A DNA stretch of 63,203 nucleotides, filler included, from Candidatus Fermentibacterota bacterium (GTDB lineage Bacteria > JAFGKV01): the NCBI GenBank assembly GCA_016928395.1. It is 6 parts of 6 records of this genome, joined end to end, with 100 filler letters (N's around TTAATTAATTAA, not from the genome) between each part and the next. Parts side by side here need not be neighbours in the genome. Positions count along the whole stretch, not along the records: positions 19,993 to 41,299 come from JAFGKV010000115.1; 5 more parts are not named here. The stretch is one strand, 5' to 3'. The position numbers and the translations under genes are program-made. Positions within the stretch are counted from its first letter, which is position 1, and every line of letters starts with the position of its first letter. This document shows positions 1 to 63,203 of the stretch, piece by piece. The notes under the pieces were generated by a model. The model had not been told where the DNA came from, ran no database searches, and saw only the letters and a list, made by a program, of their open reading frames with translations.

Positions 1-1
1 G

Positions 2-556
2 GCCTACGGGGTGCTTCTGAGCCCCGGCAGGGGCGTCTTCGTCTACAGCCCCTATCTCCTTCTCACGCTGGTGGCGATCCTGGCAGGTTGGAGGCGCCTG
101 AAGACGAACCCTCTGTTCTGGTTGTCGGCCGCATGGTTTGCCGTCCACACGCTGACGGTCGCCAGACCGTTCCGATGGCATGGAGGTCACTGCTTCGGAA
201 GCAGGATGTACCTCGATGCGTTTTCATCCCTGATGCTGCTCACTCTGCTGGCGTGGCAGGCGCGCCCGACTCGCCGATCCCGGCTCCTCGGGCTCGCCCT
301 GGGCATCGCTGTGGGGTTCGGCGTGTTCATCAACACTTACCAGGGCATGTTCAACCGGAATACGATTCTCTGGAATCGGGATCCCAACGTGGATGTCTAT
401 TCCCGCCAACTCCTTGACTGGCGTTATCCGCTCTTCCTCGCCAGTCCCTCGCAGCTTGAGGCAAGGGCAGCCGAACACGAGAGGTGGCTCGCCGAAAGAG
501 CGGAGAAGGCCCTGAACCTCCCCGGGCTGCGGGTCGACCTCAACAAGGGGCCGTGA
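2..556 (+). CDS. Multi-pass membrane protein, GT-C/glycosyltransferase-39-like, C-terminal part (5' truncated by window)
   Basis: Frame open from window start; hydrophobic helices; motifs SPGRGVFVYSP and WHGGHCFGSRMY typical of GT-C-like membrane proteins. Confidence 0.55.
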   Translation, partial: AYGVLLSPGRGVFVYSPYLLLTLVAILAGWRRLKTNPLFWLSAAWFAVHTLTVARPFRWHGGHCFGSRMYLDAFSSLMLLTLLAWQARPTRRSRLLGLALGIAVGFGVFINTYQGMFNRNTILWNRDPNVDVYSRQLLDWRYPLFLASPSQLEARAAEHERWLAERAEKALNLPGLRVDLNKGP

Positions 557-790
557 GATCCATGGCGTTGACGCCGCGGCCTTCTCGCGTATACCACTCC
601 CCCATCTATCCGCCTACCCAGTTGGCCTTCCGCCGCCCTTTCTCGCCCCTTTGCTTCCTCGCTCATCTGTACCTCATCCGCACTCCGCCATTGTGTTTCC
701 CGCCTGGCCGGGCTTCTTTTGTTGGGGTATTCCCACACCAGCGAGCAGGCGGCACATGCACAGCGCGAGCTGAACGACCAGAAGGACATC

Positions 791-2986
791 ATGCCGGACA
801 GGCGCACCGAGGACACCCAGCTTAGCATTGCCCTGCCCTCTCCTGGCGAGAGCGAGGTCGCCGGGATCATCGGTACCATCGAACGAGTCGTGTTCCACAA
901 CGGTGAAAGCGGGTGGAGCGTCCTGCGCGTGACCTCAGAGGGCAGCCTCATTACCGTAGTAGGGGTGACAGGGATCCTGGCCGAAGGCGAAACCATCGAG
1001 GCTTCGGGCCGGTGGGTAGAGAATCCCCGGTTCGGGCGCCAGTTCCAGGCAGAGACGGTGCGGGTGCGCGGCCCGTCAACCCTGGAGGGCATGAAACGAT
1101 ACCTGGCGACATGCGGCCTTCCGGGCGTTCGTGAACGATTGGCTGAGCGGCTTGTTGATGAATTTGGGCTTCAGACCTTCGATGTTCTCTCATCAGGCTC
1201 CGACAGTATCCGCGCAGTGGCCGGTATCGGGCGCAAGAAGGCTGCCCGGATCTGCGGAGCGTGGTCTGCCGTGAAAGCCGAGCGGGAAGTCCTGGTGGAG
1301 CTGCTGGGGCTGGGGCTTGGCGTCGGCGTGGCCAATCGTGTCACCAAGGAATACGGTAACCGAGCGCCCGGAGTCGTTCGCAGCAACCCGTACGAAGTTG
1401 CCGACCGCGTGGATGGCATCGGGTTCCGAACGGCCGATCGCATCGCCGAACAGGTTGGTATCGAGCCCACGTCATCCTTCCGCATAGCAGCCGGCATCGT
1501 GTTCGCCTTGAAGCAAGCTCTGGATGAGGGGCACACCTTCCTGCCGGCCGAGGATCTGGTGAGGCGTTCGGGAGAACTACTGGGCGTCGAAGTCGCCCTC
1601 ATTTCTGAGGAGCTGGAAAACCTGGTGGGGCACGCCAGGCTGGCTGCCGACGGTGAATCAGTCTACCTGCCCTCCGTGCTGCAGATGGAAATCCGGGTGG
1701 CCCAGGCATTGGCCGGCAGGAGCCGCGCCGTAACGGATTTCGCCGCCTTGAGCCCGGCGGAAGAGCGGCTCTTGGTCGAGCTTGACGATGACCAGAGGGC
1801 CGCAGTGCGCAGGGCGTTTACCGCAGGGGTCGTGGTGGTCACAGGCGGTCCGGGCACAGGGAAGACCACGTTGGTGCGCCAGGTGTGCCACGTGTGCGCG
1901 GCCAGGGAACTGCGCGTCATCCTGTGCGCGCCCACCGGGCGCGCGGCACGGCGTATGGCGGAGGCCACAGGCAGGCGGGCCTCCACCATTCACCGGCTTC
2001 TCGAAATAGACCCGCTGACCATGACTTTCACGAGAAACCAGAGCAACCCCCTGAAGGCGGATCTGGTCGTGGTGGATGAATCGTCCATGGTGGATCTCCC
2101 GCTCATGGACAGCCTGGTTGCCGCGTTGCCAAAGCGGGGCACTTTGCTCCTGGTGGGTGACGCGGATCAGCTCCCCCCCGTGGGCCCGGGTGCCGTGTTC
2201 AAGGAAACGGTGGCCTCGGGAACGGTACCCGTCTCCCGTCTGACAACCATCCATCGCCAGGCCCTGGGAAGCCTCATCGTGATCAATGCTCACCGCGTCA
2301 ATCGGGGGCTGCTTCCCGTCGAGGAATCGGAGGGCTGCACCCAAGACCTGTTCATCATCAAACGAGACGAACCTGAGGCACTGCTTGCAGCCGTGCTGGA
2401 ACTGGTTGCCAGGCGCATCCCTGGCCTTCTCAAGATTGACCCGGCCCGCGATATTCAGGTATTGACGCCCATGCGGCGCGGTGTGCTGGGTACTGAGAAT
2501 CTCAATGCCCAGTTACAGGCTCTACTCAACCCTTCCGGCCTTGGCCTCACCCACGGTGACCGCACGCTGCGCGTCGGTGACCGAGTCATGCAAGTCAAGA
2601 ACGACTACGGCAAGATGGTCTTCAACGGCGAGCTGGGATCCATCGAGGCCGTTGACACGGAAGCCAAGCAGCTTACCATCTCGTTCGATGGCCGTGCGCT
2701 CCTCTATTCGACAGAAGACCTGGACGAGATCTCGCTGGCCTACGCATCCACGGTGCACAAGGCCCAGGGGAGTGAGTTTCCCGCCGCGGTGGTTCTGCTC
2801 CACACGCAGCACTATGTGATGCTGCGCAGGAATCTGCTCTACACCGCCCTGACCCGGGGCCGAGACCTCGTCGTCTTGATCGGAAGTCCCCGGGCCATCG
2901 CGATTGCCACGCGAAACGCACGCGCCGACGCTCGCTTTTCCCGCCTCGCCCAGCGCCTTGCCGACGCCATGGAATCGTGGAAATAG
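791..2986 (+). CDS. recD2: ATP-dependent RecD-like DNA helicase (RecD2, SF1B)
   Basis: N-terminal GTIERVVFHN/OB region, HhH repeats, Walker A GGPGTGKTT, motif II VVDESSM, VGDADQLPPVG, TVHKAQGSEF, LYTALTRG; ATG at 791 preceded by GAAGGA. Confidence 0.95.
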   Translation: MPDRRTEDTQLSIALPSPGESEVAGIIGTIERVVFHNGESGWSVLRVTSEGSLITVVGVTGILAEGETIEASGRWVENPRFGRQFQAETVRVRGPSTLEGMKRYLATCGLPGVRERLAERLVDEFGLQTFDVLSSGSDSIRAVAGIGRKKAARICGAWSAVKAEREVLVELLGLGLGVGVANRVTKEYGNRAPGVVRSNPYEVADRVDGIGFRTADRIAEQVGIEPTSSFRIAAGIVFALKQALDEGHTFLPAEDLVRRSGELLGVEVALISEELENLVGHARLAADGESVYLPSVLQMEIRVAQALAGRSRAVTDFAALSPAEERLLVELDDDQRAAVRRAFTAGVVVVTGGPGTGKTTLVRQVCHVCAARELRVILCAPTGRAARRMAEATGRRASTIHRLLEIDPLTMTFTRNQSNPLKADLVVVDESSMVDLPLMDSLVAALPKRGTLLLVGDADQLPPVGPGAVFKETVASGTVPVSRLTTIHRQALGSLIVINAHRVNRGLLPVEESEGCTQDLFIIKRDEPEALLAAVLELVARRIPGLLKIDPARDIQVLTPMRRGVLGTENLNAQLQALLNPSGLGLTHGDRTLRVGDRVMQVKNDYGKMVFNGELGSIEAVDTEAKQLTISFDGRALLYSTEDLDEISLAYASTVHKAQGSEFPAAVVLLHTQHYVMLRRNLLYTALTRGRDLVVLIGSPRAIAIATRNARADARFSRLAQRLADAMESWK

Positions 2987-3080
2987 CATCCATGCGAACG
3001 CTGTGGTGGAGCCTGTTCAGATCGTGGCAGCCATTGCACAGGGGACATCACCATATGGTGACTCCCGCTAGGAGGATGTC

Positions 3081-4190
3081 GTGACAAGACAATCGTGTCG
3101 ATTGGGAATTCTCACGGGCGGTGGTGACTGTCCGGGGCTCAACGCAGTGATTCGCGCAATCGCCAAATCTGCCATGAACTCGCTGGGCGCCACCATAATT
3201 GGTGTGGAGGACGGCTTCGAAGGCCTGGTTGAAGGTCGGATGAAGGAACTCTCCAATGCCGATGTCTCCGGCATCATCAACCAGGGCGGAACCATCTTGG
3301 GAACCTCCAACAAGGGCGACCCTTGGCACTATCCGATGGAAGGCCCCGATGGAGGGATAGAAATCGTTGACGCATCCTTCAGGACCTTGAAAAACTACAA
3401 GCGCTGGGGCCTGGATGCACTGATCGCCATCGGCGGTGACGGCACGATGCACATATCCCACCGCTGTGGCGAAATGGGCATGAACATCATCGGCGTGCCA
3501 AAGACAATCGACAATGACCTCCTCTGCACGGACCTCACTTTCGGGCATGACACGGCGGTCTATGTCGCTACGGAGGCAGTCGACAGGCTCCACACCACGG
3601 GCTCATCCCATCACCGGGTCATGGTGGTGGAGGTCATGGGCCGATATGCAGGCTGGATCGCCGCATCCGCCGGATTGGCCGGTGGGGCCGACATCATCCT
3701 CATTCCCGAGATTCCCTTCCGGTGGGAACCCGTGTTCAACTGTGTCATCAAACGCAGCACCAGGGGTAAACGGTTCAGTATTGTCTGCGTCGCGGAAGGC
3801 GCGCAATGCCCCGAGGTCGGCGAGGTGGTGAAGAGCTACGATGTCAAACGCACCGATGCAAAACAACTTGGCGGCGTCGGGGAATATGTGGGCAAGATGA
3901 TCACCGAAGCGACGGATATCGAAACCCGTGTCACCATACTCGGCCACCTCCAGCGGGGAGGCTCGCCGACACCCTTCGACCGCATCCTTGCCACCAAGTT
4001 CGGCACCAAGGCCACCGAACTGGTGGCGGAAGGCGCCTTCGGTCGAATGGCGGCACTGCAGTCCAACGAGATAGTCTCGGTCGACATCAAGGATGCCATC
4101 GAACGGCAGAAGCTCGTGCCTCCTGATCACGAAATCATCCGGGCAGCGCGGGCCGTCGGCACTTCGTTCGGTGATGAGGATGGCCGCTAA
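3081..4190 (+). CDS. pfkA: 6-phosphofructokinase (group III type, probably ATP-dependent)
   Basis: TGGGDCPGLN, IGGDGT, PKTIDND, EVMGR, LGHLQRGG motifs; AGGAGG RBS before GTG. Confidence 0.95.
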   Translation: MTRQSCRLGILTGGGDCPGLNAVIRAIAKSAMNSLGATIIGVEDGFEGLVEGRMKELSNADVSGIINQGGTILGTSNKGDPWHYPMEGPDGGIEIVDASFRTLKNYKRWGLDALIAIGGDGTMHISHRCGEMGMNIIGVPKTIDNDLLCTDLTFGHDTAVYVATEAVDRLHTTGSSHHRVMVVEVMGRYAGWIAASAGLAGGADIILIPEIPFRWEPVFNCVIKRSTRGKRFSIVCVAEGAQCPEVGEVVKSYDVKRTDAKQLGGVGEYVGKMITEATDIETRVTILGHLQRGGSPTPFDRILATKFGTKATELVAEGAFGRMAALQSNEIVSVDIKDAIERQKLVPPDHEIIRAARAVGTSFGDEDGR

Positions 4191-5598
4191 GTCCTCCACT
4201 GGGGGAATCCGAATGGCGGGCATGGCATCGATGGCTTCTCACACCGGTGACCTGACGTACACATCTTTGATCGCACAGCATGCGGGGTCTGTGGCGGGCG
4301 ACGCGCCAACTGCTCTCGCATTCGTTGATCTTGATCACTTTAAGAGCGTCAATGATGCCTTCGGTCATGACACCGGGGACGCAGTGCTGCGGGAGTTGTC
4401 CGCGAGGATCAGGCAGAGCCTGCGTGAAGACGATACCGTGATCCGCTGTGACGGTGATGAATTCCTGGTCATTCTCCCCGGATTGAGCACCGAGGTGGCG
4501 GAGACCGTGGCAGAACGAATCCTGCAGTCTGTCTCCTCTGCTCCCTTCGGCGGCTCGGCGTCGCTGGTGCTCACCGCCAGCGCGGGTGTCGCCGTAGCTC
4601 CCGATGACGGGGCAACCTTTCAGGACCTAATGGAACGCGCTGAGATCCGCCTCTACGCTGCAAAGGCGCGGGGCCGTAATGTGGTGATCAGCTGCGACGT
4701 GACACCTTCATCCGGCATGCTTCTCGATGAGATGGCTACTCGTGCGGGGTGCCATGCCGCTGCGAATGCTCTGCATCGATTTCTGGATGCCCTGCCTGAG
4801 AAGAGACGCGGGGTGTTCGAGGTCTCGGGTAGGATTGGCAGCGGGAGGGACAGCTTCCTCACCAAGGCCGGCGAAGCCGCGCGATTGCGTGGCTTCAACG
4901 TCATGCGACTGACCGGTAGACTCGAAACTCAGCACGAGAGCTACGCAACCATACGCGAAGCCATGGGAAGCAACGCAAGCTGCCTCGACGATCCGAAGAC
5001 CAGCCTGCGCCGTTTTGTCGCGGCGTTGGGTACGGGTTCGACCGTACTTGTGGTAGACGAACTGCAGCGTGTCGACACTGACAGCCAGGCCGCGCTATCG
5101 TGGCTCTTGGAATCCGATCTTGGCCCCGTGGGCATCGTCTACTCAAGCGACCGAGCCGCGTGTGGCGCAGTTCGCTCCCCGGGGACATCGCTGTGGGTGA
5201 CGGTTGAACTCCTTCCCCTGTCGCTGCCCGAACTAAGAGTGATGCTGCGCAGCCTTCTCCAATGGGAGCCTCCAGAAGACTTCGTGGCCTGGCTGTACGA
5301 CCACACGCAGGGCTTGCCCGGCTTCGTGCAGAAGGGATTGCGGTGGCTTCTGGACAGAGGCGTCATCGAGCGGAGCAAAGGCGAATGGACGTTCCATCGG
5401 GACGTGAGCGGGATCCCCTTGAGCCAGCGCATCGGGCTGCCGCGACGGGCCCCTCCCGGCGATCAGCCCGCGGCCTCTTCAGAGGGCGTCCGGTCATCCG
5501 GCTTGAACTCGATATTCCACGAGATTCCTCCCTCATTGCCTGATACCGCGACGGCTGATGACCGCCCGGGGAATGAGGGCTCAAGACCTGGAGAGTAG
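4180..5598 (+). CDS. GGDEF-domain (degenerate DGDEF) + AAA/STAND-like ATPase-domain protein
   Basis: DLDHFKSVNDAFGHDTGD...RCDGDEF...LYAAKARGRN; then GRIGSGRDS, LVVDELQRVD, TQGLPGFV; ATG at 4180 overlaps pfkA end (start uncertain). Confidence 0.8.
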   Translation: MAAKSSTGGIRMAGMASMASHTGDLTYTSLIAQHAGSVAGDAPTALAFVDLDHFKSVNDAFGHDTGDAVLRELSARIRQSLREDDTVIRCDGDEFLVILPGLSTEVAETVAERILQSVSSAPFGGSASLVLTASAGVAVAPDDGATFQDLMERAEIRLYAAKARGRNVVISCDVTPSSGMLLDEMATRAGCHAAANALHRFLDALPEKRRGVFEVSGRIGSGRDSFLTKAGEAARLRGFNVMRLTGRLETQHESYATIREAMGSNASCLDDPKTSLRRFVAALGTGSTVLVVDELQRVDTDSQAALSWLLESDLGPVGIVYSSDRAACGAVRSPGTSLWVTVELLPLSLPELRVMLRSLLQWEPPEDFVAWLYDHTQGLPGFVQKGLRWLLDRGVIERSKGEWTFHRDVSGIPLSQRIGLPRRAPPGDQPAASSEGVRSSGLNSIFHEIPPSLPDTATADDRPGNEGSRPGE

Positions 5599-5814
5599 AA
5601 TCGTCCCGCTACGAGCCTTCTCGCGCTCGTTTTCGTTCCCACCTCACGTCGCGGCCCCTTTCCCTCTTCACTCCGTCTCCATTCTCCGAGCTCGCGTCCC
5701 CAGCCTGAGCATTCCGTTGTCTGGCTGCATCAGCCCGCTCTTCCCTGTGGCACGCATCCTCTCAGTTTTACTCTGCCTGGGCGTCTGCCCTGACGCCCCG
5801 CCCCCTGCATAACC

Positions 5815-7347
5815 GTGGCACGCCCCGAACCCTCGGCATGCTCACCGCACGCTCACCGCGTTCTGCTTGTCTTCCCCCCCCATACCCGGAATACCGAACC
5901 CCCTTTGGGCTTGGGACTCATTGCCGCGTTTCTGAAGTCCTCCGGGATTCCCTGTCGCCTCATCGACCTCACTACCTATGCCGGCCCACAACTAGCGCTG
6001 ACCGCCGAACCCATCGCCACCCATCGGTCGCGACGGGCGGCTCGACACATACGCGAGGCCGTTGATGTCCTGCGAACGCCCGCTGGCTATGAAGAGCGTT
6101 CCCGCTACCGATCCTCCATCGAGTTCTATGCATCGGCACTCCAGGCTGCGTCGGCGAACAAACCCTGGCATCTCACCCCGAGCGACTTCATTGACTCCCG
6201 CATCATCGATTTTGGGCCATGGGCCGCCGAGAAGGCAGTGTCCATCGCATGGGAGACGCCATGGATTCCCGTGTATGACGAAGTGCTCGCGGGGAGCCTT
6301 GACCAGTTCTTGCCAACCCTCGTCGGCATTTCGGTCACCTACCGCCCCCAATTCCTGCCCGCCCTGAGTTTGGCGGCCTGGCTGCGACGCCACGCTCCTT
6401 CGCTCCCCGTAGTGTGGGGAGGACCGTTTCTCGATTCCCTGCCCAAGGACACTCTGGCGTGGATGTCAGCGTTCGCGGGCACCGTGATCCAGGGGCCGGG
6501 AGAGCAGGGGCTCGCACGCATCCTCCGCATACCGCCTCCCGCGGCTGGCTTGTTCCGCGACCCATGCTTCGATGACCTTGACCACCATTCGTACTTCTCG
6601 CCACTGCCCGTTGTTCCTCTGGCTGCGTCTCGAGGGTGCGTCTGGCGGAGATGTGCCTTCTGCGCCGAGTCAACGGGTCAATTCTGTGCCGATGGACTCG
6701 ATGAACTGTTCGCGAGAATTGCGCGCCTGGCAGATTGTCATCAGAAGTGCCTGATACACTTCACCGATAATGCCATCCCGCCGGCCACACTCTCGGCATT
6801 GGCGGCCCGGGGAGCACCCGCACCGTGGTATGGGTTTGTCAGGCCAACCGCTGCCCTGGCCGACTACGGTCTTGTACAGGCCTTGGCCGACAGCGGGTGC
6901 TCGATGCTGCAGTTGGGGCTGGAGACCGCATCTCAGGGGCTACTGGACCACATGCGCAAAGGAGTTGATTCTACCTTGTACCCCAGCATCCTCGCGAATC
7001 TCAGGCGCGCCGGGATCAAGAGCTATGCCTACCTGCTCTTTGGGTTTCCCGGCGAAGGCGAGGCTGATCGGGAGGAGACCCTGCGGTTCTGCGCCGAACA
7101 TCCCGCCGACTTCCTCAACGCGTCACTCTTCAGCCTTCCTCCCAATGCCGTTGCCGCGAGAGACTCCCGTGACTTTGACCTCGATCTCATTGCGTCGCCC
7201 GGCGACCGCTATCTCCGTGTTGTGGATGACACCAGGCCCCGGCTGCGTCGTTGGCTGTCCGGCTCCTTCCTCCGCCACCCGACAGTAAGAACCATGGCCA
7301 CCCGCACGCCGCGCTACTTCAAGTCGAGTCACGCACCGTTCCTGTGA
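5815..7347 (+). CDS. Cobalamin-binding radical SAM protein (class B methyltransferase-like)
   Basis: PPLGLGLIAAFL, LVGISVT, VVWGGP, GPGE B12-domain motifs; SRGCVWRRCAFC cluster motif; GLET..LLDHMRKG, LLFGFPGE. Confidence 0.85.
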   Translation: MARPEPSACSPHAHRVLLVFPPHTRNTEPPLGLGLIAAFLKSSGIPCRLIDLTTYAGPQLALTAEPIATHRSRRAARHIREAVDVLRTPAGYEERSRYRSSIEFYASALQAASANKPWHLTPSDFIDSRIIDFGPWAAEKAVSIAWETPWIPVYDEVLAGSLDQFLPTLVGISVTYRPQFLPALSLAAWLRRHAPSLPVVWGGPFLDSLPKDTLAWMSAFAGTVIQGPGEQGLARILRIPPPAAGLFRDPCFDDLDHHSYFSPLPVVPLAASRGCVWRRCAFCAESTGQFCADGLDELFARIARLADCHQKCLIHFTDNAIPPATLSALAARGAPAPWYGFVRPTAALADYGLVQALADSGCSMLQLGLETASQGLLDHMRKGVDSTLYPSILANLRRAGIKSYAYLLFGFPGEGEADREETLRFCAEHPADFLNASLFSLPPNAVAARDSRDFDLDLIASPGDRYLRVVDDTRPRLRRWLSGSFLRHPTVRTMATRTPRYFKSSHAPFL

Positions 7348-7756
7348 CCGATCGGTACCGGCTCCCAGGATAGTGTCTTCTCGATCGCAGCACTCCCCTT
7401 GCCGAATGCTCGATCTGCTCGCGCCGGCTCTTCACATCGCCGAGGCCCCGAGACCCCGCTGAGTTGCAGCGCCAAATGCGCCCTCGGCAGACACAGTTTG
7501 CCCATTCTCGATCTGTCAAATCTCACGCCTGATACCCCAGGCGGCTCGTTGGGGATGGCAGCGCGTGGCTGGGCATGGTTCCGGATGGCCTTTGGAGCAC
7601 CGGGTCGGTCTGAAGGACGATGTGACCGCGAAGCGAGCTGGCGGGGCGAGCCGATGCCGGCACTACCCGTTGCGAGGCTCCGGGGTGGGGCGCGCCAAGA
7701 ACGCCGGAAGGCCACCGCGCGGACGCGGCGGCCTTCCAAACCAGGTGAGGATGCCC

Positions 7757-10108
7757 TTAGTGGACGACTACTCTCCGCACCAGCACATTCTGCCCGGCAG
7801 TGGCGCGTACCAGGTACGTGCCCGCCGGAAGAGTCGCAGTGGTCCAGGGTATCGACAGACTGCCTGCGTCGGACTGGCCGCTCCAGAGCGGGGATACCAT
7901 GCGGCCCCCGAGATCGAAGGCCGCGACGGTTACGGCGGCGCTCGACGGGAGTTCCAGCCACACGGTCGCCTCGTCCCGGACGGGATTGGGTGCAACCTCC
8001 AGCCCCATGGCCACGGGCAGGGTTGACGGAACGCTGACGGTGAGCGGACCGTACAGCGTGGCGGCACCCTGTACGTCTACCTGTTCCAGCCAGTAATGGT
8101 ATGTGTCACCAACAGCGATCCCATCATCGACGAACGAGTAGTCCCGGGGTTCCATGGTCGTGCCCACTCCGGGGATGAGCTCGTGGTTGAGCAGGATCTT
8201 GGCGCCGTCGTCTCCGGCGGCGCGGTAGACATTGAAGCCAAGATTGTCAATCTCGGAGAGTGTCGTCCACCGCAAAACAACGGCGCCTGCGATTGCCTCG
8301 GCGGAGAACGACGAGAGCTCAACGGGCACATAGTTGTTGTAGGCCAACCACGCATCCGAACGGCCCCAGCCGAAGACGTGATCATAGCCCGCAGTCCCAC
8401 AGTCGACCGCTGCCGAGCTGGACTTCATCATGTTCCGCACCTGCGTTGCCGTCCAGCTTGGCACCGAGCCCCAGAGCTGGGCGACGATTCCGGCAATATG
8501 CGGCGCCGCGGCGCTGGTGCCGCCGAACGTCGTGGGGAAACCCCCTGCACCCGTGACGCTAACCATGTCGCACCCGACGACATCCGGCTTGTCACGCTCG
8601 GCCTTGGAACCAAAGGAAATGGTGACCGGTCCCTGTGATGAGAACGCCTCGATGGTGCTGGGAGTGCTGTAGTTGACGGCGCCGGCCGTGACGGCATTCG
8701 TGACGGCAGGGTGGCCGAAGATCGAGTTCACCGGTGTGATGTTGTTGGAGTAGTTGCCCGCGCTGCCGCCGAAGTACAGGAAGAGTTCGAGGGTCTTGGC
8801 GGCACCGCTATAGAGGTCTACGATGATGGCGAAATCCCCCGCCGTTGCACCCGTGGCCTGGTACTGCAGGTCTTCATAGGGATCAGGGTAGCCCCCGCTT
8901 TGGTCATTGACGCTGTTGGCGACGACCGCGCTGGTCGCATAGCTGTACAGGTAAAGATCGTAGTCGTTGACCGCGGAGCCGAATTGGTCGTTCCACTGGA
9001 AGACCACGTAGATGATCCCATTGGCGGCAAGGTTGGCGTAGACGTAATAATCGGTGCCGTCACCGCTGAAGTCGTGCTGGGTCGATGACGGTATGGGATA
9101 GTAGTCACCCTGGTAGTGGCTCTGGCCGTCATTGCCGGCCGCTGACACGTAGACGATGTTGTTGCTGGCGAGGACAGTGGTCAGATGCGAGGCCACGGTG
9201 CCATCTTCGAAGAACGGCTCCTGGAGCCAGCCGATGTCGTCACAGACGACGTCGCACCCCGCCGACACGAGATCACTGATGGCCGAGTTGAACTGGACGG
9301 CATTGTTCCCGCAGTCATGGAAGTACAGACCCGCGCCCGGGACCAGGTCATGGACGATCTCCAGCATGGCAGTGCCCTCGTCGCCGCCGACGGCGTTGCT
9401 CAGGACCGTCAGTCCCGCCCCGTCAGCCGGAAGGTCTCCGGTAGCCTGCGCCTCATCACGGTTGGAGACTCCGTCGGAGATGATACCCACATTGATTCCC
9501 GTACCATTCTCACCATAGGTGGAACGGACATCGTCGGTCTGATGAACCGCATCTCCCTGAGTATTGACTGACCCCGTGCGCGTTGCAGGCGGGGTAACTT
9601 GCTTGATGGAGCGTACCGCATCGCTCGCGGCGAGCGTTCGCAGGTCCTTCACCTTGACCCACGCTACGGCCAGGTGATTGGCTTCATCTCGATCGGTTAC
9701 CTGCATGACCAAGGGATCTACCGCGCTGGTGGCGGCATGGTCTGCCAGGGAGATGTAGCAGTAGATGCGGCCTTCATCGATTTGCGCCGCGATAGTCGGT
9801 TCCGAGCGGGCGGGCTCGAATCGAGCCGCCTGTTCCATCGTGGCCGCATGCTCGGCTCGGGTCGTGGCGGGAGGGAGGAATCGCTCATCCACCAACTGCA
9901 AGAGCGGCGAGCTGATCTTCGCCTCGGTGGGCGTGCGGTCGGGCCGTGCTGGTACGGACAGTACAGCCCCGCTCAAAGGAGCAAAAGGTGAGACCTCCGT
10001 ATCGGCGGTGGCAGTCGACGCCATTGCGACGACGGCCAGCAGAGCCACGACAACGGAGGGGAGCAACCCGCGCCCCGCGGTGAACGACAGCGGCGCTGTG
10101 ATCGGCAT
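7757..10108 (-). CDS. Secreted S8/S53-like serine peptidase with C-terminal FlgD-Ig/T9SS-like sorting domain
   Basis: Signal peptide; GIISDG, DEGTAMLEIVHD, SAAGND, FGGTSAAAPH; PVELSSF module and APNP...TYLVR tail; AGGAGG RBS upstream of ATG at 10108. Confidence 0.9.
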   Translation of the reverse strand: MPITAPLSFTAGRGLLPSVVVALLAVVAMASTATADTEVSPFAPLSGAVLSVPARPDRTPTEAKISSPLLQLVDERFLPPATTRAEHAATMEQAARFEPARSEPTIAAQIDEGRIYCYISLADHAATSAVDPLVMQVTDRDEANHLAVAWVKVKDLRTLAASDAVRSIKQVTPPATRTGSVNTQGDAVHQTDDVRSTYGENGTGINVGIISDGVSNRDEAQATGDLPADGAGLTVLSNAVGGDEGTAMLEIVHDLVPGAGLYFHDCGNNAVQFNSAISDLVSAGCDVVCDDIGWLQEPFFEDGTVASHLTTVLASNNIVYVSAAGNDGQSHYQGDYYPIPSSTQHDFSGDGTDYYVYANLAANGIIYVVFQWNDQFGSAVNDYDLYLYSYATSAVVANSVNDQSGGYPDPYEDLQYQATGATAGDFAIIVDLYSGAAKTLELFLYFGGSAGNYSNNITPVNSIFGHPAVTNAVTAGAVNYSTPSTIEAFSSQGPVTISFGSKAERDKPDVVGCDMVSVTGAGGFPTTFGGTSAAAPHIAGIVAQLWGSVPSWTATQVRNMMKSSSAAVDCGTAGYDHVFGWGRSDAWLAYNNYVPVELSSFSAEAIAGAVVLRWTTLSEIDNLGFNVYRAAGDDGAKILLNHELIPGVGTTMEPRDYSFVDDGIAVGDTYHYWLEQVDVQGAATLYGPLTVSVPSTLPVAMGLEVAPNPVRDEATVWLELPSSAAVTVAAFDLGGRMVSPLWSGQSDAGSLSIPWTTATLPAGTYLVRATAGQNVLVRRVVVH

Positions 10109-10758
10109 GGGGAACCTCCTGTTGAGAGAACGCGCCACGGACTCAGACTTAGCACCCCAGCGCCCTCCACGTGTTCTACGCGCCCGCATACTGGGTGCAC
10201 GACGAGACCTACTACCGAACCAAGAAACAGAGAGCAGGCAGCAACCGCCACATTTTGATTCATCCTCAGTGCGCATCGCGCGGCGACGGCGCCCGGGTGG
10301 CCAGGGGGTGTTCCCAGGGTCCTCACAACGGGACGAACGAGGGACCTCATTGACATGCCAAATCGCTGTAAATCAGTATGCCTGGCCGTGGGAGACCAGT
10401 ATAATCAGGGGAGGCAAGTCCTCCCGGAACAGCATTGCCGACGCAGACGCGGCGCGTTCCTTGCCCACCATCGCTCACTCATCGGGGCCGGCCTCCAATC
10501 CCCCGGCCATTCCGGGGGGCGATGCGGAGGAGCGTATGCAGGCCGCGCAGTGGAAGTCAACTGCTCGATGCCAACCTCGGCACCTCGATCAGGAATGGAG
10601 AAGGCGCCAGCATGCCTGCGGGCAGAAACTGTCTCACGATAAGGTGTAGATAATGCGCTGTTGAGCCCGACCCGTTCGCGGCTTGCCGCCGGTTGCCCCG
10701 CACCGCTGGATGCGAGGCTCCTACACCGAGGCCGCGGCGCCGCGCGCCTGCGATGCGC

Positions 10759-10788
10759 TGTACTCTCAACCTCGAAAAATCTGAGTGC
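10759..10788 (+). repeat. Dispersed 30-bp repeat, copy 1 (IS/MITE terminal-repeat-like)
   Basis: TGTACTCTCAACCTCGAAAAATCTGAGTGC is 27/30 identical to the reverse complement of 41238-41267. Confidence 0.6.
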
Positions 10789-10938
10789 GCCCCGCGCCCT
10801 CACAGGCCCGACTGAACCCCGAACCCTAGAGCCTACGAGCGAAACGAGCGGTAGCGACAACCGTGGACAGCGGGCAACCCTGTGTGCAACCCCTCGAAAT
10901 GGCGGCAGGAGATACCCTTACGCAGCAAGGCTTTGGAC

Positions 10939-10964
10939 TGGCTGGGGCGGTAGGATTCGAACCT
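10939..10964 (-). mobile_element. tRNA 3'-end fragment (Gln-like), putative att site
   Basis: Minus strand AGGTTCGAATCCTACCGCCCCAGCCA = T-loop, acceptor 3' strand and CCA; no anticodon or D arm upstream; flanked by short direct repeats. Confidence 0.75.
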
Positions 10965-11656
10965 AAACCAGGGCCTGAACGTCCCCACGACAACTCCGAT
11001 ACACCGACGAAACAGGAGGGCGACAAGAACGATGCACCACAAGGAGTTGGGTGACCCTCATTGTCAGAGGTGAACACAATCTCGAACAGGTTTGCAGCAC
11101 CTGGTGAACACCTTGATGACACCCAAGATGTGTCACCCGTGTGTCAAGAGGAGGAACCTCCGTGCGAGCGGCACGACTATGATCCCGAGACGAACCGCCT
11201 GGGACGCGACCTGCTTCCCCACTCCCCACGCAACTTCCTCCTGCATGGTGGAGAGACACGCCCTCACGGGTAGATGGCGATAGATGTTACAGATGCCGAC
11301 GGGCGCGTCGATTCGTGATTGTCGTGGCATGCTACCTAGCCAATGCTGCGTTCCTTCAGCTCGCAAGTTGGCGCTTTACCAATGTCCCGAGTGCCACCCA
11401 AGAGCCACCCTACGCTCTTCGGTTCCAGCTTCAGGTGAGGACCCGTGGCTCAGTCCAAGGTTGGAGTGGTGCCGCAACGATCGGCCGATGGAGCTTCGTC
11501 GGCCTATCGGGAGAGCCGGGTGCGGGCAAGAAAGTCCTAATGTCATCTACGTCCCGTGCGCCGGTGAATGTGACCCGCCGGGGAGCATGGGGCACGGCGC
11601 CGAGCTGGCCCCATTGACCGGAACCAGGGGATCTCTCGCGCGAAGATTATAGATTA

Positions 11657-11756
11657 NNNNNNNNNNNNNNNNNNNNNNNNNNNNNNNNNNNNNNNNNNNN
11701 TTAATTAATTAANNNNNNNNNNNNNNNNNNNNNNNNNNNNNNNNNNNNNNNNNNNN
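11657..11756. other. Artificial contig linker
   Basis: N44-TTAATTAATTAA-N44 (stops in all six frames). Confidence 0.98.
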
Positions 11757-11889
11757 ATCTCCTGAATCTGATGGGTTCTCACGGCTCGCCCCGCGTCCGC
11801 ATGCCCGAAGAATACAGAATAAAGATTTGACCCCGCGTCGACCCCGCCACGCCCTTTCTGCACCAACATCCCCGGGTGCCCCGTGAGTT

Positions 11890-11919
11890 CTGGATCACCC
11901 GGTCGAGCCGGGTGGTGAC
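11890..11919. repeat. Palindromic REP/RPE-like element
   Basis: CTGGATCACCCGG-TCGAG-CCGGGTGGTGAC hairpin resembling GTCA-ended palindromic repeats. Confidence 0.5.
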
Positions 11920-12036
11920 GAGATGACCGGGCTTGCCCTGGCACCGGCGCTGTGCGCCCCGGCGCCTGCGGATGCAGGGAAACGTGACGTCAGGGAAACC
12001 CACACTGATAACCCTGGATTGCCTGCAAAGTGAGGC

Positions 12037-12549
12037 TTACTCCGGCCACTCCTCGTCGGAGATCCTGCAGGTTTCGCGGCAGACTTCGGGGCGGAGGTAG
12101 AACCCCGCACCAAGGAGTGCCTCGAGCATCGGCGCAACCAGAGGCAGAAGACCATCCCGTTTGGCCGCGGTGAGGATGCCTGTCGTTCCCGTCATTGCCA
12201 GGCCGTGCACCCGCGCGATTCGCCGCGCGAGGCCATCATCCAGCACGAGCAGCACATCATGCCCCAGCTCCAGCCCCAACGCGATGACTTCGGCCTCCCC
12301 CGCGCCGAGATCCGGTACCATGAGGAGCAACTGAGGTAGGGGGGTAGCGCGCCTCTTTGCCCACGGCAGTTCTCTCCAATCGGGGACATCGTAGCCCTCG
12401 TCGCGTCCCCTCTCCAACTCCGCGCACACGGAGTCAGGCAGAATCACCTCGCCGTACAGGGCAGGCAGCAAATCGAGACGGCCGATTCTATGGAGGTAGA
12501 CGATCGGCGAGGTGTTGCAGACAACCGTGCGCGGCGGTCGTCTACGCAT
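12037..12549 (-). CDS. DUF3368-family PIN-domain toxin
   Basis: VVCNTSPIVYL, LGAGEAEVIAL, LVLDDGLARRIA, GTTGIL..AK motifs; start overlaps stop of upstream antitoxin. Confidence 0.9.
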   Translation of the reverse strand: MRRRPPRTVVCNTSPIVYLHRIGRLDLLPALYGEVILPDSVCAELERGRDEGYDVPDWRELPWAKRRATPLPQLLLMVPDLGAGEAEVIALGLELGHDVLLVLDDGLARRIARVHGLAMTGTTGILTAAKRDGLLPLVAPMLEALLGAGFYLRPEVCRETCRISDEEWPE

Positions 12550-12793
12550 TCCGCGCGTCTTCCTGAACTTCCTCTGGAGAGGCGTCGAAGATCGGGACGC
12601 GGTATTCGGCGGTCTTGGACAGGAAGGCCACCCTTGACAGCCCGGCCAGCTGCGCGGCCCGACCCGACGACAATCGGCCAAGTTCACACAACTTCATGGC
12701 CGCTGCCAACGAGAGCTCCCGCCCAAACGTCTCAGCGTCTTCCTTGAGGGAGATCAGCACTTCCTCTGGGCATTGCACCATGATGCTGGTCAT
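12542..12793 (-). CDS. UPF0175-family antitoxin
   Basis: 83 aa; AAMKLCELGRLSSGRAAQLAGLSRVAFL HTH signature; GGAGG RBS. Confidence 0.9.
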   Translation of the reverse strand: MTSIMVQCPEEVLISLKEDAETFGRELSLAAAMKLCELGRLSSGRAAQLAGLSRVAFLSKTAEYRVPIFDASPEEVQEDARNA

Positions 12794-13497
12794 ACGCCAT
12801 TCCTCCCGGGTCGCGAGGGCTTCTCGCCGATCATCCGCCTGGGCCGACGTCGTGCTCGTTCGGTGCGAGTAGCGTGGTGGCGGCCATGTGTCGGTAGCGA
12901 TCTAAGGCCCTCGCGCTCCATGCGTCTAGTCGACGTCATGCGATCATCGCATCATCTTCGACAGACAACAGCCACAAGAATGTAGCATGGGCGGGCATTG
13001 GGAGCAACGCCTGCCGCCGATTCGTCACGACTGCCGAGGTTTCTACGCGATGGGATAGTGTCTTGTCCCGGAACTACCTTCGCATTCCGCGGACGACACC
13101 TCGCGGCCTCCTGCGTTGCTCGTGGGTCTTCGCATCCCTATGCCCTCCCGGGCCGGTGAGGTGGCCCATGGGATACGTGCCCTTCTCGGGTCCTGGATGT
13201 CGAGCGCCTCGTCTCCCTCGGCGCCCGAATCCTGATGCCCCCGTAGGTATCACGGAGGGGATTCACAAAACGGCAGACCAAGTGCGGCGCCCAGGGGGAA
13301 ATGGGAGCTCCAACATCGATGAGTGATAGACAGCGAGAGGCTCGCACCATCGATGATCTACATGTCAACGCCGTTTGGAAATGGCTCTTCTTCAGCCGAT
13401 CAGAAAAGGACCTCTTCTTCCCTCCCGTCTCCCGCGGCTCTTCGTCTCGCCCTGAATCGAGCCCCGCTCCGCCCCGTCCACGTCAGCCGTTCTGGGG

Positions 13498-13535
13498 TTG
13501 ACCGAGTCCTCAACAGGTGTTACTATTGGTAACAC
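13498..13535 (+). promoter_or_regulatory. Sigma70-type promoter with overlapping inverted-repeat operator for mazEF-like pair
   Basis: TTGACC-N17-TACTAT; GTGTTAC-N5-GTAACAC (13517-13535) overlaps the -10 box. Confidence 0.7.
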
Positions 13536-13571
13536 ATACTGTACTCCAAACTGCTCAGAAGGAGATCATAC

Positions 13572-13850
13572 ATGCGAACTCCGAATGCGTCCACCATCGT
13601 TCGTCGGAGTGTGGCCCTGCCGCGGTCACTCGTGGAGGAGGTCACTCAATGGGTGCCCGAGCACCTTCGTGGCAACTTCAATCGTCTTGTCGCTGTCGCA
13701 CTCTCGGAGTACGCGACGAACAGGAGGCAACAGCTCTTTGAGCAGGCCATGGCAGATATGGCCCGTGATCCTCAGATCAGGGCCGCATGTGCCGGCATCG
13801 AGGAGGAATTCTTGACCACGGAATGGGATGGCCTGGGAGAACTCTCATGA
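13572..13850 (+). CDS. Ribbon-helix-helix antitoxin (MazE-like role)
   Basis: RRSVALPRSLVEE RHH-like N-terminus, acidic tail EEEFLTTEWDGL; AAGGAG RBS; ATGA overlap with toxin. Confidence 0.8.
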   Translation: MRTPNASTIVRRSVALPRSLVEEVTQWVPEHLRGNFNRLVAVALSEYATNRRQQLFEQAMADMARDPQIRAACAGIEEEFLTTEWDGLGELS

Positions 13851-14206
13851 TACGGCGGGGAGAGATCTACTTCGTCGAGCTCAACCCGACACGGGGAAGG
13901 GAGCAGGCAGGCAGACGCCCCGTCTTGGTCGTGTCTGCGGACGCCATCAACGCACAGCCGCTCGTGGTCACCGTGGTGGTGGGGACCGATGCCGCCAACC
14001 TCTCGAGAGACTACTTGACGAATGTACGGGTTTCGAGGGCTGAATCAGGCCTCCCACGGGATACGGTCTTCCTGTGCTTTCAGATCAGATCACTCGATCC
14101 TTCGCGGTTCGCTTCCGGCTCAAATACGCCGGGTCCCGCGGCGATCCTCTCGGTCTCGAAAATGCAGGAAGTTGACGCGGCTCTCCGTCTCGTCCTTGGG
14201 CTTTGA
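13847..14206 (+). CDS. mazF: PemK/MazF-family endoribonuclease toxin
   Basis: MIRRGEIYFVELNPTRGREQAGRRPVLVVS; FQIRSLD. Confidence 0.93.
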   Translation: MIRRGEIYFVELNPTRGREQAGRRPVLVVSADAINAQPLVVTVVVGTDAANLSRDYLTNVRVSRAESGLPRDTVFLCFQIRSLDPSRFASGSNTPGPAAILSVSKMQEVDAALRLVLGL

Positions 14207-14327
14207 CCTTCTCCGAAGCGCGGTCTGTGCTCCCATGGGCCTCAGATCAGAGCCGCGACTTGACATCTTACCAACGTGCCGGGCGCCAGTGATCTGTGGC
14301 CGCGCCGTCAGATGTTGAAGTATGCCG

Positions 14328-14612
14328 TCATCGACGGCGGTAGACGTCCCGGCGGTGGCCGATTCTGATCACGAGGATCAGGAGCACCTCGTCCTCGATC
14401 CGGTAGATGATCCGATAGTCCCCAACCCGGAGCCGAAGCAGACCGTCTCCTCCCTGGAGGGTTATCGCGCCCTCAGGCCGAGGGCTCACGGCAAGTTGGA
14501 GTATCCGGGCATCGATGCGTCTCAACGCACTCTTCGGCAGCGCTTCCAGATTGCGCCGCGCCTCGGGGGTGAACCGAATTCGATAGACTCTGCCCGAACA
14601 GACGGCCATCAT
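14328..14612 (-). CDS. relE: RelE/ParE-family toxin
   Basis: YRIRFTPEARRNL...LRLRVGDYRIIYRIED...IRIGHRRDVY. Confidence 0.92.
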   Translation of the reverse strand: MMAVCSGRVYRIRFTPEARRNLEALPKSALRRIDARILQLAVSPRPEGAITLQGGDGLLRLRVGDYRIIYRIEDEVLLILVIRIGHRRDVYRRR

Positions 14613-14866
14613 GCCAGAGTGAGGTCGGCCCGGATCGTCTCGTAGGCGATGGTCCCCTTTTCCTCAGCTTCCCGGAGCGCCTCCTGCGCCGCCTCTAGAT
14701 CGAGGTGATCTTCCAGTCGATCGAGCAACGCGAGATCCTCCATGGGAACCAGTGCCGCGACATCCTTACCCCGTCGCTCCAGCACGATCCGCTCTCCACG
14801 GTAGACAACGCGGTTCAACGTGTCGCCGAAGGTCTTTCGGGCCTCCATTACGTTCAAACGTGTCAT
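14609..14866 (-). CDS. Phd/YefM-family antitoxin
   Basis: LNVMEARKTFGDTLNRVVYRGERIVLERRGKDVAALVP; ATGA overlap with toxin. Confidence 0.92.
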   Translation of the reverse strand: MTRLNVMEARKTFGDTLNRVVYRGERIVLERRGKDVAALVPMEDLALLDRLEDHLDLEAAQEALREAEEKGTIAYETIRADLTLA

Positions 14867-15421
14867 GGCTCATCCTTCACTGCAATCGCTCGAAAAAGTC
14901 GTTTTGTTCGTTACGCTCATTTAGTGCATTCCGAGCGGCGAGTCAAGGGTGCCTCGACCCTACAATCCAATCGCGCCACGACGGCCTGGATTCCGTCTCC
15001 GTCGACGCCGACGTCAGATGCAATACAGTCGCCAGTATGAAGATTCGCTGGGTATCACCGGGATCTCTCCTGGCGACGAAGGATGGCATACTCCTGCGCG
15101 CAGTGGCGAGTCGGATCGATCGAAGAAGACCATTTCCGAGACAGTGTTGGAAGTGTCGCGGGAGGGCAGAAACGCCCTCCCCTACATTGCGCGGGAGTGG
15201 CGTTCAGGTCAGGCCGGCCGGGTGCTGTCGGGCCTGAAGGCCCTCCTACAGAGCGTTGGATCACCGCCGAGCGGTGGGGTGACGCGCCGTTTCGCTCGCG
15301 ACCGGCTTGCCCGTAGCGAGGCACTGAGGCATCATGCCTGCGCGTGGGGATGAAACTCGGCTCCATGCCGTGTGATTGTCGGCTGACGGCTGTTCAATCC
15401 TATATCCCCAATCGGTTGGCC

Positions 15422-15451
15422 AAGGCCGCTGCAGTCAGCGGCCTTTTCTTT
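15422..15451 (+). terminator. Intrinsic terminator
   Basis: AAGGCCGCTG-CAGT-CAGCGGCCTT followed by TTCTTT. Confidence 0.75.
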
Positions 15452-15522
15452 GTGTAGTAGCTGCCATACGCAGCGAATGGCGTGTCAGGATACCGAGGGA
15501 AGGTGCAGCCATCTCAGGCTGG

Positions 15523-16311
15523 TCATGGGGTCGGGTTTGTTGCTAGCGCTTCCGACAGGTATCGACTGATCCGGTCCCGGTTGGCCAAGAGACTGGAGAA
15601 TTGCTTCTCGCAGACGTCACTGAAGCGCGCGAGTACCTTGCGATTGACCTGCTCTTGATCCTCGTGGATAGCGAGGGATCTGAATGTGAGTCCCCACCGC
15701 TCAAACTGCAGCAGGCTTATGGTGGCATCCCGGACCTTGTCATCATTGGGGAGCGCGAATGCGAGGATAGGACGGGCCATTCCGCTTATGCGACAGTCGA
15801 CGGTGTATTTGCCTTCCGGATCGTGAGCAGAGTCCGACCAGTCGAAAACTCTACGGTTCTCGGGTACGTGCTCCGTGATGAAGGAGCGGAAGTCGTCCAT
15901 GAAGGTGGAGCGAACCCGCTCTCGAGACAGGAAGGAGACATCGGAGATCTTGAGAAGGGCCTGAACAAAGCTGTAGAGGGCATCGCCATAGTGGCCTTCT
16001 TCCAGCGGTACCAGCAACTCCCCATGTCGGTCTGACACGCCGAATCCGAGGAGGGAATTGCTGATGATTTTCTGGCGCGTACCACGATGCAGATCGCTTT
16101 CGTCCAACCTGTAGGTGAGATGCATATAGGTGTGCCCCTCGTCCGACAGGATCCAGCGACCATCATCAGCCTTGAGCACTATTGGTAGATGGTCTCCATC
16201 GTCGAACATGAAGGGCGTCTCGACGCGATAGCGCTGGATCCCTTCAGGGAGCAACCTGATCCTCTCGGTTACTTTGGCAGTGAAGTCTCGCTCAATCGTT
16301 TCCACCAACAT
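15523..16311 (-). CDS. DUF1828(/DUF1829)-domain protein
   Basis: TPFMFDDGDHL, ILSDEGHT, FVQALLKISD, STFMDDF motifs; C-terminal nuclease-like YTVDC region. Confidence 0.8.
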   Translation of the reverse strand: MLVETIERDFTAKVTERIRLLPEGIQRYRVETPFMFDDGDHLPIVLKADDGRWILSDEGHTYMHLTYRLDESDLHRGTRQKIISNSLLGFGVSDRHGELLVPLEEGHYGDALYSFVQALLKISDVSFLSRERVRSTFMDDFRSFITEHVPENRRVFDWSDSAHDPEGKYTVDCRISGMARPILAFALPNDDKVRDATISLLQFERWGLTFRSLAIHEDQEQVNRKVLARFSDVCEKQFSSLLANRDRISRYLSEALATNPTP

Positions 16312-16313
16312 CT

Positions 16314-16796
16314 CTACCCCTCCAGTGGCAGTTCGATCTGCGTGCCACACGGTTCGACGAAGGCGCAATCATCAATCATACACCGCAGCGCACTCCTTAG
16401 ATCTGAAAACCTCTCGGTAGGAGTTGCGAACCAATCCTCATCAAGCCCTTGCTCCTGATAGCGTTCAGTCGCCTCGTGTATGTGATAGTCATAGAACGTC
16501 TCTCGCTCCAGTCTGTTCGTGTGCGGGCCGTGTTTGCCGTTATAGCGTCGGAGACGGAACAGGGTGTTCACGTTGGGAAGGCGATGGGCGAGGATGACCG
16601 AGAAGTCAAACGGATTGTGGCTGCTCTGGCGGAGGATGAGCTTGAATTCAGAACCAGCCTGACCAGTGATGGCAAGTTCCGCCTCCATATGGCCCCGCTT
16701 GGACTTCAGAACGATGCGGCGTTCGTAGTCCATTGGAAGCGGTTTCGGCTCCTCGATCAGCCGCTGGATCTGTACATCGTCGAGCACGGCACTCAT
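16314..16796 (-). CDS. DUF6978-like hypothetical protein
   Basis: LRRYNGKHGPHTN...YHIH motif; stop lies 2 nt before the DUF1828 start. Confidence 0.65.
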   Translation of the reverse strand: MSAVLDDVQIQRLIEEPKPLPMDYERRIVLKSKRGHMEAELAITGQAGSEFKLILRQSSHNPFDFSVILAHRLPNVNTLFRLRRYNGKHGPHTNRLERETFYDYHIHEATERYQEQGLDEDWFATPTERFSDLRSALRCMIDDCAFVEPCGTQIELPLEG

Positions 16797-17061
16797 CACG
16801 ACCCCCAGGTCAGAGGATCCCAATCCCTTACAAGCCAAAGAAAACCCCCCGGGGGATTCCCGTCAAGGCGGCGCATGCCCACTAAAGCGTTTCATGTGGC
16901 ACTGCTGCCTAGAACTACGACCGGCCAGAATCCCCAGTCATCTGGAGGTGGATCACCCGTGCAGGGTGAGCGTGGAAGGGCCCTTCGGGGCCTTCTCATC
17001 TGGGTGGAGTATGGTGCCATATCCCAGGCAGACCAGTCAAGGCCTCTGCCGGAGCCGGCTC

Positions 17062-17841
17062 CTATCTGACTGAGGCTCGTGCCGTTGGCCTTCTCGGCAA
17101 GCGAATCGGAGTTTCGGTCTTGGAGATCCCCGTCGAGCGCGGCCACTCATCCCATGTGCGCCCCTCCATCACCCGCCCTGCCTTCTTCTTGTTGGTTCCG
17201 CCCCACTGCTTGAAGAAGAACGATATGCCGGTTGCCCGGCATTGGTCGCGGATGTGGGCTACCCACTCTTCGAGCATCGGCCTGGCCGCGGGCCCTGATT
17301 CACCTCCCACGATTACCCAATCAATGCCGTCCAGATCGACATAGCCAAGATCCTCGAGTAGAGGCTCGAACGAGACAAATCGCACGTGGGCCAACGCCTT
17401 GCGGAGGCAATCCAGCCTGGGAAGGTAGTCGCGCGTCTCGACACTGACCCCCATCCAGACATTCTGCGGCCAGTCCAGCCTGGCCCCGAGGGACTCCAGG
17501 CGTTCTGCTCTTTTCGTCAGCACCTGGAATGTGTGCCACGATGCTTCACGCATGACGGCGAACACGTCACGGATGAACTCATCAGGGACCTCTTCGTGGA
17601 AGAGATCGCTCATGGAATTCACGGAGACCGTTTGGGGCCGCTTCCACGACAAGGGGAGTTGCAGAGCTTGAGGATGGCACGTCACTTCAAAGCCTTTGGC
17701 GTAGTTTGCTTGCCCCATTGCCTGGAGACGCAGCGCCATGCGTTCGGCGTAGCAGTTCTGACACCCGGGACTGACCTTGGAACAGCCTGTCACAGGGTTC
17801 CACGTGGAGTCCGTCCACTCGATTGTCGATCCCTGGCCCAT
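17062..17841 (-). CDS. DUF5131 (phage Gp37/Gp68) three-Cys radical-SAM-like protein
   Basis: IEWTDSTWNPVTGCSKVSPGCQNCYAE, NSMSDLFH, SFEPLL, WVIVGGESG, FFFKQWGG. Confidence 0.93.
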   Translation of the reverse strand: MGQGSTIEWTDSTWNPVTGCSKVSPGCQNCYAERMALRLQAMGQANYAKGFEVTCHPQALQLPLSWKRPQTVSVNSMSDLFHEEVPDEFIRDVFAVMREASWHTFQVLTKRAERLESLGARLDWPQNVWMGVSVETRDYLPRLDCLRKALAHVRFVSFEPLLEDLGYVDLDGIDWVIVGGESGPAARPMLEEWVAHIRDQCRATGISFFFKQWGGTNKKKAGRVMEGRTWDEWPRSTGISKTETPIRLPRRPTARASVR

Positions 17842-18074
17842 CAGTGCAACTCCCTTAGCAGATGATTCGCAATCCGGAGTGCGGTTCGCTGCCCGGTTGG
17901 GCTCCCCACAGCGAAGCACAGGAGGTACAACGGGTTGTTCGTCTTATTCTTGAGGATTCCGGGCGGTTCGGCTACGCCTGCAAACAGCTCACGGAGACGG
18001 TTGTTGAAGTAGCGCCCTATCGTCTCCATGGTCGCCTTCTCAACGCGTGCCTGCTCGTCGCCGAAAAGGTCGGG
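17841..18074 (-). pseudogene. tcmP: 3' remnant of three-Cys-motif partner gene (TcmP)
   Basis: DLFG...YFNNRLRELFAGVAE...LKNKTNNPLYLLCFAVGS...ALRIANHLL resembles the TcmP C-terminus; TGATG coupling to DUF5131; 5' part missing. Confidence 0.7.
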
Positions 18075-18084
18075 GGGCACGCTG

Positions 18085-18192
18085 ATCCACCGGAAGCTGG
18101 CCCGCTGACCAGTGCCTCGCTCGAAACTCATCGGCGCGATCCTGAATGTCATGATCTGGGATGAACGGTGCTCTGAACCCCCTGCCGGACAA
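18085..18192 (-). pseudogene. 5' remnant of ImmA/IrrE-like metallopeptidase gene
   Basis: TTG-started frame MSGRGFRAPFIPDHDIQDRADEFRARHWSAGQLPVD resembles ImmA/IrrE N-termini; similarity stops where the tcmP remnant begins. Confidence 0.5.
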
Positions 18193-18244
18193 ACCCCTCA
18201 GCTCCTCCGGAGCTTGTCGACGAGAGCGGGCACCCCGACCACTA

Positions 18245-19405
18245 TCAGGCTTCTGTGGAGAACAAGGCTTCGGGGCGAATCACCGCCTCTGCCAAGGGAA
18301 CCGCCTCCACGCGTTCGGATAGTGCATACCGACGCGATCCAGGGTACACGACGGCAATTCGTTCCAGTTGCAGATCCGCCAAGGCGACGCGCATCGACGA
18401 CGTCAGCCGCGGTGCGTCCACTCGCTTGCACTCGATACCGTAGTGCCGCCCGTGCATAACCAGCAATAGATCCAGCTCGGCACCTTGATGCGTCGCCCAG
18501 AAGTGCGCGCTGTCGGGCTCGATGGCCCGCAGGATCTCCTCGATCACGTATCCCTCCCATGAGGCTCCGCACTTCGGGTGCCGGAGCAGATCCCCCTCGG
18601 TGCTGACGCCAAGGAGGTAGTGTAGCAGCCCCGAATCGCGGAAGTACACTTTGGGAGACTTGACCTGCCGCTTTCGCAGGTTGGTGTGCCACGCCGGTAA
18701 CGAACGCACCATGAACAGGTCGCAGAGCAGATCGAGGTAGCGGCGTGCGGTGGTCTCCCCAATACCAAGTGAACGAGCAGGCTCGGCTGCGTTCCAGATC
18801 TGCCCGTGATAGTGCGCAACCATACTCCAGAAGCGGAACATGGTTGTGGCCGAGGCGGCAAAGCCCAGTTGTGGAACGTCACGTTCGAGGAAGGTCTGGA
18901 CGAACTCCCGCCGCCAGCGGAAGGAGCTCTCATCGTCTCTGGCAAGGAACGACAGGGGGAAGCCTCCTCGAAGCCAATGGCGTGAATGGGCGGTCAGGCC
19001 GGTCTCCTCCAGAGTGAGGCCACCCATGGAGACCCGCTCGACTCTACCAGCCAAGGACTCCGATGACTGACGAAGCAGGCCGGGGGAAGCGCTACCCAGG
19101 AGTACGAAGCGCGCGGGAAGGGGTGTGCGGTCCGCCAAGACGCGAAGTACCGGAAACAAGTCTGGCCGTCGCTGAATCTCGTCAATGACGACAACTCCAC
19201 GAAGGTCTTCGAGAGCAGACATCGGCTCATCAAGGCGGGCCAGATCGCGAGGGTCCTCCAAGTCAAAGTACTCCGGCGCCCCCGCGGGCACGATTTGCCG
19301 CGCCAGGGTCGTCTTGCCGCATTGGCGAGGCCCGAGCAGCGCAACCACCCGGTTACGTTGCAGCGCTCGCTTGACGCGTTGGAGCAGATCGGTTCGAGGA
19401 AGCAT
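18245..19405 (-). CDS. AAA_14 ATPase with wHTH and DUF4143 PD-(D/E)XK-like domain
   Basis: GPRQCGKTTL, VIDEIQ, LLGSAS, SESLAGR, RGGFP, KSPKVYFRDSGL, ELDLL...IECK. Confidence 0.93.
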   Translation of the reverse strand: MLPRTDLLQRVKRALQRNRVVALLGPRQCGKTTLARQIVPAGAPEYFDLEDPRDLARLDEPMSALEDLRGVVVIDEIQRRPDLFPVLRVLADRTPLPARFVLLGSASPGLLRQSSESLAGRVERVSMGGLTLEETGLTAHSRHWLRGGFPLSFLARDDESSFRWRREFVQTFLERDVPQLGFAASATTMFRFWSMVAHYHGQIWNAAEPARSLGIGETTARRYLDLLCDLFMVRSLPAWHTNLRKRQVKSPKVYFRDSGLLHYLLGVSTEGDLLRHPKCGASWEGYVIEEILRAIEPDSAHFWATHQGAELDLLLVMHGRHYGIECKRVDAPRLTSSMRVALADLQLERIAVVYPGSRRYALSERVEAVPLAEAVIRPEALFSTEA

Positions 19406-19411
19406 GCAGTC

Positions 19412-19454
19412 ATGCTACCATGAAATTCCCCCATGTCAAGGTGGATTTTCATGG
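19412..19454 (-). promoter_or_regulatory. Putative leaderless promoter with inverted repeat upstream of AAA-DUF4143 gene
   Basis: Minus strand TTGACA-N16-TAGCAT-N6-ATG; 12-bp imperfect inverted repeat CCATGAAATTCC/GGATTTTCATGG brackets the -35 box. Confidence 0.55.
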
Positions 19455-19892
19455 CACGATACCTGCGAGGCAGGTGCGTGCACGGTTCGAGGTCACTGTC
19501 CTTCCGGATTGATCCTTGGTGGTCGTGTCTTGGCGCCGGCGCCATCGTGAGTGGTGTCAGAGCGACGTCTGGCAAGCTCACCGAGTCTGGAAAGAGACCA
19601 TCGGCTCATGACCCGCCCCTCAGACTTCACCGATCTATCCAGCCTCCCCAGACTGGCCTCAGAGGCAGTGTTCCTTCCAGACCTCTTCACCCCTTCAGTT
19701 CTTCACCAGGGCGTGAAGTCTCAGGATGCTTCAACGGGTCCGGAGGTCTTATCTGGAAAGCTAATCGCTCGGAAACTTGACATTTTACCTACGTCCCGTG
19801 CGCCCGCACCACGTATCGTCCGGGCTGGCCCGGGGCCCCCACTAAGCTGTAACTTCACTCCACGCGGCACCCATCACCCTCATCCCCCGCAT

Positions 19893-19992
19893 NNNNNNNN
19901 NNNNNNNNNNNNNNNNNNNNNNNNNNNNNNNNNNNNTTAATTAATTAANNNNNNNNNNNNNNNNNNNNNNNNNNNNNNNNNNNNNNNNNNNN
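19893..19992. other. Artificial contig linker
   Basis: N44-TTAATTAATTAA-N44. Confidence 0.98.
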
Positions 19993-20003
19993 CCGGCTGT
20001 CTT

Positions 20004-20292
20004 CCAGATTCTGACTACTGGATTCTGGATACTGCCCTGCGTCTCCTCACTCCTCACTTGGAAGAGACCAAAGCGAACCCGTCCATCCATCCATCGTTCC
20101 ACGCATCCGTCCATCTCGATATTCTACTTGTGGAATATTCCATGGCTGGAATATCGCATTGCTCCAGACATCCCCATCGTGCATCATTACAGATCCCGGG
20201 CTGAAATGCCCGGTGCTCGTCGACACCAATGGCGAACCCGATAGCGATAGCGATGGGAGAGCATGAGGGAGGGCAGAGGCGCCCTCCCCTAC
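20004..20292. repeat. Mosaic of short tandem repeats and a GTAG-type REP hairpin
   Basis: Heptamers CCAGATT/CTGACTA/CTGGATT/CTGGATA, octamers CCATCCAT/CCATCGTT/CCACGCAT, CGATAG hexamers, GGGAGGGC-N6-GCCCTCCC-CTAC hairpin. Confidence 0.6.
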
Positions 20293-20354
20293 GAATCGAA
20301 CCACGGGAGACGGCTGGGAGCCACCCAACCCTGAACCCTTGCGCCTCGAACCGA

Positions 20355-21668
20355 CTACGGCGCCGGGATGACGTCCTGGAGGGCTGAGGCCCACATCAGA
20401 AGGCGCTCGTCGGCGCCGAAGGGGGCCACCAGTTGCAGGCCCAGAGGCAGGCCGCGGGGCCCGCGGCCTGCGGGGAGGCTCAAGGCGGGCATACCCCCAT
20501 GGGTCCACGGCAGATTCATGATGGGGTTGCCGGTGGAGGACAACCCCTCTGGCGCCTCGCCCTGGGCCGAAGGCGAGATCCAGAGGTCAACCCCATGCCG
20601 AACCATGGCCTCCTCCATCTCCTCTCGCAGCGTTCGCATACCGGCTCTGGCCTCGGCCAGCTCTGCGGCGGAGACCGTCTGGCCTTCGAGGATCAAATCT
20701 CGTGTGGCCGGGCCATACAGCGAGCCATGGGAAGCGAACCATTCCCGGTGTACATGGGCGAACTCCGCGGCGACCATGCGCCGGTGACGGCGGTTCACCT
20801 TGTCGATAGTCGGAAGCAGGGGCGCCTCCTCAATGGCGCACCCGGCACCGCGGAGGCGTGTCACACACTCCCGGAACCCGGCCAGGCCTTCGGGATGTGC
20901 CTGGGCCAGGTAGGGCCCCGCAGGGATTCCGAGAACCGGCGGCGAGGTAGAAGGCGCCTCAGCCCGCCAGTCCGGTATGGCGGCTGCCGCGACATGGGCC
21001 ATCCCCTCCACATCCTGGGTGAAGAAACCCACCGTGTCCGCCGACGCGGAGAAGGAAACTATGCCGGTGGTACTGACGCGGCCAAGGCTGGGCTTGAACC
21101 CGACTACTCCGCAGTAGGCGGCGGGGCGTATGATGGAGCCGATGGTCTGGGTTCCCACTGCGACATGACACAGCCCCGCGGCAACCGCGGCCGCGGAGCC
21201 GCTGCTGGATCCGCCGGGAGTGTGGGACGGGTCATGGGGATTGCGGGTTGGACCGGGCTGGAAGAAGGCGAACTCCGTGGTGATGGTCTTGCCGAGCACG
21301 AATGCGCCGGCATCGCGGAGGCAACGAACGACGGCGGCCTCTTCGCCCTTGAAGAGCTCATGCGGGAGCCTCGAACCGGCCCGAGTCGGAAGGCCTTCCA
21401 CGTGGAAGATGTCCTTCACGCCCACCATGACGCCGAAGAGGGGCGGCCGGGTGGTGGGGTCGGGGGACGTCTCGCGCAGACGACGGGCTTCTTCGCGCAA
21501 TCGTTCCCTCCGATTCGGCTCGGGAAGGAAGGCGTGGATGCGGCGGTCGACCTTCTCGATCAGGTTGCACGCCGCCTCGATGTGGGCGACAAGGTCACTA
21601 GCGTCGCTTCGCAGGGCAACCACGTCGGACGCCAGGAGCGCAGGGTTCAGGAGAGGGTATTCAGCCAT
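20355..21668 (-). CDS. Amidase signature family protein
   Basis: GVKD, TPGGSSSGSAAAVAAG, GTQTIGSIIRPAAYCGVVGFKPS (Ser-cisSer-Lys triad). Confidence 0.93.
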   Translation of the reverse strand: MAEYPLLNPALLASDVVALRSDASDLVAHIEAACNLIEKVDRRIHAFLPEPNRRERLREEARRLRETSPDPTTRPPLFGVMVGVKDIFHVEGLPTRAGSRLPHELFKGEEAAVVRCLRDAGAFVLGKTITTEFAFFQPGPTRNPHDPSHTPGGSSSGSAAAVAAGLCHVAVGTQTIGSIIRPAAYCGVVGFKPSLGRVSTTGIVSFSASADTVGFFTQDVEGMAHVAAAAIPDWRAEAPSTSPPVLGIPAGPYLAQAHPEGLAGFRECVTRLRGAGCAIEEAPLLPTIDKVNRRHRRMVAAEFAHVHREWFASHGSLYGPATRDLILEGQTVSAAELAEARAGMRTLREEMEEAMVRHGVDLWISPSAQGEAPEGLSSTGNPIMNLPWTHGGMPALSLPAGRGPRGLPLGLQLVAPFGADERLLMWASALQDVIPAP

Positions 21669-21864
21669 GGTCACTCCGCACGGGCGATGGAGCGTTCATG
21701 TCGCCTCCTCACCCTCTCCCTCTCCTGTGAGGAGAGGGGATGCTGGAACTCCGCCGGCTTCAGGACTTGTGGACAACTGAGGCCCTCCGAGGCACTTGGC
21801 GTTGCTGACAATTGCCCGAACGACACAGAATCACGACCCCGGGCATATCTGCGTCGGTAGCCTG

Positions 21865-21963
21865 CTGTTGGGTTACGATGCGCTCACCCAACCTACATCT
21901 ACTTCTGTTGGGTTACGCTGCACTGACCCAACCTACATCTACTGATGACTGAGAACTGAGAAC
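21865..21963 (-). repeat. Tandem pair of GTAG-family REP hairpins plus heptamer run
   Basis: Two 40-bp-period units TGTTGGGTTACG(a/c)TGC...ACCCAACCTACATCTACT, followed by ACTGATG ACTGAGA ACTGAGA. Confidence 0.75.
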
Positions 21964-21981
21964 TCCTCGCACCGCGAGGCC

Positions 21982-23172
21982 TCACACCACCCCCTGGGCC
22001 CGCAGGTCGTCGATCCGGGCGTGGGGCATGCCCAGGAGTGACGACAAGACCGAGTCCGTGTGTTCGCCGACATCCGGTGCCCGGGTCAACGGGGGTTCGA
22101 TCGGCACCGAGGAGAGCTTGATGGGATTGCCCGGCACCAGAACCGTTCCCGCCACGGGATCTTCCACGTCTACCAGCATGTTTCTCGCCTTGAGCTGCCG
22201 GTTCTCCACCACGCGGTCGATGGTGTTGACCGGGCCGCAGGGCACTCCCGCCGCCTCCAGAATCACAAGCCACTCAGCCACGGTCTTGACCGCAAACACG
22301 GGTTCTAGGAGGGCGATCAGATCCTCCAGCGCGTCGGTGCGGGAGGCATTGGTAGCGAAGCGCGTCTCCGCGGCCCAATCGGGCCGGCCGATGGCCTGGC
22401 AGAGCCTAACCCAGATGCCATCATTGCCGGCTCCCACCACGAAATAGCCATCCAGGGCCTTGAAGGCCTGAAATGGCGTGATGGTCGGATGCCTGTTGCC
22501 CAGAGGCCCCGGCGGCACGCCGTCGACCTGGAACCGCGCGACGGCATTCTCCAGAATGGCCAACTGGCAATCCAGCATCGCCACGTCAACCTTCTGGCCG
22601 CGGCCCGTCTTCTCCCGCTCGTACAAAGCTCCCATGATGCCGACTGCGGTAAACAGCGAGGCGGTGATATCGCCGGTGGACATGCCGACCCGGGTCGGCG
22701 GCATGTCGGGCCAGCCGGTGATGCTCATGATGCCGCCCATGGCCTGTACCAGGATGTCGTAGGCGGGCCTCTTGGAGTCGGGGCCCGTGTGCCCAAACCC
22801 TGAGATAGCGGCATAGATGAGCCGGCTGTTGTGCTCCCGCAGCATCTCATACCCCAGGCCCAAACGTTCCATGACGCCGGGGCTGTAGTTCTCAACCAGC
22901 ACATCGGACTGCATGACCAGATCCAGGAGAATCCCGCGGCCCCGCTCGGTCTTCAGGTTGAGAGTCACGCTCCGTTTGCCGCGGTTGATGGCGAAGAAGT
23001 AGAGGCTCGTCCCATTCTTGAATGGCCCGAAGGCGCGGGAGTCGTCGCCGCGCCCCGGGATCTCCACCTTAATCACGTCGGCCCCGAGATCACTCAAGAC
23101 CATGGTACAGAAGGGACCCGCCAGCACCCGGGTAAGGTCTACCACGCGGATTCCCTCAAGCGGTCTGGCCAT
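21982..23172 (-). CDS. Family III CoA-transferase (CaiB/BaiF/Frc)
   Basis: PLEGIRVVDLTRVLAGPFCT..L.DLGADVIKVE, NRGKRSV, ISGFG..GP, catalytic Asp in GDITAS. Confidence 0.95.
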   Translation of the reverse strand: MARPLEGIRVVDLTRVLAGPFCTMVLSDLGADVIKVEIPGRGDDSRAFGPFKNGTSLYFFAINRGKRSVTLNLKTERGRGILLDLVMQSDVLVENYSPGVMERLGLGYEMLREHNSRLIYAAISGFGHTGPDSKRPAYDILVQAMGGIMSITGWPDMPPTRVGMSTGDITASLFTAVGIMGALYEREKTGRGQKVDVAMLDCQLAILENAVARFQVDGVPPGPLGNRHPTITPFQAFKALDGYFVVGAGNDGIWVRLCQAIGRPDWAAETRFATNASRTDALEDLIALLEPVFAVKTVAEWLVILEAAGVPCGPVNTIDRVVENRQLKARNMLVDVEDPVAGTVLVPGNPIKLSSVPIEPPLTRAPDVGEHTDSVLSSLLGMPHARIDDLRAQGVV

Positions 23173-25519
23173 GTCGCGCCTCCTTTTCCATCACCGCCAA
23201 GGCCACCTTTTCGGCCGTCAGGGGCATGGAGGTCAATCGCACACCCAAGGCATCCTCCAGCGCATTGGCCACCATGGGCGCGGCGGGAAGCATGGGGTGT
23301 TCCCCGATACCCCGGGCGCCGAACGGCCCGTCGGGCTGGGGCACCTCCACGATAATGGGCACTATCTCATCGGGAATATCCATGGCGGTGGGGATCTTAT
23401 AGTCTGTGAAGTTGGGGTTTGCCAGTCTGCCATGCTCATCGAACCGCATGTCTTCGTAGAGCACGGTGGCCAGGCCCTGCACCAGGCCGCCCTCTATCTG
23501 GGCCTTTACCATGCGGGGGTTGATGGCCTTTCCGGCGTCCAAGGCCTCAACCACCTTGCGTACCCGCATTTTGCCGGTCTGCCGGTCGACTTCCAGGGTC
23601 AATGCGGCGGCACCCACCGTGTAGTGCACATTGGGATGCCCGCCCTGGCCGGTCTCAGGGTCGGAAACCGCCGAGGCGTACTCAGGCATGAACATGCCGC
23701 GTCCCACGATGGGACCGCCCCGGTAGGTGCCGTCTTCGGTCTGGATACCCGAGATCACGAAAGAGCGCAAGGCAAGGCAGAAATCAGGCCTCGTACGGCA
23801 TTTCAGGGTCTCGTCTTCCAGGTAGAGGCTCTCCTGGGGGATGTGCAGGGCGCGCTCCGCGACGGCGAAAATCTGTTCCCGGGCATCCAGCGCGGCACGG
23901 CGCACGGCATTGCCAGTGCTCCATGTGATATGGGATGCCACGGTCTGCCATTCGTAGGGGTTGCGGTCGGTGTCGGGGGTCTCTACTCGAATCTTGTGAG
24001 GCGGTACGGTGAGCACCTCGGCCGCGATCTGGGCCATGGCGGTGAGCACTCCCTGCCCGATCTCCATGGCTGATATCAGGATATTGATGCTGCCATCCTC
24101 ATTGAACTTCAGAAAGGCGGTGGATGAAGCATTGGGCGGCATGGCAGGGGCTTTCCACAGCAGAGAAAACCCCTTGCCCACCAAGGCGGTGGAGCTGGAA
24201 GGGGGCTCCTTCTCGCCCCATTTGATCTCCTCTGCCACGCGATCGATGGCCTCAAGAAGACCGTTGGGGTTCATCGAGGCGCCATAGGCGAGAACGTCGC
24301 CCTCCCGGATGGCATTGTGCCTTCGGAAGGCGACCGGATCCATACCGATGGCGTGGGAGGCCTTGTCCACCATGCTCTCCAGCCCGAAGAGGAACTCGGA
24401 ATAACCGAATCCACGGTACGGGCCGCCGGGCGGCAGATTGGTATAGATGCAGAGCGAGTCGATGACGACATGGGGAATCCTGTACGGGCCCGTGGCCGAG
24501 AGCCCCACGGCGTTCACCACGTTGGCGCCATACTCCACGTAGGCGCCGGCATCCCAGTACAGCGTATGGGACAGGGCCGTGATGGCGCCGTCTCTCTTTA
24601 CCCCCATGCGCAGCTCCGACCGAAGCCCCAGGCGCTGGTACGTATTGTAGAACTCCTGCTCCCGCGACCAGCATAGCTTCACCGGCTTGCCGCGCAACTT
24701 CGTCGCCAAGGTCGCGGCCAGGATCTCCATGGTGACGCCGGCTTTGCCGCCGAATCCTCCGCCCACGTAGGGCGTGATCACGCGCACGTCATGGTGGGTT
24801 AGCCCCAGCGGCGCCAGCGTTTCTGCGAACAGATTCCGCTGGGTATGGGGGGATTGGGATGCCGTCCACACGGTGAGCCGGCCTGACTGGTCGAAGAGGG
24901 CCACGGCCCCATGGGGTTCAATGGCGCAGTGGGCATACCGAGGCACGGTGAACACCCCGTCCACCACGACATCGGCATCGGCGAAGCCCTGGGCCGCATC
25001 TCCCCTTCGGATCTTACGCCAATGGGCGATGTTCGTACCTGCCTTGGGGAAGAACCACGGCACATGCTCGTAGTTGCCCAGCTCGGGGTGAACCCGCACC
25101 CCGTCATCCTTGAGCGCCTCCATCTGGTCGAAGACCGCGGGCAGCGGCTCGTAGTCGACCCATACCGCGGCAGCAGCCGCCTGGGCGGCGGCAGGGCTCC
25201 GAGCCACCACCACAGCCACCTGTTCACCCACGAAGCGCACCCGGTCGGCGGCCAACACAAAGCGGTCTTTCATGTAGAGCCCGAAGTGAAGACCGGCGAA
25301 GTCCTTACCCGTGAATACCGCCACTACCCCCGGCATCCCTTGGGCGTGGGAGGTATCGATGCCGCGAATGAGCGCATGGGCGTGGGGGCTTTCCACGACC
25401 CAGGCATAGTGCACATTCGGGCCAAACTCCACATCATCCACGAACTGGGCGGCTCCTGAGACCTTCTCCCGTCCCTCCAAGCGCTCAACGGGCGCGCCAA
25501 TGAACCGATAGTCACTCAT
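23156..25519 (-). CDS. Xanthine dehydrogenase-family molybdopterin-binding large subunit
   Basis: SQSPH, VGGGFGGK, PYRGFG, EIGQG, TVASH, QIEGGLVQG, GARGIGE. Confidence 0.93.
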   Translation of the reverse strand: MSDYRFIGAPVERLEGREKVSGAAQFVDDVEFGPNVHYAWVVESPHAHALIRGIDTSHAQGMPGVVAVFTGKDFAGLHFGLYMKDRFVLAADRVRFVGEQVAVVVARSPAAAQAAAAAVWVDYEPLPAVFDQMEALKDDGVRVHPELGNYEHVPWFFPKAGTNIAHWRKIRRGDAAQGFADADVVVDGVFTVPRYAHCAIEPHGAVALFDQSGRLTVWTASQSPHTQRNLFAETLAPLGLTHHDVRVITPYVGGGFGGKAGVTMEILAATLATKLRGKPVKLCWSREQEFYNTYQRLGLRSELRMGVKRDGAITALSHTLYWDAGAYVEYGANVVNAVGLSATGPYRIPHVVIDSLCIYTNLPPGGPYRGFGYSEFLFGLESMVDKASHAIGMDPVAFRRHNAIREGDVLAYGASMNPNGLLEAIDRVAEEIKWGEKEPPSSSTALVGKGFSLLWKAPAMPPNASSTAFLKFNEDGSINILISAMEIGQGVLTAMAQIAAEVLTVPPHKIRVETPDTDRNPYEWQTVASHITWSTGNAVRRAALDAREQIFAVAERALHIPQESLYLEDETLKCRTRPDFCLALRSFVISGIQTEDGTYRGGPIVGRGMFMPEYASAVSDPETGQGGHPNVHYTVGAAALTLEVDRQTGKMRVRKVVEALDAGKAINPRMVKAQIEGGLVQGLATVLYEDMRFDEHGRLANPNFTDYKIPTAMDIPDEIVPIIVEVPQPDGPFGARGIGEHPMLPAAPMVANALEDALGVRLTSMPLTAEKVALAVMEKEARHGQTA

Positions 25520-25976
25520 GGCATCGCCTCCCTAGACTCTGCACCGCCTCGATGATGGGCCTGTATCCCGTGCAGCGGCAGAGGTTCCCTGCCAACGCTT
25601 CCTTGATCTGTCCCTCAGTGGGATGGGGCGTATCGCGCAGAAGCTCGGTGGCGGTCACGATCATCCCCGGGGCGCAGAAACCGCATTGAAACGAATCGTT
25701 GGCGAGAAACGCCTCCTGGAGCGCCGTCAGACCGTCTGCGGCGATGCCTTCCAGGGTCGTGATCTCATGGCCGTCAACTTCCACGGCCAGAATTAGGCAA
25801 CTGCGTACACTACGACCATCCAGCAAGACGGTGCAGGTGCCGCAGTCTCCGCGATTGCACCCAGCCTTGGGGCTCTTGATTCCCAGGCGATCCCGCACTA
25901 CGTCCAGCAGGATCTCCCACGGCTCTACCGCGATGCTGCGCCGCTCGCCATTCAGCATGAATGTGATGGTGGTCAT
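25512..25976 (-). CDS. Xanthine dehydrogenase-family 2x[2Fe-2S] small subunit
   Basis: GCNRGDCGTCTV...SC; QCGFCAPG; GNLCRCTGY. Confidence 0.95.
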   Translation of the reverse strand: MTTITFMLNGERRSIAVEPWEILLDVVRDRLGIKSPKAGCNRGDCGTCTVLLDGRSVRSCLILAVEVDGHEITTLEGIAADGLTALQEAFLANDSFQCGFCAPGMIVTATELLRDTPHPTEGQIKEALAGNLCRCTGYRPIIEAVQSLGRRCHE

Positions 25977-25977
25977 T

Positions 25978-26868
25978 TCAGCCTCCCAGAAGTGCCATGG
26001 CGGGCGGTTCGCCGCGCAGCCTGCGGGCGGCCTCCAGAAGCCCCCGCTCCAGCATGAGCGCGGCCATGTGCCGGCGATAGGCTTGGCTGGCACGAATATC
26101 CGAGATGGGTGCAATCTCCCCGTCGACGGCGGCCTTGGCTCGAGTCAGGGTTTCCTCGTCGAGCTCTCGACCGGCGAGCAATTCCTCGATAGTATGTGCC
26201 CTGGCCGGGATCGGGCCCAGCGCGCAGAAGGCCACGCGGTAGGTCTTGTCTTCCAGTGCCATCACCGCGACTCCGGCCTGGGCGAGGTCCTCGCCTCGAT
26301 AGCGCCCGAGTTTCACATAGCAGCCCGCATGTCGTCTCTGCGGACGGGGTACCGTGACTGAGACCACCAACTCGTCGGGACGGCGCGCCGTCTGTTTGGG
26401 GCCGGTGAACCACTGGTGAATCGAGACGTTTCTCTCGCCGCGAGCAGAGGCCAGGTGCACGTGGGCGTCGTGCACCAGCACCGCGGGGCCGCAATCCAGC
26501 GACGGTACCGCGGAGCATAGGTTTCCCGCCAGAGTCGCGCGGTTCCTGATCCCGGTCGAGGCCACGGTGGCGGCGCTCTCGGCGATCAGGGGAAACCCGT
26601 CCCGAACCTCGGGGGAGCATAGGATGTCAGAGAAGGTCACCCCCGCAGCTATTTCCAGCCGGTCATCACTCACCGCGATGCGGCGAAAACCGGCCAGATC
26701 CTTGACGTCGATCACGCACTCGGGAACGAGGCGGCCTTCCTTCAGGTGTACCACCACATCGGTTCCCCCGGCCATGATCGTGGCCCTCTCGCCGTGCAAT
26801 GCCAACAGGGAAAGGACTTCCACCACGGTGGAAGGCCGGGCGTAGGAGAACTGGTGCACAATTGCCAT
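25978..26868 (-). CDS. Xanthine dehydrogenase-family FAD-binding medium subunit
   Basis: MAGGTDV, IRNRATLAGNL, PISDIRAS..YR; AGGAG RBS. Confidence 0.93.
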   Translation of the reverse strand: MAIVHQFSYARPSTVVEVLSLLALHGERATIMAGGTDVVVHLKEGRLVPECVIDVKDLAGFRRIAVSDDRLEIAAGVTFSDILCSPEVRDGFPLIAESAATVASTGIRNRATLAGNLCSAVPSLDCGPAVLVHDAHVHLASARGERNVSIHQWFTGPKQTARRPDELVVSVTVPRPQRRHAGCYVKLGRYRGEDLAQAGVAVMALEDKTYRVAFCALGPIPARAHTIEELLAGRELDEETLTRAKAAVDGEIAPISDIRASQAYRRHMAALMLERGLLEAARRLRGEPPAMALLGG

Positions 26869-26893
26869 AGAATACACTCCTGTGCGGTGGCGG

Positions 26894-27715
26894 TCACTCC
26901 TCTGGAGGCGCCAAAGCGACGATACGGCACATGGAGGATTCCAGCTCCATGCCGCGCAGCGGGAACAGGCCGATCCACACCCGGCGGTTGCTCAACCGGT
27001 CGATTTCTCCCCCCAGGTTCTCGGCGTGAACCAGCCGCTTCGGGAAAAGCTTCAGGTGCATTACCTGGTAGAATTCGTCGGGGGGAAACATCTCGTCCCA
27101 CGGTTTTCCATACCGCTGCAGGAGCCGTGCCTCGGCCTCGTGAAACCGTTTCGGATGCCAGTCGCGAATGATGGTGTTCATGGGATGATCGGCGCTGCCA
27201 CAGTCGACGCCAATCCACTTGAACTTCATGTCCAGCGCCCAGGTGTGGAAGTCAGGACTGGGGCCGGGATGCTTCACGAAGTAGCGGATCTCGTCGGATT
27301 CCGGCCTGTCCCACGAGTAGCGGTGATAGCCGGTATTGATGATCAGGATGTCGCCCTTTTTGATATCGGCACGACCGCTGAGCAGCTCAGGGGAGTAGAG
27401 GTCGTAATCGCCGACGTGAGACGAGATGTCCACCACGACGCCCGGGCCGATCCATTCCTCCAGAGGCACCTGTCCGATGGTGCGCCCGCTGGCGTGGAAG
27501 TGAATCTCTCCGTCTATGTGAGTGCCCACGTGATTGCTGGTGGTGATGATCTGGCCGTTGGCGCCCTGCCCCATGTGGGCCCCGGCGAGACGCTTGAAGT
27601 ACTGGATGCCCAGCGGCATGTAGCTGGGCCACGGGGGCGTATGCACGCTCAGCGGTTGGGTCAAATCGTAGACGGCGACCCGGTCCATGAAGGCAAGGAA
27701 CTCATCGATACGCAT
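26894..27715 (-). CDS. Cyclase-family (kynurenine formamidase-like) metal hydrolase
   Basis: HxGTHxD motif NHVGTHIDG; IGVDCGSAD; HAENL. Confidence 0.9.
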   Translation of the reverse strand: MRIDEFLAFMDRVAVYDLTQPLSVHTPPWPSYMPLGIQYFKRLAGAHMGQGANGQIITTSNHVGTHIDGEIHFHASGRTIGQVPLEEWIGPGVVVDISSHVGDYDLYSPELLSGRADIKKGDILIINTGYHRYSWDRPESDEIRYFVKHPGPSPDFHTWALDMKFKWIGVDCGSADHPMNTIIRDWHPKRFHEAEARLLQRYGKPWDEMFPPDEFYQVMHLKLFPKRLVHAENLGGEIDRLSNRRVWIGLFPLRGMELESSMCRIVALAPPEE

Positions 27716-27717
27716 TG

Positions 27718-29130
27718 TCAACTCTCCTTCAATGTCGGCTCAAGAGCAAAGGCCAAGGCCCGCGCGGCGGCGAGGAAGGGTTCTATGGGCGCACGCACGA
27801 CTCCCGCGCCCACCTGGCCGATGCCGGGCTCCCGGTGGGCGACACCGGTGTCGATGAAGGGCTGTAGCCCGGTGCGTGCCACCTTGACGAGGTCAATGCC
27901 CACCGGCGTGCCCCGGAAGTCAAGCCCGGGAATCCGGTAGGCGGTATGCTCGGCGGCGGTAATCTCGTACATGGCCAAGGTGTAGCCTACGGCGTCTCTT
28001 GCCGCACCGCCGACGAACTGCACGATGGCCGGGGCCGCGGCAATGGCGAAGCCGCCCAGGCCGGCGGTCTCCGTGATGGCGCTGTCGCCGATATCGGGGT
28101 TGGCATCGGCCTTGGAGAAGCCGGGAAAGAACAGGGCATCCGGCACGGGGGCGGGCGCGGTAAACCACGCGGAACCCGTGCCCGAGGCCTGCACGCCGAA
28201 CTCGGTGCCGTTGCGGGCCATGGCCACCACCACACTGCTGGAAGGGATCCCGCGAGCGGAATCCAGCGACACCTTGCAGGAGGCCATGGAGAGGTTCAGG
28301 AAGAAGTGATCGTTGCCGTCGATGAAGCGCAGGACCTCTGCCGCGGCATCTCGGGCCGCGGTTTCGACAATGGCGGGCGCAAGAATCCGCAGGAACAGGG
28401 AGGTGGCCGCGCGATTACGGTTGTGCACCTCGTCGCCCATGTGCAGGGCCTGGGCGATGATCGCGCGGAGGTCTATGCCTCCCAAAGCCTTCACGGCCTC
28501 GGCGAGCACGGGAAACAGGAGATCCGCCATCCAGTCTAGCCGTTGGATGACCTCCGGGCTGTAGGCGCCGTACCGGAGAACCTTGCCCAGCCCTTCATTC
28601 ATGGTGCAGAAGGCCTGGGCGCCGACCTCATCGTTTCGCACGACGAACACAGGCATGGAGGCTGAGATGATGCCGGCCATGGGGCCTACCGAGGCATGGT
28701 CATGGCATGGGGAGAACCGGATCGCGCCGGAGGCGGCCAGGTCGCGAGCCTCCTCAACCGTACCGGCCCGTCGCTCGTAGAGGAGCGCGCCCATGACGGC
28801 GCCCTGCATGGGGCCGCACATCCGGGGCCAGGCGATGGGAGGGCCGGCGTGAAGGATGGTATCCGGGGTCATCCCCGGGATAAGGTCGAGGGCTCTTCCC
28901 AGGGTTACCAGCCGGGGTCGAGCCGATAGGATACGGGATACGGCTTCCTGGTTGGCGGCGGTGATACGCTCGGCATGGCGCGCGAAGGCGGCCATGACAT
29001 TCGGCGGCAGTGCAGGGGGGCGCCAGTCCACCTGGATCGCCTCGGCGCCAGCGGCTCTGATGCCGTCACAGAACCAGGGAATGCCGACATTCACCACTGA
29101 CAGCGGCCGGTCAAACAGCTCGGTGCTCAT
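27718..29130 (-). CDS. yahG: DUF1116 protein, YahG/YlbE(AllG)-like
   Basis: ILHAGPP, VGPMAG, NEGLGKVLRYGA, MGDEVHNRN, MARNG, PDIGDSAITE, GQVGAG; YahG-type N-terminal VVNVG...VDWRPP segment. Confidence 0.85.
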   Translation of the reverse strand: MSTELFDRPLSVVNVGIPWFCDGIRAAGAEAIQVDWRPPALPPNVMAAFARHAERITAANQEAVSRILSARPRLVTLGRALDLIPGMTPDTILHAGPPIAWPRMCGPMQGAVMGALLYERRAGTVEEARDLAASGAIRFSPCHDHASVGPMAGIISASMPVFVVRNDEVGAQAFCTMNEGLGKVLRYGAYSPEVIQRLDWMADLLFPVLAEAVKALGGIDLRAIIAQALHMGDEVHNRNRAATSLFLRILAPAIVETAARDAAAEVLRFIDGNDHFFLNLSMASCKVSLDSARGIPSSSVVVAMARNGTEFGVQASGTGSAWFTAPAPVPDALFFPGFSKADANPDIGDSAITETAGLGGFAIAAAPAIVQFVGGAARDAVGYTLAMYEITAAEHTAYRIPGLDFRGTPVGIDLVKVARTGLQPFIDTGVAHREPGIGQVGAGVVRAPIEPFLAAARALAFALEPTLKES

Positions 29131-30680
29131 GCGTCCCTCCCTGCGGCGATGGTCGCGGCCAGGTACGACGCCGCGGCGTTGGATGGAGCGACCACAGCGC
29201 CGGCCTCACGCAGTGCATCCTGTACGGAAGGCAGGCGCTGGGGATCGGCGGCGGTGCCTGTGACCGAGACGACGATGGGCAAAGTCCTCCCCCCTTCCGA
29301 TGCAATGCGTTGGGCATCCTGAATGGCGGGCGCCAGCTCGCCGGCGGGGTCAGGGTGGGCTCCGTACCCCAGCACTACGTCCATGAGAATCACGGCGACT
29401 CCTGGGTCGCGGGCCTCCTGCACCAATCGGCGGCATCGCAGCGAGTAGTCGATCATGGGATGGGGCCTACCCACGGTGAATTCGTCGGCGCCCAAGTCCA
29501 CCAGGGAGTGCATGCCGCCCCGGGGAGCACTTGCACGTTCTGCAGATGCGGAACGCCGCAGATCGCCGGCGAAAGATCCCACGAGAGGCATCATAATGGA
29601 GGCGGCTTCGCCTCGGAGGGTACCGCCGCTGAAGAGGCCCCGCACGAAGCGCTGGGATGGCGCCAGGGAGGGCCGGATGGAGGCGGCGATGGCCTTCATC
29701 TCTGATCTGCGCGCGGCCAGGATCTGCGGTATGGCGCTCACGTCGTCGCCCTTGGCCAACGTGGCCGCGGCGATACCGGCCTCCTCCAACGTGGTCGCGG
29801 AGAATGCCCACGGGCCGGGGCCGTCATGGCTGACCCCGAGGAATGCGGTCACCACGGGTTTGTCACTCCGGCGTGCCGCCCGCGAGATCAGGGGCACCAC
29901 CTCGGTATCGGGCGCTTTGGCGATAAGCACGATCACCGCCGTGGCCGCGTCATCAGTCAAGAGACGCAGGGCCTCCAGGAACATGATACCTCCCACCTCA
30001 CGGAGGGTGTCGCGCCCGCCGGTGCCCAGAGCCTGGGAGATCCCGGCGCCCTGATTGGACACGATGGTGCTGACCTCCTGGAGCCCCGTGCCGGAGGCTG
30101 CCACGATGCCCACGGACCCGCGCCGGACGACATTGGCGAACCCCAGAGGCGCCCCATTGATGATGGCACTACCGCAGTCTGGCCCCATGAGCAGGAGCCC
30201 GCGGTTTCTGGCCAGGTGTTTGAGTTCCACTTCGCGCTCCAGGGGCACATTGTCCGAGAAGATCATGACGTGCAGGCCAAGCCGCAGGGCGTCAAGAGCC
30301 TCATCCGCCGCGAACCGGCCCGCCACGGAGATCAACGCCAAGGAGGCCGAAGGCAATGCGGCAACGCCGCCATGGAGTGTGCGCGGCGCGTCGGGCGGGA
30401 GGCTGGGGCCGCCTCCTCGCAGTGCGTCATCCACCGCGCCCAATGCTGCCGCCGCGGCATCGCCGTTGTCGGCAATGACCGCCACCAGGAGGTCTTCATC
30501 CTTCGCGCCGGCGAACGAGGGAAGCAGCATGCCCGCGGAGTGGAGAATGGCCTTGTTGGTGGCGGTAGCCATTACCAGAGCGACATCCTGCACACCGGGC
30601 AGCTTCCGCAGTTGCACGGCTGCGGCCATGAGGGCCACCGAATCGAAGTAGGAACCCGTGAGAACAGTACCGCTGGTCAT
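29127..30680 (-). CDS. yahF: FdrA/YahF(AllF)-like acyl-CoA synthetase-fold protein
   Basis: YFDSVALM, FSDNV, LLMGPDCG, ASGTGLQE, GTGGRD, GLFSGGTL, GRPHPMID, DVVLGYG. Confidence 0.9.
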   Translation of the reverse strand: MTSGTVLTGSYFDSVALMAAAVQLRKLPGVQDVALVMATATNKAILHSAGMLLPSFAGAKDEDLLVAVIADNGDAAAAALGAVDDALRGGGPSLPPDAPRTLHGGVAALPSASLALISVAGRFAADEALDALRLGLHVMIFSDNVPLEREVELKHLARNRGLLLMGPDCGSAIINGAPLGFANVVRRGSVGIVAASGTGLQEVSTIVSNQGAGISQALGTGGRDTLREVGGIMFLEALRLLTDDAATAVIVLIAKAPDTEVVPLISRAARRSDKPVVTAFLGVSHDGPGPWAFSATTLEEAGIAAATLAKGDDVSAIPQILAARRSEMKAIAASIRPSLAPSQRFVRGLFSGGTLRGEAASIMMPLVGSFAGDLRRSASAERASAPRGGMHSLVDLGADEFTVGRPHPMIDYSLRCRRLVQEARDPGVAVILMDVVLGYGAHPDPAGELAPAIQDAQRIASEGGRTLPIVVSVTGTAADPQRLPSVQDALREAGAVVAPSNAAASYLAATIAAGRDA

Positions 30681-31543
30681 GTGGTCAGTCCCTGATGGAG
30701 AGAGAGGAAGAGCCCCGTCATGAGATCGGCCCCCGAGGTAGAGCCCATGCCCATGAGCCGGTGACCGTGCGTCTCTAGTGCCGTCTCATCGCTGTGCGCC
30801 AGTGCCTCTACATAGTCTTTCACCGGCGCCGCGAAGCACCCCTCGGCTGCTAGGGTAAGTGAAGTACGTGAGAGAAGGGTTGTCCCGCGGGTATGCAGAG
30901 TCACGGTGTCCAGAGAAAGGGCAAACCGTCTGTTGCCCATTGTGGCCAGCATGTGCCGTGCGGCGAGATGACCCACCAGAAAGTCGTCACCGCTGGGCGT
31001 GAGGCCGATACCGGTGCCGCAGAGCCGGCGAACTCCCTCGGCTTCCCGGCCGCCGAACAGGAGGCGAACCCCCTGGGTGACGGCGTCAACATATCGGCTC
31101 ACGAAGCGGCTCGCTGGGGCAGTCGGCTCCACCGAGAAGAGCCACGAGAGGCTCTTTTGCGGCGCGTGACGACGGAGGAAATCCATCTGGGTAGCCATGT
31201 GTCTTTGCAGGTCGGCCCGTGTCGTCTCCACGTAAGGCCGCGATGACCAGCGGGACTCCAAGAGGGGGATACGAACGTCATCTATGGACACGGCATCCTG
31301 CGTGATCACGAGGGAGCGTGGGCATTCACACCAGAGCCCTCGGGTGACGATGTTCACCGGGCCAGGGCCCACGCGTTCGTCTACTACGGAGACCATCCGA
31401 TCCTCGGCGGCGAAGTTCGTCACGCGGGGAAATCGAGAGTGTACCCGGAAAGAGCCCGGCCTGAGGCGATCGCCGCAGGAGAGCACCTGTGGCATGCCAG
31501 CCCAGGGGGGTATGGGCGCCGGGGGGGTCTGGGCAACCTGCAT
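30677..31543 (-). CDS. yahE: DUF2877 protein, YahE/YlbF(AllH)-like
   Basis: VHSRF...N, G.GIGLTPSGDDFLVG, TTLLS, GSTSGADLMTG. Confidence 0.85.
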   Translation of the reverse strand: MQVAQTPPAPIPPWAGMPQVLSCGDRLRPGSFRVHSRFPRVTNFAAEDRMVSVVDERVGPGPVNIVTRGLWCECPRSLVITQDAVSIDDVRIPLLESRWSSRPYVETTRADLQRHMATQMDFLRRHAPQKSLSWLFSVEPTAPASRFVSRYVDAVTQGVRLLFGGREAEGVRRLCGTGIGLTPSGDDFLVGHLAARHMLATMGNRRFALSLDTVTLHTRGTTLLSRTSLTLAAEGCFAAPVKDYVEALAHSDETALETHGHRLMGMGSTSGADLMTGLFLSLHQGLTT

Positions 31544-31690
31544 GAAGGACCTGCCGGGTATGGGTACGAGAACATCGACGAGAGAGGGATGATGGTCGGA
31601 TGGCGCGCCATGTCAAGCCGCACGGGCCCGTACGCCGCGGGAGTGTCTCATGGCGAGAAGGGAGGTGAAGCGGTGGTGGGACGACGAACT

Positions 31691-31723
31691 GAAACGGGGC
31701 GACGGGCAGATCCCGTCGCCCCG
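31691..31723 (-). terminator. Intrinsic terminator after Omp28-like gene
   Basis: 12-bp stem CGGGGCGACGGG/CCCGTCGCCCCG with short TTT tail on the minus strand. Confidence 0.65.
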
Positions 31724-31740
31724 ACATCTCTGACGGAAGT

Positions 31741-33057
31741 CTACCGAGTGACTACCACTTTCACCGCGGATTCGCCGCCGGAGGCGCTCAGCCGGGCGAT
31801 GTAGAGCCCGGGCCCAACACGATGGTTTGCACCATCAGCCAGGTCCCACACGGCAGCATGGAAGCCTGCTTCCGCGGTAGTGCGCAGCGTCCGCACATGG
31901 CGGCCGCTGACATCGTAGATCGCCAACGAGGCTGGGGCATCCTCAGGCAAGGAATAGCGGAACGTGACGTCGCCGGCGGCGGGGCACGGTTGGGCGGGCT
32001 CCAGGCGTAATGCGGTGGGAGCTCCCCACGCCCGTGGGACCGACACACGTACCGGTGCGTGGAACCGTTCAATGCCGGAGAGTGACACATCGGAGAGGGT
32101 GTAGAGGTACGTCGTCCCTGCATCGATGTCTCCATCGACATACTCGTAGGCCTGGGGGACGGCGGTGGTGCCGGCGCCGGGCACCATTCCAGGGGTGAGT
32201 ACCTCCCTGCGACCATCAACGGTACGGTAGATGCGGAAACCAGCATTGTCCGTCTCGGATGCAGTGGTCCAGGAGAGGAGTACGCCGTCGCGGGTAGTAT
32301 GGGCGGCGAATCCAACCAGTTCCACCGGAGTCACCTGGGCCAAGTTGCCGCCTTGGAGAATCTCCTTGGTAGTATCGTCCTGCAGGAAGGCAACTATGGT
32401 ACAGGCCCGGTCACGCCACCCCGCGGGGATCTGGAAGCTCTGGACATCACTCACCATCCCGCCGGAGGGGACAGTGATTCCGACCCCGGCCGCCGAGGGG
32501 AAGACATGCAGAGCAGTGAAGTACAGGTGATTAAAGCCCTGCCAGTTGTACAGGGTATCATCGCCGGTGGCCACGTAACGGAGTGTGGCAGTGATGTCGT
32601 CTCGCTCCGGCTCGCTGTAGATGTCAGCCCGAACCGTTCCCTGCCCGGTTGCACCGTCATAGGAGAGCAAGGTCAGGTCCATGAAGACGGGGCTGGGGAT
32701 ACCTTGGCGCTGATTGTAGAAGGGGGTGTAGTCGACCGGGATTGTGTCGCCTCCCAGTACTCTGATCAGACCGTCCAACATCACCGTCGGATACCCGGTG
32801 ACCGTGTAGTAGTTCTTGCGGTCAACACAGCCGGGAACCTGGAACGCATCGCTGACGTGGTAGGCCACTACCGCGAGACGTTCCCCCACCTGTTGCTCCA
32901 GATTGTACAGGCCTTCCATGGCACTGGGACACCACCCGCACCATGTTCCGGTGAACTCCTCGGCAACCACGGTACGCAACGCCGCGGTGGCCGGGATTGG
33001 CAGCAGCACCACCAGCGCGAGCAGAGGCGCGAGTTTCGAAGGATAGGCTCGTGTCAC
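31741..33057 (-). CDS. Omp28-related thioredoxin-fold secreted protein with FlgD-Ig/T9SS-like tail
   Basis: Signal peptide; EEFTGTWCGWCP, GYPTVMLDG, IVAFLQD...EILQ; PVELVGF module; IYDVSGRHVRTL...GLYIARL tail. Confidence 0.85.
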   Translation of the reverse strand: MTRAYPSKLAPLLALVVLLPIPATAALRTVVAEEFTGTWCGWCPSAMEGLYNLEQQVGERLAVVAYHVSDAFQVPGCVDRKNYYTVTGYPTVMLDGLIRVLGGDTIPVDYTPFYNQRQGIPSPVFMDLTLLSYDGATGQGTVRADIYSEPERDDITATLRYVATGDDTLYNWQGFNHLYFTALHVFPSAAGVGITVPSGGMVSDVQSFQIPAGWRDRACTIVAFLQDDTTKEILQGGNLAQVTPVELVGFAAHTTRDGVLLSWTTASETDNAGFRIYRTVDGRREVLTPGMVPGAGTTAVPQAYEYVDGDIDAGTTYLYTLSDVSLSGIERFHAPVRVSVPRAWGAPTALRLEPAQPCPAAGDVTFRYSLPEDAPASLAIYDVSGRHVRTLRTTAEAGFHAAVWDLADGANHRVGPGLYIARLSASGGESAVKVVVTR

Positions 33058-33331
33058 AGGTGTTCCTCCTTCCGGATCACAAGGGCCGATTGCACAACGG
33101 GGCTTCACGTAACAGACCCATGCCAAAGGTGTCAAACATATCTTAACCGTGGGGGTAGAAACAAATCGCTGGGGTGAGAACGGATGGTGCTTCGCAGTCG
33201 ACAGGCGAACGCCACTGCCGGTGGATTACGACACTGCTGGAGCAGCCGGCAGTGGAGTGCGGGGCAAGGCGGGCACAGGAACGGGTGACAGACTGGCCCC
33301 CGAAAAATGGATTCTCTGGGCGATGAAGTCC

Positions 33332-33787
33332 CTACTCGGATTCGATGATCCTTTCGAAGACTTCACGACCCGTGGGCTCGAAACTCATGGCCTCCGCCAA
33401 GAGGATAAGTTCCCTCTGGGTGCGTCGGAGTCGTACTTCCATGCTGCGGGCACCCTTGGATGCGGCAAACCGAAGAGCCTCAGCTTCCAACGCCTTGAGG
33501 GTAGCTCCGCCCCGGTAGGGCTTCGACACATAGAGTTCATGGATGCAGAACACCAGCCCCATGTGGACCGTGCTGGCGGTGAACCCACCCATCAGATAGC
33601 CCACGGGGAATCGCCCTTCCCAAGCCACCAAGACATGAAGGCCGCCCTCCCGCTTCCCCATCAGCTCATGCAGCGCCTCCGCCATCCGCCGGGGATCGAC
33701 CGTGCGGCCAAAGTCTTCACGCAATGCAACGACAAGGTGGAGAATGTCAGCCAGGCGCCGGCGGGAGATTCGCTGAGTCCGTATCAT
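33332..33787 (-). CDS. GNAT-family N-acetyltransferase
   Basis: VLVAWEGRFPVGY, IHELYVSKPYRGG motif A-like region. Confidence 0.7.
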   Translation of the reverse strand: MIRTQRISRRRLADILHLVVALREDFGRTVDPRRMAEALHELMGKREGGLHVLVAWEGRFPVGYLMGGFTASTVHMGLVFCIHELYVSKPYRGGATLKALEAEALRFAASKGARSMEVRLRRTQRELILLAEAMSFEPTGREVFERIIESE

Positions 33788-33923
33788 GAGTGCCTTTCCG
33801 GTGAGCGCGCATTTCTTGGTGATCAAAGGAGCACCGAGAGGAGGTCCGACGGTGCAATGGGCCGATCCGATCGGCATGTGCCATGGCACGGAGAGGAAGA
33901 CGACCCTTGAACACCATGGTTGA

Positions 33924-35438
33924 TCATTGCCGACTCCTAAGGTACAGTACGGCGTTTTGGTAGTCCAGCACCCAGTCGAACCGCTCGAGAAGCGGCAACC
34001 CGATATTCCCTGCCACCTCCGTGGCGGCCGTTACGCCACGGCCAGTCGGCGAAAACAGCGTCCTCACGCCCTCAAGCCGCACGCCGCCCAGCACGAGGGA
34101 GTCGACCTCGCCCACGAAGACATCACCGCCTCCTCCAATGCCCGCAGCGGACTGGAGGGCGAGGCTTTCGGGCGGGGGCATTATGCCCTCCTGGATGGCA
34201 AACGGCGTGTGCATGATCAGGGGGAAGGAGTTGCCGGTGTCTATGATGAAACGCCCCTTTCTGCCTTCCACATAGGCATCCACCATGGGGACACTGGCCA
34301 CGAACTGGAGAGGGAGCTTCACGTAGTCTTCCCCAGGATCAAGTCCCGGCGGTGCCAGCAGGAGTGAGTCGCCCCTTCCTATACGTCCCACTGAACGCTC
34401 CGAGAACAACCCATACCCAAGGATTCCGTGCACCGGTTCCGGCTCCGACTGGTTCATCAGGGATAGATCGACCACCGCAAGCCTCACCCCCTGCATGTGC
34501 ACGCAGCCGACACTCAATTCCTCGGCCTGGGCGACTCCGACGGTCTCGAACCCGACGACGCCTTGGGCCGGAAGCGCCCCCTGGGAGGTCATTCCCAACC
34601 TCGATGCGGCAGACTTGTCGATGCACGACATGCCGGCGCCCGAGTCAACATAGAAACGTAATGTCGTGGTTTCCCCCAGGTTCACCGGTGCGATGAGGTG
34701 ACCATTCATGCTGATCGGCACGACGCATGACGTCTCACGAACGATTTCGAGGCGGCCAGGCCGGCGAAATACCGCATCTGATACTGTGGCATTTACTTTC
34801 ACCTGATCGACCTTCATCTCGAGAGAGAACATGCCTGCAATGGTCTGTACCCCACGAAACGGCAACATCAGGCCTTCGGCGGGCCTGAAATCCAGGAACC
34901 GCGCCTCCACCGGCATGCCGAGTTTGGAGAGTTTCACCTTGTCCAAGAGCCCCGTGTCGCGGTTGAAGAAGAGATGGACGGGCCCACCGCCATGCTCAAC
35001 CACCACACAGACATGGGAGGAGTCAGAGAACTCGTCGCAGAGGCGCATCTTGGCACGCAGCTCATCGCTCATGGGAGCGGCCGCCCCCACTTGCGCCAGA
35101 AGGAGGAACTCCTCAAGCTCCGCCTCGGACAGTGTTCTGACCACCCCGCTATGGTCCTGGATCCAGCCCTGCTCCTCGGCGTATGCCCATGCGTAACTGA
35201 GCGGCCCGATATCGATGCGTTCCATCACCCAATCCGGTGATTTCTGCACGGAGTAGGTCGTGCCGGAAAGGCCCATCCCTTCCACGGAGCCGAACATCTG
35301 CAGCGAGTGAATGCCGTCCAAGACTCCGCGTCCTCCCAAGGCAATCTCATAGCGGCCCAGAATCTCGTCTACGGTGATGCTTCGGGCAGGGCTACACGAA
35401 AGCAGAAGAACAAGGGCGCCTACGTATCTCGAATCCAT
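33924..35438 (-). CDS. Secreted/lipoprotein aspartyl protease with two retropepsin-like domains and N-terminal LolA-like region
   Basis: Signal LLLLSC; FYVDSGAG...GILGY and FIIDTGNS...GNIGL motifs. Confidence 0.8.
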   Translation of the reverse strand: MDSRYVGALVLLLSCSPARSITVDEILGRYEIALGGRGVLDGIHSLQMFGSVEGMGLSGTTYSVQKSPDWVMERIDIGPLSYAWAYAEEQGWIQDHSGVVRTLSEAELEEFLLLAQVGAAAPMSDELRAKMRLCDEFSDSSHVCVVVEHGGGPVHLFFNRDTGLLDKVKLSKLGMPVEARFLDFRPAEGLMLPFRGVQTIAGMFSLEMKVDQVKVNATVSDAVFRRPGRLEIVRETSCVVPISMNGHLIAPVNLGETTTLRFYVDSGAGMSCIDKSAASRLGMTSQGALPAQGVVGFETVGVAQAEELSVGCVHMQGVRLAVVDLSLMNQSEPEPVHGILGYGLFSERSVGRIGRGDSLLLAPPGLDPGEDYVKLPLQFVASVPMVDAYVEGRKGRFIIDTGNSFPLIMHTPFAIQEGIMPPPESLALQSAAGIGGGGDVFVGEVDSLVLGGVRLEGVRTLFSPTGRGVTAATEVAGNIGLPLLERFDWVLDYQNAVLYLRSRQ

Positions 35439-36649
35439 TGGAGTACCTCTCTTGGGGATGGCGGCGAGCCCCGCATGAGGATGCCGGCCCGGTAGATCCG
35501 GGAAGCGATCCAAAGGCTTGCCACGATGAACAGCATGAGCCCCACGATCGACAGCGCCACCTCGATGGCGGCCGCGGCCCCCACGGCAATCCTGGCCACC
35601 ATGAGCACCGGAGCAAAGAGGGGAACCAAAGAGAGCACCCTGGCCGTGGCGGAAGTCGGCGAGGCGATCACAAGCCATACCAGTATGATCGGCGCTACCA
35701 ACAACGCGGTCACGGGCAGGTGTAGATGCTGTGCGTCGGCGGTGGAGTTGACCATTCCGGCCACCATGGCGTACAGGGCGGCGAACAAGATATAGCCCAG
35801 AAGGAAATAGCCAATGCAGGCCACGGCCAACCCCAGCGACCAGGGGGGCAGCGGGTACGGCGCCGGGGAGCGGAGCGATACCACCGATGAGAGTAGTGCA
35901 GCAATGAGGAACCAGATTACGTATTGGGTCAGGCCGACGGAGGCCACGCCGCATATTTTGCCGGCCAGCAGGTCAACAGGCCGCGCGCTGGAAAGCAGCA
36001 TTTCGACGATTCGGCCCGATTTCTCCTCCACCACTGCCCGCATGGTCGCCAAGCCGTACGTGAGAAGCGTGACATAGAGGAGCATGGCCATGAAAAGGGC
36101 CAGTCCCGCCGCGCCCCAAGGGTTCGCAGTCTGAACCCTCACCGTCCTCCACGCGACGCGGGTCGCCAATGACCGAGCCCGCAGACTATCAAGCCCCATC
36201 GCTTCACCTCGGCGTCGCACCGAGGCCTCAAACAGCAGTTCCCGCAACGCCGCGTGAAGCCGCACTTCGTCAGTCAGGTTCATTGAGGAGGCACTCATCA
36301 GCTCGGCCTCCTCTCCGTTTTGCGCGATCACCATGGCGCCATCCAGGGCGTGGGTCTGCACAAGGCTGGTAAGGGTGGAATAGGGGAGGTCCGGTGGAGA
36401 ATACACCAGTCGAACCGGCTCCATCCCCTCCACCTTCAGCACCGACTGGTCTTGAGGGCCCATGATGCCGATGCTGTCGATCACCATGACGGTGAAGCCT
36501 GAGGGAGATGCGCTCCTGGAGGACAGCTGCGGCAGGCCGACGATGGCGGCAAGCACCAGCGGCCCCGCCACGGTACCGATGCGGAAACTGACCGATCGGA
36601 CGCGGCAAAGATACTCGCGGCGGGCAACCACGAGCCAGGATGGGCTCAC
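35420..36649 (-). CDS. ABC-2 type transporter permease (NatB/YhaP-like)
   Basis: VARREY...VRS; VVEEKSGRIVEMLLSS..P..LLAGKI; six-TM pattern. Confidence 0.9.
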   Translation of the reverse strand: MSPSWLVVARREYLCRVRSVSFRIGTVAGPLVLAAIVGLPQLSSRSASPSGFTVMVIDSIGIMGPQDQSVLKVEGMEPVRLVYSPPDLPYSTLTSLVQTHALDGAMVIAQNGEEAELMSASSMNLTDEVRLHAALRELLFEASVRRRGEAMGLDSLRARSLATRVAWRTVRVQTANPWGAAGLALFMAMLLYVTLLTYGLATMRAVVEEKSGRIVEMLLSSARPVDLLAGKICGVASVGLTQYVIWFLIAALLSSVVSLRSPAPYPLPPWSLGLAVACIGYFLLGYILFAALYAMVAGMVNSTADAQHLHLPVTALLVAPIILVWLVIASPTSATARVLSLVPLFAPVLMVARIAVGAAAAIEVALSIVGLMLFIVASLWIASRIYRAGILMRGSPPSPREVLQWIRDT

Positions 36650-37557
36650 CGGATCACTCTCATGAAGATGTCACGAAGACTCGCGGGCCTAAGCTCCACT
36701 TCCACGATCTCACCGGCAGCCGCGAGGCCACGAATGAAATCCAGCGGATCGTCCGGCGACGACCACCGTACGGTGACGGTGGTTCCCACGACGGTTGCAT
36801 CCATGCCTTGGATGGGCAAAGCCGGCACGGGCGCACGGAATACCACCTTCACCACCCGGTGGCCCACGGAATGCCGCAGGGTGTCTATACTCCCTTCCGC
36901 CGCCACGGTACCGTGGTCAAGAAAGGTGACGTGGTCGCAGATCTCTTCGGCCCGTTCCATGGCGTGGGTCGAAAGTAGCACAGCCCTACCCCTGGCCCTG
37001 AGATCCGCCAGAAGCTCCATGAGGCGGGCCACATGCAGCGGATCGAGCCCGGTGAATGGTTCGTCGAGTACCACCAAATCAGGTTCATGTACGAGGGCCA
37101 CGGCCACCTGTAGAAGCTGTTGAAGCCCCATGCTTAGCTCATCGGTTCGCCGCCGTGCCAGAGGAGTGAGACCAAGGAAGCCGAGCCAATAGGCGACCCG
37201 TTCCTTGATGGCATGCCGAGGCATGCGCCTGAGGGCCGCGAAGAAGGCCAACTGGTCGGCCACGGTCATTCGGGGATACAGGCCGCGCTCCTCAGGCAGG
37301 TAGCCGGTGCGGAAAACGGCGTGCCGATCCATCGGCGCCTCATCCCGCAGGATGGTGCCGCCATCGGCCCTGAGAATGCCCATGACCGTGCGCAGCGTCG
37401 TTGTCTTGCCCGCGCCGTTGGGGCCCAGAAGGCCGTGCACCGAGCCGGGCATCACCTCCAGAGAGAGCTCACGCACGGCGAGCGTATCGCCGAACCGTTT
37501 CTGCAGGCGGTGAACAGAGAGAGAACCGGGCTTCCCCTGAGACGGGGCAGAGTTCAC
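36646..37557 (-). CDS. ABC transporter ATP-binding protein (NatA/YhaQ-like)
   Basis: GPNGAGKTT, GYLPEERGLYP, LSMGLQQ, LDEPFTGLDP, STH; GTGA overlap with upstream ORF. Confidence 0.92.
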   Translation of the reverse strand: MNSAPSQGKPGSLSVHRLQKRFGDTLAVRELSLEVMPGSVHGLLGPNGAGKTTTLRTVMGILRADGGTILRDEAPMDRHAVFRTGYLPEERGLYPRMTVADQLAFFAALRRMPRHAIKERVAYWLGFLGLTPLARRRTDELSMGLQQLLQVAVALVHEPDLVVLDEPFTGLDPLHVARLMELLADLRARGRAVLLSTHAMERAEEICDHVTFLDHGTVAAEGSIDTLRHSVGHRVVKVVFRAPVPALPIQGMDATVVGTTVTVRWSSPDDPLDFIRGLAAAGEIVEVELRPASLRDIFMRVIR

Positions 37558-37736
37558 GGAATCTCCTCGTAGTCGATATCCTCGGCGTCTCCCAGCACGG
37601 GATGGGAGGCTTTGCCGGGGCCTGTCCGCGGTGTAGGCGGCGACGGGGCAAAGGACCTTCGAAGAGCCCTCCACACGTAACGTATGGCCAAGATGATGAG
37701 GAGCACCCGGAGCACTCGAGCCACAAGCCATAGCAT
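37554..37736 (-). CDS. Small single-TM protein with acidic DYEE tail (DUF4834-like)
   Basis: 60 aa MLWLVARVLRVLLIILAIRYVWR...EDIDYEEIP; AGGAG RBS; coupled to ABC ATPase. Confidence 0.7.
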   Translation of the reverse strand: MLWLVARVLRVLLIILAIRYVWRALRRSFAPSPPTPRTGPGKASHPVLGDAEDIDYEEIP

Positions 37737-38124
37737 GGGGCTTCTCCTCTCTCTCTCGCACGGGCCGGCATACCCGAGGCGCCGAGGAAGTCGTGACTGA
37801 GGGCCCCGGCTGCTGCACGGACCATCCATGCAGCACCGCCCGCGCGTTCCTCGCCAACGCTCTAGGGCAGCGGCCGAGGCGGTCAGCGCAGACGATGTCG
37901 GAAACGCCTCCAAGGTATGCGGTGAATGCCGACGAGCCAAGGGCCCTGCGGTATGCGGCGTCGACACTCCCTGCTTTGTTGTTGGATGGTACAGGGTTGC
38001 GTTCGGTGTTCTTGTCCATCACCCTGAGCCCGTGGACACTGCACCGGGAGCTACTCTCCCACCACAGTGGACACGCAGCATTCCGCATGTTACATTACTT
38101 GGTCCGAGCTTGAAGGAGGGAACT

Positions 38125-38751
38125 ATGGGAGCCGAAGAGGATCGAGAGCTGCTCTGTACGGCTGTGTCACTGTTGGACCGGGGGCATGTCGACAGCGCCG
38201 TCGAAATGCTTGAAGCGCTGCGGCCAACGATGCCACACGACCCGGTGGTACTGGGATCCTTGGGGAGAGCGGCTCTCGCCCGGGGGGCCTATGGCGAGGC
38301 TGAACAGCTTCTCAACAGTGCACTGGAGAGCGACCCCGGATTTTATCCCGCGCTTCTTAACAAGGGCATCCTCCTGGTGAACCTCGGAGACTGCGAGGGC
38401 GCCATCGCGCTGTATGACAGGGCGCTGGAAGTCAACCCCCGGTATCCCGAGGCCCACAGCAATCGCGCCAATGCCCTGGCCATACTGGGCCGCGTTGAGG
38501 AGGCGCTGAAGGACTACGGCAGGGCGCTGGAGTTGAAGCCAGGCTTCGCCGATGCCCACTACAACTATGCCTACACACTGAGCCGCATGGGTCGCACTGA
38601 CGATGCGCTGGGGGAGCTGGAGCATACTGTTCGATTGCAGCCCGCCCACCGCCTTGCATGGCAACTGAAGCTCTGCATCCATGTGGATCGAGGCGAAGCT
38701 GAGGAGGCGCAGCGTTGCCAGGACAGTCTCGGGAAGCTTGGCCCGCCATGA
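38125..38751 (+). CDS. Tetratricopeptide repeat protein
   Basis: About five TPRs (e.g. ALLNKGILL..LG..EGAIALYDRALEVNP; AHSNRANAL..LGR.EEALKDY.RALEL.P); AAGGAGG RBS. Confidence 0.9.
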   Translation: MGAEEDRELLCTAVSLLDRGHVDSAVEMLEALRPTMPHDPVVLGSLGRAALARGAYGEAEQLLNSALESDPGFYPALLNKGILLVNLGDCEGAIALYDRALEVNPRYPEAHSNRANALAILGRVEEALKDYGRALELKPGFADAHYNYAYTLSRMGRTDDALGELEHTVRLQPAHRLAWQLKLCIHVDRGEAEEAQRCQDSLGKLGPP

Positions 38752-38863
38752 GAAGCCCCGCTGGCGAATGTCGAGAGAGAAGGACCTTGACATCAGGGCG
38801 ACGTGACGGATTGTTTTGCGATGTAGTACTATTAAGTGTTCCTCCAGGAGTATTCCAGTGATA

Positions 38864-40036
38864 ATGGCATCGCGCGAGAACATCCTTATCGTCGATGACG
38901 AACCCAATATCCGCATGGCCATGAGGGTGGCGCTGGAGCGGGAGGGGTATGCGGTCAGCGAGGCCTACGATGGCAAGGATGCGCTGCGTTCCATCTTCTC
39001 GGAAAAGCCTGACCTGGTTCTGCTTGATATCATGCTGCCCACCATGAACGGCTATGACGTGACCATCAAGCTCCGGGAGGACGACCGAACTCGGCGTCTG
39101 CCCATCATCATGGTGACTGCCAAGGGCCAGATCACTGACCGGATTCATGGGCTTGATCTCGGCGCTGATGACTACATCTCGAAGCCATTCGATCTTCGGG
39201 AACTGGTGGCGCGCGTGCACGCAATGCTCCGTCGCCGTGCCGCCGAAGAATCGGCCGCCAAGCCCAAGCGTCTCGACCCAGGCGCCGTCGCCTTTCCGAC
39301 TCCCGCGCCGGACATGACCTTTGAGACCTTTGTCGTGGGGCCATCCAATCGCGAAGCGTATGAGGCTGCCATGGCGGTGGCGGCCGCCCCCGGTCGGTTA
39401 TTCAACCCGTTGTTCATGTACGGCGACGCCGGGATCGGAAAGTCGCACCTGCTGGCCGCCATTGGCAACCGCGTGGGCAAGGATCATGGCTCGGACAAGG
39501 TCATGTACACCTCCTCCGAGGTGTTTCATGAGACCATCCGAGAGGCCATTGTATCCCATCGCATCGAGGAGATGCTCGCATCAATGGGCAGGTTCGTGGT
39601 GCTTTTGGTGGATGATGTTCACTTCCTCGCCCGGGCGCGCTCGCAGCAGGATCGCGCCCTCGAGGTCTTCATGGAGCTGTACGATCGGGCGCGCCAGGTG
39701 GCCGTCTGCAGCGACAGGCCGCCCGACCAGCTCAACGATCTGACCGAGATGATCCGGGCGCTGTTTGTCCGGGGCAAGGTCGTCAATCTGGACGTGCCCA
39801 CACCGTATCATCGGGGACGGATCCTGAGGTCTGTGTGTGAACGCAACGGGTGGGTCATACCCGAGAGCGCCCTCATCTACCTGGCGCGGAACCTCACCGC
39901 CAACGTGCGAACCCTCATCGGCGTCGCCAAGAGGGTTGCCGCAGAATCCACTTTGAGCGGTAAACCCATCAACCCGGAGATCATCGACGAAGTCATTGCC
40001 CAAGTGCATTCTATCGGTCGGCCCACCAATCTGTAG
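38864..40036 (+). CDS. Response-regulator receiver fused to DnaA/Hda-type AAA+ domain
   Basis: REC: ILIVDDE, LLDIMLP, MVTAK, ISKPF; DnaA domain III: TFETFVVGPSN, NPLFMYGDAGIGKSHLL, LVDDVHF, SDRPP, NVRTLIG; ends before domain IV. Confidence 0.9.
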   Translation: MASRENILIVDDEPNIRMAMRVALEREGYAVSEAYDGKDALRSIFSEKPDLVLLDIMLPTMNGYDVTIKLREDDRTRRLPIIMVTAKGQITDRIHGLDLGADDYISKPFDLRELVARVHAMLRRRAAEESAAKPKRLDPGAVAFPTPAPDMTFETFVVGPSNREAYEAAMAVAAAPGRLFNPLFMYGDAGIGKSHLLAAIGNRVGKDHGSDKVMYTSSEVFHETIREAIVSHRIEEMLASMGRFVVLLVDDVHFLARARSQQDRALEVFMELYDRARQVAVCSDRPPDQLNDLTEMIRALFVRGKVVNLDVPTPYHRGRILRSVCERNGWVIPESALIYLARNLTANVRTLIGVAKRVAAESTLSGKPINPEIIDEVIAQVHSIGRPTNL

Positions 40037-40078
40037 TCTCGCGAGCATACGCCCACTCTTGTGAACGGAGAATCCCGA

Positions 40079-40957
40079 ATGACGCGAGTCCTGTGTCTCG
40101 TAGCTATGCTGGCGGCCTCCGCCTCGGCCGCGGGCGGCTCTCCCCGCGGGTTTTGGGCGGGCTGGCCACTCCCGAAGGTATGGCTGGCGTTCGTATTCGC
40201 CTCGATAGGGCTTGCGCTGTTAGTGAGCGGTCGCGTCAGCCGCCGGGTTCGTCTTGTATTCCTGGGCGTGTCTTTCGTGCTCTGGGGCGTAGTGCCTGCT
40301 CTCTCTCTGGGCGAGTTCTCCCGGGGAATGGTCCTGCGCCCAAGTCCCGTAAGCATGGTGGCTCGCCCCTTCCAGTTCCTTGCTACCGGGCGTGTTATCC
40401 CGCCGGTGTTTCTTGGGCTGCTCTTGGCCGTGGTGCTCATGTCGCTGGCAGGAACGAAGCTGTTCTGCGGCTGGGTGTGCCCTATCGGCGCATTGCAGGA
40501 GCTGGTGCATGCGGTACCCTTGAGGCGGGGCGCCAAACGCATTGTGCCGTTTGCCGTAAGCAATAGCATCAGGATCGGGTTTTTCGCGGTGTTCCTCGGT
40601 GTGCTCCTCCTCACGGGCCGCTATCTCTACAGCTATGTCTCCCCCTTCGATGCCCTGAAGTGGGGTTTTGTCCTGCCGGCGGCCGGGGTTCTCGCGCTGA
40701 CTCTCATAGCGGCTCTCTTCGTGTTCCGACCGTTCTGCTATTTCCTATGCCCCCTTGGTCTCCTGACATGGGTTCTGGAGCAGGTCGCCTTGACCAAAGT
40801 CCGTCTGGGCGGAAGCTGTACCGACTGCAAGCGCTGCGTTCGCGAGAGCCCGTGTCCCACGGTGGGCGCCATCCTCGCGGAGAAGCCCATTCGTCCCGAC
40901 TGCTATGCCTGCGGGCGCTGCATGGAGGTCTGCAAAGACAGCCTGAAGTGGCGATAG
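40079..40957 (+). CDS. Membrane polyferredoxin (NapH/MauN-like 4Fe-4S binding protein)
   Basis: FCGWVCPIGALQE, FCYFLCPLG, CTDCKRC...C, CYACGRCMEVC; several TM helices. Confidence 0.88.
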   Translation: MTRVLCLVAMLAASASAAGGSPRGFWAGWPLPKVWLAFVFASIGLALLVSGRVSRRVRLVFLGVSFVLWGVVPALSLGEFSRGMVLRPSPVSMVARPFQFLATGRVIPPVFLGLLLAVVLMSLAGTKLFCGWVCPIGALQELVHAVPLRRGAKRIVPFAVSNSIRIGFFAVFLGVLLLTGRYLYSYVSPFDALKWGFVLPAAGVLALTLIAALFVFRPFCYFLCPLGLLTWVLEQVALTKVRLGGSCTDCKRCVRESPCPTVGAILAEKPIRPDCYACGRCMEVCKDSLKWR

Positions 40958-41019
40958 TCGTGTTTCGGGAGTAGTCACCAGGGTTCAGTCAGGCCTGCGG
41001 GCCGGTGTTCGCCGACTCT

Positions 41020-41299
41020 CGGTTCACGGTTCATAGTTCACAGTTGTCAGTCATGGAGTTATCAGTTTTCAGTCATCAGTTCCAGACTGGTCCATCTCTA
41101 TACTCGACAGACCTTTTCATGTCCTTCATGTTCTTCATGGTACACAGAGCCTCGTAGGGCACGGCGCACTGTGACGAGAGATGAGGCTTCGCTTCACTCG
41201 CAGTTTTCAGTCATCAGTGGGGCCTCTGGATGCGACAGCACCCAGGTTTTTCGAGGTGGAGAGTACAACCGGCAGGTGGCTATCGGCTGTCAGCTATCG
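41020..41299. repeat. Mosaic of short tandem repeats at contig end, including copy 2 of the 30-bp dispersed repeat (41238-41267)
   Basis: CGGTTCA CGGTTCA TAGTTCA; CAGTTTT CAGTCAT CAGT twice; TTCATGTCC TTCATGTTC TTCATGG; GGCTATC GGCTGTC AGCTATC. Confidence 0.7.
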
Positions 41300-41399
41300 N
41301 NNNNNNNNNNNNNNNNNNNNNNNNNNNNNNNNNNNNNNNNNNNTTAATTAATTAANNNNNNNNNNNNNNNNNNNNNNNNNNNNNNNNNNNNNNNNNNNN
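41300..41399. other. Artificial contig linker
   Basis: N44-TTAATTAATTAA-N44. Confidence 0.98.
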
Positions 41400-41476
41400 A
41401 TAGCCCATTCGGGTTTCGTCATCCCTTCCCCTTGCATCGCCCCTGGCGATGCATCGGCCAGAGTGAGGAGAGAACC

Positions 41477-41878
41477 ATGGATCGTGATCTCCGCCGATTC
41501 GTTGTGCTGGCCGTGCTGTGCACGCTGAGTGCCGGCTGCAGCAAAACTCAAACCCCCGCGCAAGAATTCACCCGAGATCTCTCACCCGGCAAGATTCCCC
41601 CTCCCAGCCAACTGCTGGCAAAGGCCGAGACGGCTCCGTCCGCCGATCAGAAGCTGGCGCTATTTGAGCAGTTCGTCGCGAGCTACCCCGACAGCCCGCG
41701 AGCAGACTTTGCGCAGTTCATGGTGGGATTTCTTCTTTCCGAAGAACTGGAGCGCCCCAAGGATGCGGCCGCGGCGTTTAACCAGCTCAAGACGCGTCAT
41801 CCGGCTAGCGAATGGATCGACGATGCTGACACGCTCATGGCTGAGATGGCGCGGACGGCATCAGCGATAGTGGAGTGA
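41477..41878 (+). CDS. Small TPR-like lipoprotein
   Basis: Lipobox LSAGC; FVASYPDSPRADFAQFMVGF...AAAAFNQLKTRHPAS TPR/YfiO-like motif; GAGGAG RBS. Confidence 0.8.
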   Translation: MDRDLRRFVVLAVLCTLSAGCSKTQTPAQEFTRDLSPGKIPPPSQLLAKAETAPSADQKLALFEQFVASYPDSPRADFAQFMVGFLLSEELERPKDAAAAFNQLKTRHPASEWIDDADTLMAEMARTASAIVE

Positions 41879-41920
41879 AGTCATGACCCCCTTCCGCTTA
41901 CCCATGAAGGAGTATGCGCG

Positions 41921-44716
41921 ATGAGCCTCAGGAAGATCTTCTGCGTCCTTCTGGCCGCCGTATGCACCGCCGGTCCCGCCCTGGCAGGCACCACCGGCAA
42001 GCTGGCGGGCAAGGTCACCGACAATGCCAATGGTGAACCGCTCATAGGCGCCTACGTCATCATCGAGGAACTTGGCGCCGGCGCCATCGCCGATGAGAGC
42101 GGCGAGTATGCCATTCTGAACCTGCCGCCGGGAATCTACACAGTGCGATCAGAGATGATGGGCTTCTCCAGCGTGCGCATGTCGCGGGTACCCGTCAGCG
42201 TCGACCTCACCACTACGGTTGATTTCGGCCTCGACGCCGGCGTGCTTGACCTTGGACAACCCATCGAAGTCGTGGCGGTCCGATCTCCCGTGCAGTTGGA
42301 CCTGACCTCAGCCAGCTCGATGGTGGGCGCGCGGGAGATCGGCGACCTTCCCGTGCAGCAGGTGAGCGATGTCTTGGCGCTGCAAGCCGGCGTGGTGCAG
42401 GGCGCCTACGGCGGCCTGCATATTCGCGGCGGCCGCACCGACGAGGTTGCCTACTGGGTTGACGGCGTCGCAACGACCGACGTCTACGAAGGCGGCCAAA
42501 GCGTGCAGGTGCAGAACTCGTCGGTGGATGAACTCCAGGTCATCAGTGGAACCTTCAATGCCGAGTATGGCCAGGCGATGAGCGGAGTGGTGAATATCGT
42601 CACCAACTCGGGGGGCCCCGTGTATGAGGGCGCCGCCACGGTGTACGTCGACGATGCGATCAGCTCCGATGAAGAGACCTTCTACAACATCGACGAGGTC
42701 GGGATCGCCACAATCAATGGCGAGCTGACCTTGAGCGGTCCCATCCCCTCGACGGGGAACAAGCTTACATTCTTTGCCTTAGGGCGCTATTACGACACCG
42801 ATGGCTATCTCTACGGGAAGCATGTGTTCAATCCCGACGGGACACTCGCTGACAGCGCGGCGGCGATGCGCGGAGATACTGCAGCGGTCCCCATGGCATG
42901 GTCGAAAAACCTGTATCTTCAGGGGAAACTCGCCTTCCAGGCCACCAATACCCTGAAGCTCACCTACGGGTTGTTCTTCGAAGACACTGAGTACAAGGAG
43001 TATGATCATTACTTTAAGTATAACCCCGACGGAGTGGCTCCCCACTACATAGGCTCCCAGACCCATATCCTGACCCTTACCCACAGCGTCTCCCCGAGCA
43101 CATTCTACGAGCTGCGAGGAACACGGCTGTCCCGCACGTATGAGCGGCATCTCTACGAAGATCCGGAAGACTCCCGGTATGTGCATCCGGATCTGATGAC
43201 CTCGCCGGCGGACTATAGCTTTGGCGTGGGCGGGACTCAGATGAACCAGTTCGAACGATCCACCCAGTACTGGATCGGCAAGCTTGATGTGCTGAGCCAG
43301 CTTACCAAGCGGCATCAGGTCAAAGGCGGCCTGGAGATGCGTCTCCACCACCTCACCCTGGATGATGCCGAGGTGCGGCCCAAGACCGTCGGCGCCATGG
43401 GCGCGGATGGTGTCTGGGATCCGCTGGCCGGCTCTGAAATCACGCCTTTTGAGCCCACCATCCACCCCACCTACAGCCCGTATCATGACACGTACGACAA
43501 GAAGCCGATGGAATTCAGTGCCTTTGTTCAGGACAAGATCGAGTTCCGCGAGGTCATCCTGAATCTGGGCCTTCGGTTCGACTACTTCGACCCTGACGGT
43601 CAGGTGCTGACCGACCCGCGGGATCCCGATGTGAACAACCCCATGCTGCCCGCCCACATCTATCGCGATTACTCGCCGGACGTACCCGAGGACCAGTTGG
43701 TGAAGTATACGCTGGAAGAGCGGAAAGCCTTCTGGTACGAGGATGCATCATCGAAGACCCAGATCAGCCCGCGACTCGGCGCCGCCTATCCCATCAGTGA
43801 CCGCGGCGCGATTCACTTCTCCTATGGTCATTTCTTCCAAATTCCTCAATTCAGGCTCCTGTACGAAAACCCGGAGTTCGAGGTTGCCCGGGGCGAGGGT
43901 CTGGGGACGACCATGGGAAACGCCGATCTGGACCCACAGCGTACGGTGATGTATGAGGTCGGCATCCAGCAGGCCCTGAGCGACGCGGATGCCTTCGATG
44001 TCACCATGTTCTACCGTGACATCAGAGATTGGGTCGGCACCAGCGAGGCCATAGACACCTATGTGGCGGGAACTGCATACAGCAAGTACGTGAACAAGGA
44101 CTATGCCAATGCCCGGGGCGTTACCCTGACATACGACCGTCGCTTCTCCGGCGGATTCAGCGCCGGGGTGGACTATAGCTTTATGGTCGTCGAGGGCACA
44201 GCCTCCGACCCCACGGATGCCTACAACGCGGCCCGAGACAATCAGTCACCGAGAATCAGCCTCATTCCCTTGGGGTGGGATCGCACTCATACGTTGAACG
44301 CCAACGTCGCTTTGGGTGCCGAGACATGGCGCGCGTCGCTCCTAGGCCGGTTCTCCACCGGAGAGCCGTACACCCCCACGTTCGCGCGGGGCCAGGTGGC
44401 CGGTGCCGGCCAATATGTGGGTCTTACAGACAATTCGGCGCGCAAGCCCAATACCTACAGCTTCGATCTGAAGGTGTACAAGCGATTTTCCTATGCCGGC
44501 TTGCGGTACAATCTCTTCCTGAATGTCTTCAACCTGTTCGACCGCCGGAACGAGCAGGACGTCTACTCCACGACGGGCCGGGCAACCTATGACCTCGATG
44601 CCCAGCGCGCGTCAGAGAACCCAAGTCGTCCCAACACGGTCGAGGAATACGTGACTCGGCCCGAGTACTACTCCGAACCCCGGAGAGTCCAGGCCGGTCT
44701 CACGGTGTCATTCTGA
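41921..44716 (+). CDS. TonB-dependent receptor with N-terminal carboxypeptidase-regulatory-like domain
   Basis: GTTGKLAGKVTD..GEPLIGA; plug HIRGGR..E..Y.VDG, SGTFNAEYG.AMSGVVNIVT; C-terminal PRRVQAGLTVSF. Confidence 0.95.
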   Translation: MSLRKIFCVLLAAVCTAGPALAGTTGKLAGKVTDNANGEPLIGAYVIIEELGAGAIADESGEYAILNLPPGIYTVRSEMMGFSSVRMSRVPVSVDLTTTVDFGLDAGVLDLGQPIEVVAVRSPVQLDLTSASSMVGAREIGDLPVQQVSDVLALQAGVVQGAYGGLHIRGGRTDEVAYWVDGVATTDVYEGGQSVQVQNSSVDELQVISGTFNAEYGQAMSGVVNIVTNSGGPVYEGAATVYVDDAISSDEETFYNIDEVGIATINGELTLSGPIPSTGNKLTFFALGRYYDTDGYLYGKHVFNPDGTLADSAAAMRGDTAAVPMAWSKNLYLQGKLAFQATNTLKLTYGLFFEDTEYKEYDHYFKYNPDGVAPHYIGSQTHILTLTHSVSPSTFYELRGTRLSRTYERHLYEDPEDSRYVHPDLMTSPADYSFGVGGTQMNQFERSTQYWIGKLDVLSQLTKRHQVKGGLEMRLHHLTLDDAEVRPKTVGAMGADGVWDPLAGSEITPFEPTIHPTYSPYHDTYDKKPMEFSAFVQDKIEFREVILNLGLRFDYFDPDGQVLTDPRDPDVNNPMLPAHIYRDYSPDVPEDQLVKYTLEERKAFWYEDASSKTQISPRLGAAYPISDRGAIHFSYGHFFQIPQFRLLYENPEFEVARGEGLGTTMGNADLDPQRTVMYEVGIQQALSDADAFDVTMFYRDIRDWVGTSEAIDTYVAGTAYSKYVNKDYANARGVTLTYDRRFSGGFSAGVDYSFMVVEGTASDPTDAYNAARDNQSPRISLIPLGWDRTHTLNANVALGAETWRASLLGRFSTGEPYTPTFARGQVAGAGQYVGLTDNSARKPNTYSFDLKVYKRFSYAGLRYNLFLNVFNLFDRRNEQDVYSTTGRATYDLDAQRASENPSRPNTVEEYVTRPEYYSEPRRVQAGLTVSF

Positions 44717-44727
44717 GGAGGCATACG

Positions 44728-47700
44728 GTGAACATGATGCGTGCGACGAAGCTGGCGGCGGCCTTACTGTTGCTGGGCGCCGTGGCATTCGCCAAGGTGG
44801 ACGAACGGGGAAAGAACGAGGCCCGGCGTAAGAACTGGCATAGCGGCAACCTGGTGCATACGACCTATTTCAACTATGGCATGATCGGCCGGGAGCTCCC
44901 GGTGGTTCCGGGAGAGGTCGGCGGTGAGTGGCCTATCAACTCCGGCCATTGGTATGTGGGCGACGTGAGTGTCTTGGTGGGCGCGGAACTCGTCGACATT
45001 CACGGTGACACGGTGTTCTCGGTGCAGGTGAGTGACGGCCCGCGGGGCTTCAACGAATACAGCCCAGATGGATCCACCTTCTGGGGGTGGGAGCCAATTC
45101 CCGGCTACTCCCGGGACGTGACGGGCCAAGAGGGCTGCTGCGTGGCCATGAGCCATCAGCCCGAATCCTGGCCTGCGTTTTGGCCCGACAAGATGGGAGA
45201 CGCCAATGATCCCGGGTGGCCGGCTCAGTGGAACGGCTACTTCGGCAAGAACGTCAAGAATGCCGACCAGGAGAGCTACTGGCTCATGGATGATGCATCA
45301 GACCAAGAGTTTGCCTTCTACCCCGACGCCACGGATTCCACGAGGCGGGGGCTGGGCCTTCGAGTAGCGGTGCGTGGGATGCAGTGGAGCCACGTCCTTG
45401 CCGAAGACTGCATTTTCTGGGTCTACGACATCACGAACATCGGCACCACGGATTATGACAAGGTGGTCTTCGGGATGATCGTGGGAGGCATGGTGGGCGG
45501 CGGTAATGATGCCAATGACGACCATGCAGACTTCGACAAGATCGATAATATCACCTACTGCTGGGATCATGATAATGTCGGCGAGACGGGGTTCAGCCCG
45601 GTAGGATATGTCGGCTATGCGTTTCTGGAAAGCCCGGGCAATCCTTACGACGGCATCGATAATGACAATGACGGCGCCTTCGGATCGGGCATCACCCTGA
45701 CCCGGTCGCAGTTCGGCACCAAGATCCATCGCGTCGGCGATCCAGTCGTACTGATCGACTACGGCACCTATGAGCGCACCGTCACGACGATGCCGGCCGA
45801 AGGCATCACCTTCACGTACCGAGGCACAGAGTTCCACGTGATGCCGAATGTCGAGATCCGGGAAATCGAGCGGAACAACATCGACGACAACCTCGACGGT
45901 CTCATAGACGAAAACAACGGCTTCGAGGTGGCGGGCATCACCTACTACCTCAATGAAGGATACAAGGCGAAGAACTGGATCACCGGGGCCGGCCTGGACA
46001 ATCTTCTCATCGATGAGCGGCGCGATGACGGCATCGACAATGATGGCGACTGGGATCCCCTCACGGACGATGTCGGGCTCGACGGCGTGCCGGGAACGGG
46101 CGACTATGGAGAAGGAGACGGGCTCCCCACCAGCGGCGCCGGCACCGATCTTCCGGGCGAACCAAACATCGACAAGACCGATATCGACGAGTCGGACCAG
46201 ATCGGGTTGACCAGCTTCTACTTCTTCTACCCTTCGGGCGGCCTGAAGCTGAAGAACGACGACGATCTGTGGGATGCCATGGCCCCCGGCTACTTCAATG
46301 CCACGGCCCAGAATGTAGACGGTGATTTCGTCTACGGCTCCGGCTATTTCCCCCTGAAGGCAGGCCAAACCGAGCGCATCTCGGTCTGTCTCGTGTTCGG
46401 CGATGACCGCGACGACATCATCCGGAACAAGCGCACGGTCCAGACCATCTACAATCAGAACTACAACTTCGCCAAGGCGCCGGATTTGCCGAAACTCACG
46501 GCAGTACCAGGAGACAAGAAGATCACTCTGTTCTGGGACGACACATCGGAGCGATCCTTCGACGTCATCTCGGGCTACGACTTTGAAGGCTACAAGATCT
46601 ACAAGGCCACCGACACCGAGTGGGGCGACGCCGACGACATCACCGATGCCTGGGGCAGCCCCAAGTTCGACAAGCCCATCGCCATCTATGATATCCAGAA
46701 CGGCATCAAGGGCCTGTTCCCCCTGGTGGACGAACGCCTGGGCGCGCAGTTCGATCTGGGAAGCGACTCAGGCCTTCGCCACAGCTTTGTGGATACCCAA
46801 GTGGTGAACGGTCAACGCTACTTCTACGCGGTCACCGCCTATGACCGCGGTGACGTGGCAAAAGAGCTCACGCCCGCCGAGACGTCAAAGTTCGTGAAGC
46901 TGAACGCTGATGGCAGCGTGTCTGCCGGCATCAATGTCGGGTATGCGACCCCGAATCCCATGGCGGCGGGATACGAGCCTCCAACGGGTTCCGGGGAGTT
47001 GAGCCGTCAAGGAACGGCTCATGGCACCGGCACTGCGTACTTGGAGATTCTTGATCCAGACGATGTTCCCGAATCCGGGCTTGACTGCATCGTAACCTTT
47101 GTCGACCAGAGCTGTGACACGCTGGACAATGACGGCGACTGGATCGCCTGGGACGATGAGCCCAACGGCACATGGGATACTGGGGAACCGTTCCTGGATG
47201 TGGGTACCGACGGCAAACCAAGTACCCAGGAGGTCAGCGCCGATGGCCGGCCGTACAATCCCGTCACCAATCCCGATCCCGCCGGCGATAACTACGATGC
47301 CTTTCATAATCCCGGCGGAACCGAAGGCAATGACAAGTGGGACTTCACCGATATCAACGGCAACGGGATGTTTGACCCAGGTTTCGAGCGCGCAGAACCG
47401 TGGACCGATCTGGGTGACGGCGTGCTCGACCCGGGAGAGGAGATCATTCACGACACCGGCACCGACGGGCTGAAACCCGGCGATGCGGGCTATCCCGGGC
47501 CCGATGCCGACGGCACCGAGGGCAATGGGATCCCGGACCCCGGCGAACCCAACGTTGATCATCGCGACCCGGACGAATTGCTTCCGCTGACCACGGGTTT
47601 CTGGGTGTATGACCGAATCAGTGGGAAATACCTGGTGAACGGCGTCCGCGATTTTGTCGGCGACTCCCACTACTTCCGTCTCGATGACCAAGTTCTTGGC

Positions 47701-48567
47701 ATGAGGCTGCGCTTCGAGAATGATTCACTGGTGACCAAAGTTGACAATCTCACGGGATGGAGCGTCGTCCGCCCCAACAACTATGTCTTCACCGTGGAAC
47801 CGTTCAAGGCGGCGGGCATTGCCGAGATCGGTGTCGCATTCCCGAGAGACTACCTGATCACCTTCCTGGATGAGACGTCGGAGAGTTCTTCGGTGCTGAC
47901 GATCACGGTGCCCTCGGGCCCGCAGACCCTGCCGGCCAGGGCCTGCAACTTCAGGCTCACCGATGCTCAGACGGGTGATCGACTCCCCTTCGCCTACATC
48001 GACGTAAACCTAATCCCTTCGCTCCATGATCCGGGCTTCATCACGGGGTCTGACCAGCTCGTCTTCTTTGAGCCGACGCCCGAGGGCCGGCTGCTGACAT
48101 GGAAGATACTCTTCATCGGAAGCGACTCCACGTCGCATGTGCCGGTGGGAGGCGACGAGCTTCTCTTCTCGACCACGAAGCCGTTCAGCGCGACTGATGA
48201 GTTCGTGTTCAGCGTTGAGCCGCAGAATGTGAACACGGCGGCGTTGGGCAAGAGCGCCCTCGATGACATCATGGTGGTGCCCAACCCCTATATCGCGGCG
48301 GCTAGCTGGGAAGGCAAGAATCCGTATACAGACGGCAGAGGGCCGCGGGAGCTGCACTTCGTGAATCTCCCCTCCGTCTGCACCATCCGGATCTACACCA
48401 TCAGCGGCGCGCTGGTGAACACCATCGAACACGATTCCCTCACGGGAACCGCCGTGTGGGACATGCTCACCAAGGACAACCTCGACATTGCGTACGGTGT
48501 CTACATCTACCATGTTGACGCACCGGGCATAGGCGAGAAAATCGGCAAGTTCGCCGTCATTAAGTAG
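44728..48567 (+). CDS. Large secreted protein (1279 aa) with Asp/Gly Ca-binding-like repeats, Fn3-like region and C-terminal sorting-like domain
   Basis: Signal peptide; repeated DGIDNDxDG and GEPxxDxGxDG; LTAVPGDKKITLFWD...YFYAVTAYD; VVPNPY...IRIYTISG.LV...GVYIYHV...KFAVIK tail. Confidence 0.85.
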   Translation: MNMMRATKLAAALLLLGAVAFAKVDERGKNEARRKNWHSGNLVHTTYFNYGMIGRELPVVPGEVGGEWPINSGHWYVGDVSVLVGAELVDIHGDTVFSVQVSDGPRGFNEYSPDGSTFWGWEPIPGYSRDVTGQEGCCVAMSHQPESWPAFWPDKMGDANDPGWPAQWNGYFGKNVKNADQESYWLMDDASDQEFAFYPDATDSTRRGLGLRVAVRGMQWSHVLAEDCIFWVYDITNIGTTDYDKVVFGMIVGGMVGGGNDANDDHADFDKIDNITYCWDHDNVGETGFSPVGYVGYAFLESPGNPYDGIDNDNDGAFGSGITLTRSQFGTKIHRVGDPVVLIDYGTYERTVTTMPAEGITFTYRGTEFHVMPNVEIREIERNNIDDNLDGLIDENNGFEVAGITYYLNEGYKAKNWITGAGLDNLLIDERRDDGIDNDGDWDPLTDDVGLDGVPGTGDYGEGDGLPTSGAGTDLPGEPNIDKTDIDESDQIGLTSFYFFYPSGGLKLKNDDDLWDAMAPGYFNATAQNVDGDFVYGSGYFPLKAGQTERISVCLVFGDDRDDIIRNKRTVQTIYNQNYNFAKAPDLPKLTAVPGDKKITLFWDDTSERSFDVISGYDFEGYKIYKATDTEWGDADDITDAWGSPKFDKPIAIYDIQNGIKGLFPLVDERLGAQFDLGSDSGLRHSFVDTQVVNGQRYFYAVTAYDRGDVAKELTPAETSKFVKLNADGSVSAGINVGYATPNPMAAGYEPPTGSGELSRQGTAHGTGTAYLEILDPDDVPESGLDCIVTFVDQSCDTLDNDGDWIAWDDEPNGTWDTGEPFLDVGTDGKPSTQEVSADGRPYNPVTNPDPAGDNYDAFHNPGGTEGNDKWDFTDINGNGMFDPGFERAEPWTDLGDGVLDPGEEIIHDTGTDGLKPGDAGYPGPDADGTEGNGIPDPGEPNVDHRDPDELLPLTTGFWVYDRISGKYLVNGVRDFVGDSHYFRLDDQVLGMRLRFENDSLVTKVDNLTGWSVVRPNNYVFTVEPFKAAGIAEIGVAFPRDYLITFLDETSESSSVLTITVPSGPQTLPARACNFRLTDAQTGDRLPFAYIDVNLIPSLHDPGFITGSDQLVFFEPTPEGRLLTWKILFIGSDSTSHVPVGGDELLFSTTKPFSATDEFVFSVEPQNVNTAALGKSALDDIMVVPNPYIAAASWEGKNPYTDGRGPRELHFVNLPSVCTIRIYTISGALVNTIEHDSLTGTAVWDMLTKDNLDIAYGVYIYHVDAPGIGEKIGKFAVIK

Positions 48568-48579
48568 GGAGGTGTGACG

Positions 48580-49599
48580 ATGAAGCGCTTCGGGCTCCTT
48601 CTGCTGATCGCTGCCTTCGCCTGGTCTCCCTGTCATGCCCAAGGCGTTAGCAAGGCCGGGACCACGGCAGCCACGTTTCTCTCCGTGGGCCAGGGAAGTC
48701 GAGCCATTGCCATGGGCGGTGCGTTTGTCGCCGTGGCCAACGACGTCTCTGCACTCTACTGGAATCCCGCCGGGGCGGCCCGCCTGAACGCCACGGAGTT
48801 CCTGTTCTGCCATAATGAGTGGCTTGCCGATATGACCTTCGACTATGTTGCTTCGGCCCTGCCCATGGGCAATGGTGTCATCGGCCTCAGCGCCACCTTT
48901 CTCTCCATGGGATCGGAGCCGGTGCGGACTGTCAACGAACCCGACGGCACCGGGGAGTTTTTCGACGCCGGCAGCTACGCCATGTCTGCGGGCTACTCGA
49001 GAATGCTCACCGACCGCTTCTCGTTCGGCCTTATGGGCAAAGTCGTGCGGGAGTACATCAAGGACTGCAGCTCCACCGGCTTCGCGTTGGATGTGGGCAC
49101 CCTGTTCGAGACCCAATGGCGAGGGCTCATGGTCGGCATGAGCATTTCCAACTTCGGCACCAAGATGCAGATGGCAGGTAACGATGTCCTGGTGCAGGTT
49201 GACATTGACCCCACGCAAGAGGGCAACAACGAGAACATCAATGCCCATCTCGCCCTTGACAGGTTCGACATGCCGCTGGTGTTCCGCGTGGGGTTGGCCA
49301 TGGACCTTCTGCGCGATGTGCCAAACAATAGTCTGCTCATCAGCGTGGATGCACTCCACCCCAATGACAATACCGAGGCGGTAGACTTAGGCCTGGAGTA
49401 CGGCCTGGCAAATCGGTTCTTCGCCCGGGTCGGCTACAAGTCGCTGTTCATGCGGGAGGCCGAGGAGGGCCTCACCGCGGGTGCGGGTTTCAGCCTTCCT
49501 GTCTTGGGGGCCGCAACATTGGGCGTGGATTATGCCTATCAGGCCTTTGGCCGCCTGGAACAGGCGCACCGGCTCAGCGTATCACTCCGGACAAGTTGA
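48580..49599 (+). CDS. PorV/PorQ-family outer-membrane beta-barrel
   Basis: GTTAATFLSVGQGSRAIAMGGAFVAVANDVSALYWNPAG; VDYAY near C-terminus. Confidence 0.9.
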   Translation: MKRFGLLLLIAAFAWSPCHAQGVSKAGTTAATFLSVGQGSRAIAMGGAFVAVANDVSALYWNPAGAARLNATEFLFCHNEWLADMTFDYVASALPMGNGVIGLSATFLSMGSEPVRTVNEPDGTGEFFDAGSYAMSAGYSRMLTDRFSFGLMGKVVREYIKDCSSTGFALDVGTLFETQWRGLMVGMSISNFGTKMQMAGNDVLVQVDIDPTQEGNNENINAHLALDRFDMPLVFRVGLAMDLLRDVPNNSLLISVDALHPNDNTEAVDLGLEYGLANRFFARVGYKSLFMREAEEGLTAGAGFSLPVLGAATLGVDYAYQAFGRLEQAHRLSVSLRTS

Positions 49600-49736
49600 A
49601 CGAGGCACAAGTATGAGAAAGGAGGTGGGAAGGGGTAGGTCAAAGCGAGTATGCGCCTGTGTATGAGGCGCCCGCGAATGTGTGGCCCTGGAGTCCTCCA
49701 GGCCTCGGTAATGCACCAGCAGAAGGAGGATGAGGA

Positions 49737-51554
49737 ATGCGGTGCAACGCGTGTATCCTTATGGCCGTGGTTGCCCTTGCGGCATGCACGGCAAGTGCCG
49801 ACGTCAATGTGACGTTCAAGCTCAATACGAGCACGGTCAACGCCTATGACATCACGACGGCCAGCGTGGTGCAGGTACGTGGATCGATTGCTCCCATCAC
49901 GTGGGGCAATGATTCCGTCAACCTGACCCAGGTGGACGGAGACTACTGGGAAGCCGTGGTACCGTTCCCTGACGCCGAAGTGGGCAATACCCTTGAGTAC
50001 AAATTCTACGCCGGCGACGAGTTTGGCGGCTGGGAAGACGGCGACAACAAGACGCTGGAGATCCCCGCCACGGACACCGAGCTGGAGCTTGTCTACTACA
50101 ATATGGGCGCGACGCCGCCCTTCACCCCGACAGAGGACATTGATCTCTGGTTCAGAATCAATATGGAGAGCAATGCCATCTTCCAGCCGGGCGTCCACGA
50201 AGTCGGCATGCGAGGCGGCGTGGCGGCGGATGGATCGGACATCGGCAACCTCTCATGGGGCGCCAATGTCGTGATGGCGCGGGAGGCGGAGACCTTCTAC
50301 CACTCGGGCCAAGTGACCGTACCGGTTGCCAGTGCGGGAACCGTCATCGGGTACAAATTCGTGCGCGGCGCGGGCCCGGATGAGTGGGAAGGCATCGATA
50401 ATCGAATGCTGACCATACCGGCCGAGGACATGACCGTTGTGTGGGCCTGGTGGAACAATGAGGAACCTTCTCCGGCAGTCATCGATACCGGTGATGTTGT
50501 GTTCCAGGCTGACATGACGCAGCTTTTGGCTGACGGCTGGTTTGACCCGGGCACCGAGTGGATCTCCGTCCGCGGCGGATTTGAAGGCTGGGGCAACTCC
50601 GAGCCCATGATCCCCGACCTACTCCAGCCCACCCTGTACAAGTGGCCCTACAACATTATCGCCCCCCATGAAACGGTGTTCGGCTGGAAATTCAAGGCAT
50701 TCCCCGATGACAACTGGCTGGATTCCGGCTGGGAAATCGGCGCCAATCACGAGTTCACCTTCGTGGGCGACATGGAACTGCCCGCCCGGGTACCCAACAT
50801 CTTCCCCTCGGGCGAGCCCATTACCAGGGATGTCACGTGCCGCTTCAGCGTTGATGTGACGAATGCGAACTGCTGGTATACCGGGGAGCCCTTCCCCTCT
50901 ATCTCCAGCGTGTGGCTCGCCGGTGACGACGGAACCGTTGGCCCGCTCCAGTGGCCGGGCACGTGGACTCCGGAAGATACCACCGATATGATCCGGATGT
51001 ATGATGACGGCACCAATGGCGACCAGGTCGCCGGTGACCAGATCTGGACATCGGATGTGCTTCTTCCCGAGAACACTTTGAGCACTATCCTCTACAAGTA
51101 CGGTGTGTACTATCCCGGTGTGGAGGAGCTCAATGACGGCGTGACCCCCATGGACAATGAGGCCGGGTTCGCCATGAACCACGTCGGCGTCTTGTCCACC
51201 ACCGAGCAGTTCCAGGAGCTGGCCGTCGTATTCGCGGACCAGTCAATCCGCGAGATCACCGGAGCCCCGTTGCCCCAGGTCGCGGTGCTGGGCAATGCGT
51301 CGCCCAATCCGTGCTCCGAATTCACCGTGTTCCGCTATGACCTGCCCGCGGCCGGTGACGTCGAGCTGGCGATCTACGACGTGGCGGGGCGCCAGGTGAG
51401 CACCCTGTTCCGCGGCATCCAGGACGCCGGTGTGTATATGGCCCGCTGGAATGCCCGCGATACGGCAAACCAGCACGTTGCCAACGGCACGTATCTCGTC
51501 AAGCTGCAGGCCCAGGGCTCGAGCCTGACCACTCGCGTCGTGGTGCTGCGATAG
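49737..51554 (+). CDS. Secreted protein with tandem CBM20-like modules and FlgD-Ig/T9SS-like tail
   Basis: Repeats of VTF.../VRG...W/YKF...WE...N; MYDDGTNGDQVAGDQIWT motif; SPNP...IYDVAGRQV...GTYLVKL tail. Confidence 0.7.
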   Translation: MRCNACILMAVVALAACTASADVNVTFKLNTSTVNAYDITTASVVQVRGSIAPITWGNDSVNLTQVDGDYWEAVVPFPDAEVGNTLEYKFYAGDEFGGWEDGDNKTLEIPATDTELELVYYNMGATPPFTPTEDIDLWFRINMESNAIFQPGVHEVGMRGGVAADGSDIGNLSWGANVVMAREAETFYHSGQVTVPVASAGTVIGYKFVRGAGPDEWEGIDNRMLTIPAEDMTVVWAWWNNEEPSPAVIDTGDVVFQADMTQLLADGWFDPGTEWISVRGGFEGWGNSEPMIPDLLQPTLYKWPYNIIAPHETVFGWKFKAFPDDNWLDSGWEIGANHEFTFVGDMELPARVPNIFPSGEPITRDVTCRFSVDVTNANCWYTGEPFPSISSVWLAGDDGTVGPLQWPGTWTPEDTTDMIRMYDDGTNGDQVAGDQIWTSDVLLPENTLSTILYKYGVYYPGVEELNDGVTPMDNEAGFAMNHVGVLSTTEQFQELAVVFADQSIREITGAPLPQVAVLGNASPNPCSEFTVFRYDLPAAGDVELAIYDVAGRQVSTLFRGIQDAGVYMARWNARDTANQHVANGTYLVKLQAQGSSLTTRVVVLR

Positions 51555-51574
51555 CCTAACGAAGTCCTGTCGCG

Positions 51575-51610
51575 CGAGGGGAGCGGGAATCCGCTCCCCT
51601 CGTTGTGCTT
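51575..51610 (+). terminator. Hairpin terminator ending the TonB-receptor locus
   Basis: CGAGGGGAGCGG-GAAT-CCGCTCCCCTCG followed by TTGTGCTT. Confidence 0.7.
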
Positions 51611-51684
51611 TCGGTTCCCGAGCCATGATCACAGATTGCCCGACGACTTCCCCGCGTGTCATCACTGAACACAAGGAGTGCACG

Positions 51685-52773
51685 GTGCACAATCCCATGG
51701 AGCATGCGCAGCGAATCGCGCCGGCGCCGATTACAGCCGGCGGCTCCGCGGCCGACCTTGTCGACGGGGCCTTCCACGCCTACAATGCCGCCCGGCTCAA
51801 GGAGGCATGCCGTCTCCTCGCCCGGGAAGTGCTGACTCCCGGCGTCACCGTTGGGTGGACCATCAGCGGCGCCCTCACTCCCGCGGGACTCGGGCGTTCG
51901 TGTCTCGTGCCCCTCATGCAGGCGGGCTGGGTGGACTGGCTGGTGGCCACCGGGGCCAATCTCTACCATGATCTGCATCAGGCCTTGGACCTGCCGCTGA
52001 TGGCGGGACGCCCAAATCTGGACGATCGAAAGCTGCGGGAAGAGGGGTTGGTGCGGATCTATGATATTGTCATGCCCTATGACGTCTTGCTGTCCACCGA
52101 TACATTCGTGCGCTCAACGCTGGAACACGTGCCGCCCCAACCTCTCACCACGCCCCAGCTCCATGCCATACTCGGCCGGGCCGCGGCTGAGGCGCGGCTC
52201 GCCCGCGGTGTTGCCCATGCCACGGTACTGGAGGCTGCGGCCGAGTTGTCGGTGCCGGTGTTCTGCCCCGCACCGGGTGACAGCTCCATCGGGATGAACC
52301 TGGCCGCCTTGTCCCTTCAGGGGAAAGGACCCTCGCTGGATGTGGCGGGCGATGTAAACTACTCCGCGGCCATCGTGTGGGATGCGAAGCGGGCGGGCCA
52401 GAGCGCCGTGGTGATCATCGGCGGGGGTACGCCTAAGAACTTCGCGCTCCAAACGGAGCCGCATCTTCAGGAGGTGTTGGGTCTGGCCGACGTCGGCCAT
52501 GATTTCATGGTGCAGATCACCGATGCACGCCCCGATACCGGCGGCCTCTCCGGTGCAACACCGTCGGAAGCAGTGAGCTGGGGCAAGATCAATCCCGATG
52601 AGCTGGATCGGACGGTGGTGGTCTATCTGGACGCGACCGTCGCCTTGCCGCTGCTGACGGCGTACCTGATGGAACGGGCAACACGTCGCACGCCGTCTCG
52701 TCTTTTTGCACGCCGCGAGGAATTGGTCGGGGGGCTCATGACGGCATCTCGCCAGGGTGCTACCCGGGAATGA
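51685..52773 (+). CDS. Deoxyhypusine-synthase-like protein (homospermidine biosynthesis type)
   Basis: SGALTPAGLG, TGANLYHDLH, GDSSIGMN, GGGTPKNF, DTGGLSGATPSEAVSWGKI. Confidence 0.92.
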   Translation: MHNPMEHAQRIAPAPITAGGSAADLVDGAFHAYNAARLKEACRLLAREVLTPGVTVGWTISGALTPAGLGRSCLVPLMQAGWVDWLVATGANLYHDLHQALDLPLMAGRPNLDDRKLREEGLVRIYDIVMPYDVLLSTDTFVRSTLEHVPPQPLTTPQLHAILGRAAAEARLARGVAHATVLEAAAELSVPVFCPAPGDSSIGMNLAALSLQGKGPSLDVAGDVNYSAAIVWDAKRAGQSAVVIIGGGTPKNFALQTEPHLQEVLGLADVGHDFMVQITDARPDTGGLSGATPSEAVSWGKINPDELDRTVVVYLDATVALPLLTAYLMERATRRTPSRLFARREELVGGLMTASRQGATRE

Positions 52774-52810
52774 CCCTGCAGAGACCCAGTGCCGCGGTGA
52801 CGGATCGGAA

Positions 52811-53989
52811 GTGATCCCCGCCAGCCGTCGGGTGGCATCCATCGCGTCACCCCCCATCGGCCGAATAGCAGCTCTGGCCGCGGCCCGCGAGCGGGATGGC
52901 CAACGGGTAATCCGGCTGGGCCAGGCGGTTCCCTGGTACGGCCCCCCCTCGTGGGCGCTGGACGCCATGGCCTCGTCGCTTCACGATCCCGTTCTCCACC
53001 GCTACAGCGTCGACCCGGGCCTGGCGGATGTGCGCAAACTGGTCTGCGCGCGGTGGTTCTCGGATCGAGGGTTCAGGATCGACCATGAGTCTCAAATCCA
53101 TCTTACCTGCGGCGCCAGCCAGGCCTTCTTCAGCGCCCTCACCGTGGTTGCCGATCCCAGTCAACGGGTTGTTCTCACCAATCCCTACTACTTCGACCAC
53201 CTGTTCGCGGTGCAGTTCCTGGGCCTGGAACCTCGTCTCGTGGCCATGCGGGAAGAGACTGAAGGATTCCGGCTCGACGTCGAGGCATTGATTCGGGAAA
53301 TCAGGGCCGGGTGTGCCGCCGTGGTACTCGTGAACCCGTCAAATCCCACCGGGTCCGTGGCCTCCGACGACGATCTGCGGCGAGTCGCCGGGGAATGCGC
53401 CGCGTCGAACACCGCGTGCATCATCGATGAGACCTACGAGAAGCTGACCTTCGACCGTCGGGCGCGGTGGCATCCCTGGCACGATCCAAAGACCCGCGCC
53501 GTGACCCTTGTGGTCGGCAGTTTCTCCAAGAGCCTGGGCATGGCCGGATGGCGCCTGGGGTATCTGCTGGGGCAGGAGCTGCTCATGGCTGAGGCCCTCA
53601 AGGTGCATGACTCCGTGGCCATCTGTGCCCCGGTGATCGCGCAACGTCTTCTGGGGGCTATCCTCCGCGGGCCGTACGTGGAATGGACGAAGGACAAACT
53701 GAGAGATCTGGAGGAGCGGCGCCAGATTGTCCGGTCTGCCCTTCAAGCCGCTCCCTTCTTCCACTGGCGACCGACTGCGGGCGGGATTTTCTCATTCCTC
53801 CCGTATCGAGGAGCATCAACCAGTGTGGACGTGGCCGCAAAGGTGCTCGGTGAGACAGGAGTCTCCTTGGTGCCGGGTTCTGCGTTCGGCCCCGCCGGGG
53901 AAGGGCATCTGCGGCTGAGTTTCGGCAGTTCCAGCCGGGAGGATCTCCAGGAAGCCCTGGAGGTCTTGACTGCCTATGATCCACCATAG
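52811..53989 (+). CDS. PLP-dependent aminotransferase class I/II
   Basis: VNPSNPTG, IIDETY, SFSKSLGMAGWRLG, PGSAFG...LRLSF; start uncertain (52757-52811). Confidence 0.92.
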   Translation: MIPASRRVASIASPPIGRIAALAAARERDGQRVIRLGQAVPWYGPPSWALDAMASSLHDPVLHRYSVDPGLADVRKLVCARWFSDRGFRIDHESQIHLTCGASQAFFSALTVVADPSQRVVLTNPYYFDHLFAVQFLGLEPRLVAMREETEGFRLDVEALIREIRAGCAAVVLVNPSNPTGSVASDDDLRRVAGECAASNTACIIDETYEKLTFDRRARWHPWHDPKTRAVTLVVGSFSKSLGMAGWRLGYLLGQELLMAEALKVHDSVAICAPVIAQRLLGAILRGPYVEWTKDKLRDLEERRQIVRSALQAAPFFHWRPTAGGIFSFLPYRGASTSVDVAAKVLGETGVSLVPGSAFGPAGEGHLRLSFGSSSREDLQEALEVLTAYDPP

Positions 53990-54121
53990 TGTCGCTGATC
54001 CAACGATGGTTGATTCTGAGAGTGGCTTTGACTACCTTCTCTGTCATGTCATCATGTTTCCCTGTGGTCTTCTTACCCCCTGGCGCCTTCGGCGCCTGAA
54101 CACTGCCTCGGGAGGTGGAAT

Positions 54122-54939
54122 GTGCGATTCTCACTAGTCCGCGCTGCAGCCCTCATCGTGCTCCTGTCAGGAGCCGCGGCGGCAGGCCTTCAGATCGTCT
54201 CGCCCGATGAGCTGATGCCTCGGTACATGCCCGACGCCACGAAGTCGATACGAGAGAAAGTACTTGACCTCCAAACGCGGCGGATTCTCGATGACTTTGC
54301 CTCCACGCGGCAGTTGCGCGCCACGGGCATGGATCAACACAAGCCTGCGGGCCGCGGAGGCGCCATTTCTGGTAGCGTGGCGGTAGCTCCGGCAGCCCCG
54401 GAGGGGGTAGCATTTGACGGCGAGATCCTGGCGTTGGATCGCCATGGATTCGTTGCCGGCTGGGATTTCTGGTCCAGCGATGGTGGATCGTACTATGAGC
54501 TGTACGACGTGCCGCCGGGGGAGTACTACGTGTTCTTCCTCAGCGAGGGCTGGTCCTACGATACGCAGGTAGGCACGGTGATCAATGAGTTCTACAACAA
54601 TACGACCCAATGGCCCCAGGCGACCAAGGTAACGGTCACCGAGGGGGGGAGTGCCTCCGGCATCAACTTCGATCTCCAGAGCAATAGCGGCTACGTGGCC
54701 GTCACCGTGCGTAATTCGAGCGAGCAGCCGCTGGCGAACACGATGGTGGACTTCACGCTCTACCCGTACCTGCCGACCGAAGAGAATGAGATTCTGGATT
54801 CAGGGCGAACGCTCACCTATAGCGTGCAGACAGATGCTGCCGGCGCGGTGACGGTCGGTCCCGTTCCTCTGGGGACCTTCTACATGAGCTGCAGGGCCGA
54901 AGACGCGGCCCAGATCTTCTACCCCAATACCGGTGACCC
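54122..54939 (+). CDS. Secreted protein with carboxypeptidase-regulatory-like/prealbumin-fold repeats (3' truncated)
   Basis: Signal peptide; GAISGSV, PPGEYYV, EFYNN...ATKVTVTEG...SGINFDL; runs into linker. Confidence 0.7.
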
Positions 54940-55039
54940 NNNNNNNNNNNNNNNNNNNNNNNNNNNNNNNNNNNNNNNNNNNNTTAATTAATTAANNNNN
55001 NNNNNNNNNNNNNNNNNNNNNNNNNNNNNNNNNNNNNNN
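54940..55039. other. Artificial contig linker
   Basis: N44-TTAATTAATTAA-N44. Confidence 0.98.
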
Positions 55040-55191
55040 CCCCCCGGGGGGCCCCCCCCCCCCCCCCCGCCCGGGGTTGGGGGGGGGGGGGGGCGAGCGA
55101 GCGGCGTGGTCAGAGTCCGCGGACCTCCAGTGTGGGACACCGTGCATGCGTATGTTATCGTGCAGGAGTTCTACCAAACACGGAGGTACTC

Positions 55192-57300
55192 ATGTCGTTC
55201 CGAACATGGTATGCAGTGTGCGCAGCGCTCGCGCTGGCGGCATGCGTCAGTGCCGCCCACGCGGGATTCACGGCGACCCTTGCGTTTCCCATGCCCGACG
55301 TATCGCAATCCGAGAACCTGGGCTATGACATTCTGAACGTAGCCGGCTGTCATCTGGCGGGAGAGCCGGGGATGCCGTGGCTTCCCTGTCGTTCCGCCAA
55401 CTTCCTCATCCCACGCAGTCAATCAGTGACCACTGTCCAGGTCAAGGTGCTGTCCAAGCGGCAGCTTCCTGGCTCCTACTACATCTATCCCACTCAGCCT
55501 CCGATCCCAACGGACGGCAGTTGGGGCGAAGGGGACTTCGTGGGACCCGATGCCGACATCTACAACTCTACCGCACCCTTTCCTGGCGAGCCCGTCGAAG
55601 AGGGAGAGGCAACGAGCTCCTGGGGATGGAAGGTGTACCAGGTGATGGTGTGGCCGCTGGAGTACATCCCGGCGAAGCGGGAGGTGTGGGTGTACGAGAG
55701 TCTGGAGATCTCATTGGAGCTTGGGCCGTCGCTGGAGGCGGATCAAGAGGTGCTGCCACGGAGCCATGAGCTGCAGGAGGAATGGGCCGCGGAGCTGGCG
55801 CAGGCGGTAGTCAACCCCGAGGAGATCGGGCCGCAGGCGCCGGGAGTCTTGGGGCCGGTGCCAATATCCCGGAGATGGGTGCTGATCCTGCCGGGCGATC
55901 CCGAGCGCGAGGGGCGCGACAGGTGGATCGACACCTTCGAACCGCTGAGAGCGCACCGAGAGAACCAGGGTCTGGACACCGAAGTGATCTATGTAAAGCA
56001 GATCACGGAGGCGTCGGGAGAGGCGGCGGTCCAGGCGATCCGCGCCTATCTCCAGGATCAGCATGCGAACCACGGCGCCCGCTGGGCCTGCCTGGTGGGG
56101 GACCACGAGATGATACCGTGGACGTATCAACCGGCGTACAGCCCGCCCAATGACTGGTGCTACTGCGACCTTGATGGCACATGGCCGGGCGACATCGATT
56201 GGTACCCCGAGCTCTGGGTTGGCAGGGCGCCATGCCTGACCGCCGCGGAAGGCGCCAACTTCGTCGGCAAGGTGCTCGCTTATGAGCAGAACCCGGGGAA
56301 CGGCGATCACGAATACCTCTTTCGGTCCCTCTACGAGTATGCCGATGAGGGACAGAGGATGGGTACATGCGACCAACTCGCGACCCTCGACGATCCCGCC
56401 ATCCAGGCAACCGTCTGGGGTGAACTGCCCTCCTATAACGACCCGAATCCCTACTTCCCGTGGGACTATCACGTGGTCGAGACGCTGAGCCAGGTTCACT
56501 ATAACTGCTTCGTCGTGCATTGCCACGGGTTTACGGACTTGTACTGGCCGTTGTCCATAGGGAATGGCCAGAATGCCGTACCGGGGAGCAGTTTCGGAGT
56601 CAATGACGTCCAAGCATTGACGAATGAAGGCTACTACTTCTTCTGGTATTCGATCTCCTGCTGCAATGCTCGCCTGGATGATCCATCCGGAATCCGCAGC
56701 ATTGCCGAGGCAGCCACGTGCATGTTTCCCGCCCGCGGCGCCTTCGCCTTCGCCGGGAATACGCGAGCCGGCTACTGGGGCGATTCGAGTCAACTGAACT
56801 ACCATGCGTGGGGGGTGCTCTACCCCCAGGGCCCTCTCACGCCCAACTACTTCAACCACGCCGGCGGAGTTGAGGCCGTCTCCAAGCTGCGTTCCTGGCA
56901 GCAGGCTCAGCCCAGCAATAGTTACGTTCGTTACAGCCACAATCTGTTTGGCGACCCAGCCGCACCGATCTGGGCGCCGCGGGCCATGCCGCCGGCGCCG
57001 AGGCCGGTGGGCGGGGAGACGGGGGCCCGTACTCCGGGCGTCCTGGTGCTTTCCTGGGGTCCGAGCCCGGTGGTGAGCGGTCGAGGAATGGTCAGGCTCC
57101 GCCTGGATCAACCTGCGCGTCTCCGCGTGGGACTCTACGATCTCCAGGGCCGGCTGGTCTGGCGGCTCCACGAGGGATGGGTCGAATCCGGGGAGCATGA
57201 GGTGCCGTGGATTGCGCCCGGTCTGCCTGCCGGCGCATACGCCATACGCGTGGTCGCGGGCGAGACCGTTCTGTCGCGACGGATAGTCATCTGCAACTGA
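55192..57300 (+). CDS. C25 (gingipain-like) cysteine peptidase with propeptide and C-terminal sorting-like domain
   Basis: GEPGMPWLP propeptide, LVGD, DWCYCDLDG, PELWVGR, VHCHG (His), SISCC (Cys), NLFGDP; LYDLQGRLV...GAYAIRV tail. Confidence 0.9.
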   Translation: MSFRTWYAVCAALALAACVSAAHAGFTATLAFPMPDVSQSENLGYDILNVAGCHLAGEPGMPWLPCRSANFLIPRSQSVTTVQVKVLSKRQLPGSYYIYPTQPPIPTDGSWGEGDFVGPDADIYNSTAPFPGEPVEEGEATSSWGWKVYQVMVWPLEYIPAKREVWVYESLEISLELGPSLEADQEVLPRSHELQEEWAAELAQAVVNPEEIGPQAPGVLGPVPISRRWVLILPGDPEREGRDRWIDTFEPLRAHRENQGLDTEVIYVKQITEASGEAAVQAIRAYLQDQHANHGARWACLVGDHEMIPWTYQPAYSPPNDWCYCDLDGTWPGDIDWYPELWVGRAPCLTAAEGANFVGKVLAYEQNPGNGDHEYLFRSLYEYADEGQRMGTCDQLATLDDPAIQATVWGELPSYNDPNPYFPWDYHVVETLSQVHYNCFVVHCHGFTDLYWPLSIGNGQNAVPGSSFGVNDVQALTNEGYYFFWYSISCCNARLDDPSGIRSIAEAATCMFPARGAFAFAGNTRAGYWGDSSQLNYHAWGVLYPQGPLTPNYFNHAGGVEAVSKLRSWQQAQPSNSYVRYSHNLFGDPAAPIWAPRAMPPAPRPVGGETGARTPGVLVLSWGPSPVVSGRGMVRLRLDQPARLRVGLYDLQGRLVWRLHEGWVESGEHEVPWIAPGLPAGAYAIRVVAGETVLSRRIVICN

Positions 57301-57356
57301 GCGACGGTCTGAAGATCAGGGGTCGGCATGCCCGGCCCCTGATCGGGAGGCGTGAA

Positions 57357-58976
57357 ATGAAACCTATGATGCTCAACGTGATCAGTTCTGCCATCATCCT
57401 GGCAGGCAATGGAACGGTGATGGCCTCAGACAGCGTGCGGCTCGTGGCGACTCTGCAAGGGGAGATGCCGGGCGACCACCTCGGCGGCTCCATGGCGGGA
57501 GTCGGTGATGTAGATGGAGACGGTCTGGCCGACTTCCTGGTTGGCGACTCCCGTGATGGCTGGCATCCCGGGGAGCGAAGGTGCCACCTCTTCTTCGGGA
57601 AGCCGCATCTATCCAGTGTGCCGGATGTGGTATTGGAGCAGCCCGAGGTGTACAGCTATGAGGGGAGGATCTATGATGACATGTTCGGCGCCGTTGTAGA
57701 CGGCGGGAAAGACATCAATGGAGACGGGCTTGACGACTTTGTCATCACCAGTCCGGAGTGGTTCTGGGCCACCGGTAAGGTATACCTGTACCATGGAGGA
57801 TCCTTTCCTCCGGACGAGTGTCCTGCCATCGGCATCGCGGGCTTCGGCAGCTCATGGATGACGCTGTTCTGGGCAACCCAACTCCGTGGGGTTCTCGTCG
57901 CGGACGTGAACATGGACGGCTACGGTGAACTCGCGTGTCTCGTGGGTGAGGCTACCCGTGATGTGGGGGCATATGTCTACTTCGGGGGCGCACCCATGGA
58001 CAGCGTGCACGACCTTGGGCTGCAGGGGGAGCCCGATTTCAGCGTCATTTTGGGGGCCTCCCTGGCCTCAGGTGATCTCAACGGAGACGACTACGATGAC
58101 ATCGTCGTCGGCGCCTACGCGAACTTCCCGCACTCCGACGATGCAGCGTGGGTATTCTGGGGTGGGCCAGATCCTGCGTGCTCTCCTGGCCTCCGCCTCA
58201 AGGGGGGTCATGACTGCGACATATTCTATCGGGTCTGCATTCCCGGCGACATGAATGGTGACGGGTATGATGATTTGGTCGTTGGCGACTCGGGTGGCCA
58301 TCCGCCTTGGTATCGCATCTACCTCGGCGGGGAGCCTATGGACAGTGTTCCGGCGGTGGTATGGAGGGGGCAAGTGACTGGAACGGTCTCGCTGGCGGGG
58401 GGCGACCTCAACAACGATGGATTTGCCGATCTGATAGCCGTCGAAGAGTCTCACCCTGGGGGTACATGCGTCGCGACAGTACTCGTGTTCTTCGGCGGCA
58501 CGGCCCTCGACTCGATTCCAGATGTCACCTATGAAGTCACCTTTCTCGCGGAGGACTCGGGCGACTTGGGGCTGGTCTGGATCGGTGACGCCACCGGAGA
58601 CGGCTATGCCGAGTTTGCCCTTGCGAATCCTGGATTCGGGGGATGGGCAAGACCCCGAGGCGAGATCTACATCTACACCATGGGGCCGGTGTCGGCCGTG
58701 CCGTCTGAGGTGGCACGGGCGCTGACAGTGCGGATAGCCCCTAATCCCGCTGCAGGCCAGGCCGTGGTGTCGTTTTCGGTCTCGAGATCCGAGCGGATTC
58801 GCCTTGGGGCCTATGACCCAGGCGGCAGGCGGGCGGGGCTGCTGTGCGACGGCCTGTTCACGAAGGGGTCCCATTCGATCCACTGGGACACGCGCGGTTT
58901 GTCTTCAGGGGTCTATCTGATCCGGCTGGAGACGGAGACGGGAACGGATTCGCGACGAGTCGTGGTGGGGAGGTAG
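57357..58976 (+). CDS. FG-GAP (integrin-alpha-like beta-propeller) repeat protein with C-terminal sorting-like domain
   Basis: Seven DxxGDG..D/E-type repeats (GDVDGDGLADFLVG, DINGDGLDDF, GDLNGDDYDDIVVGA ...); APNP...GVYLIRL tail. Confidence 0.92.
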   Translation: MKPMMLNVISSAIILAGNGTVMASDSVRLVATLQGEMPGDHLGGSMAGVGDVDGDGLADFLVGDSRDGWHPGERRCHLFFGKPHLSSVPDVVLEQPEVYSYEGRIYDDMFGAVVDGGKDINGDGLDDFVITSPEWFWATGKVYLYHGGSFPPDECPAIGIAGFGSSWMTLFWATQLRGVLVADVNMDGYGELACLVGEATRDVGAYVYFGGAPMDSVHDLGLQGEPDFSVILGASLASGDLNGDDYDDIVVGAYANFPHSDDAAWVFWGGPDPACSPGLRLKGGHDCDIFYRVCIPGDMNGDGYDDLVVGDSGGHPPWYRIYLGGEPMDSVPAVVWRGQVTGTVSLAGGDLNNDGFADLIAVEESHPGGTCVATVLVFFGGTALDSIPDVTYEVTFLAEDSGDLGLVWIGDATGDGYAEFALANPGFGGWARPRGEIYIYTMGPVSAVPSEVARALTVRIAPNPAAGQAVVSFSVSRSERIRLGAYDPGGRRAGLLCDGLFTKGSHSIHWDTRGLSSGVYLIRLETETGTDSRRVVVGR

Positions 58977-59597
58977 GAGGGAATCAGAGGGACCATCGAA
59001 AATCCACCTTCGAAAGGGTGAAGGTGAACCGGCACGGGTCCCTCCCCCACCGCGCCCGCCTTCACCCCATCTCGGGGGGTCCCGCCCCTGCCCCGGCGAG
59101 CTGGTGCGCTGCCCCCCTCAGGTATCCCATGCTCCGGGCGAGAACCCGGGGAGCCCCTGTATCGAAAGGCCTATCCCGGGAGATACAGAGCTTCGGACCA
59201 TGCCGCTGCGATGTGAGAGAGGTCACAGGGGCATACGGGTTGCAGGGGTGCGAGACTCGCGAGGTGCCGCTGCATGGAGGATCTCCACCACCGGGGGCTG
59301 CAAACCGCGGCAAGATGCTTCCGAGCCCGGCGCGGAGCGGAGCGGCGCCACCCCCTTCTGAGGGAGACCGTGTGGTCGTTGACCCTGCACGCACTCGTGC
59401 CCCCTCCCGCCCACTCACCCAGTCATCCAATCCTCCATCATTCACTGGAGCGGAGAGGGGTGAGAGATGCAGGCTACTCCGGTGATCCCGACGCACCTTG
59501 CTTCCCCGACCGGGAGGCCTATGTTCCCCGGTGCCGTGTGTGTTCACCCATGGCTCTTTGCCGTGGGTGCGAGTTCCATTTGTTCCTGGAGGTTTCC

Positions 59598-60295
59598 ATG
59601 CGAAGAATGACTCGTTGCGTGATGTCCCATTCGGGATGGCTTGGCCGTCTGGCTCTACTTCTGGCGGCCACCGCGGCCTCGCAGCCCCCACACTCCGCCA
59701 CCATCGTGGTCAAGGAGGGAGATCCGGCAGCAAGCTCCACGGTGAGCTCCCTCAACGCGCCCTTTACTAACGGTAATGGCATCGTCGGCTTCACCGGATC
59801 CTTGGCCGTCGGCGGTAACTTCGTCTGGTATGACGACGCCGTACTGTGGCTCAATACCGACGCCTTACCTGGGGACACCTTGACTGGTGCGGAAGGGACC
59901 ATGGGCATCGGCGACAATGCCGAGTTCATCTACAGCCCATCGATCAGCGGCGACGATGCGGTGTGGTCGCACAATGGCCTGCTCCTCAAAGAAGGCATGC
60001 AGGCCCCAGGGTACGATCCCGGTGTGACCAATACGTTCAACAGCCGACCGACCATGCTGCCCGGCGGCACGGCGTGCTGGGTTGCCGGCATGAATGCCAG
60101 CGGCGGCACCAGCACCGAAGGCCGAGTCTTCTATGTCGCTCCGGGTGCCAACCCGGCGCAGATCACCCCGGTAATCAAGTCAGGCGACATGGTCGGCGGC
60201 TACCCCATCGCCAGCCCGTCCGGCGTCGCATTCGGCTACTGGGTCTCCGACAATGGCCTTCATCACATTCACATCCTCGACCTAAATACAGGATC
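59598..60295 (+). CDS. Secreted beta-repeat protein (NxxGxxxF-type repeats), 3' truncated
   Basis: Signal-like N-terminus; VVKEGDPA, LLKEGMQAPG, VIKSGDMV repeats with NGNGIVGF; GGAGG RBS. Confidence 0.6.
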
Positions 60296-60395
60296 NNNNN
60301 NNNNNNNNNNNNNNNNNNNNNNNNNNNNNNNNNNNNNNNTTAATTAATTAANNNNNNNNNNNNNNNNNNNNNNNNNNNNNNNNNNNNNNNNNNNN
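60296..60395. other. Artificial contig linker
   Basis: N44-TTAATTAATTAA-N44. Confidence 0.98.
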
Positions 60396-61775
60396 CAGGA
60401 ATCCGGCGGAGTTCAGCCGCCTCCTGGGTCGCCGACACCCCCGGAGCGTCCGAGACCGGCTCCAGGTCCGACCATTCCTCCACAAGAGCCATCGCCTCCT
60501 CGTGAAGGGCGTTCGAGTCCTCCTGCGGCGCTGGCTCCGAAGGCGCCGCCCCCGAAACCCGTTGCCAAGCCACCGGCCTCACCAGCCAAGCCCCAGCCTC
60601 GTCCAGAGGCAAAGGCTCCGGAGCCTCCAAGCGCGAAGCCTCCCCCGCCTCCTGCGATTCCCCCGAAGCAGAAGGCGAAGCCGACTTCTCCTGCCAAGCC
60701 GGAGATAGCCCGGGCCGCAGCACCACCCAAGCGGTCACCCGTTCCATTGATCATCGGAGCGGTTCTGGTGGTCGTGGCCATTGGCGTGGGGATTGCCATC
60801 ATGTTGTCAGGCCAGAAGGCTGAACAGGCTCAGGAGCTTGAACAGGCTTTTGTGGATTCCGTCAAGGTCGCCGAGCGGGCACAGGCTGCGGTGGATTCGG
60901 TACGACTTGCCGCAGCGCAAAACGCAGCGGCAGCGGTTCAAACGTTGAGAGACAGGTTCTCGCAAGCAGATCTGCTGCAGGCCGGGAAACGTGCAAAGGC
61001 CGACTATGATCGTGCGAATGAGTACCTCGAGGAGGCCGTACGGCTTGCAGCAGCAGGAGACGCCAACGATGCTGAGCGACAGGCACAACTGGGATTGGAG
61101 CGCATCGATAGTGCCATCGATCGTAGCGGCAAGATCCAAGAGCGCGAGGAGTTGGCGCAGAAGGACAGAGACCAAGCCTTGGCTCGTCTTAGAACCGAAG
61201 TAGGGGCTCTTCAGGAGAGCCTCAGCGTGTTGCAGACCAACAGAGGACCGGCCTTTGCCGCAGCTCAGATGCAGCAGCTGCAACAGATTGTGGAGAAGGC
61301 GAGCCAGATGGCCGATGCCGGCAATCTCAACGATGCGCAGGATCAGGTCTCGTATGCCTATGACATGACATCCAAGGTTAGGCTCGCCATCGGTGACGGC
61401 CTACGTCAAGAGGAGGAGGCGAAGCGGTTGTTGGAACAGCGGCGAGCCCAGGCGGCCAAGGACTCCATCGAGAGGGCCAAGATTGACAGTACACAGCTCG
61501 CACTACCCCCCACCAGACCCGTTATCACCAAGCAGGTTTCGCCGGTGTATCCTCGTGCGGCCGAAGCGGCTGGAATCTCAGGCACGGTTGAGGTGGAGTT
61601 CGAAGTAGGGATTGATGGTCGCGCGCGCGACTTCAAGGTTGTGAAGTCGCTGGGTGCGGGGTGCGACGAATCCGCCGTTGACGCATTGAAGCAGTGGGAG
61701 TTCAAACCGGCGACCCAGGGCGGGAAGCCGGTTCCGGTGAGAATCAGCTTTCCCATTGTGTTCAAGCGAAGGTAG
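60396..61775 (+). CDS. TonB C-terminal-domain protein (5' truncated): Pro-rich segment, TM helix, helical region, TonB_C
   Basis: Frame open from contig start through a Pro/Lys-rich run into IIGAVLVVVAIGVGIAIML; PVYPRAAEAAGISGTVEVEFEVGIDG...WEFKPA.QGGKPV. Confidence 0.85.
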   Translation, partial: QESGGVQPPPGSPTPPERPRPAPGPTIPPQEPSPPREGRSSPPAALAPKAPPPKPVAKPPASPAKPQPRPEAKAPEPPSAKPPPPPAIPPKQKAKPTSPAKPEIARAAAPPKRSPVPLIIGAVLVVVAIGVGIAIMLSGQKAEQAQELEQAFVDSVKVAERAQAAVDSVRLAAAQNAAAAVQTLRDRFSQADLLQAGKRAKADYDRANEYLEEAVRLAAAGDANDAERQAQLGLERIDSAIDRSGKIQEREELAQKDRDQALARLRTEVGALQESLSVLQTNRGPAFAAAQMQQLQQIVEKASQMADAGNLNDAQDQVSYAYDMTSKVRLAIGDGLRQEEEAKRLLEQRRAQAAKDSIERAKIDSTQLALPPTRPVITKQVSPVYPRAAEAAGISGTVEVEFEVGIDGRARDFKVVKSLGAGCDESAVDALKQWEFKPATQGGKPVPVRISFPIVFKRR

Positions 61776-61800
61776 GGCATTGGCGACGACATAGGAGACG

Positions 61801-63203
61801 ATGCGAGTGGTCGAGGTGCTGAGGGAACGACTGGGAGATGTGCTCGTCCGTGAGAGTATGATCACGGAGGAGCAACTGCGGGAGGCTTTGCAGTATCAGA
61901 GAAAGAAGGGCGCCACTCTCCCGCAGGCTCTGGTAGAACTCGGGTTTGTGACCGAAGAGGACATTGTGGTCTCACTGGGCGAACAGCTCGGTGTTCCCCA
62001 CATAAAGCTGAAGTCCTACAGCATCGACACGACCATCATACAGCTTGTACCCGAGAGTACGGCCCGCCAGTATCACTTGATTCCGCTCTCCAAGGTCGGA
62101 AACACGTTGACCGTGGTGATGAGTGATCCTCTCAACATATTCGCCATCGATGACCTGAAATTCCTCACCGGGTGTGACATCGAGGCGATTGTGAGCACAG
62201 AGAGCGATATCGCCTCGGCCATCGAGAAATACTATGGTACAGGGACCGCCGCCATTGCGGGCTTGGTGGGCGAGGTTGAAGAAGAACGACTGGAAATGGT
62301 TAGGATCGACGCCGACGAGGCCGATGAGATCAAACGTCTGCAGAACGAGGCAAATGACGCGCCCCTGGTTCGCCTCGTGGAGACCTTGCTCGTGAATGCG
62401 GTCAAGGAGCATGCGTCCGATATCCACGTGGAACCTGAGGAAAACCGCGTCGTTGTTCGCTACCGCATTGACGGGAGGCTTCGGGAAGTCGCCAGTCCAC
62501 CGAAGACCATACACGCGGCCATCGTGTCCCGTATCAAGGTGATGTCCAAGCTTGATATTGCAGAACGCCGTTTGCCTCAAGACGGGAGAACCCGTGTTCG
62601 CTTCCAGGGTCGCGAAATCGACTTCCGTGTCTCGACGCTCCCGTTACAACATGGTGAGAAGGTTGTCCTGCGTGTGCTTGACAAGTCGGCAGTGGTCAGC
62701 AGTCTCGACAAGCTTGGTTTCGACAGCGACAGCCTTGAGAAGTTCAAGTTCGCGCTCACCCGGCCGCATGGCATCGTCCTCCTGACGGGTCCCACTGGAA
62801 GTGGGAAGACCACGACGCTGTACGCGGCACTGATGCATGTTGCGAGTCGGGAGAAGAATGTGATTACCGTCGAAGATCCTGTGGAGTACGAGCTTCCCGG
62901 CATCAACCAGGTGCAGGTCAAGGCAGATATCGGGCTCACCTTCTCTGCCGGTCTGAGGAGCATTCTCCGGCAGGATCCGGATATCATCATGCTTGGAGAA
63001 ATGCGTGACACCGAGACGGCGGAGATCGCGGTCAAGGCTGCGTTGACTGGCCACCTCGTGCTCTCGACGCTTCACACCAATGATGCCCCCAGCGCCGTTA
63101 CGCGAATGGTGGATATGGGCATCGAGCCTTTTCTTGTGGCTTCATCCACGGTGCTCGTTGCCGCACAACGGTTGGTTCGCCGTATCTGCTCCCGGTGCGC
63201 CGA
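61801..63203 (+). CDS. pilB: Type IV pilus/T2SS assembly ATPase PilB/GspE (3' truncated; absent from ORF track)
   Basis: My translation: MRVVEVLRERLGDVLV... MshEN-like N-terminus; ASDIHVEP, LDIAERRLPQDGR, GPTGSGKTTTLY, TVEDPVEY, LRQDPDIIMLGEMRD, TGHLVLSTLHTN; AGGAG RBS. Confidence 0.92.
   Translation, partial: MRVVEVLRERLGDVLVRESMITEEQLREALQYQRKKGATLPQALVELGFVTEEDIVVSLGEQLGVPHIKLKSYSIDTTIIQLVPESTARQYHLIPLSKVGNTLTVVMSDPLNIFAIDDLKFLTGCDIEAIVSTESDIASAIEKYYGTGTAAIAGLVGEVEEERLEMVRIDADEADEIKRLQNEANDAPLVRLVETLLVNAVKEHASDIHVEPEENRVVVRYRIDGRLREVASPPKTIHAAIVSRIKVMSKLDIAERRLPQDGRTRVRFQGREIDFRVSTLPLQHGEKVVLRVLDKSAVVSSLDKLGFDSDSLEKFKFALTRPHGIVLLTGPTGSGKTTTLYAALMHVASREKNVITVEDPVEYELPGINQVQVKADIGLTFSAGLRSILRQDPDIIMLGEMRDTETAEIAVKAALTGHLVLSTLHTNDAPSAVTRMVDMGIEPFLVASSTVLVAAQRLVRRICSRCA

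Follow-up and report, generated by a model that had tools for sequence, protein, structure and literature searches.

Nine adjoining genes in the window (the whole 63,203-nt stretch of DNA analysed) form a set whose recurrence in other genomes supports a real, conserved catabolic cluster. The reading that we prefer, and regard as moderately probable, is that it takes uracil or thymine through barbiturate and ureidomalonate to carbamoyl phosphate and malonamate, and the latter through malonate to malonyl-CoA. On the whole we also lean towards seeing in this a version of the oxidative pyrimidine pathway that conserves energy and does without oxygen. The individual steps are proposed on the grounds of family assignment, gene context and analogy. 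The first-pass annotation had called the gene set a candidate undescribed pathway, and a literature search indeed found no paper describing such a cluster or pathway. Its suggested order of chemistry (ring hydroxylation, ring opening, phosphorolysis of a ureido acid, deamidation and CoA activation) fits the comparative evidence presented below.

Gene content and layout of the cluster

The stretch consists of several contigs chained by N linkers, and the cluster lies on a contig of 21,307 nt (positions 19993-41299); sequence below 19993 comes from other contigs, and so is no neighbour of the cluster. Pfam and NCBIfam profile searches assigned families to the nine genes, all on the minus strand (Table 1), and the domains and positions given at first pass were borne out. 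The coupling of start and stop codons through eight genes was likewise recovered: from the coordinates, 4-nt overlaps occur at the AllH/FdrA, FdrA/AllG and AllG/cyclase junctions, a gap of ~16 nt separates the cyclase and FAD genes, the FAD and 2Fe-2S genes abut, and overlaps of 8 and 17 nt are found at the 2Fe-2S/Mo and Mo/CoA-transferase junctions, respectively. The amidase follows the CoA-transferase after 313 nt, as originally described, with the ATG at 21668, or after 307 nt with a GTG start. In the long ORF of the 2Fe-2S subunit, family matches start near residues 44-53.

Table 1. Features of the cluster and its borders, in window coordinates.
Feature	Position	Strand	Evidence or remark
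Terminator-like hairpin, 12 pairs (11 G-C)	31695..31723	-	after upstream T9SS-tail gene
Sigma-70-like promoter match, TTGACA-16 nt-CATCAT	31589..31616	-	46 nt upstream of first gene; consensus only
AllH/YahE-like subunit (DUF2877)	30677..31543	-	PF11392, 82.5 bits
FdrA/AllF/YahF-like subunit, succinyl-CoA-synthetase-alpha-like	29127..30680	-	PF00549; NCBIfam NF004760, 443.3 bits (cut-off 433)
AllG/YahG-like subunit (DUF1116), DWRPP in N-terminal segment	27718..29130	-	PF06545, 329.5 bits
Cyclase-family metal hydrolase	26894..27721	-	PF04199, 117.7 bits; motif HVGTHIDGEIH
FAD subunit of Mo-hydroxylase	25978..26877	-	PF00941 + PF03450
2Fe-2S subunit of Mo-hydroxylase	25512..25976	-	PF01799 + PF00111; probable start ATG 25976
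Molybdopterin subunit	23156..25519	-	PF02738, PF20256, PF01315
Family III CoA-transferase	21982..23172	-	PF02515, 445 bits
Tandem pair of hairpin-forming 40-nt units	21862..21941	-	in CoA-transferase/amidase gap
Amidase-signature enzyme	20355..21674	-	PF01425, 241 bits; likely start ATG 21668, GGAG 5 nt upstream
Artificial contig linker, 44 N + TTAATTAATTAA + 44 N	19893..19992	.	end of the cluster's contig

The operon is bounded at its upper end by the terminator-like hairpin; the sigma-70-like match is one of two found, against a mean of 2.4 in shuffles. At the lower end, 362 nt separate the amidase stop from the end of the contig, across which the operon may extend. The window holds no carbamate kinase, permease or decarboxylase gene, although the contig is cut here. 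The first-pass remark that kinase and transporter are missing thus stands for the window, but the absence means little because the contig ends so soon after the amidase. Neither does the window contain an allantoinase, as had been noted.

Recurrence and the two ring-opening enzymes

Using the DUF1116 protein as query, 160 loci were fetched, 149 of them non-redundant. The neighbourhood check proposed at first pass revealed that the DUF1116 gene adjoins one for a ring-opening hydrolase in 78 of the 149, accompanied by the Mo subunit in 48. Where at least 9 kb are available on both sides (33 loci), a ring-opener is found in 26 and a ring-opener with Mo subunit in 21, while seven possess the trio of carbamoyltransferase-like genes without any ring-opener. 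The cyclase subfamily is present in 10 of 301 sampled genomes of one phylum, and the DUF1116 protein (at least 61% identity) in exactly the same ten; nine of these also encode the Mo subunit (63-67% identical), either adjacent or elsewhere. One of nine cyclase genes fetched was solitary (L170); this and the seven loci without a ring-opener weigh against our reading. Most carriers belong to uncultured lineages of anaerobe type, and since the core recurs over many phyla, the arrangement is far from chance.

The cyclase shares its fold family and H-x-G-T-H-x-D metal motif with kynurenine formamidase and isatin hydrolase (PF04199), but it reaches only 52 bits against solved formamidases and 54.2 bits against the arylformamidase model (cut-off 223), and forms a subfamily of its own, 70-86% identical across phyla; the window's cyclase is 73-79% identical to relatives in other phyla. 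In the Actinomycetota versions of the cluster the cyclase is absent, and an AtzD-type protein takes its place. That of locus L074 matches a structure named 'Barbiturase' (PDB 5hwe) from end to end with 538.5 bits, as against at most 311.6 bits for cyanuric acid hydrolases; these relatives have a true barbiturase, as in the classical pathway. Beside the trio, the cyclase occurs in 55 and an AtzD/TrzD-family gene in 23 of the 149 non-redundant loci, and in none of these do both occur together. None of four cyclase-type genomes gave a PF09663 match, and the one barbiturase-type genome gave no cyclase match. To our knowledge, barbiturate and cyanuric acid are the only substrates of barbiturase-family enzymes. 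We propose that the cyclase opens the barbiturate ring in place of barbiturase, to which it is not homologous.

The Mo subunit of the window is 65-71% identical to those of the barbiturase-bearing Actinomycetota clusters, and therefore the same hydroxylase partners either ring-opener. Its scores lie below every NCBIfam equivalog cut-off (best XdhA, 502.7 vs 780). A uracil/thymine dehydrogenase is the proposed assignment; we know of no uracil dehydrogenase sequence available for comparison.

The proposed pathway

In the reading that we prefer, the three-subunit hydroxylase would hydroxylate uracil, and probably thymine, at C6 to give barbiturate (or 5-methylbarbiturate), which the cyclase would open to ureidomalonate (3-oxo-3-ureidopropanoate), taking the part played in Actinomycetota by barbiturase. 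The trio would then cleave this N-acylurea with phosphate, giving carbamoyl phosphate and malonamate. The same three families stand side by side in the oxamic transcarbamylase of E. coli, AllFGH (FdrA-YlbE-YlbF), which interconverts oxamate plus carbamoyl phosphate with oxalurate plus phosphate, according to the available part of PMC11326118; the proposed step would be the exact one-carbon homologue of the phosphorolytic direction, in which an N-acylurea yields carbamoyl phosphate and an amide, and a carbamate kinase (AllK) then forms ATP. Here the kinase would be encoded elsewhere. Malonamate would be split by the amidase to malonate and ammonia, and the CoA-transferase would form malonyl-CoA, to be decarboxylated to acetyl-CoA, in some relatives perhaps by the Na+-pumping decarboxylase that they encode.

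The trio shares only 39-47% identity with AllFGH. The FdrA-like protein is 40% identical to YahF and 39% to FdrA, the AllH-like protein 39% to YlbF over 113 aa and 29% to YahE, and the DUF1116 protein 46.7% to YahG and 46.6% to YlbE. The gene order H-F-G differs from the F-G-H of AllFGH and agrees with the E-F-G of YahEFG. So does the placing of a ~45-residue DW(R/T)PP segment, which in the window is N-terminal on the DUF1116 protein (DWRPP, residues 35-39) and in YahG is found, as DWTPP, at the equivalent position; the first ~55 residues are missing from YlbE, and in AllFGH the segment apparently forms the AllF C-terminus. The earlier label 'yahEFG-type' therefore holds for gene order and segment, but not for phylogeny, as the DUF1116 identities are nearly equal and, in the better (IQ-TREE) tree, YahG and YlbE both fall outside the 34 cluster-linked sequences (SH-aLRT 94). 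As first stated, each of the two E. coli loci includes a gene for carbamate kinase (yahI and ybcF); the yah locus adds the amidohydrolase YahJ beside the kinase-like YahI, and has no Mo enzyme or cyclase. Allantoin genes and a linked kinase are both absent from the window, and the proposed substrate is one carbon longer than that of AllFGH. A term search of the main text of the AEM 2024 paper found no occurrence of yahE, yahF or yahG.

A carbamate kinase is found inside the Clostridiales L009 operon (TIGR00746, 390.9 bits vs a cut-off of 358.25), and kinases above the cut-off are present in four of five cluster genomes as against 2 of 14 control genomes, although only 2 of 160 loci have the gene within the locus. 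Neighbouring permeases are mostly uracil-permease-like (L009, 390.1 bits; L032, 241.7; L074, 338.7), all below the cut-off of 477; that of Caldisericum L007 is closer to xanthine permease (223.5 bits) than to uracil permease (116.3 bits). An adenine deaminase (TIGR01178, 577 bits, above cut-off) adjoins FdrA-AllG in five Anaerolineae loci, and PucR/CdaR-like regulators precede the L009 operon. These last three observations hint at a purine link.

The best solved relative of the window amidase is malonamidase E2 of Bradyrhizobium (PDB 1ock), a distant match of 195.9 bits over 365 residues (second best, 154.3 bits). The two share a GS(I/V)IRPAAYCG stretch, and the window enzyme keeps the equivalents of the catalytic residues Lys62, cis-Ser Ser131 and Ser155 and, three residues past this nucleophile, of Arg158; a malonamidase is proposed. 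For the CoA-transferase, proposed to act on malonate, YfdE is the best match both in the PDB (329.6 bits, with succinate-hydroxymethylglutarate CoA-transferase at 308 bits) and in NCBIfam (CoA:oxalate enzyme, 373 bits, below the cut-off of 522). These two genes are the least conserved members of the cluster: an amidase-signature gene occurs in 3 of 149 loci, while CN-hydrolases hold its position in 13. The Mo/CoA-transferase junction recurs in Bacteroidales L006 (71% identity). In five loci (L021, L022, L024, L032 and L067) the cluster is joined by an mmdA-like carboxyltransferase (748.7 bits, below the cut-off of 998.8), together with a biotin carrier and the beta subunit of a Na+-decarboxylase. 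In 35 of 149, a GNAT-fold protein, a thiolase and a DUF35 protein replace the amidase and CoA-transferase genes; this module cannot be fitted to malonamate chemistry and counts against our reading, as does the sequence match of the CoA-transferase to an oxalate enzyme.

Alternative readings and relation to known pathways

The same enzyme logic might serve another N-heterocycle, a purine or a non-uracil oxo-pyrimidine such as a modified base, with a ureido acid that is neither oxalurate nor ureidomalonate. The Mo subunit misses all equivalog cut-offs, so its family does not fix the substrate, some loci have purine-related neighbours, and the GNAT/thiolase/DUF35 module is left unaccounted for by malonamate. 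We nevertheless find this unlikely: as far as the available text of PMC5366886 goes, the AtzD/barbiturase family comprises only barbiturase and cyanuric acid hydrolase, the L074 protein is far nearer the former, and the amidase is malonamidase-like. A version with oxalurate, arising from a purine or five-membered ureide, would make the trio an oxamate carbamoyltransferase, with the amidase yielding oxalate and the CoA-transferase oxalyl-CoA, the example given in the first-pass annotation. Within the trio family, the one member whose activity has been assayed acts on oxalurate (PMC11326118, part of the text), and the YfdE matches, the L007 permease and the five adenine deaminases point the same way. 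This version is improbable all the same. The YfdE cut-off is missed and a succinate-hydroxymethylglutarate enzyme scores nearly as well, genes for allantoinase, allantoate or ureidoglycolate are missing from the window, the DUF1116 protein resembles AllG no more than YahG, and the cyclase is replaced by barbiturase, an enzyme of a six-membered malonyl ring. Together with the malonamidase-like amidase, the (methyl)malonyl-CoA decarboxylase genes adjoining related clusters and the uracil-permease-like neighbours, that exchange disfavours the oxalyl example, and the malonyl series fits better.

If the amidase were instead a ureidomalonase, releasing urea and malonate as in the classical hydrolytic route, the trio would be redundant, a point against our preferred reading; its role could then be that of an acyl-CoA synthetase, or of some other enzyme, with malonate or a similar acid as substrate, in keeping with the succinyl-CoA-synthetase-like CoA-binding and ligase domains of FdrA. 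Likeness to malonamidase E2 is equally compatible with ureidomalonate and malonamate, because both are malonyl amides. Against this stand the rarity of the amidase-signature gene, most related clusters having the trio without it, the kinase inside the L009 operon, and the requirement for all three genes in carbamoyl transfer in E. coli (PMC11326118, as far as available); we give this route slightly less credence than the oxalurate version. That the genes are chance neighbours with no common pathway is very improbable. The hairpin-bearing gap before the amidase and the poor conservation of the last two genes would suit such a view, but the overlapping codons through eight genes, the same core in many phyla and the perfect co-occurrence of the cyclase and DUF1116 subfamilies in 301 genomes speak against it.

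Under the preferred reading, the first two steps are those of the classical oxidative pathway found in Rhodococcus and a small number of other bacteria (uracil/thymine dehydrogenase, barbiturase and ureidomalonase), which runs from uracil through barbiturate and ureidomalonate to urea and malonate, the common carbon product, as described in the accessible part of PMC3758960. The differences are a ring-opener of the cyclase rather than the AtzD/barbiturase family, and a ureido group that would end as carbamoyl phosphate and ATP rather than urea. The reductive uric acid pathway of E. coli (XdhD, YgfK, SsnA, HyuA, YgeW and YqeA), another anaerobic nucleobase route, likewise combines a xanthine dehydrogenase homologue, ring-opening amidohydrolases, a carbamoyltransferase and a carbamate kinase (bioRxiv 10.1101/2025.05.19.654654, available part). 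Its first step is reductive, its substrate a purine and its carbamoyltransferase (YgeW) named as a single gene, as opposed to the three-gene enzyme here; only the Mo enzyme family is common to both, and the words 'cyclase' and 'CoA-transferase' do not occur in the part of that text available. If true, our reading would extend a seldom encountered route of pyrimidine breakdown by a new form that yields ATP.

Layout of the gene cluster

Open reading frame listing and family scans confirmed that the cluster consists of nine co-directional genes on the minus strand, as the first-pass annotation had described. The overlapping or near-abutting gene boundaries claimed there were borne out for eight of the genes, while the amidase gene is set off by a gap of 307 or 313 nt. 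The trio at its head is formed by three adjacent genes of PF00549, PF06545, and PF11392, the family composition of an AllFGH-type system, and its FdrA-like protein scores 443.3 bits against NF004760 (cut-off 433). The three subunits of the Mo enzyme were assigned to the xanthine-dehydrogenase family by the family scan. The tandem hairpin units in the gap before the amidase gene gave two matches, with none elsewhere in the window and none in 100 shuffles, and a third inverted repeat lies in the same gap, just before the amidase start. An Rfam scan of positions 19000-33500 returned no family at E 0.1 or better. The upstream edge of the operon is marked by a strong hairpin that follows the preceding gene and by a site resembling a promoter; such sites are no more numerous than in shuffled sequence and carry little weight.

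The five N stretches of the window, each composed of 44 N, TTAATTAATTAA, and a further 44 N, are artificial linkers with stops in six frames. Since they join separate contigs, the mobile-looking genes below 19893 are not neighbours of the cluster. The contig of the cluster ends 362 nt past the amidase stop, and no open frame reaching the contig end was found beyond the amidase. The lack of a carbamate kinase and a transporter had been pointed out in the first-pass annotation, and none is indeed present in the window; however, this absence is uninformative and, given where the contig ends, counts against no reading. The same contig encodes a 406-aa protein in which a response-regulator receiver is fused to a DnaA-type ATPase (PF00072 and PF00308), and secreted proteins with T9SS C-terminal sorting or FlgD-Ig domains are found at three places in the window, as would be expected of a member of the FCB group such as Eisenbacteria.

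Coordinates of the features in the window and in the loci compared with it, and gene orders of the locus types
Feature	Position	Strand	Content
Gene cluster	20355-31543	-	AllH/DUF2877, FdrA-like, AllG/DUF1116, PF04199 cyclase, FAD, 2Fe-2S, and molybdopterin subunits, family III CoA-transferase, amidase-signature enzyme
DUF1116 protein	27718-29130	-	
Tandem hairpin units	21862-21941	-	two units of 40 nt (90% alike) in the CoA-transferase/amidase gap, each forming a hairpin of 7-8 bp
Linkers	11657-11756, 19893-19992, 41300-41399, 54940-55039, 60296-60395		separate six contigs in the window
Contig of the cluster	19993-41299		21,307 nt
Receiver-DnaA fusion	38816-40036	+	
Secreted proteins	31741-33135, 7757-10276, 49737-51554	-, -, +	
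Fullest operon, Clostridiales MAG	L009:7292-18424		AllH, FdrA, AllG, cyclase, carbamate kinase, FAD, FeS, Mo, uracil-permease-like
GNAT-fold protein, thiolase, DUF35/ChsH2-OB protein (examples)	L004:4973-7368, L074:15255-17724, L066:7797-10000		
Adenine deaminase	L027:4029-5753		
E. coli AllF	L168:6681-8348		
Type A			AllH-FdrA-AllG-cyclase-FAD-FeS-Mo; Elusimicrobiota, Fibrobacterota, Effluviviaceae, Gemmatimonadota, Kiritimatiellota, Verrucomicrobiota, Caldisericota, Bacteroidales
Type B			AtzD/TrzD-family gene, AllH-FdrA-AllG-FAD-FeS-Mo, 230-250-aa protein with thiolase and DUF35, permease; no cyclase; Actinomycetota
Type C			same parts in differing orders, with CN-hydrolase, CoA-transferase, and permease often between cyclase and Mo enzyme; Anaerolineae

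Recurrence of the gene set

The loci compared were those of the best 80 of at least 195 DUF1116 relatives in species-representative genomes and of 80 of 207 relatives from metagenome contigs, onto which 23 query proteins were mapped with tblastn, matches being accepted at E 1e-8 or better when they covered 45% or more of the query. Removal of 11 loci with identical DUF1116 DNA as duplicates left 149. Neighbourhood analysis of these loci showed that the core of the gene set singled out by the first-pass annotation does recur, a ring-opening enzyme (PF04199 cyclase or AtzD/TrzD-family protein) and the Mo subunit standing beside the trio in 48 of them. The cyclase is present in 55 loci and an AtzD-type protein in 23, with no locus possessing both; five have the Mo subunit and no ring-opener, and 36, many of them on short contigs, have the trio alone. 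When the count is limited to the 33 loci flanked by 9 kb or more on either side, 26 possess a ring-opener and 21 a ring-opener together with the Mo subunit, the seven without either ring-opener being L005, L028, L034, L035, L037, L039, and L106. Type A loci often carry the genes for the 230-250-aa protein, thiolase, and DUF35 upstream, and sometimes an NCS2 permease gene downstream, while some Type C loci have a carboxyltransferase, a biotin carrier, and a Na+-decarboxylase beta subunit upstream. The DUF1116 protein (76%) and the cyclase (86%) both have their nearest named relatives in Candidatus Eisenbacteria MAGs; among the metagenome loci no DUF1116 relative exceeds 68% identity, and relatives at 76-84% sit on short contigs. 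Strain names are attached to the records of L007 (Caldisericum sp. AR60) and of the Nonomuraea loci L039, L040, and L051, the latter with a different Mo enzyme, and these organisms may be in culture. The cluster is a real operon and is widely conserved.

Genomes were also sampled with the cyclase as the starting point. Its subfamily occurs in 10 of 301 genomes from the phylum of L020 (70-79% identity, one copy each), and a DUF1116 protein (E 1e-80 or better) occurs in 12, comprising all 10 cyclase genomes (61-65%) and two others at 51% and 37%; the probability of such an overlap by chance is about 1 in 10^18, kinship being ignored. Of the nine new cyclase genes, six have AllG as a neighbour, four the Mo subunit, two both, and one (L170) neither; another of the nine loci, L169, is cut by a contig end. 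AllG is encoded elsewhere in all three genomes that do not have it adjacent, and the Mo subunit (63-65% identical) in four of the five such genomes, the fifth (G070) having a 43% match only.

Proposed reactions and their alternatives

The AtzD-type protein of L074, an actinomycetotal locus, matches PDB entry 5hwe ('Barbiturase') from end to end at 538.5 bits, with cyanuric acid hydrolases reaching at most 311.6. The Mo subunits of the barbiturase clusters are 65-71% identical to that of the window, compared with 58-69% within Type A; since they are equally alike across the types, the hydroxylase and the trio, each orthologous throughout, work with either of two unrelated ring-openers. The AtzD/TrzD-family barbiturase (PF09663), present in the Actinomycetota variant, was found neither in the window nor in four Type A genomes that possess the cyclase, and a Type B genome has the barbiturase and no cyclase match, these genomes being MAGs in which absence is unproven. 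According to the available sections of PMC3758960, the oxidative pyrimidine pathway oxidises uracil to barbiturate, which barbiturase converts to ureidomalonate and ureidomalonase then to urea and malonate. We lean towards the view that the operon serves a phosphorolytic, ATP-yielding version of this pathway, in which uracil would pass through barbiturate to ureidomalonate, the latter would be cleaved to carbamoyl phosphate and malonamate, and malonamate would be converted through malonate to malonyl-CoA. The mechanism put forward in the first-pass annotation is right in outline, but its example, leading from oxamate through oxalate to oxalyl-CoA, is unlikely to hold.

Other assignments were weighed against this one. 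A cyanuric acid or triazine pathway was rejected because the AtzD-type protein is far closer to barbiturase and the Mo hydroxylase would have no role there. The Mo subunit falls below every NCBIfam equivalog cut-off, its best match being XdhA; the cut-offs of xanthine dehydrogenase (XdhABC / PucCDE) are missed by the Mo (502.7 vs 780, NF043082), FAD (187.7 vs 310), and FeS (163.6 vs 217) subunits. Xanthine dehydrogenases have a Glu right after GGGFGGK, a motif that is followed by Ala in the window protein, which also has YRGFG and GIGEH. Set against the bovine enzyme, it has presumably lost Glu802 and kept Arg880 and the catalytic Glu1261, observations of little weight. The best solved relative of the Mo subunit is 4-hydroxybenzoyl-CoA reductase (315.8 bits), an identity that was rejected because all three subunits miss the family cut-offs by far. 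The three-subunit Mo-hydroxylase of the cluster is a candidate uracil/thymine dehydrogenase, an enzyme for which we know of no reference sequence and for which no paper naming a gene was found in the literature searched.

The cyclase retains the H-x-G-T-H-x-D metal motif and misses the kynurenine formamidase cut-off (TIGR03035; 54.2 vs 223.05), solved formamidases scoring 52 bits. Its subfamily comprises 2,738 clusters at E 1e-10 or better, and relatives 75-86% identical, all with generic names, occur in Eisenbacteria, Cloacimonadota, Elusimicrobiota, Spirochaetota, and Ignavibacteria. Chloroflexota relatives of 445-478 aa (P0123-P0129 and others) outscore the 272-aa forms despite lower identity, as if the domain had been doubled or fused.

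For the step after ring opening, the available part of PMC11326118 reports that E. coli AllFGH interconverts oxalurate plus Pi with oxamate plus carbamoyl phosphate, and that all three genes are needed. Ureidomalonate is oxalurate with one additional CH2, so that cleavage of the AllFGH type would give malonamate; by analogy, the trio would convert ureidomalonate and Pi to malonamate and carbamoyl phosphate. Carbamoyl phosphate as its product is supported by the carbamate kinase gene located inside the L009 operon, between the cyclase and FAD genes (TIGR00746, 390.9 bits; cut-off 358.25). Such a gene lies inside only two of 160 loci, while a carbamate kinase above cut-off is encoded on a separate contig in four of five cluster genomes versus two of 14 control genomes.

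The nearest solved structure to the window amidase is malonamidase E2 (195.9 bits; next 154.3). No curated cut-off exists for that enzyme; in an alignment to 1ock, the window amidase keeps the equivalents of K62, S131, S155, and R158, together with an RPAAYCG stretch. We take these, by malonamidase E2, to be the catalytic Lys, cis-Ser, and Ser, and the Arg158 equivalent to bind the substrate carboxylate. This amidase-signature enzyme is a candidate malonamidase or ureidomalonase, between which the sequence does not distinguish. A non-homologous CN-hydrolase takes the amidase position in 13 loci, in four of them beside the CoA-transferase, and this substitution suggests that the pathway needs an amide hydrolysed and the acid activated. 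The window CoA-transferase misses the cut-off for the CoA:oxalate CoA-transferase YfdE (NF008511; 373 vs 522), and the solved structures closest to it are those of two enzymes that act on dicarboxylates, YfdE (329.6 bits) and SUGCT (308 bits). In some Anaerolineae loci, one protein matches methylmalonyl-CoA decarboxylase alpha at 748.7 bits, short of the cut-off of 998.8, and another matches Na+-decarboxylase beta at 474.8 bits, above the cut-off of 190.6; the decarboxylase of these relatives would act on malonyl-CoA derived from uracil and on methylmalonyl-CoA derived from thymine. Three of the four permeases examined match uracil permease best (L009 390.1, L074 338.7, and L032 241.7 bits), all below the cut-off of 477.

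A number of observations fit the pyrimidine pathway poorly, among them the seven long loci in which the trio stands without a ring-opener. The permease of L007, from Caldisericum, scores 223.5 bits as a xanthine permease versus 116.3 as a uracil permease, and L009 has two PucR/CdaR-like regulator genes upstream of its operon. Furthermore, five Anaerolineae loci (L027, L028, L035, L037, and L042), four of which have no cyclase or Mo enzyme nearby, contain an adenine deaminase gene (TIGR01178, 577 bits, above cut-off) immediately upstream of FdrA-AllG. Together, these features hint at a purine link. In 35 of the 149 loci, but not in the window, a GNAT-fold protein is encoded together with a thiolase (NF004720, 437.7 bits) and a DUF35/ChsH2-OB protein. 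The first of these, the 230-250-aa protein, has no Pfam match; its GNAT fold was predicted with a pLDDT of 83.4 from a 32-row alignment (35.4 from the single sequence) and gave Foldseek matches to PatZ and Rv0998 (E 4e-07). These genes meet amidase, CN-hydrolase, or CoA-transferase genes in only one of the 149 loci, and they may serve as an alternative disposal of the same intermediate, by a chemistry that does not readily fit the malonamate route.

Relation to the E. coli trios and significance

The window trio shares with YahEFG of E. coli its gene order (DUF2877, FdrA-like, DUF1116) and the N-terminal DW(R/T)PP segment of the DUF1116 protein, and to this extent the label 'yahEFG-type' of the first-pass annotation is apt. 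Its neighbours and phylogeny do not bear the label out: the yahI-type kinase and yahJ-type amidohydrolase that adjoin the E. coli locus are both missing from the window, and the identity of the DUF1116 protein to YlbE (46.6%) and to YahG (46.7%) favours neither paralogue. E. coli AllFGH lies among allantoin genes, of which allB, allC, allD, and allE were not found in the window. In a mixture-model IQ-TREE phylogeny, the 34 cluster-linked sequences form a group that excludes YahG, YlbE, and L153 (SH-aLRT 94, not starred), and neither identity nor this tree indicates orthology to AllFGH over YahEFG. FastTree grouped YahG with the cyclase-linked sequences, a position that was dropped because it was not recovered under the mixture model. 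On sequence grounds, the window trio is treated here as a third clade beside AllFGH and YahEFG. In E. coli AllF, the last ~45 residues are similar to the first ~45 of YahG (E 3e-07) and of the window DUF1116 protein (E 8e-04; 160-letter search space), and the layouts of AllFGH and YahEFG may differ merely in the position of the F/G boundary. The phosphohistidine pattern H-[AS]-G has no match in the window FdrA-like protein, YahF, or AllF. The available part of PMC12625717 places allFGHK beside triuret/biuret genes in comammox Nitrospira, another N-acylurea context.

In the literature searched, which took in few subscription journals and no supplements, no paper was found tying barbiturate or uracil oxidation to FdrA/DUF1116/DUF2877, the cyclase, or the Mo enzyme, and barbiturase was the only enzyme of the oxidative pyrimidine pathway with a named gene (PMC3758960, available sections). 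In a preprint from 2025 on the reductive degradation of urate, the pathway is mentioned, in the part accessible, as background only; an earlier description of the operon elsewhere is possible.

This oxidative pathway has until now been regarded as a rare aerobic curiosity. The evidence is evenly poised as to whether it exists in a widespread, oxygen-independent, ATP-yielding form in bacteria of ten or more phyla, most of them uncultured. Should this be the case, the operon would contain genes of the uracil/thymine dehydrogenase, the first to be assigned to this long-orphan enzyme, a cyclase-fold barbiturase activity would have evolved independently of the AtzD/barbiturase fold, and ureidomalonate would be a second physiological substrate of the FdrA/DUF1116/DUF2877 carbamoyltransferases, hinting at the class of compounds used by E. 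coli YahEFG. The interest of the operon would lie in candidates for the orphan uracil dehydrogenase, in the evident replacement of one enzyme by a non-homologous one, and in a wider role for a newly recognised three-gene transcarbamylase class. Furthermore, the pathway would be common in lineages of anoxic sediments, digesters, and groundwater, where energy would be conserved via carbamoyl phosphate.

Follow-up and report, generated by a model that had tools for sequence, protein, structure and literature searches.

We describe a gene, conserved among uncultured bacteria of sediments, in which a receiver domain is joined to a diverged DnaA ATPase core. Its product, REC-DnaA, is a real and selected paralogue of the DnaA ATPase domain that is restricted to certain lineages; it has no domain IV, and an OmpR/PhoB-type receiver stands in place of domains I and II. 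The fusion suggests a signal-controlled regulator of initiator assembly. From the residues kept and lost, we put at roughly one in three the probability that REC-DnaA caps or poisons DnaA oligomers in a phosphorylation-gated manner.

The gene lies on the plus strand of the window, i.e. the whole stretch of 63 kb that was analysed. The complete ORF spans 38816-40036 (+) and has TTG at its beginning, and translation from the ATG at 38864 gives a protein of 390 residues plus stop (P0001; 38864..40036, +), as delimited by the ORF, the Pfam and TIGRFAM matches, the alignment with 8btg and dN/dS. This ATG is preceded by AGGAG and agrees with the N-termini of the homologues; the Shine-Dalgarno-like AGGAG was read off the sequence at 38846..38850 (+), 13 nt 5' of the ATG. 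A -35-like CTTGACA (38786..38792, +) was invariant in all four aligned intergenic regions (window, L081, L082 and L083) and is probably the gene's own promoter; the site was not flagged by the consensus promoter scan, and a -10 element was not defined. The conserved promoter region contained no DnaA box in the four-locus alignment, and an Rfam search of the window gave no match. Matches in RNA runs covered only 39314-39475 of the gene, and nothing is concluded from the uncovered rest.

The gene is situated 1.26 kb from a contig end in a window of joined contigs, which raises the question of whether it is a decaying or chimeric gene, produced by an assembly artefact or by a frameshift in dnaA next to a response regulator. 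The fusion junction, however, lies well within a single contig piece, independent assemblies gave the fusion with unchanged architecture, length and stop, and near-identical pieces of the gene were present in DNA runs of other studies. When compared with L081 and L082, the gene had a dN/dS of approximately 0.05, a level also seen in both domains (0.03-0.05, against 0.18-0.32 in the linker), showing that both are under purifying selection. The family set comprised 70 fusion cluster sequences, 20 of short form and 50 of longer form, and in the tree the ATPase modules of both forms grouped in a single clade, separate from canonical DnaA (SH-aLRT 100) and set on a long stem. The one-off or frameshifted dnaA that the earlier note had considered is ruled out by these 70 sequences, their single clade and the purifying selection, and for practical purposes the artefact explanation is refuted.

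Among 18 clusters listed with the fusion, 16 were full-length at 383-392 residues. The 50 long forms examined ranged from 352 to 665 residues and add a C-terminal alpha/beta domain of about 190 residues, for which no match was found in Pfam or, by sequence, in the PDB, and which may be a small G domain. The named relatives were long forms only; they came from Candidatus Eisenbacteria and Fermentibacteria and carried the NCBI labels "response regulator" or "DnaA/Hda family protein". Both this longer sister family and the TPR neighbour described below were absent from the earlier note. By RecD2, the nearest proteins had identities of 71% and 55% and named matches one of about 45%, too low to assign a phylum. 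A profile search of sampled genomes at E<=1e-65, in which four candidates per genome were scored without a positive control, found the fusion in 0/401 Chloroflexota, 0/401 labelled-Myxococcota and 0/401 Actinomycetota genomes, a result of little weight. A contig scan with receiver-domain patterns matched at least 600 stretches, from which 80 loci were kept; the two longest matches, L044 and L048, were checked and proved to be ordinary kinase/regulator genes and not members of the family. The protein atlas contained no REC + DnaA cluster among clusters of at least 50 members, and no study of such a fusion was found in the searched literature, response-regulator literature included.

The receiver occupies residues 7-118 (38882..39217, +), as judged from Pfam, TIGRFAM models and Foldseek, with Response_reg (PF00072) at 5.9e-34 and 117 bits against a gathering score of 30.2. 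The REC fold was accompanied by all the residues of a phospho-acceptor site, located by motif coordinates on the plus strand: the D11/D12 acidic pocket (38894-38899), the phospho-acceptor D55 (39026-39028), T85 (39116-39118) and K107 (39182-39184). D11, D12, D55 and K107 were invariant in 20/20 short forms, in which position 85 was Thr in 19 and Ser in one. The PhoB, RpaB and YycF models gave the best scores for this part, and Foldseek aligned it with the BeF3-activated PhoB receiver 1zes at 44% identity and an rmsd of 1.1 A. In general, the likeness to receivers of the OmpR/PhoB family is close (by Foldseek, those of PhoB, YycF and VicR are 42-47% identical, with an rmsd of 1.0-1.2 A), whereas a DnaA ATPase stands where these proteins have their winged-helix output. 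The PhoB model matched the receiver part only, over residues 5-131, where its 142 bits fell short of the 296-bit cut-off, and Trans_reg_C was not found. No histidine kinase gene adjoined the REC-DnaA gene in the window, L082 or L083.

A flexible linker, recognised by pLDDT and dN/dS, follows at residues 126-148 (39239..39307, +), with pLDDT below 50 at residues 132-140 of the predicted structure. Beyond it, residues ~149-385 correspond to DnaA domain III, which divides into the AAA+ core, domain IIIa (residues 149-311; 39308..39796, +), and the lid, domain IIIb (residues 312-385; 39797..40018, +); both were placed by the 8btg alignment, the model and the family alignment, and the core also by Pfam. 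Bac_DnaA matched residues 150-307 at 5.3e-44 (150.7 bits against a gathering score of 23). The motifs of an initiator-clade AAA+ protein were all located on the plus strand: Walker A, GDAGIGKS, at residues 187-194 (39422-39445); Walker B, VLLVDD, at 246-251 (39599-39616); sensor I, CSDR, at 282-285 (39707-39718); and sensor II, NVR, at 347-349 (39902-39910). The two-helix initiator-specific motif (39515-39583, +; in the model, two helices that separate strands 2 and 3, at 218-230 and 234-240) was retained without indels in the family alignment and the model. Domain IIIb also carries a PTPYHRGRILR motif specific to the short forms. Foldseek matched the ATPase part best to DnaA domain III (8btg and 8bv3), at E values from 1e-18 to 1e-19, that for 8btg being 3.8e-19; 8bv3 also gave a match of 2.9e-44. 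These results bear out the earlier description of an intact phospho-acceptor receiver joined to DnaA domain III with Walker A/B, sensor I (SDR) and sensor II (NVR) kept. To call the module a "close" copy of DnaA was an overstatement, as its identity to canonical DnaA averaged 34% (range 25-39), compared with 57% among the canonical DnaAs compared.

The remaining domains of DnaA are missing. Neither Bac_DnaA_C nor DnaA_N was among the 17 Pfam families matched at E<=1 by the 390-residue protein; Response_reg takes the place of domain I, and the ORF downstream encodes a Fer4_5 protein and not domain IV. TIGR00362 (DnaA) aligned residues 143-381 with profile positions 100-338 of 437, scoring 213 bits against the cut-off of 343.9 for a full DnaA, and B. 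subtilis DnaA (8btg) aligned over its residues 112-350 of 446. Because both alignments end there, the protein stops 4-9 residues past domain III, i.e. where domain IV would begin, as the earlier note had claimed.

Box VII is remodelled to TEMIRALF (residues 294-301; 39743..39766, +; from alignments). The HMMER alignment placed LTEMIRALF opposite LEDRLRSRF of B. subtilis DnaA, with Met at the Arg281 position and Leu at the Arg285 finger position of the window protein, whereas canonical DnaAs had both arginines in 40/40 sequences of one alignment and 10/10 of another. The loss of both, first read from the single sequence, was thus confirmed. Across the family, the Arg281 equivalent was arginine in 0/70 fusion sequences (20 short and 50 long), the position being a conserved Glu in 43 of the 50 long forms, and the Arg285 equivalent was arginine in 10/70, spread over at least four lineages of the tree. 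Homologues that retain the finger had been a concern; most do not. An earlier idea of ours, that basal members of each subclade keep the finger and that it was lost twice, was dropped as the larger tree disagrees with it. In all 20 short forms, the equivalent of AID-2 Leu290 is replaced by Lys, Arg, Thr or Ser. The AID-1 Arg227 equivalent was not conserved in an alignment read by eye with an uncertainty of one residue in register, which counts against capping. The Walker A Lys and the Walker B DD were present in 70/70 sequences, and the sensor I Asp and sensor II Arg in 69/70 each.

The review PMC5742627 describes head-to-tail oligomerisation of DnaA as an interaction between the ATP bound to one subunit and Arg285 of the adjacent one, and Arg281, Arg227, Leu290 and Lys243 as supporting domain III contacts. 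According to it, intrinsic ATPase, DDAH and ATP-dependent head-to-tail assembly all require Arg285, whereas RIDA does not. The claim that DnaA filament assembly and RIDA both need the arginine finger therefore stands for DnaA oligomerisation and falls, with respect to Arg285, for RIDA.

Capping of DnaA filaments could proceed as follows. An orphan histidine kinase would phosphorylate D55, and this would cause dimerisation or release of the ATPase module, as in PhoB-type receivers. The module would bind ATP, given its intact Walker A/B and sensor I/II motifs; having no arginine finger or box VII/AID-2 surface to offer a neighbour, it would therefore enter a DnaA-type head-to-tail assembly solely as a finger-receiving subunit, with the Arg285-type finger of DnaA inserted into the ATP site of REC-DnaA itself. 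The next ATP-DnaA could not lock on to this dead end, and initiator oligomers would be capped or poisoned for as long as the signal is on. The claim that the protein binds ATP and cannot donate a finger fits the kept ATP and sensor motifs, but being an acceptor only would not be a universal property, since ten members have arginine at the finger position. Recruitment would have to occur by protein contacts because there is no domain IV, and the conserved TPR neighbour is a candidate scaffold. REC-DnaA, lacking domains I and IV, would depend on weak contacts between ATPase modules for its affinity to an origin complex.

The TPR protein (208 residues; 38125..38751, +; Pfam TPR families) is encoded by the upstream neighbour. 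Its orthologues were found directly upstream of the REC-DnaA gene in 3/3 loci having upstream DNA, the window protein being 71% and 58% identical to those of L082 and L083, and no signal peptide was apparent by eye. The downstream gene (40061..40957, +) encodes a membrane protein that carries the 4Fe-4S domain Fer4_5 (Pfam) and was present at that position in only 2/3 loci. The 63 kb contained no second DnaA-like gene, and the DnaA-box consensus with at most one mismatch gave seven matches against 6.1 expected, with no box cluster or origin signature nearby. The lack of such signals, like that of a DnaA box in the promoter region, counts against capping. A switch in GC skew and gene orientation near 38 kb was dropped as a sign of an origin, since the window consists of concatenated contigs. 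A defence-system reading was rejected, as the PADLOC matches were generic and all at or below 24 bits, and so was a mobile-element reading, protein coverage of at least 80% being reached in 0/1048 matching plasmid and 0/207 matching phage records.

The dedicated TPR orthologue directly upstream in each of the three loci could also point away from replication. REC-DnaA may be a repurposed switch, i.e. an ATP-loaded, non-hydrolysing or slowly hydrolysing module in which phosphorylation of the receiver sets the control of the TPR protein or another client, the client in the long forms being the extra C-terminal domain; we regard this as possible, at about the same odds as capping. That a domain of no known family was added in the long forms suggests that outputs were built on the ATPase and not on DnaA. 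The loss of the entire donor face (Arg281 and Arg285, and also Leu290 in the short forms) agrees with a switch of this kind, and the nearest language-model neighbours were regulators with a receiver and a sigma54-type ATPase, which is an architectural analogy only. The low identity to DnaA and the long stem of the clade also favour it, and they count against capping because they are expected if the module left the DnaA network. On the other hand, a generic switch would not need the DnaA-specific N-terminal segment of domain III, the initiator insert and sensor II, which are strictly kept. Binding of the TPR protein is putative, its gene may have its own promoter, and the REC-DnaA gene has its own conserved -35-like element.

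The retention of the two-helix motif specific to initiators and loaders is compatible with a positive or structural cofactor at the origin or on ssDNA, which, instead of capping, would co-assemble with DnaA or act as a DnaC/DnaI-like loader and bind ssDNA through the insert. The IstB and DnaI models matched weakly, at 45 and 38 bits, and Walker B is followed by basic residues in the P0001-P0015 subclades, both of which speak for such a role. However, the loader models scored far under their cut-offs, the N-terminus is a receiver without a helicase-binding domain, and the basic residues are absent from the P0018 clade; we consider this role improbable.

Hda triggers hydrolysis on DnaA with its own arginine finger. 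REC-DnaA might likewise be an inactivator of the RIDA type that speeds the hydrolysis of ATP bound to DnaA: like Hda, it is a paralogue of DnaA domain III that lacks domain IV, and some long-form relatives carry the label "DnaA/Hda family protein". This function is disfavoured and seems very unlikely, as Leu occupies the finger position and TIGR03420 scored 75.9 bits against its cut-off of 194.8, compared with 213 bits for the DnaA model. Furthermore, a regex search of 20 members found no conserved N-terminal clamp-binding motif, in agreement with the earlier note; matches of the clamp type were scattered in 7/20 members at non-homologous positions within folded regions.

Capping, in its fullest form, would make REC-DnaA a two-component-controlled "decoy initiator", a mimic of DnaA that binds no DNA, takes the finger of DnaA and passes none on, the environmental signal ending filaments at the protein level. 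This mechanism would be conserved across Eisenbacteria-/Fermentibacteria-like lineages, with the TPR protein as its dedicated scaffold. We think this full version rather unlikely; if true, it would be a form of replication control distinct from Hda/RIDA, titration and origin-binding response regulators. REC-DnaA would allow dominant-negative control of an AAA+ initiator filament to be put to a direct test, and even if it acts outside replication, the DnaA ATPase has become a signalling output domain in a whole clade. Metagenome genes labelled 'DnaA' or 'chromosomal replication initiator protein' (JGI names) include REC-DnaA, which cannot be an initiator.

Compared with known systems, REC-DnaA has its best match in sequence and fold to DnaA domain III, with which it shares Walker A/B, sensors I/II, the insert and the N-terminal segment; unlike DnaA, it has a receiver for domains I/II, no domain IV, no box VII arginines and a changed Leu290, and it falls in a separate clade on a long stem. 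With Hda/HdaA it shares the state of a DnaA-III-only paralogue and a presumed ATPase-ATPase contact, but it lies far under the family cut-off, lacks the clamp motif and arginine finger, and has a receiver. Hda and other known paralogues that consist of DnaA domain III alone switch DnaA off by giving it a finger; a receiver-gated paralogue with a nucleotide pocket but no finger would mirror Hda. The REC-AAA+ regulators of the NtrC/NtrX/LuxO type, which are the nearest atlas clusters, likewise have a receiver that governs how an AAA+ module assembles, and NtrX (5m7o) and NtrC1 (1ny5) were whole-model Foldseek matches at high rmsd. Their ATPase, however, is the sigma54-interaction AAA+ and that of REC-DnaA belongs to the initiator clade, REC-DnaA has no HTH output, and Sigma54_activat was not among its Pfam matches at E<=1; the likeness is architectural and not one of ATPase-subfamily homology. 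The known two-component links to initiation run via origin DNA-binding regulators or DnaA proteolysis. The response regulators CtrA, Spo0A, MtrA and HP1021 control replication through DNA-binding output domains at oriC; REC-DnaA would also link two-component signalling to initiation, but, having no DNA-binding domain, it would act on the initiator protein itself.

The REC-DnaA gene lies within an ORF that spans 38816-40036 on the plus strand. The ATG at 38864 is the best candidate start, since it is preceded by AGGAG (38846-38850) and gives an N-terminus in agreement with those of the homologues; the predicted product, P0001, has 390 residues. Pfam analysis of P0001 detected Response_reg at residues 7-118 (5.9e-34) and Bac_DnaA at 150-307 (5.3e-44), with no match to Bac_DnaA_C or DnaA_N. 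The DnaA equivalog model TIGR00362 aligned residues 143-381 with profile positions 100-338 of 437 (213 bits, cut-off 344), and the closest solved relatives were domain III of B. subtilis DnaA (8bv3, 2.9e-44) and of Thermotoga DnaA (2z4r). An AlphaFold2 model made with 20 homologues (mean pLDDT 82) consisted of a receiver, a disordered linker (pLDDT below 50 at residues 132-140) and an AAA+ core with lid. Between its strands 2 and 3 the core retained the helix pair characteristic of the initiator clade, and DnaA domain III was the top Foldseek match (8btg, 3.8e-19). These results bear out the earlier note, which had described an intact receiver joined to DnaA domain III: the motifs it named were all found in place, and the protein ends a few residues past domain III, so that domain IV, and by prediction DNA binding, is lost.

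Box VII reads TEMIRALF in P0001, as the note had it, versus EDRLRSRF in B. subtilis DnaA. According to the review PMC5742627, bound ATP and the Arg285 of the next protomer link DnaA head to tail into oligomers, domain III contacts are helped by Arg281, Arg227, Leu290 and Lys243, and sensor 2 Arg334 has a role in hydrolysis. The same source describes Arg285 as required for the intrinsic ATPase and for DDAH, not for RIDA; thus the need for the finger in oligomerisation is supported, whereas the claimed need in RIDA is not. We counted these residues in 20 short forms (fusions like P0001), 50 long forms (a sister family with an extra C-terminal domain) and 10 canonical DnaAs. The Walker A Lys and the Walker B Asp-Asp were present in every sequence (20/20, 50/50 and 10/10 for each), and the sensor I Asp and sensor II Arg were each found in 19/20 short forms, 50/50 long forms and 10/10 canonical proteins. 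The receiver phospho-acceptor Asp was kept in 20/20 short and 48/50 long forms (not applicable to canonical DnaA), one exception having Glu and the other being a fragment with a gap. Arginine at the Arg281 position occurred in 0/20 short and 0/50 long forms versus 10/10 canonical proteins, the long forms having Glu (43), Gly (6) or Asp (1). At the Arg285 finger position it was found in 3/20, 7/50 and 10/10, that is, in 10 of the 70 receiver-fused sequences, requiring at least four changes on their tree, and both arginines were present in 40/40 canonical DnaAs of a larger sample. With G, A, S, T, C, E, D, L or P in the remaining sequences, the finger position looks unconstrained in the receiver-fused family. 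Leu at the AID-2 Leu290 position was present in 0/20 short forms, 42/50 long forms and 10/10 canonical proteins. Taken with the residue roles in that review, the counts indicate that the nucleotide pocket and sensing residues are tightly constrained and that the face DnaA turns toward its neighbour's ATP has been abandoned.

Among 5.8 billion clustered proteins, a search listed 18 clusters with both domains; 16 were full-length (383-392 aa, 94-47% identity), all of metagenome or MAG origin, and cluster members supplied four further fusion sequences. When 1.84 billion representatives were searched with the family profile, longer proteins (597-665 aa) were also found that matched the profile over its whole length and carried about 200 additional C-terminal residues. 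With one of these, P0129, as query, 54 proteins were recovered at E<=1e-60, of which 50 were analyzed as the long forms. ATPase modules of the 70 receiver-fused and 10 canonical proteins were placed in a tree rooted on the canonical set. All 70 were set apart by a branch of SH-aLRT 100, the short (96) and long (94) forms being separate groups, and an earlier tree that included tandem DnaA-III proteins agreed; both trees were quick searches with no bootstraps or Hda/DnaC outgroup, and used the canonical DnaAs most similar to the query. The ATPase modules shared a mean 34% identity with canonical DnaA, and those of short forms 37% with those of long forms, versus 57% among the canonical DnaAs. 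Against the orthologues at two metagenome loci (L081 and L082), dN/dS was 0.05 overall, 0.03 for the receiver, 0.04-0.05 for the ATPase and 0.18-0.32 for the linker, values that are rough because dS is close to saturation, though far under 1. With many clusters, one clade and purifying selection, the gene is, on sequence grounds, neither a one-off nor a broken dnaA, and an artefact is hardly credible.

The long forms (P0127, P0129, P0132, P0133 and P0393-P0438, none in the window) are 586-665 aa when full-length and comprise REC and DnaA-III, followed by a disordered linker and an alpha/beta domain of about 190 aa, whose 10-residue blocks were modelled with pLDDT of about 72-94. The extra domain had no Pfam or PDB sequence match. 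In a protein atlas it lay closest to small G-domain clusters (Arf/Ras/Roc, scores 0.89-0.91), a result we treat as a lead only, and no P-loop was visible by eye. NCBI names exist for seven long forms: 'response regulator [Candidatus Fermentibacteria bacterium]' (four) and 'DnaA/Hda family protein [Candidatus Eisenbacteria bacterium]' (three); Por_Secre_tail and FlgD_ig domains among the window proteins would presumably fit these candidate phyla, and a search with RecD2 matched named proteins at about 45% identity, too low to indicate a phylum. Other unusual DnaA-III proteins, also outside the window, were P0020, P0131, P0134, P0136, P0141, P0144, P0146, P0153, P0171, P0179, P0186, P0189, P0226 and P0252, together with P0126 and P0130. 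Metagenome proteins of 573-697 aa carried two tandem Bac_DnaA domains (one also with Bac_DnaA_C), their N- and C-modules falling in separate tree groups, and giants of 1876-1990 aa combined an MshEN domain with two Bac_DnaA domains.

Five 100-bp linkers (44 N, TTAATTAATTAA, 44 N), at 11657-11756, 19893-19992, 41300-41399, 54940-55039 and 60296-60395, show that the window joins six or more pieces of contigs from a bin, so neighbourhood and skew are not to be read across pieces. The gene sits 1.26 kb from the right end of piece 19993-41299, and genes past 41400 are not shown as its neighbours. The plus-strand unit consists of a 208-aa TPR protein (38125-38751), REC-DnaA and a Fer4_5 membrane protein (40061-40957). 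The minus strand of the piece encodes an aspartyl protease, an ABC-2 transporter and, at 20355-31543, a purine/oxamate catabolic cluster (amidase, family III CoA-transferase, a three-subunit molybdenum hydroxylase with MoCoBD, Fer2 and FAD_binding_5, and the oxamate carbamoyltransferase subunits AllG, a CoA-ligase-like protein and AllH). By eye, the exact 17-nt direct repeat CAGTTTTCAGTCATCAG was seen at 41063-41079 and 41201-41217, 138 bp apart, in the non-coding stretch from the Fer4_5 gene to the contig end. On a different piece, ORF 4093-5598 encodes a signalling protein with a GGDEF domain (9.8e-36); its AAA_16 match is weak (8.7e-06, under the curated cut-off).

Three loci were recovered from JGI metagenomes by a scan specific to the family. 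The L082 protein (P0004) was 88% identical to P0001, and that of L083 76% across its matched C-terminal part. Both loci that include upstream DNA, L082 and L083, have a TPR orthologue directly upstream on the same strand (71% and 58% identity, respectively); the Fer4_5 gene followed in L083, but not in L082. CTTGACA was invariant in the TPR/REC-DnaA intergenic region (4/4 loci), and upstream of the TPR gene, too, there is a promoter-like site. None of the loci had an adjoining histidine kinase, no DnaA-box enrichment or origin signature was present near the gene, and the 63 kb held no second DnaA-like gene. In each of two sediment metatranscriptome runs, which belong to two studies, one contig of about 155 nt (39314-39475, Walker A region) was present, with the same single difference, T>C at 39410. 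A close relative may be transcribed, a weak hint of expression; DNA carry-over is possible. Near-identical pieces of the gene were also present in two DNA runs from other studies.

In the open literature surveyed, mostly at abstract level, no receiver-DnaA fusion was described. Public annotation already contains the proteins, with names that are generic or misleading, JGI labelling several clusters as initiator proteins or OmpR/PhoP-type regulators; no plasmid or phage record carried the fusion, nor did protein-atlas clusters of at least 50 members. Its main interest is that it turns a clear hypothesis into a testable one. We place first the earlier proposal that the protein caps DnaA oligomers, at a probability of roughly one in three. 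An unlinked kinase would phosphorylate D55 and alter the assembly state; the ATP-loaded module could accept an Arg finger and not give one, and REC-DnaA would dock where DnaA oligomers expose a finger at their end, stopping further ATP-dependent growth. Equal weight goes to the possibility that the module has quit replication and is now a signalling output whose clients would be the TPR protein or others; the long stem of the clade, the additional long-form domain and the dedicated TPR neighbour argue for it. A role with ssDNA, as a loader-like protein or in co-assembly, is unlikely. We also considered an Hda-like inactivator, which is very improbable, and rejected identity with Hda: P0001 scored 76 bits against the Hda model (cut-off 195), and no clamp-binding-type motif is conserved among 20 family members, the note having seen none evident in the protein itself. 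We file the fusion, provisionally, as a DnaA/Hda-superfamily paralogue that would serve as a response-regulator output. The one computed support for a phosphorylation-driven change in assembly is the likeness of the receiver to activated ones. PhoB-type receivers dimerise through the alpha4-beta5-alpha5 face, and in Foldseek the P0001 receiver closely resembled OmpR/PhoB-family receivers, including BeF3-activated PhoB (44% identity, rmsd 1.1 A).
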